DNA from: Candidatus Nitrospira inopinata
GTDB taxonomy: Bacteria; Nitrospirota; Nitrospiria; Nitrospirales; Nitrospiraceae
Length of the DNA: 32,000 bases
NCBI RefSeq assembly: GCF_001458695.1
Contig: NZ_LN885086.1
Span: 1,080,001-1,112,000, forward strand
Direction of reading: 5' to 3'
Below are positions 1 to 32,000 of the stretch, in pieces; the first letter of the stretch is position 1, and every line of letters starts with the position of its first letter. Below the pieces are notes generated by a model. That model had not been told where the DNA came from. It ran no database searches and worked only from the letters and a program-made list of their open reading frames with translations. Made by a program: the position numbers and the translations under genes.

Positions 1-1
1 G

Positions 2-457
2 GGATTGTTCGCGGCCGAACCTGTTCACAAAGGGCTCAGAAAGGCGAGGGTCCTGGATCTGGCCATGGAGAGTTTTGATGAGGATCGGCCTCCGTACCGA
101 GAAGCCGCCCAGTCGTTGATGTTGCTCGACAGTCGGCGGATGATTCGCGTGCGTCGGTCAGGGAAAGAGGCCTATCAAACCATTGTGGCCGAAACGGAAG
201 CGGGGCACATCGTCATCATGAAAAGTCGGGAGGTCACCAGCCTCTACGATCTCGCGCAATGTCTGCGCGACGCCACGCCGTGGGTTCGCCAAGCCATGGC
301 GATGGACGGGGGGTCGTCGTCGGATGTGTTGGTCGTGGAGTCGCTCTGGCGGGACGATCGCAGAACCGCCGGTCGCGTTTCGTGGAGGGCGTTGTTCGGC
401 GGCAAGACGAGCGCCCATATCTCCTTGCCGACCGTGATCGGAGTCAGCCCGCGATGA
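2..457 (+). CDS. Phosphodiester glycosidase family protein (DUF2233/NAGPA-like), C-terminal fragment; the 5' end lies outside the window
   Basis: The reading frame is open to the window edge (frame of ORF 5..457). The C-terminal region contains AMAMDGGSSSD, typical of this family. Stop TGA at 455-457. Confidence 0.55.
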   Translation, partial: GLFAAEPVHKGLRKARVLDLAMESFDEDRPPYREAAQSLMLLDSRRMIRVRRSGKEAYQTIVAETEAGHIVIMKSREVTSLYDLAQCLRDATPWVRQAMAMDGGSSSDVLVVESLWRDDRRTAGRVSWRALFGGKTSAHISLPTVIGVSPR

Positions 458-536
458 TGCGAAAAAAGAGAGGATGGACGAAGAGGCCGGTTACGAGCCT
501 TCAGAGCTCGTGCGACGGTGAACGGCGGAACGGAGC

Positions 537-962
537 CTATCGTTTGGGACGCTCGACAGGGAAACCGGACTCGACCCAGGCGTTCATGCTGCCTTCGACG
601 TTATACACGTGACGATAGCCCAAGTCGGCGAGCGTTTCCGCGGCGATGTTGCTTCGTCGCCCTGACTGGCAGTACACCACCACATGATCGTCGAGTTGAG
701 CCCCGATTTCACGATGACGAGCCTTGATCTCGCGAAAGTCGATATTCAGATCGGTGCCCGGGATCATTCCCGCCCGATGTTCCTCGGGCGTCCGGACGTC
801 CACCAGGATAAACCCCTTCTCTTCTTTGGAAAGCCCCTTGGAGAGGGAGGAATGGAGCTGTTGGACGGTGAGGAGATAGGAATGATATCCATACGCGAAG
901 TCGCCGATCACAAATACGACCGCCAGCACACAGCCCAGCAGGTTCACAACAGCACGTTTCAT
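537..962 (-). CDS. Rhodanese-domain sulfurtransferase with N-terminal membrane anchor or signal sequence
   Basis: Rhodanese fold pattern ILVDVRTPEEH...VVVYCQSGRRS, with the active-site Cys loop CQSGRRS. I chose the internal ATG at 962 (MKRAVVNLLGCVLAVV...) because GGAAGGAG lies 8 nt upstream. Confidence 0.85.
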   Translation of the reverse strand: MKRAVVNLLGCVLAVVFVIGDFAYGYHSYLLTVQQLHSSLSKGLSKEEKGFILVDVRTPEEHRAGMIPGTDLNIDFREIKARHREIGAQLDDHVVVYCQSGRRSNIAAETLADLGYRHVYNVEGSMNAWVESGFPVERPKR

Positions 963-983
963 GCTCGTGACTCCTTCCGTGTC

Positions 984-1349
984 ATGTTCAAAACAGTCCG
1001 ATCTTGGTTTCATCATAAAAGCGGGGCGAAAGTCCGGTCAAGAGTCGGATCGACGGCCATGCTCGCCCTCTTGGCCCTCCTCGTTGGCTGTGCCGACGGC
1101 GTGAAACTCGTGCAGGAACAGGAGAACGGCGGGGTGGTCGTCTATCCCTTCAAAGAAGGACAAGGGCCGTTGCTTTCTTCATTTCGGACCGAGGCGCTCG
1201 CCGTCATCCGTCGAAAGTGCGGGGAACGATCCTACGACATCCTCCGCGAGGGAGAGGCCAAGGGGCGAGCCCGCGTCGTCAGCCCCATCGAAGGCCAGGA
1301 AGAAGTGATCCACGAACGGCGGTGGGGCATTCAGTTTCAATGCAGGTAG
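984..1349 (+). CDS. Hypothetical lipoprotein
   Basis: Only the 3' part of ORF 684..1349 avoids the rhodanese gene. It has a signal peptide with lipobox LLVG|C (..MLALLALLVGCADG). The start is either ATG 984 (basic n-region) or ATG 1059. I recognise no family. Confidence 0.5.
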   Translation: MFKTVRSWFHHKSGAKVRSRVGSTAMLALLALLVGCADGVKLVQEQENGGVVVYPFKEGQGPLLSSFRTEALAVIRRKCGERSYDILREGEAKGRARVVSPIEGQEEVIHERRWGIQFQCR

Positions 1350-1365
1350 GGAGGGTTCCCCGCCC

Positions 1366-1953
1366 CTAACGCGCCGACGGAGGGCCTGGTCGATCCGTCA
1401 AGTCGCGGACGTTCAACAAACTGAGCAGCGTCAATCCCTCCTGTTCGACGTTGCGTTTCCCTTCCTGTTCGTTCCGATCCACAATCACCAGCGCGTGCGT
1501 GACGGTCAGGCCCGCGTCCCTCGCCGCGGCGACGGCCTTCAACAATGATCCGCCGCTGGTTAGCACGTCATCGACGATGACCGCGCGGTCTCCGGGGCGA
1601 ACGGCCCCTTCGATCAACTTCCCCAGACCATGGTCTTTGGCCTGTTTCCGCACAACGAACGTCCGCCACTCTCTCGGAGAGTGGGCGGACAACGCATAGT
1701 CCGAAATGGAGGTGGCGATAGCGATCGCCCCGATCTCGAGACCACCCAGACAATCGAATTCGACGGACTTCAGGATGTCGTAACTCATCTGAGCCACCAA
1801 TCGCCGAGCATGGGGATGGGCCATGAGAGAACGGCAATCGATGTAAAAGGGACTCGTCAGTCCCGAGGCGAGTCTGAAACCTTTGTCGGGGTCCCATTTG
1901 AACGAGTAGGTGTCGTGGAAGGCGCGGACCAATTGGTCACGAATCGTTGTCAT
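1366..1953 (-). CDS. pyrE: Orotate phosphoribosyltransferase
   Basis: FRLASGLTSPFYIDCR near the N-terminus and PRPP-binding loop VIVDDVLTSGGS. The ATG at 1953 (MTTIRDQL) has GAGG 9 nt upstream. Confidence 0.9.
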   Translation of the reverse strand: MTTIRDQLVRAFHDTYSFKWDPDKGFRLASGLTSPFYIDCRSLMAHPHARRLVAQMSYDILKSVEFDCLGGLEIGAIAIATSISDYALSAHSPREWRTFVVRKQAKDHGLGKLIEGAVRPGDRAVIVDDVLTSGGSLLKAVAAARDAGLTVTHALVIVDRNEQEGKRNVEQEGLTLLSLLNVRDLTDRPGPPSAR

Positions 1954-2026
1954 GGATTGTGCCTCATATGAGCCGACGAGCGGCGCATTGTACACCGAAC
2001 GGGGTCCGGAAGGCGGGAAAATGCTC

Positions 2027-2560
2027 TCATGCGTTCTGTTGTTGGGAAAAGACGCTGAACCGCCGAATCTGCTCGGTCAGCGTCGAGGCCACCAGGTCCA
2101 AATCGAAGGGCCAGGCGTACCGAATCGTGACGTGGGGATAAAGGGGACGAAGCTGGGCCAGGATCTCCGGGATCTCGATCTCGGAGTGGGATCCGCCGGG
2201 CGTGAACATGGTCGTCGTCACGATGACGTCGGTGGCGCCTCGGTCGATCAAGGCGCGGACCGATTCTTCGAGCGTCGGCGCGCAGAATTCATTGAAGGCG
2301 ATGCCGAACAACGCGCCGTTCAGTCGGGATTGCAGGCGGGCGGCCACCGCTTGAAGCCCGAAGAGATAGGGATCGGTCTCCGCCGTCCTCGGCCAACGCC
2401 GGATCGTCGTATCCAGCTCGATTTCTTCCCGCGACGGCGGTTGGTGGGCGGCCCGACGCTGGGCTTCCAACCGTTTCAGTCTCGTCACCAGATCTTGCGG
2501 ACAGTCTTTGGGAATCCCTCCGTGTCCGACCAACACCACTCCTTGCATGCCCGTTCTCAT
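2027..2560 (-). CDS. CbiX/SirB-type sirohydrochlorin chelatase-like protein
   Basis: VVLVGHGG near the N-terminus and TPGGSHSEIEIP later match the CbiX chelatase pattern (catalytic His positions). AGGAGG lies 5 nt before the ATG. The gene starts 15 bp after the upstream ybgA-like stop, on the same strand. Confidence 0.65.
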   Translation of the reverse strand: MRTGMQGVVLVGHGGIPKDCPQDLVTRLKRLEAQRRAAHQPPSREEIELDTTIRRWPRTAETDPYLFGLQAVAARLQSRLNGALFGIAFNEFCAPTLEESVRALIDRGATDVIVTTTMFTPGGSHSEIEIPEILAQLRPLYPHVTIRYAWPFDLDLVASTLTEQIRRFSVFSQQQNA

Positions 2561-2575
2561 GGTTCCTCCTAACGG

Positions 2576-3538
2576 CTAGACGTGGTTGCGCAGCATCAGT
2601 TCCTTGGGATGGGGGTTGAGATAAATCTGGTCGCGCACGTACTCGACGTCGAAGATCTGCACGTAGTGCTTGATCAACGTCAGGGGCACGATCAACGGCG
2701 TGAGACCGAGTCGATAGTCGCCGATGACGCTCAACAATTCCGATTTCTCCGCGGCGCGGAGTCGGTCCTTGAAGTGCCCCGCGATATGGTGCAGTACGTT
2801 CACGTGTTTGCGGACCGTGGCTTTGACGGCGAGGGCCTTCATGAAGAGCGATCCATATTTCACGGCCAGTTCTTTCGGCCCGTATCGATGGGCTTGGGCG
2901 ACCAGCCGGCCGAGCTTCTCATAGTCCTGCGGGCTGTGGGCGAGCAGGAGATATTTGTGAATGGTATGGAACCGCACCATCGCCTGCCGCGTGACGCCGG
3001 CGCGGATCAATTGCCGGAAACGTTGATAACAGAACACTTGCTCGATGAAGTTCTCCCTGATGGCGGGATCGCAGAGGCGTCCTTCCTCTTCCACGGGAAT
3101 CAGCGGAAACTTCGTCATAAACGCCTGGGCGAAGAGCCCCACGCCGTTTCGGCTGGGCATGCCGTGTTCGTTGAAGATGCGAACCCGCTCGATCCCGCAA
3201 CTGGGCGAATTCTTCTTAAAGACGTAACCGCACAGATCCAGGCTCGCCAGTTCTTCCATCCGTTTGGCGGTCGCCGCCATCAACGCCCTTGTGTGGTCGA
3301 TCCCGCTCGTGATGGTCACGAGACGAACCTGCTGGGTTTGATGCGATCGTCCGACCAGCCGCATCGCTTCACGGGGAGTGCCCAAACCCGCCTCCACCTC
3401 CGGGCAGACCGGCACCCACTCGACGTAGGGACCCAGGACTTCCGTCAAGAAAGGATCTTTTTTGTGCCCTCCGTCGTAACGAACGGGGTCCCCGAGCAGA
3501 CACCGGCTGATTCCCAGACGAAGCGGAAGGGCCGTCAT
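2576..3538 (-). CDS. ybgA: DUF523 (TudS-like Fe-S) plus DUF1722 fusion protein, YbgA family
   Basis: The N-terminus GISRCLLGDPVRYDGGHK...VPVCPEVEAGLGTPRE...SPSCG is the DUF523 Cys pattern. The C-terminal half (HKYLLLAHSPQDY...) is DUF1722-like. The ATG at 3538 overlaps the photolyase stop (ATGA). Confidence 0.85.
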   Translation of the reverse strand: MTALPLRLGISRCLLGDPVRYDGGHKKDPFLTEVLGPYVEWVPVCPEVEAGLGTPREAMRLVGRSHQTQQVRLVTITSGIDHTRALMAATAKRMEELASLDLCGYVFKKNSPSCGIERVRIFNEHGMPSRNGVGLFAQAFMTKFPLIPVEEEGRLCDPAIRENFIEQVFCYQRFRQLIRAGVTRQAMVRFHTIHKYLLLAHSPQDYEKLGRLVAQAHRYGPKELAVKYGSLFMKALAVKATVRKHVNVLHHIAGHFKDRLRAAEKSELLSVIGDYRLGLTPLIVPLTLIKHYVQIFDVEYVRDQIYLNPHPKELMLRNHV

Positions 3539-4983
3539 GTGACCTTCTCCCGTCTGCCGAGAGCAAGATACTCTTCGCGCGCCAGACGATGATCCACGAT
3601 CGGCGCGGGATAATCGATTCCGATCCGGCATCGGGCGTCCTCCTGTTCGCCGAGGGTCATCAGGTGGGGTTCGTGAATCTTGGCCGTCGGCGTCGAGGCC
3701 AGTTCCGGCACATAGCGCCGGATGTAAAGCCCTTCCGGATCGAATTTCTTGCTCTGCAACGTCGGGTTGAAAATGCGATAGCCCCTCATGGCGTCCGTTC
3801 CCGTCGAGGCGCACCATTGCCAATTGCCGTTGTTCGCGGCCACGTCGGCGTCGAGCAGGTGCGCCATGAAATACCGCTCGCCGCTCTGCCAGTCAATGCG
3901 TAGGTCTTTGATCAAAAACGAGGCCACGATCATGCGAACGCGGTTGTGCATCCAACCGGTTTGCGTCAATTGCCTCATGCCGGCATCCACGATCGGATAG
4001 CCGGTCTTTCCCTCGCACCAGGCCTGAAACAACCGGTCTCGTTCCGGCCCCGGCTGCCGTGTCGGCGGGACGGCGGCGTGACGGAACGGGCCGGAGACCA
4101 CATGGGGGAACTCGGCCAGCACTTGCTGAAAGAACTCCCGCCAGATCAGCTCATCGATCCAGATGAGTACGTCGGGACGGGAAACCTCTCCCCGACCTTT
4201 GGCCATCGTCTTGAGCGCCGCTTGAACGGCGGCGCGGGAGGAGATCGTACCGAAACGAAAGTGGGGGGAAAGTCGGGAGCTTCCGTCGATTCCAGGAACG
4301 TTACGGCCGGCGCCGTAGCGATGCAGAGGGCCGTTGCAGAACCGACGCAGCCGTTCCCAGGCCCTGCGTTCGCCCGGTGCGATCCAAGGGGAGAGAGACG
4401 CATAGCCCAACTCTTCCGCGGATGGCAGCGGGCCGGACGGCGGAACCGCCGCCCGCTTCGAGGCGGTCAGAGAAGTCGGAACGGAAAGCGCCGTCGGCTT
4501 GGCGGCGCGCCAGTGGGCCCACCAACGTGCCCGATAGGCGCTGTATCGTTGCAGCGGTTCTCCGGTCGAGCTCCTGATTTCGTGGGCCTCGAACACGACG
4601 TGATCTTTGAACGTTCGAACGAGCACGCCCATCCGCTCCAGTTGCCGCCGGACCTGCTGGTCGCGAACCTGCGCCCGCGGCTCGTAATCGCGATTCCAAT
4701 AGACGACGTCGGCCTTCCAGTCGCGCGCGGCCCGCGCCACCTCCTCCACCGGTTCGCCGCGCCGCCACTCGAACGCGAGACCTCGATCAGCCAGCGAGGC
4801 GGCCAACTCGCTCAGCGACCCGAGCATGAAGTTCACGCAGGCCGCTCCGAACTCGCGCGACCGAAGCAGCGGATCATCAAACACGAAGAAAGGGATCACT
4901 TCGTCGCATTCCGCGCAGGCCGCGCTCAGGGCCGGCTGATCGGCCAAGCGAAGGTCCCTTCGAAACCAAACGATACCACGCAT
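3535..4983 (-). CDS. phrB: Deoxyribodipyrimidine photolyase (class I CPD photolyase/cryptochrome family)
   Basis: MRGIVWFRRDLRLADQPAL N-terminus; FAD-binding C-terminal motifs WREFF, TGYPIVDAGMRQL..GWMHNRVRMIVASFL, and NNGNWQW. Confidence 0.93.
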   Translation of the reverse strand: MRGIVWFRRDLRLADQPALSAACAECDEVIPFFVFDDPLLRSREFGAACVNFMLGSLSELAASLADRGLAFEWRRGEPVEEVARAARDWKADVVYWNRDYEPRAQVRDQQVRRQLERMGVLVRTFKDHVVFEAHEIRSSTGEPLQRYSAYRARWWAHWRAAKPTALSVPTSLTASKRAAVPPSGPLPSAEELGYASLSPWIAPGERRAWERLRRFCNGPLHRYGAGRNVPGIDGSSRLSPHFRFGTISSRAAVQAALKTMAKGRGEVSRPDVLIWIDELIWREFFQQVLAEFPHVVSGPFRHAAVPPTRQPGPERDRLFQAWCEGKTGYPIVDAGMRQLTQTGWMHNRVRMIVASFLIKDLRIDWQSGERYFMAHLLDADVAANNGNWQWCASTGTDAMRGYRIFNPTLQSKKFDPEGLYIRRYVPELASTPTAKIHEPHLMTLGEQEDARCRIGIDYPAPIVDHRLAREEYLALGRREKVT

Positions 4984-5134
4984 GTGTCGCCTCAGAGTCG
5001 TGACTGGCGAGGGTTGGTCGCTCCGTCAGGAGCCACGGTCGTGTGTCGGTGCCAGCGGCTCCCGCGTCCTTGCCAACCAGGCCGTCGGCCAAGGAGATCG
5101 GACGGGAGGAGGGTGAACGTTCTCGCCGGCGCGC

Positions 5135-6049
5135 TCATTCCCTTGAGAAAATCGCTCGCAGGGCCGGCTCCAACGAGGGATAGCGAAACACGTAGCCCCC
5201 GGCGAGCGCCTTGGCCGGACGAACACGCTGCCCGGTCGTTAAAAGCGATCCCAACTCTCCCAACACGAGATGCAATGCCGCGCGGGGAACGGGAAGCCAT
5301 GACGGACGGCCGAGGACCCGTCCGAGAACGGCGCAGAATCGCCTCATGGTTTCCGGCTCCGGCGCGACGGCGTTGAGGGGGCCGGAGACGTGGGGCGTCT
5401 CCATCGCCCAGCGGATCAGCCCGATATGATCCTGTCGATGAATCCAGGAGACCCACTGACTTCCCGGCAAGATCGGTCCTCCCATAAAAAGTTTGAACGG
5501 GAGCACCATGCGCGGCAACGCCCCGCCGTCCCGTTCCAGCACCATGCCGGTTCGGAGCAGCACCACGCGCGTTCCGAATTGCCCGGCGAGCGATGCTTCC
5601 GCTTCCCATTGCAGGCAGAGGTCCGCGAGGAAGCCTTTTCCGGAAGGCGAACGTTCATCCAGGATTCGGTCATCGCCGGCTCCATAGTAGCCGATCCCCG
5701 AGGCATTGATGAGGATCGACGGGCGCGATGATTGACGGGAGATGGCCTGGACCAGGAGGCGCGTCGTGAGGATTCGGCTATCGGTGATCCGGCGCTTTCT
5801 CGCCTCCGTCCAGCGCGATTCGGCAATGGGTGCTCCAGCCAGGTTGATGACGGCATCGGCCCCGTCAAAACACCGTTCCCAGGCTCCCTCCCGCATGCCG
5901 TCCCACTCGACCACTGTTGGATTGGCCTGCGCCCCTTGCGGCGTTCCTTTCGTTCTGGCGAGCACGGTCACGCGATGGCCGCCTTGAACCAAGGAGGCGC
6001 ACAAGGCTCGGCCGATGAATCCCGTCCCTCCGGCCACAATGACGTTCAT
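5135..6049 (-). CDS. TIGR01777-family NAD-dependent epimerase/oxidoreductase (YfcH-like, DUF1731 C-terminus)
   Basis: Rossmann motif MNVIVAGGTGFIG; conserved INLAG...W, QWVSWIH, and C-terminal GYVFRYP. I chose the ATG at 6049 so the protein starts just before the GxxGxxG motif. Confidence 0.85.
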   Translation of the reverse strand: MNVIVAGGTGFIGRALCASLVQGGHRVTVLARTKGTPQGAQANPTVVEWDGMREGAWERCFDGADAVINLAGAPIAESRWTEARKRRITDSRILTTRLLVQAISRQSSRPSILINASGIGYYGAGDDRILDERSPSGKGFLADLCLQWEAEASLAGQFGTRVVLLRTGMVLERDGGALPRMVLPFKLFMGGPILPGSQWVSWIHRQDHIGLIRWAMETPHVSGPLNAVAPEPETMRRFCAVLGRVLGRPSWLPVPRAALHLVLGELGSLLTTGQRVRPAKALAGGYVFRYPSLEPALRAIFSRE

Positions 6050-6110
6050 GATGTCCCGTCCGTCAGGCTGATCTTGTTGGTGCTCACGAACCGCCCCCTG
6101 CACGTCTCCG

Positions 6111-6278
6111 TCATACTCCTGAGTCGCCGCCGAGCGCTCTCAAGGAATCCTTCCGAGACTTCTGTCTGCCGGCACGTTGTCGTACTGGAATCAAGCGAGT
6201 CGAATGTTCGATGACCAATCTGCGGATCGCCGCCTCAACCACCACTGCCAGTGCCAGGATCGTTATTGTCACCATCAT
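6111..6278 (-). CDS. Candidate small membrane protein (55 aa), below the ORF-track cutoff
   Basis: Hand translation of the minus strand gives MMVTITILALAVVVEAAIRRLVIEHSTRLIPVRQRAGRQKSRKDSLRALGGDSGV. This is a hydrophobic N-terminal helix followed by a basic tail. GAGGAG lies 3 nt and 6 nt upstream of the tandem ATGs. The ORF is co-directional with the yfcH-like gene and 61 bp upstream of it. Confidence 0.3.
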   Translation of the reverse strand: MMVTITILALAVVVEAAIRRLVIEHSTRLIPVRQRAGRQKSRKDSLRALGGDSGV

Positions 6279-6479
6279 CTTCTCCTCATGTGTCGAGCAA
6301 GGCTGGGATGTCGGAGCAGCTCGGCGTGCCGAGGAGCCGGGTCTCTCGAAATCGAGAGCCCGGCTACCTCAGGGGCCGCGCCGTGCGGAGTAGCGGCACG
6401 ACCCGGGCGACCGGCCCCCGCCTCGCTCACGTTGTCGGTTCAGCGTTATCCCGTTCATGATTGCCGAATCGGAGTCCTT

Positions 6480-7322
6480 CTATTCGGTTGCCGCGTTGAG
6501 ACTGCGGGCGCATCGAAAACCGGTGCCATGCGTTTGAAGCGCAAACCCGCCCCGGCCCCGGGCCGCGGCCCGAATGTCGTTTGCGGGGCTGTGCCAGGAG
6601 CCTCCCCTGATGGACCGCACCACTCCTTTTTTCTCCGGACCCTGGGGGTTCCGATCCGGCGCCTGCGCGTAGTAATCCGCGTCGTACCAATCGGCCACCC
6701 ACTCCCGCGCATTGCCCGCCATATCCTTGACGCCGTAGGGAGAATCTCCTTCGGGCAACGATCCCACGGCGTGCAGGGTCCTCTGGTCGTCCCACTCTCG
6801 GTCAAAGTTTGCCCGCCGGGGAGTCGGCGGGTCATTGCCCCATGGATACAGGCGGCCGTCGGTTCCACGGGCGGCTTTTTCCCACTCGGCTTCCGTGGGC
6901 AATCGTTTTTGAGCCCAGGTGCAATAGGCTTTGGCATCATACCAGGTTGTCTGCACGACGGGCAGTTGCTCAAGGCCTTTGATGGATTGAAGCGGACCGA
7001 TTCCGAAGGGGTCGGGAGGAGGACGGTGGCCGGTCGCCTTGACGAATCGCATGTACCGTTCGTTGGTGACTTCGACTTGATCGATCTCGAATGCGTCGAG
7101 ATAGACGGATCGCTGCGGCCATTCGTCCGGGCGGCCTTGTCCCTCCGGGCTGCCCATGAGGAATTCACCGGCCGGGATGATAATCATGGGAACCGGGTCT
7201 GGTCCGTGCGAGGAAGGGGACGGCGCGCCCGCGGTCGCCCATTGCTCCGCTCCCAACATCGTCGCCGCAATCAACGTGATTTCGATGAGCCGACTCACGG
7301 TATCGTTCAGACCGGTGCTCAC
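6480..7322 (-). CDS. Secreted FGE-sulfatase-domain (SUMF1/EgtB/PvdO family) protein lacking the FGE catalytic Cys pair
   Basis: MIIIPAGEFLMGS...VEVTNERY..F...TGH...V..TWYDAKAYCTWAQKRLPTEAEWEKAARG...YPWG...DMAGNAREWV.DWY...RGGSW...GFRCARS is the FGE-domain pattern. The GTG start overlaps the upstream stop (GTGA) and yields a hydrophobic N-terminal leader. Confidence 0.85.
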   Translation of the reverse strand: MSTGLNDTVSRLIEITLIAATMLGAEQWATAGAPSPSSHGPDPVPMIIIPAGEFLMGSPEGQGRPDEWPQRSVYLDAFEIDQVEVTNERYMRFVKATGHRPPPDPFGIGPLQSIKGLEQLPVVQTTWYDAKAYCTWAQKRLPTEAEWEKAARGTDGRLYPWGNDPPTPRRANFDREWDDQRTLHAVGSLPEGDSPYGVKDMAGNAREWVADWYDADYYAQAPDRNPQGPEKKGVVRSIRGGSWHSPANDIRAAARGRGGFALQTHGTGFRCARSLNAATE

Positions 7323-7699
7323 TTTTTGGGCTCCTTGCTTCCCTCGATGGCGTGGGCGGTGTGGATCCGAACGAGATTCACAAGGTGCTCAACTTCTCGA
7401 TTGTCCCCCTGTTGCGCGGCTTCGAGCGCCTGCGTGATGAGGGTTCTGGCTTCGTGCAGGTGTTCTTCGATCGCGGCCTGGAGCGCGGGCGACGCCATGG
7501 TGCCGCCCAACGCCGCCCGGTGATAGACTTCCCAGGCGTCGTCGACCTCGTGAGCGGCCTGATGCACGGTTCGGAGGACTTCCTGATACGGATGATCCAT
7601 CCCTTCTCCCTCAAGAGGGCCGGCCGTGAGATAAAAAGGCCCCAGACACGAGACGAGCACAATGCCCGGAATCAGCAGTTTCTTTATCAGCGTCTTCAT
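7319..7699 (-). CDS. Small His-rich predicted helical lipoprotein (possibly small metal-binding-protein-like)
   Basis: The ATG at 7699 gives MKTLIKKLLIPGIVLVSC, a signal peptide with lipobox LVS|C. The mature part has about 10 His in HxxxH/HxH arrangements (HQAAH, HLH, HTAH) within predicted amphipathic helices. GGAG lies 9 nt upstream. Confidence 0.6.
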   Translation of the reverse strand: MKTLIKKLLIPGIVLVSCLGPFYLTAGPLEGEGMDHPYQEVLRTVHQAAHEVDDAWEVYHRAALGGTMASPALQAAIEEHLHEARTLITQALEAAQQGDNREVEHLVNLVRIHTAHAIEGSKEPKK

Positions 7700-7791
7700 A
7701 AGCGATGCTCCGTCTGAGCGGTCGATGATGTGGTTCGACGCGCTCGTTCGTTGTGCAAGGCCGTGCGGAACGGATCCCCTGTATGCGCCTA

Positions 7792-8745
7792 TCATTTGTT
7801 TCGTTTCATCGCTTTCTGAATAAGATCGCGGGTCGCGAGATATTCTTGGTTGTCCGGGTCGATGGCCAAGGCCTTTTCAATGGCGGTCAACGCGTTCGCG
7901 TACTTTTCGGCTCCCATGAACACGAGCGTCTGGATAAAGGCGTCACGCGCCTCCTGTCTCATGCTGTCGGAGACCACTCGGGCCGATTTGGCGCATCGGA
8001 ATCCCAACCCCACCCCATAAGAATTATTCTCCGGCTGGTTCCAGAACCGGTGGCTGGTATGGAGCGAGGTTCCCGGCGCCAGCCATGATCCTCCGCGCAG
8101 AACCCGGACCGGTCCTTGATTGGCGAAGTTGTAGCCCTTCTCCGGCCCCTGGGGATTCAGGGCCACACTCTCCTTGTAATAGTTGGGGGTATACCAGTCC
8201 TGCACCCATTCGAAGACGTTCCCTGCCATATTGTAGATACCGAAGCCGCTCACACCCTCCGGATAGGAATCGACCGGGGTCGTGCGCCCGACGTTTTGAC
8301 CGTAGTTGGCCTTGCTCGGATCGAGCGTGTGTCCCCAGGGGTAATGGTTGTCTCCGGAAGGGCCCTTGGCCGCTCGTTCCCATTCCGCTTCTGTGGGCAG
8401 TCTCTTCCCCTCCCACTTGCAGAACGCGGCGGCGTCGGTCCAACTGACCCCCACGACGGGCTGCTCGGGCTTGTTCAGCCGCGGATCGTCCCAATAGGCG
8501 GGAGCGGGATGGCCCGTCGCCCTCATGAATTCTTTATAGCGCGCGTTGGACGTTTCGTACTTGTCGATGTAATAGGCGTCGAGCACGACTTGATGTTTGG
8601 GCTCGTCGGAATGTTCGTTGCTCCCCATCGTGAACTCGCCGTGGGGAATCAGCACCATGTCGGTTTCGGCGGCGGAAACGTCCGTCACCGCGGAGAGAGA
8701 AATGGCTCCTCCCACCATGAGCATCGCCAGCGTTTGACTCCGCAT
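7792..8745 (-). CDS. Secreted FGE-sulfatase-domain protein (paralogue of 6480..7322) with a C-terminal TPR-like helical tail; no catalytic Cys pair
   Basis: Signal peptide MRSQTLAMLMVGGAISLSAVTDVSA|AE, then MVLIPHGEFTMGS...GVSWTDAAAFCKWEGKRLPTEAEWERAAKG...YPWG...NMAGNVFEWVQDWY...RGGSW...GFRCAKS. AAGGAGG lies before the ATG at 8745. Confidence 0.88.
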   Translation of the reverse strand: MRSQTLAMLMVGGAISLSAVTDVSAAETDMVLIPHGEFTMGSNEHSDEPKHQVVLDAYYIDKYETSNARYKEFMRATGHPAPAYWDDPRLNKPEQPVVGVSWTDAAAFCKWEGKRLPTEAEWERAAKGPSGDNHYPWGHTLDPSKANYGQNVGRTTPVDSYPEGVSGFGIYNMAGNVFEWVQDWYTPNYYKESVALNPQGPEKGYNFANQGPVRVLRGGSWLAPGTSLHTSHRFWNQPENNSYGVGLGFRCAKSARVVSDSMRQEARDAFIQTLVFMGAEKYANALTAIEKALAIDPDNQEYLATRDLIQKAMKRNK

Positions 8746-8773
8746 GATAGTCCTCCTTGGTCGTTCATGTGTC

Positions 8774-9064
8774 CTAGGCGGCCGCCCACAGTTCCGAAGA
8801 AAAGGTCGAGGGCCCGTCTGGCTCGGCGGATTGTCGGCTCTGTCCGAGTCGGCGATTCCGCAGGATCACGGGATCGACGATGTCACCGCACTGGATGCAG
8901 CGCAGGGCGGCAAACTCCAGCTCGCGGTCGCTGTTCAAGAGATCCATGCAGACGTGGCTGACCAAGAGTCCCCCGCATCGGGCGCAGGTCTGGTGGGAAG
9001 CATTGGCGGGATGGCCTTCTGTGATTCCCCGTTCACTCATATGCTCTGAGAGTATTGAAGCCAT
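8774..9064 (-). CDS. Small cytoplasmic Zn-ribbon protein (96 aa), hypothetical
   Basis: The ATG at 9064 is preceded by AAGGAG. There are two CxxC pairs (CARCGG ... CIQCGD) about 25 residues apart. It has no signal peptide. It is the first gene of the operon that diverges from the CarH-like regulator. Confidence 0.6.
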   Translation of the reverse strand: MASILSEHMSERGITEGHPANASHQTCARCGGLLVSHVCMDLLNSDRELEFAALRCIQCGDIVDPVILRNRRLGQSRQSAEPDGPSTFSSELWAAA

Positions 9065-9106
9065 AGGCGACTCCTTTTGTTTAATGTTCGTCAATGATAT
9101 GTTCAA

Positions 9107-9135
9107 TGTATATCTAATTTGTCTATAGTTGTCAA
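9107..9135 (-). promoter_or_regulatory. Putative sigma70-type promoter for the Zn-ribbon/FGE-like operon
   Basis: On the minus strand: TTGACA (plus 9130-9135), a 17-bp spacer, then TATACA (plus 9107-9112). The -35 element lies inside the 11-bp palindrome AGTTGTCAACT (9127-9137). Confidence 0.4.
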
Positions 9136-9154
9136 CTGTTATTTTTGAGAACGA

Positions 9155-9183
9155 TTGACAAAGACTGAACATCACGATAAGCT
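9155..9183 (+). promoter_or_regulatory. Putative sigma70-type promoter for the CarH/LitR-like gene, predicting a leaderless or near-leaderless mRNA
   Basis: TTGACA (9155-9160), a 17-bp spacer, then TAAGCT (9178-9183). Only 6 nt separate the -10 element from the ATG at 9190, and there is no Shine-Dalgarno sequence. Confidence 0.4.
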
Positions 9184-9189
9184 GAAACT

Positions 9190-10110
9190 ATGAAAAATCA
9201 TAGAATTCATAGAGTTGCAAAATTGACCGGTTTGTCGAGAGACGTGATACGGGTTTGGGAAAAAAGATATGGCCTGGTCAAGCCTCTGCGCAGTGCAAAT
9301 CGCTATCGTGAGTACACAGACGAAGATGTGGCGTTACTCAGGTTTTTGAAAGAGGAAGTGGACCGCGGTCAGACCATCGGATCTCTTGCCATTGAAGGGC
9401 GGGATTCATTGCTTCAGCGCATGCGACTGTGCGCGGCTCCAAAATTACAGGAACTGACGCCGCACAAGTCGTTGTTGGACGAACTGGTCGCATGTCTTGA
9501 TCCGCTCGATAAAGCGCGGTTTGAACATAAGCTCAATGGAGCGGTGGCGGTGATTCCTTTCGAAGAAGCGATTCAACGGATTCTGCTTCCATTGGAACGG
9601 TTGGTCGGTGAGCTGTGGCACCAAGGAAGAATCGACATCGCCGTTGAGCATTACGTCACGAAGCTCATTCAGCAGAAGCTGTTCGCCGTCATGAATCAGT
9701 TGCCGGCCAACGAGCATGGTCCGCGGCTTTTGATCGCCTGCCCCGAGGGCGAGCTGCATGAAATCGGCGCTCAAGCCGTGGCGTATCTGGCTGCGACGCG
9801 CGGCTGCCATGTGTATTACTTGGGCCCCAATCTTCCGACGTCCGCTCTTGCTTCCTTCTGCGACCGAATCAAACCGGATTTGGTGCTTCTGTCCCTGACG
9901 GAAGTGAAATCGGCTGAAGAAGGAACCGGTCTCTTGCACGAACTTGACGCGCTCGCGGAACGGTGGCCCGTCGCCATCGGCGGGCAGGGAGCGCGTTCTC
10001 TGGAAGAGGCTCTGCGCCAAACCAAGGTTGAGTGCCTTGATGATCTGGCGCAATTCCAAGATCGGCTCACGGCCCTGCTGTCCGTTCACTCTCCTTTTTC
10101 CCGTTCATAG
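9190..10110 (+). CDS. CarH/LitR-type MerR-family transcriptional regulator with adenosylcobalamin-binding photoreceptor domain
   Basis: N-terminal MerR HTH (IHRVAKLTGLSRDVIRVWEKRYGLVKP...YREYTDEDV). Wx9EH motif (W143...E153-H154). B12-binding motif E188-L-H-E-I-G, then 41 residues, SLT, 26 residues, GG. Confidence 0.85.
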   Translation: MKNHRIHRVAKLTGLSRDVIRVWEKRYGLVKPLRSANRYREYTDEDVALLRFLKEEVDRGQTIGSLAIEGRDSLLQRMRLCAAPKLQELTPHKSLLDELVACLDPLDKARFEHKLNGAVAVIPFEEAIQRILLPLERLVGELWHQGRIDIAVEHYVTKLIQQKLFAVMNQLPANEHGPRLLIACPEGELHEIGAQAVAYLAATRGCHVYYLGPNLPTSALASFCDRIKPDLVLLSLTEVKSAEEGTGLLHELDALAERWPVAIGGQGARSLEEALRQTKVECLDDLAQFQDRLTALLSVHSPFSRS

Positions 10111-10124
10111 CGACGACCATCGTT

Positions 10125-10703
10125 TCATTCTCCCACAGGCGGACCGGTCGCGATGGGGCCTCGCACGCACCAGACCGGGAATGTGTAAAGCCTGGTCATG
10201 CTCAGGACGTTTCCCAGAAAGGCGTCCAGGTATCGAGCATACGACGGCTGATTGGCCTCGGGCACCACGGTCCAGTACGAGGTCTGGACGATGTTGAGAA
10301 AGGGATGGCCGGGAGGAATGTTGGGGCCGGGAGCATCGATCGCCGGTCCGACAAGGCTCCGCATTTCGGCGGGAGAGGGTAAACGCCATCCTTTTTGTCC
10401 GCCGATCACTCGACGAACGCAAGCGGCTCGGGCTTCGTTCCACGTGACGCGCGCGCTGTCCGGCGCAAGCTCCCAGATAAGGCCCGTTTCTTTGTCCAGC
10501 ACGGCCTCGTTCTGAAAAGCGGGCAGAACCTCAAAGCGATGCTCCGCCGGGTGCGCCGCCTGCCAGTTCCGGACGATTTCCGCCATCAATTCCTCTTTTC
10601 CCACGGGCGGGCTGGCGGGCGAACTCAACAGCAGATAAGCAAGGAGAGACAGACTTCCAGCCGCGACAACGAAAGCGCCGGGGATAATCCATTTGAGATT
10701 CAT
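10125..10703 (-). CDS. Membrane-anchored DUF1566 (Lcl C-terminal domain) protein
   Basis: The ATG at 10703 gives MNLKWIIPGAFVVAAGSLSLLAYLLL, a TM anchor. The DUF1566 signature is TGLIWE...VTWNEARAAC.....GWRLPSPAEMRSL. Confidence 0.75.
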   Translation of the reverse strand: MNLKWIIPGAFVVAAGSLSLLAYLLLSSPASPPVGKEELMAEIVRNWQAAHPAEHRFEVLPAFQNEAVLDKETGLIWELAPDSARVTWNEARAACVRRVIGGQKGWRLPSPAEMRSLVGPAIDAPGPNIPPGHPFLNIVQTSYWTVVPEANQPSYARYLDAFLGNVLSMTRLYTFPVWCVRGPIATGPPVGE

Positions 10704-11129
10704 TGCCGTGCAGCGGCGGGACGAGATGAAGACCAACGCCCAAGGCGTCGTGCCTGAGACAAGCGTTAACCGTTGCGGTTGTCTCCGGCACTCCGCCTGC
10801 TCCGAGTCCAGGATATTCTTCTCTCAGCTCCTGGGTCAAGGAGAGGCCCGGCGGAGCTCGTGGCCGGCCTGTGTGCTGACAGGGAGTCGCAGCATCGGAC
10901 CGCCGTGAGGAAATCTCATTCCAATAAGATCGGTCGCACGAGACCAGCTCGCTCGAAAACGAGGGCGCATGATGCTGACGGGACGGGCGGGGGTAAATAA
11001 CGCCCGCTTGTCATGACTCCCGAAGGATATCTCGACAGGGGCGCCTCTCTCTTGATACCCTGTGCTCCTATGGCTCGGAACTCACGAAAGCCGTCCGGCT
11101 TCCGGTCGGCCGATCGACAGTCGACAAGG

Positions 11130-12755
11130 ATGACGACATCCTCCGACGATCGGGTCTCTTCGTTGGAGATCTACGACACCACTCTGCGCGACGGGGCCCA
11201 GGCGGAGGACGTCAGCTTCTCGGTGGACGACAAAGTGCGGATCGCCCAGAAACTCGACGAACTCGGCGTGCATTTCATTGAAGGAGGTTGGCCGGGAGCC
11301 AATCCAAAAGACATCGAATTTTTCAGGATCATCAAAACGATCCCACTGACGTATGCGACCGTCGTCGCGTTCGGTTCCACGAGGAAGGCCAGCAATCCCG
11401 TTCACAAGGATCGGAATCTGCAAGCCCTGCTGGCGGCGGACACGAAGACGATCACGCTGTTCGGAAAAACCTGGCCGTTGCACGTGACCGACGCGCTCGG
11501 CATTTCGCTGGCGAAAAATCTCGAGTTGGTCGAAGACTCCATCGCCTATCTGCGGGAGAAGGGCCGGCGGGTGTTTTACGACGCGGAGCACTTCTTCGAC
11601 GGCTACAAGGAAAACCCGGAGTATGCCCTCAAGACCATTCAAAAAGCGGTGAAAGCCGGCGCGGATCGGGTGATCCTCTGCGACACCAACGGCGGGACCA
11701 TGCCGTGGGAAATCCGCCGGATTTGCGAGGCCGTCCGGCGCGAATGCCGGGTGCCGCTGGGGATTCATGCGCACAATGATTGCGACATGGCCGTCGCCAA
11801 TTCGCTGGTGGCCGTCGAAACCGGCATCGTGCAAGTCCAGGGGACGATCAACGGCATCGGCGAACGATGCGGGAACGCGAATCTCTGCTCGATCATTCCC
11901 AATCTGGAATTGAAGATGAAGCGGCGCGCGCTTCCGGATCGTCTGGAACGCCTCAAAGACGTATCCGGGTTCGTGACGGAAATCGCCAACCTGATGCCCG
12001 ACAAGCATCAACCCTACGTCGGCGACGCGGCGTTCGCCCATAAAGGAGGGGTTCACATCCACGCCGTGCTCAAAAACCCCGCGACGTACGAACACATCGA
12101 TCCGACGACAGTCGGCAACCGGCAACGGGTTCTGGTGTCCGATAACGCGGGGCGCAGCGGTCTCTTGGAAAAGGTCGAAACCTACGGGATCAAGCTTTCC
12201 AAAGATCACGCCAAGGTTCAGGAACTGGTCAATACCCTGAAGGAGCGTGAAAGCCAGGGCTATCAATTTGAAGGGGCGGAAGGGTCCTTCGAGCTGCTGA
12301 TGCGCAAAACGGTGGGGAGCCATAAACCGTCTTTCCAGCTCTTGGGTTTTCGGGTGATCGTCGAAAAGAAACAGGAGGACGGTCCCCCTCTGTCGGAAGC
12401 GACCGTCATGGTCAAAGTCGGCGACGTGGTTGAGCACACGGCGGCCGTGGGGGCCGGTCCGGTGAATGCGTTGGACCACGCCCTGCGCAAGTCTCTTGAG
12501 AAATTCTATCCGCAACTCAAAGAGGTGAAACTCCTCGATTACAAGGTGCGTGTCCTGGCCGCGAACCAAGGGACTCAGTCCAAAGTCCGGGTCTTGATCG
12601 AATCGGGGGACCACAAAGACAAGTGGGGGACGGTCGGCGTCTCCGAAAATATCATTGAGGCGAGTTGGCAGGCATTGGCCGACAGCATCGAATATAAATT
12701 GCTGTCCGCCGACGAGCGGAGCGAGGCGGGCACCCCTTCGCATTATTTGTCTTGA
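11130..12755 (+). CDS. cimA: (R)-citramalate synthase (LeuA/CimA family, TIGR00977 type)
   Basis: [62 protein letters not shown], and a C-terminal LeuA-dimer-like regulatory domain. The start is uncertain: ATG 11130 gives the usual short N-terminus, and 11070 and 11013 are also in frame. Confidence 0.88.
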
Positions 12756-12871
12756 CAGCCATCCTAACCTTCCGTAAATTCTGATGAAACTCCACGTTCA
12801 TCCTGGTTGGCAATCAGGGTGACTCATGAGACCACGAGCGGGGCTGAGGAGCGGGCGGCTGGAGGGTCGTT

Positions 12872-13147
12872 ATGAGAAAGGCGGACATTGCGAACGAAAT
12901 CTTCAAGCAGGTTGGAATCCCGAAGAACGAAGCGGCCGACATCGTCGAGCACGTGTTGAATCTTCTGAAGTCCGTGCTGCAAAAGGGAGAGTCAGTGAAG
13001 ATTGCAGGGTTCGGAAATTTCGTCGTGCGAAACAAGGGCCCTCGCAAGGGTCGAAACCCTCGCACCGGAGAAGAAATCGGTATCACTCCGCGCCGAGTCG
13101 TGACCTTCAGACCGAGCCAAGTGTTTAAGAAGTACGTGAACTCGTAG
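12872..13147 (+). CDS. ihfA: Integration host factor subunit alpha (HU/IHF family)
   Basis: GFGNFVVRNKGPRKGRNPRTGEEIGITPRRVVTFRPSQ is the IHF-alpha arm signature. GGAGGG lies 5 nt before the ATG. Confidence 0.9.
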   Translation: MRKADIANEIFKQVGIPKNEAADIVEHVLNLLKSVLQKGESVKIAGFGNFVVRNKGPRKGRNPRTGEEIGITPRRVVTFRPSQVFKKYVNS

Positions 13148-13334
13148 CAGGGCGCCGGAACGTCGCCGCCCGGTTCGTTTGTCTATCCCTCAGTGATGAC
13201 CGAAACGCCGCGTAAACGCGCAGTGCGCGCAGAAGGCCCGGCTCGTCGGTGGGAGTTTCAGTTACCTGGCGGTGCTCCAAGGCGGCTCGACAAGGTCGAA
13301 TCGCACTCCGTAAGAGGAGAACAGAGGGCCGGTC

Positions 13335-13685
13335 ATGGGAGGAGAACCCAGGCTGGGGAGCAAAATCTTCTATAAAATCGGAGAGGTCAGTCGACTGACG
13401 AAAGTCCCCGCTTACGTGCTTCGCTTCTGGGAATCGCAGTTCGCTTTCATCAAGCCCAAAAAAAGCAGCGGCAATCAGCGGTTGTACGTTCAACGGGACA
13501 TCGAGACGATTCTGGAAATCAAGCGCATGCTCTATGAGGAAGGACATACCTTGGAGGGCGTGAAGCGGTACTGGATCCGTCGCGCGCGGGCTTCCTCGAG
13601 GCCGTTGCCTCCCCGAGAAGTCGCCAAGAAACTCAGGGGCGACCTTCAAGCGATCGTGGAAATGATCGATTCGCATTCTCGGTGA
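13335..13685 (+). CDS. MerR-family transcriptional regulator (short, HTH only)
   Basis: [46 protein letters not shown] is a MerR wHTH. The position after ihfA and before tRNA-Pro is an arrangement I recall as conserved. Confidence 0.85.
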
Positions 13686-13769
13686 GAGCGCGATGAGAGA
13701 GCTGAGCGTGCCCATTGTGTTTCCAAGAGCGTGTACAGGACAATGCCGGCATTGAAATGAACATCCAGT

Positions 13770-13846
13770 CGGGGCGTGGCGCAGCCCGGTAGCGCACTCG
13801 CTTGGGGTGCGAGTGGTCGTGGGTTCAAATCCCGCCGCCCCGACCA
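13770..13846 (+). tRNA. tRNA-Pro (anticodon GGG)
   Basis: Hand-folded cloverleaf: acceptor CGGGGCG/CGCCCCG, D-stem GCGC/GCGC, anticodon stem CTCGC/GCGAG with loop TTGGGGT, T-arm GTGGG-TTCAAAT-CCCGC, discriminator A, encoded CCA. Length 77 nt. Confidence 0.9.
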
Positions 13847-13923
13847 ACGATGTGAGATGCCGAGCGTCGATCGAGGTCTAAAGGAGCGGCGCTCGGAAGT
13901 TCATCTGTTCCCGTCAACGCACG

Positions 13924-13949
13924 AGTCGCCGTCTGGCGGCTTTTTTATT
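13924..13949 (+). terminator. Candidate intrinsic terminator downstream of tRNA-Pro
   Basis: Stem AGTCGCC / GGCGGCT (one G-T wobble), loop GTCT, followed by TTTTTTATT. The surE ATG is only about 12 nt further on, so read-through or attenuation would be needed for surE expression. Confidence 0.45.
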
Positions 13950-13960
13950 GTATCGGAGCC

Positions 13961-14770
13961 ATGCGCATCCTTGTGACCAATGACGACGGCATTCAATCGG
14001 CCGGTCTCATGGCGCTGGCCGACGCCATGGCGAAGCTCGGCGAGGTATGGATCGTCGCTCCGGATCGCGAACGGACGGCCGCGGCCCACGCGGTGACTCT
14101 TCACAAACCCCTGCGGGTTCATCCTCTCGGAAAACGAACCTATTCCGTCAGCGGCACGCCGGTCGATTGCGTCAACTTGGCGGTTTTGAAAATCATGCCG
14201 GAACCGCCCCAACTGGTCGTCTCCGGAATCAACCGAGGGGTGAATTTGGGCGATGACGTGCTCTACTCGGGAACCGTGTCCGCCGCCGTGGAGGGAACGA
14301 TCCTGGGGGTGGCGTCGATGGCCGTGTCGCAAGAAGGAGGGGATCGGTTTCGTTTTGAGGTCGGGGCATATTTTTCAGCCCGCGTCGCGCGGATGATTCT
14401 TGAGAAGGGGGTGCCGGAAGAGACGCTCGTCAACCTGAACATTCCGGATCGTCCGCTTCGGTCCATCGCGGGCGTTCGCGTCACGGCTCTCAGTCGCAGG
14501 CGATTCGATAATCCGATCATCGAGAAAGTCGATCCCCATGGTCGTACTTATTATTGGATCGCCGGGACCCGCCTTTCCTGGAGTCGCAGTAAAGATTCGG
14601 ATCATGAGGCGATCGCCGAGGGGGCCGTCTCCTTGACCCCCCTCCGGCTCGATACGACGAATTATGATGCGCTGGACCGGTTCCGAGCGTGGGAGTCCGA
14701 GCTGCGGGCCGGGAGCAGTCGATCCCGAGGTTCCGCGTCCGGGCGGTTGAAGGGGCGGCGCCGATCATGA
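13961..14770 (+). CDS. surE: 5'/3'-nucleotidase SurE
   Basis: MRILVTNDDGIQSAGL...APDRERTAAAHAVTLH...GTPVDCV...SGINRGVNLGDDVLYSGTVSAAVEG. Confidence 0.92.
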   Translation: MRILVTNDDGIQSAGLMALADAMAKLGEVWIVAPDRERTAAAHAVTLHKPLRVHPLGKRTYSVSGTPVDCVNLAVLKIMPEPPQLVVSGINRGVNLGDDVLYSGTVSAAVEGTILGVASMAVSQEGGDRFRFEVGAYFSARVARMILEKGVPEETLVNLNIPDRPLRSIAGVRVTALSRRRFDNPIIEKVDPHGRTYYWIAGTRLSWSRSKDSDHEAIAEGAVSLTPLRLDTTNYDALDRFRAWESELRAGSSRSRGSASGRLKGRRRS

Positions 14771-15408
14771 TCGGACGGGCCATCGAATGGATTCTTGCCG
14801 AACTCAGCAAGTTCGTCATCGAGACGATTTCGCTGTTCGGCTACACCGGGATCGTGATCACGATGGCCATCGAAAGCGCCTGTATCCCCCTGCCGAGCGA
14901 AATCATCATGCCCTTCTCCGGCTATCTTGTGGGGACCGGCCAATTCACGATGCTGGGGGTGACGCTCGCCGGATCCGTCGGCAACGTCATCGGGTCGATC
15001 GTCGCCTACTGGGCCGGCGTGTGGGGCGGCCGGCCGTTTGTCGAGCGGTATGGACGCTACGTGCTGATCTCCCGCCATGATCTGGACGTGGCCGATCGAT
15101 GGTTCGCCAAATACGGAGAAGCCGCGGTGCTGTTCAGCCGGATGTTGCCCGTCGTGCGGACTTTTATCTCGTTGCCGGCGGGCATCGCCCGGATGAATTT
15201 CCCTCGGTTCGTCCTCTTCACGTTCGTGGGCGCCCTTCCGTGGTGCTACCTGCTTGCCTATATCGGCGTCCGTATGGGCGAGGAGTGGGACGGTCTTCGG
15301 CAGTATTTCCATCAATTCGACGTGATCATCGGATTGTTCCTGGCGCTGGCCCTGGGCTATTTCCTGTGGTCGCACTGGCCGAGGCGTCGCGTTGAATCCG
15401 GACGGTAA
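14767..15408 (+). CDS. DedA-family inner membrane protein
   Basis: GYTGIVITMAIESACIPLPSEIIMPFSGYLV...SRMLPVVRTFISLPAGIARM is the DedA signature. The ATG overlaps the surE stop (ATGA). Confidence 0.88.
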   Translation: MIGRAIEWILAELSKFVIETISLFGYTGIVITMAIESACIPLPSEIIMPFSGYLVGTGQFTMLGVTLAGSVGNVIGSIVAYWAGVWGGRPFVERYGRYVLISRHDLDVADRWFAKYGEAAVLFSRMLPVVRTFISLPAGIARMNFPRFVLFTFVGALPWCYLLAYIGVRMGEEWDGLRQYFHQFDVIIGLFLALALGYFLWSHWPRRRVESGR

Positions 15409-15412
15409 GCCC

Positions 15413-23949: not shown

Positions 23950-24456
23950 ATGGTGCGACCGAAGGTAGCAAAGACCTTGTCTCCTCAGGATGGCGGCTTC
24001 ACGCTGGTCGAAATTGCCATTGTGCTGGCCATTATCGGCATCGCGGCGGCCCTGGCGGGGCCGAATCTCATGACCATGTATGCGCGCTATGAGCTCTATC
24101 AGACGACGACGTCGCTCTACCAGACGCTGATGTTGGCGCGATCGGCGGCTGTAACCCGCAACACGGTCATCACCGCGACCCCGTCGAATCTTCCCAGCGG
24201 TCAGGGGCAGGTGGTGTTCAACGCGGTGATGACGGCGGAGCCGTTTCCGCTGACGGTGGGATTCGTCCCGCCCTTGCCGGCTCAGCCGATCGGCTTTACC
24301 TCCCGCGGCTTGAGCACGACTCCTCTGGCCACGCAGACCGTTCAGCTCCAGAGCCTGCGAGACCCCAATTTGATCTATACGATTTCGCTGGCTCCTTCCG
24401 GCAAGGTGACCTGGTGCAATCAGGCGGTCAATCCCTGCCTGGTCCAGTCCGGTTGA
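23950..24456 (+). CDS. fimU: FimU/FimT (GspH-family) type IV minor pilin, set 2
   Basis: Canonical prepilin site GG|FTLVEIAIVLAIIGIAA; LYQTLMLARSAAVTR (GspH/FimT motif); C-terminal Cys pair WCNQAVNPC. An alternative TTG start at 23977 would give a 7-aa leader, MSPQDGG. Confidence 0.85.
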   Translation: MVRPKVAKTLSPQDGGFTLVEIAIVLAIIGIAAALAGPNLMTMYARYELYQTTTSLYQTLMLARSAAVTRNTVITATPSNLPSGQGQVVFNAVMTAEPFPLTVGFVPPLPAQPIGFTSRGLSTTPLATQTVQLQSLRDPNLIYTISLAPSGKVTWCNQAVNPCLVQSG

Positions 24457-24483
24457 TATGGAACGAATCATGAGGCTCGGCGC

Positions 24484-25011
24484 ATGAGCGTGCGGCGTCA
24501 AGAAGCGGGATTCACCTTGGTCGAAGTCTTGGTTTCGGCCACCGTGCTCAGCCTGGGCGTGCTGGGCATGGCGGCCATGCAGGGAATCTCGTTCACCAAA
24601 AACGTGGACGCCAACGACCTGTCCATTGTGACCAATCTGGCTTCCGATATGGTGGAGCGGATTCAAAACAGCCGGCGCAACGCTTGGGCTTACAACGCCG
24701 TCAGCACGGCGGGAGGGGGCAATTGCCTGACCGGGGCGATCCCCGCCGCGCAACCGGCTCCGCCGTTTCCTGCTGCGCCGCTTTCGGTGGCGGCGGTCAG
24801 GAAGGTGCAAGGCGATTGCGTGCAATGGAGACAACTGGTTCAAGATTCCAATCTCCTCAACGTACAGGGGACCGTGACGGTGACGCCGGTTGCGCCGATC
24901 ACGGCCGATTCCGCCTCGGTGCTCGTCACCGTTCGAGTCCAATGGAACGAACGGGCGCAGGGACAGAGGCTGCGCCAGGTGGCGTTTCAAACTCAGATTG
25001 TGCCGGAGTGA
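24484..25011 (+). CDS. pilV: Type IV pilus minor pilin PilV
   Basis: MSVRRQEAG|FTLVEVLVSATVLSLGVLGMAAMQ is the typical PilV N-terminus. Confidence 0.87.
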   Translation: MSVRRQEAGFTLVEVLVSATVLSLGVLGMAAMQGISFTKNVDANDLSIVTNLASDMVERIQNSRRNAWAYNAVSTAGGGNCLTGAIPAAQPAPPFPAAPLSVAAVRKVQGDCVQWRQLVQDSNLLNVQGTVTVTPVAPITADSASVLVTVRVQWNERAQGQRLRQVAFQTQIVPE

Positions 25012-25019
25012 ACGACGCA

Positions 25020-26321
25020 ATGCGATGCACCGGATTTCGCGAGGGAGCCGTCGATAGCCGATGGGAACAGACCGGTCAGCGTGGCTTCACCTTGACAGAG
25101 GTGATGGTCGCCGCGGCCATGACCACGGCCATTCTGGCCGCGGGGTTCGCCGCCGTCACCATGACGCAGAAAACCACGCGCATGACCAGCCAGGTGGGGC
25201 AAACCCAGGCGACGGTACGGAGCGCCATTGACATGATCGCGGCGGATTTAAAGCTGGCGGGGTTCGGCATGCAGGGTCTGGTGGGAGTCGGTGGCGGACC
25301 TGGAACGGTGGGGGGCTGTCGCATCAACAATACTCCGGTGGCGCTGGTTCCAACGGACAACAATCCGGCCGGGCCGGATACGGGCCCTGATCGGATTTCG
25401 ATCGTCGTCCCCATGACCAATTCCGTGGCGGCGGCCGGACCCTTATGGCAGGTTTCGGTTCCGCCGGCCGGTATGATCGGCGGGCCGAACAGTCCCATTA
25501 CCAATGTTCCCTTGCCCGCCGGGGCGATTGCGGCCATGGAACAGGCGGTGGGAGGGGCGGCGCTGCTTCCGGGCATGAGCGTGTCGATTGCCGGCACCGC
25601 GGGATCGGTGATCCAGAACGCCGGAGGAGGCGGGCTGGTGCTCAATCCGCCTATTCCAGCGCCGGTTCAGTTTGGAACCGGCACGCAAGTCTATGTGTTG
25701 CAGTGCATCACCTATCAGGTCATCCCACCGCCCGACAATCTCAATCTCTGTCAAGGCAACGCGCCCTGTCTGGTTCGGGGGGCCGTGCCGATCGCGTTAG
25801 TTCCCGCAGGCACGGCTCCCAACTGTAACCAAGCCGGCTCGACCTGCGTGCCCATCATGGACGGAGTCGAAGATTTGCAACTGGCCTATGCCTGTGACGG
25901 ATGCAGCCCTCTGGTCAACGGAGGCAACCCCGACGGCCAGATCGACGACCTCAACGGCAGCAATTCCTTCGACCAAGGGGACTTCATCACGAACCGCGAT
26001 TGGTTCGGGACCGGCGCGCCGTTCGGCACGTACATGGCGCCGGATAAGATCCGGCTGGTTCGCGTGACGCTTGTGGCGCGGCAGGCGAGGCCGGACCAGG
26101 GATTTGGGGAAGCGAATCAGGTCGTGACGCACACGGGCTTGAGCAGCGGCGCGATGGGCGGCGGGATCAACGGCGGCATCCTCACGGTGAGCGACCACAA
26201 CCACGCCGACGGATTATTTGTCGCGGGCGACAACGGGACTCCGGCCCAACAACAGGCCTATCTCCAATTGCGACGGCGCATCCTCACCCGGACGGTCGAA
26301 TTAAGAAATCAGAGGTACTAG
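25020..26321 (+). CDS. pilW: Type IV pilus minor pilin PilW
   Basis: ...QRG|FTLTEVMVAAAMTTAILAAGFAAV followed by the PilW-like ...IDMIAADLKLAGFG. The ATG at 25020 is one candidate start. The GTG at 25008 overlaps the pilV stop and is in frame. Confidence 0.84.
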   Translation: MRCTGFREGAVDSRWEQTGQRGFTLTEVMVAAAMTTAILAAGFAAVTMTQKTTRMTSQVGQTQATVRSAIDMIAADLKLAGFGMQGLVGVGGGPGTVGGCRINNTPVALVPTDNNPAGPDTGPDRISIVVPMTNSVAAAGPLWQVSVPPAGMIGGPNSPITNVPLPAGAIAAMEQAVGGAALLPGMSVSIAGTAGSVIQNAGGGGLVLNPPIPAPVQFGTGTQVYVLQCITYQVIPPPDNLNLCQGNAPCLVRGAVPIALVPAGTAPNCNQAGSTCVPIMDGVEDLQLAYACDGCSPLVNGGNPDGQIDDLNGSNSFDQGDFITNRDWFGTGAPFGTYMAPDKIRLVRVTLVARQARPDQGFGEANQVVTHTGLSSGAMGGGINGGILTVSDHNHADGLFVAGDNGTPAQQQAYLQLRRRILTRTVELRNQRY

Positions 26322-26951
26322 ATGGCAAGGGATGAAGAAAGTCGCCTCGGGGGCCGGCGCCTCCTTCCGGAGGATGAACGGGGCATTGCCCTGTTGGCGA
26401 TGATGATCATCCTGCTGCTGGCGGGCGTGCTCGGCGTGGCGGCCTTGACCATGACCGGCATGGAAAATTCCATGGCCGGGGCCGTGCGCATGGTCGAAGA
26501 AGGAACCCATGCGGCCGAATCGTGCATCGGGGCATCGGTCAACGTGATCCAGCAGAGCATCGACGCGGGAACGGTGCCCGCGACGCTTATCGCGCCGAAT
26601 GGCCCGGTGCCGGCCGCCAACGCGGTGTTTCTCGGCGAGGAAATCAACGGTGTGCGAGCCAATGATCCCGATGTGGCCGTCGGCGCCGGCGGCAATCCGA
26701 ACATCGTCATGAACGTCAATAATTACGTGGTCAACGGCGACATCGATTTTCAGTACCGCAAGCAAAAGAGCGGCGGAGTGGCGAGTTTGGCCTCTGGCTA
26801 CGACGGCACGGGGACGGGCGCGGCGTCGGTAAACATGTTCTATCGCATCGACTGTACGGCTCAGAACGCGGCGACGGGAGCCACAAGCCGCGTGATCGCG
26901 GTCTACGACTGTCTGGCGGCTGGCGATGGCTGCACCAGGCGGACGTATTAG
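26322..26951 (+). CDS. pilX: Type IV pilus minor pilin PilX (PilX_N domain)
   Basis: ...DERG|IALLAMMIILLLAGVLGVAALTM has no Glu +5. The ATG directly abuts the pilW stop. Confidence 0.8.
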   Translation: MARDEESRLGGRRLLPEDERGIALLAMMIILLLAGVLGVAALTMTGMENSMAGAVRMVEEGTHAAESCIGASVNVIQQSIDAGTVPATLIAPNGPVPAANAVFLGEEINGVRANDPDVAVGAGGNPNIVMNVNNYVVNGDIDFQYRKQKSGGVASLASGYDGTGTGAASVNMFYRIDCTAQNAATGATSRVIAVYDCLAAGDGCTRRTY

Positions 26952-27010
26952 GGGTAATAAGCTACCTAGGCCGGCCGGGTGGCGTTGTGGGCCGGTGAGG
27001 GAGACCAGAC

Positions 27011-27391
27011 ATGAAAGAACAGAATGTGGGGCAGAAAGGCCGCTTCTTGGCGGAGATGAGACTGGTTGCGGGGCTGCGCATCACGATTTGTTTCGCAACG
27101 ATCAGCCTGAGCGCGTGGTTCTGCTTGCTCGGATCTCCTATGGCGCACGCACAGTCCAGGCCGACGGTGATTGGTGGATTGGCGGAGCAAGGCATGGTGA
27201 CCGGCGTTCGTGAACGCACGGTTGTCATCGACGGACGAGACTACGAATTCGATCAAAAGGTCGAGGTGTTCGACGCCAAGGGCAACCGAGTCGATCTGTC
27301 GGCCATCGTGCGGAACGCGGAGGTGCGGTTTCGGTTGAAGCAAGACGACGTCAACAAAATCGACAGGATCGTGGTCTATTTGCCCCAGTAG
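27011..27391 (+). CDS. Small secreted hypothetical protein between pilX and pilY1
   Basis: GAGGGAG lies 7 nt before the ATG at 27011. The signal peptide ends in ..LLGSPMAHA|QS. The mature part of about 78 aa looks beta-rich (VVIDGRDYEFDQKVEVFDAKGNRVDLSAIVRNAEVRFRL). Confidence 0.6.
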   Translation: MKEQNVGQKGRFLAEMRLVAGLRITICFATISLSAWFCLLGSPMAHAQSRPTVIGGLAEQGMVTGVRERTVVIDGRDYEFDQKVEVFDAKGNRVDLSAIVRNAEVRFRLKQDDVNKIDRIVVYLPQ

Positions 27392-27439
27392 TCTGGGGGC
27401 GACCCTGAAAAGCCTGCAAAACAAAACGGGAGGATGTCC

Positions 27440-30400
27440 ATGAACAGCCGGAACATCGCGTGTCGTGGAGCCGCGGCGCTGACCTTGCTCATCGGTCTCT
27501 TGGGGACTCAGCCGCTCGAAGCCCAGACGATGGATCAATACTACTCCGTTCCTCCCTTCGTTGCCGAGCAAGTTGCTCCGAACATCATCCTCTTGCTGGA
27601 CAACTCCGGCAGTATGGCGGACCGGGCCTGCGATCCCACTTGGTGCGGCGTGTTGGCCGGCGGCGGCACCACGCCGGTCAATCAAAACTTCGTCGCGACC
27701 ACGACGTATGGCGGATTTTTCGACTCCCTCGCCTGCTACGTCTATGACGCAACCAACAGCCGGTTTGAGTATGCAGCCGCCAAGGCATCGGTGAGCGCCA
27801 CCTGCCCGACCAACACGCAATGGGACGGGAATTTGCTCAACTGGGCGACCTTTCTGCGCATCGATGCGCTCAAGAAAGCCATGTCGGGCGGCGATTGCGT
27901 CGTCACTCGCGCGGCGGACGGCACCTGCCCGCCGAGCGGCAGTCCGGCGAAGATTACCATCAAGGCGCAGCAGCGGTTCGATAGCACCACCCGCGGGCAC
28001 GCCGTCATGACGATCCCGAGCGGATCGGGGAACGGCTACCAAAATCGAATTCCCACCGCGGCGACTCCGGGTAACCCCAACCCGATCTATATTCAATATC
28101 GCGGTGGAACGAGCGGCATGGGCGGGAGCTTCTGCATCGACAATGACAACACCGCTCCGGGCAGTACGGCGACAACATGTACGGATGGGGACGGCTTTGC
28201 GGAAAGCCAGTATTGGCTCCGCATCGTTCGGGATACGGAGCCGACCGGCATCATTCAACAGGTCGGGGCCCAGGCTCGATTCGGGCTTTTCGAGTTCAAA
28301 CCTGGTGCGAGCAACGGGTCGGCGGTGGACGGATCCCGCATGTTGGTCGGGGTCGGAGCTCGTCAGACCATCGCGTTCAGTACCTCGACCGTCAGGACCT
28401 TCAGCACGAACATGGCGGCGATGTTGGACGCCGTGGAGGAAACCTATCCATCGACCTGGACTCCGTTGGCCGAATCGCTGTATGACGCGGCTCGGTATGT
28501 GGCCCAGATCAATTCCGCCTACAATACGAGCGCGTACAACTATCCGATCGCCTATTCGCCGGGCGTGGCGTTTCAAGCCACGGGGATCGGGTCGATCGGT
28601 TCCAGTGAGTTGAGTGTGCTGTCGTCGGGCGAGGTCTGCCCCTCCGGGTATATTGCCAATGCCTGCGGCCGGGACCCATTTTTCTTCGGCAGCAACCATT
28701 CACCGGCCTGGGCGACCAACTCCGTCCAGGTGTCGTGCTGCAAGACCTTTGTTCTCCTTGTGACCGATGGTGAGCCGACCCAAGACGTGGGGATCCCGGC
28801 GTCGCTTCAAAATTATGCGGTGACGAACGCGGCCTCATACGTGGGAACCCTCTGCACGGGAAACAGAGGCGTCCCCTACGCCAATCCCCCCGGCGCGACG
28901 TGCAATAACGATCCGGGCACCCCGGCCAATGTGCTGCTGTTGCAGCATCGGACTGATTACGCGAGCAACGGCTCCCACTATTTGGACGATGTCGCCTACT
29001 GGGCCCACACGACCGACCTTCGTCCTTGCAACGGCACGGCGGACGGCACGATCGCCGTGCTGAACGTGAGCGGTCGGTGTTTGCCCGGCCTCCAGAACAT
29101 CAACCTCTACACGTTCTACGCCTTCGGCAACATCAGCGGCCGCGAGCTCCTGATGAAGGCGGCGATGCTCGGTGGGTTTGAGGACGCCAATGGAAACAAT
29201 CTGCCTGACTTGGCGAATGAGTGGGATAAGGTGATCAATGCGACAGGCGCGCCGGGCAGCGACGGGATCCCCGACAACTATTTTGAATCATCCAACGTGG
29301 ATGACCTCCATGAGCGACTCATGGCTACGATCACGTCGATTTTGCGACGGAGCGCCTCCGGTACTTCGATCTCCGTCTTGGCCACGTCTGCCTCCGGGGA
29401 AGGGTCCATTTATCAAGCCTACTTCTTTACGAGCGACATCGGCCAGAACGGAAGCACGGTCAAATGGACCGGCTACACCCATGCCCTGTTCATCGACTCG
29501 TTCGGCAATTTCCGCGAGGATACCAATCAAGACGGGGTATTGGATTACAGTGTCGATCGGATCGTGACGACCAGGTATGACAATGATCCGTCCAGTCCCA
29601 CGTATCGAAGCGTGCTCGTGGACAAGTATGAAGATCTCAATGGAGACGGCTTGGCCGACAGTACGACGCCCGTCGTGCTGGGCGGGAGTTTGAAATCCAT
29701 TATCCCGATCTGGGAGGCGGGCAAAGAACTGGCGCTCACCTCTGCTGCCTCGCGAAAGATTCTGACCTGGGTCGATGTCAACAATAACGGCCTTGTCGAG
29801 CCGAGTGAACAAATGGACTTCAGCACGGCTAACTGTGGGACGTTGCGCGACTATCTGCGCTACGCCGGCGATGCCTGCACGGGCGGCAGCAACGCGATGA
29901 ACCTCATCCGCTTTATCCGCGGAGAAGAAATCAGCGGGCTCCGCACGCGCATGATCGAGGTGCCGGTCGGAAGCGGCTCCTATCACGTCTGGAAGCTCGG
30001 CGATCCGATCCACTCGACGCCGACGATCGTCGGGCCGCCGAAAGAACGATACGACTTAATCTATGGGGATGCGACCTACAACACGTTTTATCAACAGTAT
30101 AGAAATCGTCGCCAAGTGGCCTACGTCGGAGCCAACGACGGCATGCTCCATGCCTTCAACGCCGGTTTCTATCACCGAGGAGACAACCCCGTCACGACGA
30201 ACGTGGTCGAGCGGGGCTGGTTTACCAAAACGCCAACCGATAATTCAGGGGGGCCCAATTTGGGGGCCGAACTCTGGTCCTTCATCCCCTATCAGCTTCT
30301 GCCGCAGCTTCAGTGGCTCGCGAGAGCTGACTATAGCCACGTATATTACGTCGATCTGAAACCCAAGGTGTCGGATGTGCGGATCTTTACGCCCGATGCC

Positions 30401-31870
30401 GATCATCCGGACGGTTGGGGCACGATCCTGATCGGCGGCTTCCGCATGGGAGGCAGTTGCGGCAACTGCACGGCCTCGACCGGGGCGCCGGCGATGACGG
30501 TCAATATCGGCGGCACGAACCGGACGTTTTATAGCGCCTATTTCGTGCTGGACATTACGAATCCGGAAGTTGATCCGAAGCTCCTGTGGGTTTTCACCGA
30601 CAGTGGATTGGGACTCACGACCGCCTATCCGGCCATTACGCGGGTGAACCCAATGAGCGATACGCCGACCAGCAAGACCAACGAAAAGTGGTACGCGATT
30701 TTCGGCTCCGGTCCCAATGGATACCAGGCCGATTTACCTTCCACGCCGAGCCAAACGGCCAAACTCTATGCGATTGATCTGGCCCAAGGTCCCGGAACAA
30801 GTAATAGCAATGTCACGACCATGCCGGTCGGGACCTGGCGCTCGTTCATGGGGCACATCATCTCGGTGGACAAAGACCTCGATTATCGAGGAGACGTCGT
30901 GTACTCAGGGAGAACCATCCACGATGGATCGCTGCCTTGGCGGGGCAAGTTGTACCGGCTGACGACCAAAGGCTGCGCCAGCGCCCCCTGCTCTCCGACG
31001 ACCTGGGGGATTTCAAGCGGAGCCAACAGGGTCCCGACGGAAGTGATCGATACCTTCTCCGATCCTATCTTGGGGACTGTGGAGGTCGGACCCCTGACGG
31101 CTGCGCCGACGGTCACGATCGACGATGCGAACAAACTCTGGGTCTTTTTCGGCACGGGGCGGTATTTCGGCAATTCCGACAAGGTCGATAACAACGTGCA
31201 GCGCCTCTTCGGCATCAAGGATTCCGTGCTCAGCGGAACCTGCACGGAAATCGGCACGACCAGTTGCCTCGACAATGATCTCGTGGACGTGACCAATGCG
31301 ACCGTCTGTTTGGTCTGTAGCGGTGGGACCAACCAAGTCACGGATCCGACGAATCCGACCGTCACCACGTTCCATGGGACCGGGACGACCTCGATGGTGG
31401 GTTTGGTGGACCAGAGAGACGGTTGGCGCGTCACCTTGCCAACCGGCTCCGGCACCAATGCGGCGGAACGGTCGGTGGTCAGTCCTACCTTGATCGGCGG
31501 CACGGTGTTCTTCCCCACGTTCGTGCCCACGAACGACTTCTGCGCTTCGACCGGCGTGAGTTACCTCTATGCCCTTTATTACAAGACCGGCACCGCCGCG
31601 ACGACGCCGGTGGTCGGCACGACGACGGCTGGCGCCAACGTCAACGTCACGACCAAAGTCTCGCTGGGCGTGGGGTTGGCCTCGTCGATGTCCGTCCAGA
31701 TCGGATCGCAAGGGGCCGGTAATCTCGGAACCGGCGGCACGGGCGGAGGCGGGTGCGCCGGCGGCATGACCGGGGCGATTCAAATGAGTACCGGCGCGGC
31801 GACCCAACCCTGCGCGAGCGCGGGGGACTATTTCAGCCGCTACGTCAGTTGGGTCCATCAGCGGGATTGA
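27440..31870 (+). CDS. pilY1: PilY1/PilC-family type IV pilus tip adhesin with N-terminal vWA domain
   Basis: Signal peptide ..LLGTQPLEA|QT. vWA MIDAS NIILLLDNSGSM. PilY1 propeller signatures LGDPIHSTPTIVGPP and AYVGANDGMLHAFNAG. The second ATG (27440) has GGGAGG 6 nt upstream; the first ATG is at 27434. Confidence 0.92.
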   Translation: MNSRNIACRGAAALTLLIGLLGTQPLEAQTMDQYYSVPPFVAEQVAPNIILLLDNSGSMADRACDPTWCGVLAGGGTTPVNQNFVATTTYGGFFDSLACYVYDATNSRFEYAAAKASVSATCPTNTQWDGNLLNWATFLRIDALKKAMSGGDCVVTRAADGTCPPSGSPAKITIKAQQRFDSTTRGHAVMTIPSGSGNGYQNRIPTAATPGNPNPIYIQYRGGTSGMGGSFCIDNDNTAPGSTATTCTDGDGFAESQYWLRIVRDTEPTGIIQQVGAQARFGLFEFKPGASNGSAVDGSRMLVGVGARQTIAFSTSTVRTFSTNMAAMLDAVEETYPSTWTPLAESLYDAARYVAQINSAYNTSAYNYPIAYSPGVAFQATGIGSIGSSELSVLSSGEVCPSGYIANACGRDPFFFGSNHSPAWATNSVQVSCCKTFVLLVTDGEPTQDVGIPASLQNYAVTNAASYVGTLCTGNRGVPYANPPGATCNNDPGTPANVLLLQHRTDYASNGSHYLDDVAYWAHTTDLRPCNGTADGTIAVLNVSGRCLPGLQNINLYTFYAFGNISGRELLMKAAMLGGFEDANGNNLPDLANEWDKVINATGAPGSDGIPDNYFESSNVDDLHERLMATITSILRRSASGTSISVLATSASGEGSIYQAYFFTSDIGQNGSTVKWTGYTHALFIDSFGNFREDTNQDGVLDYSVDRIVTTRYDNDPSSPTYRSVLVDKYEDLNGDGLADSTTPVVLGGSLKSIIPIWEAGKELALTSAASRKILTWVDVNNNGLVEPSEQMDFSTANCGTLRDYLRYAGDACTGGSNAMNLIRFIRGEEISGLRTRMIEVPVGSGSYHVWKLGDPIHSTPTIVGPPKERYDLIYGDATYNTFYQQYRNRRQVAYVGANDGMLHAFNAGFYHRGDNPVTTNVVERGWFTKTPTDNSGGPNLGAELWSFIPYQLLPQLQWLARADYSHVYYVDLKPKVSDVRIFTPDADHPDGWGTILIGGFRMGGSCGNCTASTGAPAMTVNIGGTNRTFYSAYFVLDITNPEVDPKLLWVFTDSGLGLTTAYPAITRVNPMSDTPTSKTNEKWYAIFGSGPNGYQADLPSTPSQTAKLYAIDLAQGPGTSNSNVTTMPVGTWRSFMGHIISVDKDLDYRGDVVYSGRTIHDGSLPWRGKLYRLTTKGCASAPCSPTTWGISSGANRVPTEVIDTFSDPILGTVEVGPLTAAPTVTIDDANKLWVFFGTGRYFGNSDKVDNNVQRLFGIKDSVLSGTCTEIGTTSCLDNDLVDVTNATVCLVCSGGTNQVTDPTNPTVTTFHGTGTTSMVGLVDQRDGWRVTLPTGSGTNAAERSVVSPTLIGGTVFFPTFVPTNDFCASTGVSYLYALYYKTGTAATTPVVGTTTAGANVNVTTKVSLGVGLASSMSVQIGSQGAGNLGTGGTGGGGCAGGMTGAIQMSTGAATQPCASAGDYFSRYVSWVHQRD

Positions 31871-31913
31871 GGGGCGACGTCGTCGTTTGCCCGGCGAGAA
31901 AAGGAAGGGCCTG

Positions 31914-32000
31914 GTGCTTCGCATAGCCGTCATCGTGGCGGTCACCGCGCTCTGGACGATGGTGTCCTGCACGGATCGTCCGTCATCACCTTCTCTCGCC
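31914..32000 (+). CDS. Possible lipoprotein gene, 5' fragment running off the window
   Basis: The GTG at 31914 is preceded by GGAAGGG. Translation is VLRIAVIVAVTALWTMVSCTDRPSSPSLA, with a lipobox-like MVS|C. The frame is open to the window end. Only 29 codons are visible. Confidence 0.3.
   Translation, partial: MLRIAVIVAVTALWTMVSCTDRPSSPSLA

Follow-up and report, generated by a model that had tools for sequence, protein, structure and literature searches.

A putative B12- and light-responsive gene string beside a CarH-type regulator in Candidatus Nitrospira inopinata and other Nitrospirales

Class I CarH/LitR proteins, such as those of Thermus thermophilus, Myxococcus xanthus (CarH/Pcrt), and Bacillus megaterium, combine a MerR domain with a B12 module, carry the Wx9EH motif and an axial His, and lie divergently to a target operon, with TnnACA direct repeats of about 11 bp over its -35 and -10 elements. 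The published repeat of CarH operators is nnnnTnnACAn, overlapping -35/-10, and the operator of M. xanthus Pcrt spans approximately 55 bp in the arrangement DR-dr-DR-dr-DR (PMC9304148). The locus described here, from a 32,000-nucleotide window of the genome of Candidatus Nitrospira inopinata, appears to share these traits. It differs from the class I systems in having no carotenoid genes and a nitrifier as host, and in an operon that begins with a Zn-ribbon gene and encodes predicted exported FGE-fold and His-rich proteins.

Class II LitR of Pseudomonas and Burkholderia and sigmaE-ChrR of Rhodobacter govern photolyase-containing light or singlet-oxygen regulons. To our knowledge, no periplasmic FGE-like/His-rich block has been reported in either of them. 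Regulons of this photolyase-containing, light- or singlet-oxygen-related kind are described in PMC9758184. The present locus resembles them in its light-stress set of photolyase, SDR/epimerase-like, and YbgA-like genes, whereas the sensor here appears to be a B12-CarH.

A literature search found no publication describing the system, nor any linking Nitrospira with CarH/LitR or CarH/LitR with FGE-like proteins. That light inhibits nitrifiers has been recognised for decades; however, we know of no description of light sensing or light response in nitrite oxidisers and comammox bacteria. The identical database proteins (CUQ66106-CUQ66110, Ca. N. inopinata) are annotated just as hypothetical, FGE-family, or MerR-family. 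Overall, the four genes next to the regulator, named here ZnR, FGE1, H3hb, and FGE2, are probably the promoter-proximal block of a long Nitrospirales operon derepressed by light, which may be B12-responsive as well.

The regulator and its candidate operator

A sequence-only reading had assigned the divergent gene to a regulator with CarH/LitR AdoCbl-photoreceptor motifs, and domain and structure comparisons agree. The protein has an N-terminal HTH (Pfam MerR_1, 6e-13) and a C-terminal B12 module (B12-binding_2, 2.7e-09; B12-binding, 1.8e-11), and aligns over its full length with the Thermus CarH structures (PDB codes: 3WHP and 5C8D; E 1.4e-29). The Wx9EH motif is kept ('vgelWhqgridiavEH' opposite 'vgeaWhrgeigvaeEH' in Thermus CarH), as is the lower axial His of ExHxxG ('gelHeig' opposite 'gerHeig'). 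With the NCBIfam CarH equivalog model (NF052513), the regulator scores 3e-39 and 134.9 bits, under the 400-bit cut-off, which sets it apart from the described class I proteins. Judged by its motifs, the regulator is a divergent class I member of CarH/LitR.

The distance between the first gene and the regulator is 125 bp (9065-9189), as had been noted, and this region holds two promoter-like elements (Table 1). On the carH side, the promoter spacer contains a single inverted TnnACA repeat (TGAACA, 9166-9171, as read from the sequence), and an equivalent carH-side promoter element, TTGACAAACATTGGACA, is conserved beside carH in other species. Since the ATG sits at 9190, the carH mRNA would be nearly leaderless. 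On the operon side, the cross-species consensus of the candidate operator is CTTGACACATTGGACA..TTTATACATTAGACATAC..ACAAACATTGAACA, in which copies of ACATTRRACA fall on the -35 and the -10 and near +20 in the early transcript. In related loci, the exact ACATTRRACA is nearly confined to these intergenic regions; in one locus (L067), six copies were observed vs 0.10 expected. ACATTRRACA contains TnnACA and fits the published grammar of CarH operators (PMC9304148). Strong TnnACA repeats alternate with weak ones in a layout that resembles that of Pcrt. This gives the strong copies a spacing of 21-22 bp and sets the region apart from the best-studied operators, which consist of three or four contiguous 11-bp repeats.

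Neither the carH promoter nor the operon promoter was called by a consensus promoter scanner, since the -10 hexamers TAAGCT and TATACA break the rules of the scanner. No cobalamin riboswitch or other RNA element was found in the window, in which the sole Rfam match is a tRNA.

The convergent DUF1566/Lcl_C gene on the other side of carH was also recognised correctly, and it carries the PF07603 domain; it adjoins carH only in the N. inopinata clade and some other lineages. For the suggestion that DUF1566 and FGE domains share a fold, profile comparison gave no more than a weak local match over W..A..C...RLP..E (hhalign probability 17.6%).

Extent and conservation of the gene string

The four minus-strand reading frames are arranged as first described: a 28-bp gap (8746-8773) comes after the first gene, a 92-bp gap (7700-7791) after the second, and the last two share a 4-bp GTGA overlap (7319-7322). 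However, the unit reaches beyond 6480, where it had been assumed to stop: co-directional genes run on to about 1366, the widest gap among them measuring 201 bp. The whole string is about 7.7 kb long, and the four genes make up its promoter-proximal third. Nor do they stand instead of a photolyase, as genes for photolyase, a TIGR01777 protein, and a YbgA-like protein are in the same string, 1.5 kb downstream. Therefore, the string can be regarded as an extended classical photodamage regulon.

In other lineages, the position of the small hydrophobic ORF is taken by one of about 43 aa that has a strong RBS. CbiX is in the same position in the related loci L001, L007, and L009 and in 17 GTDB loci. 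The phosphoribosyltransferase gene is the probable last member of the string; the gene order through it is repeated in L001 and L009, and the strand switches afterwards. In favour of co-transcription, no terminator is predicted in the inner intergenic gaps, and neither an AT-rich promoter nor an operator motif occurs there. A search for a second operator/promoter before TIGR01777 or phr was negative for both motif copies and AT-rich stretches in the window and 39 related loci; an internal promoter may still lie in the 201-bp gap (6279-6479) or in the 151-bp gap (4984-5134). PADLOC gave no matches to defence systems for ZnR, FGE1, H3hb, FGE2, and the DUF1566 protein.

Table 1. Features of the CarH-linked locus (positions in the window)
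Feature	Position	Strand	Details
carH/litR-type AdoCbl photoreceptor-repressor gene	9190-10110	+	306 aa
Putative carH promoter	9155-9183	+	-35 TTGACA 9155-9160; 17-nt spacer; -10 TAAGCT 9178-9183
Operon promoter with candidate CarH operator	9078-9135	-	-35 TTGACA 9135-9130; -10 TATACA 9112-9107
TnnACA repeats of candidate operator	9125-9120; 9109-9100; 9087-9078	-	TAGACA; ACATTGAACA; ACATTAAACA
RBS of first operon gene	9076-9071	-	AAGGAG
ZnR, cytoplasmic Zn-ribbon protein	8774-9064	-	96 aa; first gene past operator
FGE1, predicted exported Cys-less FGE-sulfatase-fold protein	7792-8745	-	317 aa; PF03781 1.4e-55; C-terminal TPR-like tail
H3hb, predicted exported His-rich three-helix-bundle protein	7319-7699	-	126 aa; translationally coupled to FGE2
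FGE2, predicted exported or membrane-anchored Cys-less FGE-sulfatase-fold protein	6480-7322	-	280 aa; PF03781 1.5e-56
Small hydrophobic ORF	6111-6278	-	55 aa; GAGGAG RBS; no Pfam match
TIGR01777 (YfcH/ThyD-like) epimerase-family protein	5135-6049	-	TIGR01777 1.5e-99, over cut-off; Epimerase + DUF1731
Class I CPD photolyase (phr)	3535-4983	-	DNA_photolyase + FAD_binding_7; NCBIfam photolyase models up to 1e-128
DUF523 (2-thiouracil desulfurase-like)/DUF1722 YbgA-like	2576-3538	-	PF04463 9e-40; PF08349 5.5e-42; 4-bp overlap with phr
CbiX-family chelatase	2027-2560	-	PF01903 3.6e-10; 15 bp downstream of YbgA-like gene
Phosphoribosyltransferase-domain protein	1366-1995	-	PF00156 1.5e-09
DUF1566/Lcl_C protein	10125-10736	-	PF07603 6.7e-18; convergent with carH; neighbour outside operator control

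Conservation was counted in 80 species-representative Nitrospirales genomes (GTDB), and every count in this paragraph refers to these best 80 of 393 relatives. Of 72 evaluable loci, 70 retain the divergent carH. ZnR is followed by an FGE-like gene in 65/71 loci, and H3hb is directly followed by one in every evaluable locus (64/64); H3hb and the TIGR01777 gene are each present in 49/53 loci, and among the 24 loci with enough sequence, 22 have a photolyase downstream on the same strand. The FGE/H3hb block is wholly absent from three lineages (L026, L056, and L079). The gene arrangement is far beyond chance since it is conserved in about 70 Nitrospirales species. Linkage to a CarH-like gene in other genomes, on which the sequence-only reading had staked its own refutation, holds, and together with the conserved TnnACA repeats on the promoter it strongly favours the control by this regulator that had been proposed. 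N. moscoviensis and N. inopinata, both culturable, carry the gene set, and in some comammox lineages an amoC copy is within the same gene string.

Products of the promoter-proximal genes

That the first gene encodes a Zn-ribbon is borne out by four invariant Cys (C27, C30, C56, and C59), which make two CxxC knuckles in the invariant motif CxRCGGLxV...RCxQCGxxxDxVILxNR. The AF2 model (mean pLDDT 65) has two beta-hairpin knuckles and a basic helix. ZnR matched no named family and has no significant match in Pfam, NCBIfam, or PDB, and Foldseek of the model against PDB gave generic zinc ribbons only (best, the MqsA N-domain, E 0.18). A profile search returned 2377 cluster representatives, all small stand-alone proteins, and ZnR paralogues are found also away from carH. 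The probable role of ZnR is that of a small regulator or adaptor linked to CarH control. The antirepressor CarS of Myxococcus offers a possible lead, as both CarS and, presumably, ZnR are small, light-controlled products of a CarH/CarA circuit. CarS has an SH3-like fold without zinc, whereas ZnR combines a four-Cys zinc ribbon and a basic helix, and no similarity to CarS was found.

FGE1 and FGE2, which had been picked out as FGE-like, match PF03781 over its full length (approximately 1e-55 each) and PDB FGE chains at E ~5e-39, and retain the RLPTEAEWE and RGGSW scaffold of SUMF1 and the FGE-sulfatase fold (EgtB/OvoA, PvdO, NirV, and PorK/GldK). Both catalytic Cys are absent from both proteins: C336 and C341 of human FGE are replaced in FGE1 ('GGSYMCHRSYCY' opposite 'GGSWLAPGTSLH'), and the active-site loop of FGE2, 'GGSWHSPANDIR', has no Cys. 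Unlike FGE (SUMF1), FGE1 and FGE2 have neither of the Cu-binding catalytic Cys and no DinB domain or sulfatase neighbour; the domain scan of window ORFs gave no sulfatase match. They score far under every cut-off of the specific NCBIfam models of the fold. EgtB/OvoA/SenA identity was rejected, as the C-terminal half of the models only is matched at about 90-112 bits vs cut-offs of 360-420, with no DinB domain, and so were PvdO (54-72 bits vs 500) and PorK/GldK (GldK model, 99-126 bits vs 350). TPR matches in the C-terminal tail of FGE1 are sub-threshold in Pfam. The three products FGE1, H3hb, and FGE2 are predicted to be exported, as suggested earlier, and by inspection their orthologues retain signal-peptide-like N-termini.

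The AF2 model of H3hb (mean pLDDT 82.6) consists of three helices (37-64, 71-96, and 100-121), and six His are invariant (H46, H50, H60, H80, H82, and H113). H3hb had been taken for a lipoprotein, a label that is not borne out for the family: of 26 aligned members, 4 have the lipobox Cys of LVSC, and most carry LIALLG and an AxA-type cleavage site that precedes GP. Searches of Pfam and PDB yielded nothing significant, and Foldseek of the model against PDB gave generic helical bundles only (best E 0.14). H3hb resembles SmbP of Nitrosomonas europaea (PDB code: 3U8V; PF16785) in that both are small, exported (H3hb by prediction), His-rich, all-helical nitrifier proteins; it differs in its three helices and His pattern and in having no detectable homology to SmbP. 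SmbP identity was rejected (hhalign probability 8.6% vs bona fide Nitrospira SmbP; no PF16785 match at E = 10). The pair H3hb + FGE2 was also considered as a split EgtB (DinB His-triad + FGE-like); a PDB and Pfam profile search at E = 10 gave no DinB/EgtB signal, and the idea is kept as an analogy only.

Other Nitrospira have a second CarH paralogue with the same type of operator, whose operon includes NapC/NirT, a cytochrome c::FGE fusion, and SmbP. FGE2 is approximately 49% identical to the FGE part of these fusions. The content of the paralogous operon hints at periplasmic metal or redox chemistry, and the earlier guess of metal handling draws circumstantial support from its SmbP, NapC/NirT cytochrome, and cytochrome c::FGE.

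FGE folds are often non-catalytic, as in PorK and the DGR target proteins. It is possible, though we hold it only tentatively, that the FGE-like proteins, perhaps with the DUF1566 protein, are non-catalytic binding or structural envelope proteins of the C-type-lectin-like fold. On the models of PorK/GldK, T6SS immunity, and DGR variable proteins, light would then remodel the surface or aggregation (e.g. for shading), with H3hb as a structural partner. The missing catalytic Cys of both proteins, the TPR-like protein-interaction tail of FGE1, the top NCBIfam matches to GldK/PorK (far under cut-offs), PDB relatives that include PorK and a Treponema variable protein, and repurposed FGE folds reported in the literature all agree with such a role. 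However, a purely structural role is hard to square with the FGE2 paralogue that forms a fusion with cytochrome c and shares its operon with a quinol-dehydrogenase-type NapC/NirT cytochrome, and the six invariant His of H3hb also speak against it.

Proposed light control and its meaning in Nitrospirales

We strongly infer, from motifs and gene order, that the string would be under light control through the B12 photoreceptor. By analogy with the family, AdoCbl-loaded CarH would in the dark bind the operator of about 55 bp of TnnACA direct repeats (9078-9135), which would span the promoter from the -35 to the -10 and reach ~20 nt into the transcript; the inverted repeat in the spacer of carH's own promoter may be a further element of the circuit. 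In light, the Co-C bond would be cleaved, the CarH oligomer would fall apart, and transcription would be turned on. A single transcript may then encode ZnR, FGE1, H3hb, FGE2, the small membrane peptide, TIGR01777, photolyase, the YbgA-like protein, and CbiX, whose products would form a cytoplasmic branch (photolyase and its partners) and a periplasmic branch. FGE1, FGE2, and H3hb are most likely a metal-dependent or redox-linked module that would shield or repair the envelope under photo-oxidative stress, with H3hb as a possible partner or metal donor of FGE2; this branch is the weakest-supported part of the scheme.

CarH might instead be mainly a sensor of AdoCbl sufficiency, apo-CarH leaving the DNA unbound and the operon on in a cobalamin-responsive manner, which we regard as unlikely. 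N. inopinata was enriched from the biofilm of a subsurface hot-water pipe, and CbiX is within the same gene string, both of which suit a B12 sensor. AdoCbl is required for CarH-type repression (PMC9304148), and some Nitrospira are B12 auxotrophs (PMC8115632), which suits it as well. Against this, the light-sensing Wx9EH is intact, a photolyase, which requires light, is in the string in 22/24 species (among the best 80 of 393 relatives), and neither a cobalamin riboswitch nor B12 transport/synthesis genes other than CbiX were seen. It is highly improbable that the four genes form a unit of their own and lie next to carH without regulatory meaning: the generic promoter scan calls no promoter, but the linkage holds in 70/72 species (among the best 80 of 393 relatives) with ZnR identity down to approximately 42%, and the repeats, conserved to the single base, overlap the sole promoter-like AT-rich region.

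Control by light through CarH, the preferred reading, makes the locus a concrete testable circuit in which a sensor and an operator are joined to a defined set of genes that Nitrospirales conserve. It would place families without a function, namely ZnR (about 2400 cluster representatives), H3hb (over 1000 members), and the predicted exported FGE-fold proteins lacking Cys, in the physiology of light and photo-oxidative stress. A broader and rather doubtful proposal is that Nitrospira, including comammox, have a dedicated B12-based light regulon as their programmed response to the photoinhibition of nitrification, with a periplasmic FGE-fold metalloenzyme or repair system and ZnR as a CarH-coupled, antirepressor-like regulator. 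If this were true, the periplasmic part would consist of H3hb + FGE2 and FGE1, joined in other lineages by NapC/NirT, cytochrome c::FGE, SmbP, and operon-embedded amoC copies, and electrons of the quinol/cytochrome pool would protect or restore copper or haem enzymes damaged by light. The amoC in the same gene string of some comammox lineages ties the putative circuit directly to ammonia monooxygenase.

Gene layout and the regulator

The ORF map agrees with the sequence-only reading in the coordinates and shared minus strand of the four genes encoding a Zn-ribbon protein (ZnR), two proteins resembling the formylglycine-generating enzyme (FGE1 and FGE2), and a His-rich protein (H3hb), as well as in their gaps of 28 bp and 92 bp, one GTGA overlap, and the 125 bp that separate the ZnR start from the divergent regulator gene, carH. 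An AAGGAG ribosome-binding site is located 6 nt 5' of the ZnR start codon. Candidatus Nitrospira inopinata has a hypothetical protein with 100% identity to ZnR, and its genome lists the five central proteins as CUQ66106-CUQ66110, for which the annotation goes no further than hypothetical, 'formylglycine-generating enzyme family protein', or 'MerR family transcriptional regulator'.

Same-strand genes continue past FGE2 with a largest gap of 201 bp. The inner gaps of this string in the window are GC-rich, without promoter-like or terminator-like sites, and the region between carH and ZnR is the only stretch that is AT-rich. Because the string after FGE2 includes a class I photolyase, the earlier contrast, in which the operon was thought to encode other proteins instead of photolyase, fails; the ZnR-FGE2 block fronts a string with classical photodamage genes.

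Features of the carH locus (window positions)
Feature	Position	Strand	Remark
ZnR	8774-9064	minus	ORF map
FGE1	7792-8745	minus	ORF map
H3hb (His-rich protein)	7319-7699	minus	ORF map
FGE2	6480-7322	minus	ORF map
carH regulator	9190-10110	plus	ORF map; divergent from ZnR
55-aa hydrophobic ORF	6111-6278	minus	GAGGAG ribosome-binding site
TIGR01777/YfcH-type epimerase-family gene	5135-6049	minus	
Class I photolyase (phr)	3535-4983	minus	
DUF523/DUF1722 YbgA-like gene (ybgA)	2576-3538	minus	4-bp overlap with photolyase gene
CbiX	2027-2560	minus	
Phosphoribosyltransferase-domain gene	1366-1995	minus	
Putative operon promoter -35, TTGACA	9135-9130	minus	
Putative operon promoter -10, TATACA	9112-9107	minus	
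Putative carH promoter -35, TTGACA	9155-9160	plus	
Putative carH promoter -10, TAAGCT	9178-9183	plus	17-nt spacer from -35
Exact ACATTRRACA copy	9100-9109		
Exact ACATTRRACA copy	9078-9087		

Many lineages have a conserved small hydrophobic ORF (43-55 aa, strong ribosome-binding site, RRQ-type motif after the hydrophobic stretch) between FGE2 and the TIGR01777 gene, and it is mostly unannotated. Elsewhere in the window, a type IV pilus gene set (22315-31870, plus strand), including a PilB-like T2SSE ATPase, a PilW-like protein, and a 1478-aa PilY1-domain protein, is unrelated to the CarH locus.

The assignment of the regulator to the CarH/LitR type is borne out by its MerR_1, B12-binding_2, and B12-binding domains. 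The regulator and CarH of Thermus thermophilus (structures 3WHP/5C8D) align over the full length (E 1.4e-29), and Wx9EH and the axial His within ExHxxG are retained, but the regulator scores 134.9 bits (3e-39) against the NCBIfam CarH model, which has a cut-off of 400; from its sequence it is therefore classed as class I CarH/LitR, of a divergent kind. In 26 of the best 80 of 393 related loci (e.g. L006:1153-1554, L008:4362-4757, and L067:7484-7912), carH is directly followed on its own strand by a gene for a DCC1-like thiol-disulfide oxidoreductase, which is absent from the window.

Conservation across Nitrospirales

A ZnR alignment was searched against one genome per GTDB species, yielding 393 relatives, and the window proteins were mapped onto the best 80 of these loci, with denominators restricted to loci with enough sequence. 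All 80, N. moscoviensis among them, are from Nitrospira, Nitrospiraceae, or Nitrospirales, except one 3-kb contig binned elsewhere. Conserved linkage to a CarH-like gene in other genomes, whose absence the sequence-only reading had named among its refuting outcomes, was found: a divergent CarH-like gene lies within 2.4 kb in 70 of 72 loci. An FGE-like gene directly follows ZnR in 65 of 71, H3hb is present downstream in 49 of 53 and is immediately followed by an FGE-like gene in 64 of 64, while the TIGR01777 gene is downstream in 49 of 53 and a same-strand photolyase lies within 9.2 kb in 22 of 24. Since the linkage persists at ZnR identities down to approximately 42%, the lowest in the mapped loci, the arrangement is under selection.

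Three lineages (L026, L056, and L079) have carH, ZnR, a second ZnR paralogue (ZnR-B), the TIGR01777 gene, phr, and ybgA without the FGE/H3hb block, which therefore behaves as a cassette. Many lineages carry an insertion of an NmrA/DUF2867 protein or an extra FGE1-like gene. In most Nitrospirales lineages the second ZnR paralogue is immediately upstream of the TIGR01777 gene (L005:13742-13981, L007:12339-12620, L061 at about 13107, and many other loci); it is absent in the N. inopinata clade, which has lost it. More distant ZnR paralogues are located away from carH, within general stress islands. Those at L004:5255-8261 and L003:8001-8345, one of them 134 bp after a LigD gene, are accompanied by Phage_holin_3_6, an AI-2E transporter, and hemerythrin or SOD genes.

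Putative operator and promoters

When aligned, the carH-ZnR intergenic regions of approximately 70 species follow a common design. The operon strand carries CTTGACACATTGGACA, ~6 nt, TTTATACATTAGACATAC, ~6 nt, ACAAACATTGAACA, then a GGAGG ribosome-binding site and ATG, and an inverted copy, TTGACAAACATTGGACA, adjoins carH. The 10-mer ACATTRRACA is nearly restricted to these regions, with two exact copies in the window, two to five copies at 21-22 bp spacing in related loci, and six in L067 against 0.10 expected from shuffling. It contains TnnACA; published CarH operators consist of tandem 11-bp repeats, nnnnTnnACAn, over the -35 or -10, and tolerate weaker pseudo-repeats (PMC9304148). In M. xanthus, strong (DR) and weak (dr) direct repeats are arranged as DR-dr-DR-DR-dr over ~55 bp (PMC9304148). 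The putative Nitrospira operator is DR-dr-DR-dr-DR and would cover the -35, the -10, and the early transcript.

Both promoters were assigned from sequence and conservation, and a generic promoter scanner called neither. The putative carH promoter contains one repeat in its spacer, and the mRNA made from it would be nearly leaderless; its -10 ends 6 nt 5' of the ATG (window 9155-9192, plus strand), a geometry shared by other species. The operon transcript would start near 9100 on the minus strand, and the carH transcript near 9190. Ahead of the TIGR01777/phr part there is neither an operator copy nor an AT-rich promoter, both in the window and across 39 related loci, which favours one long, putative CarH-controlled transcript. 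Several over-long gene calls of ZnR homologues (database proteins P0174, P0180, P0198, P0211, and P0225) translate the conserved operator as 'TLDxxxYTLDI' or 'TLDTLDxxxYTLDI', an annotation artefact that independently shows the wide spread of this promoter in many more genomes.

Encoded proteins and possible function

ZnR relatives share the invariant motif CxRCGGLxV...RCxQCGxxxDxVILxNR, and in the predicted structure (mean pLDDT 65) beta-hairpins bear the two zinc knuckles, a basic helix comes next, and the ends are disordered. The 2377 cluster representatives recovered by a profile search are all small and stand-alone, and no significant match was found in Pfam, NCBIfam, or Foldseek. The H3hb family has >1000 relatives of ~122 aa each (61-93% identity) with six invariant histidines; a three-helix bundle is confidently predicted (mean pLDDT 82.6), with no significant structural or profile match. 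The label 'lipoprotein' is withdrawn, because only 4 of the 26 aligned members have the lipobox cysteine of N. inopinata, and the family is predicted to consist of signal-peptide proteins instead. H3hb was also considered as a homologue of SmbP and rejected, as the two are not homologous.

FGE1 and FGE2 are indeed FGE-like, each with a full-length PF03781 domain, and each has other residues in place of the two cysteines with which FGE binds copper. Their orthologues retain signal-peptide-like N-termini, and the C-terminal tail of FGE1 is TPR-like. Neither has a DinB domain, and no sulfatase gene was found nearby. Identities as EgtB, SenA, PvdO, or GldK/PorK were rejected with scores far under the cut-offs.

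In some Nitrospira, CarH is present as two paralogues (L067, L039, L051, L053, and L068; partial evidence in L037, L069, and L077). Of these, the paralogue nearest to the window CarH (74% identity, in L067) shares the operator architecture of the window and is divergent from a three-protein operon (L067:3894-7419) encoding a NapC/NirT tetrahaem cytochrome (PF03264, 3e-43), a cytochrome c::FGE-sulfatase fusion whose FGE part is ~49% identical to FGE2, and a bona fide SmbP (PF16785, 5.6e-23; PDB 3U8V, 1.7e-12). The same three proteins occur in the other four loci with two paralogues, and partly in the three with partial evidence. Thus, more than once in this genus, CarH appears to control an FGE-fold protein that is paired with a small, helical, His-rich one, and one such FGE fold is linked to a quinol-dehydrogenase-type cytochrome. 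The FGE-fold proteins may instead have a non-catalytic, lectin-like role in the envelope; since the pairing recurs, once with that cytochrome, a periplasmic metal- or redox-linked function is favoured, with modest confidence, over a purely structural one.

Beyond the observed gene content, synteny, operator conservation, and CarH motifs, a scheme can be proposed. By analogy with the family, AdoCbl-bound CarH would repress in the dark by covering the promoter, and light would free it; B12 status, rather than light, is a rival signal. That the genes lie next to carH by coincidence is very unlikely. Under CarH control, the layout would give a single transcript from ZnR to the cbiX or the phosphoribosyltransferase gene. 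More speculatively, H3hb and FGE2, together with FGE1, might act on light-damaged envelope targets, and ZnR might feed back on regulation.

Literature searches gave no paper that links FGE-like proteins or Nitrospira to CarH/LitR, and none that connects Nitrospira and formylglycine in a relevant sense; the papers found on light adaptation in Nitrospira mention only photolyases. In 9 of 80 species loci (best 80 of 393), a same-strand amoC copy (PF04896) lies inside the predicted CarH-controlled string (L007:10479-11282, L029, L054, L062, L072, L074, L045, L066, L073, and L079:9630-10433), directly after ZnR in four; amoC is not duplicated in this way in the N. inopinata window, where the string lacks it. 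This amoC could be a light-inducible spare AmoC and, if so, it bears on the photoinhibition of ammonia monooxygenase. The locus is a predicted class I CarH regulon whose cargo is unreported, and its hosts form a guild that is both ecologically important and sensitive to light.
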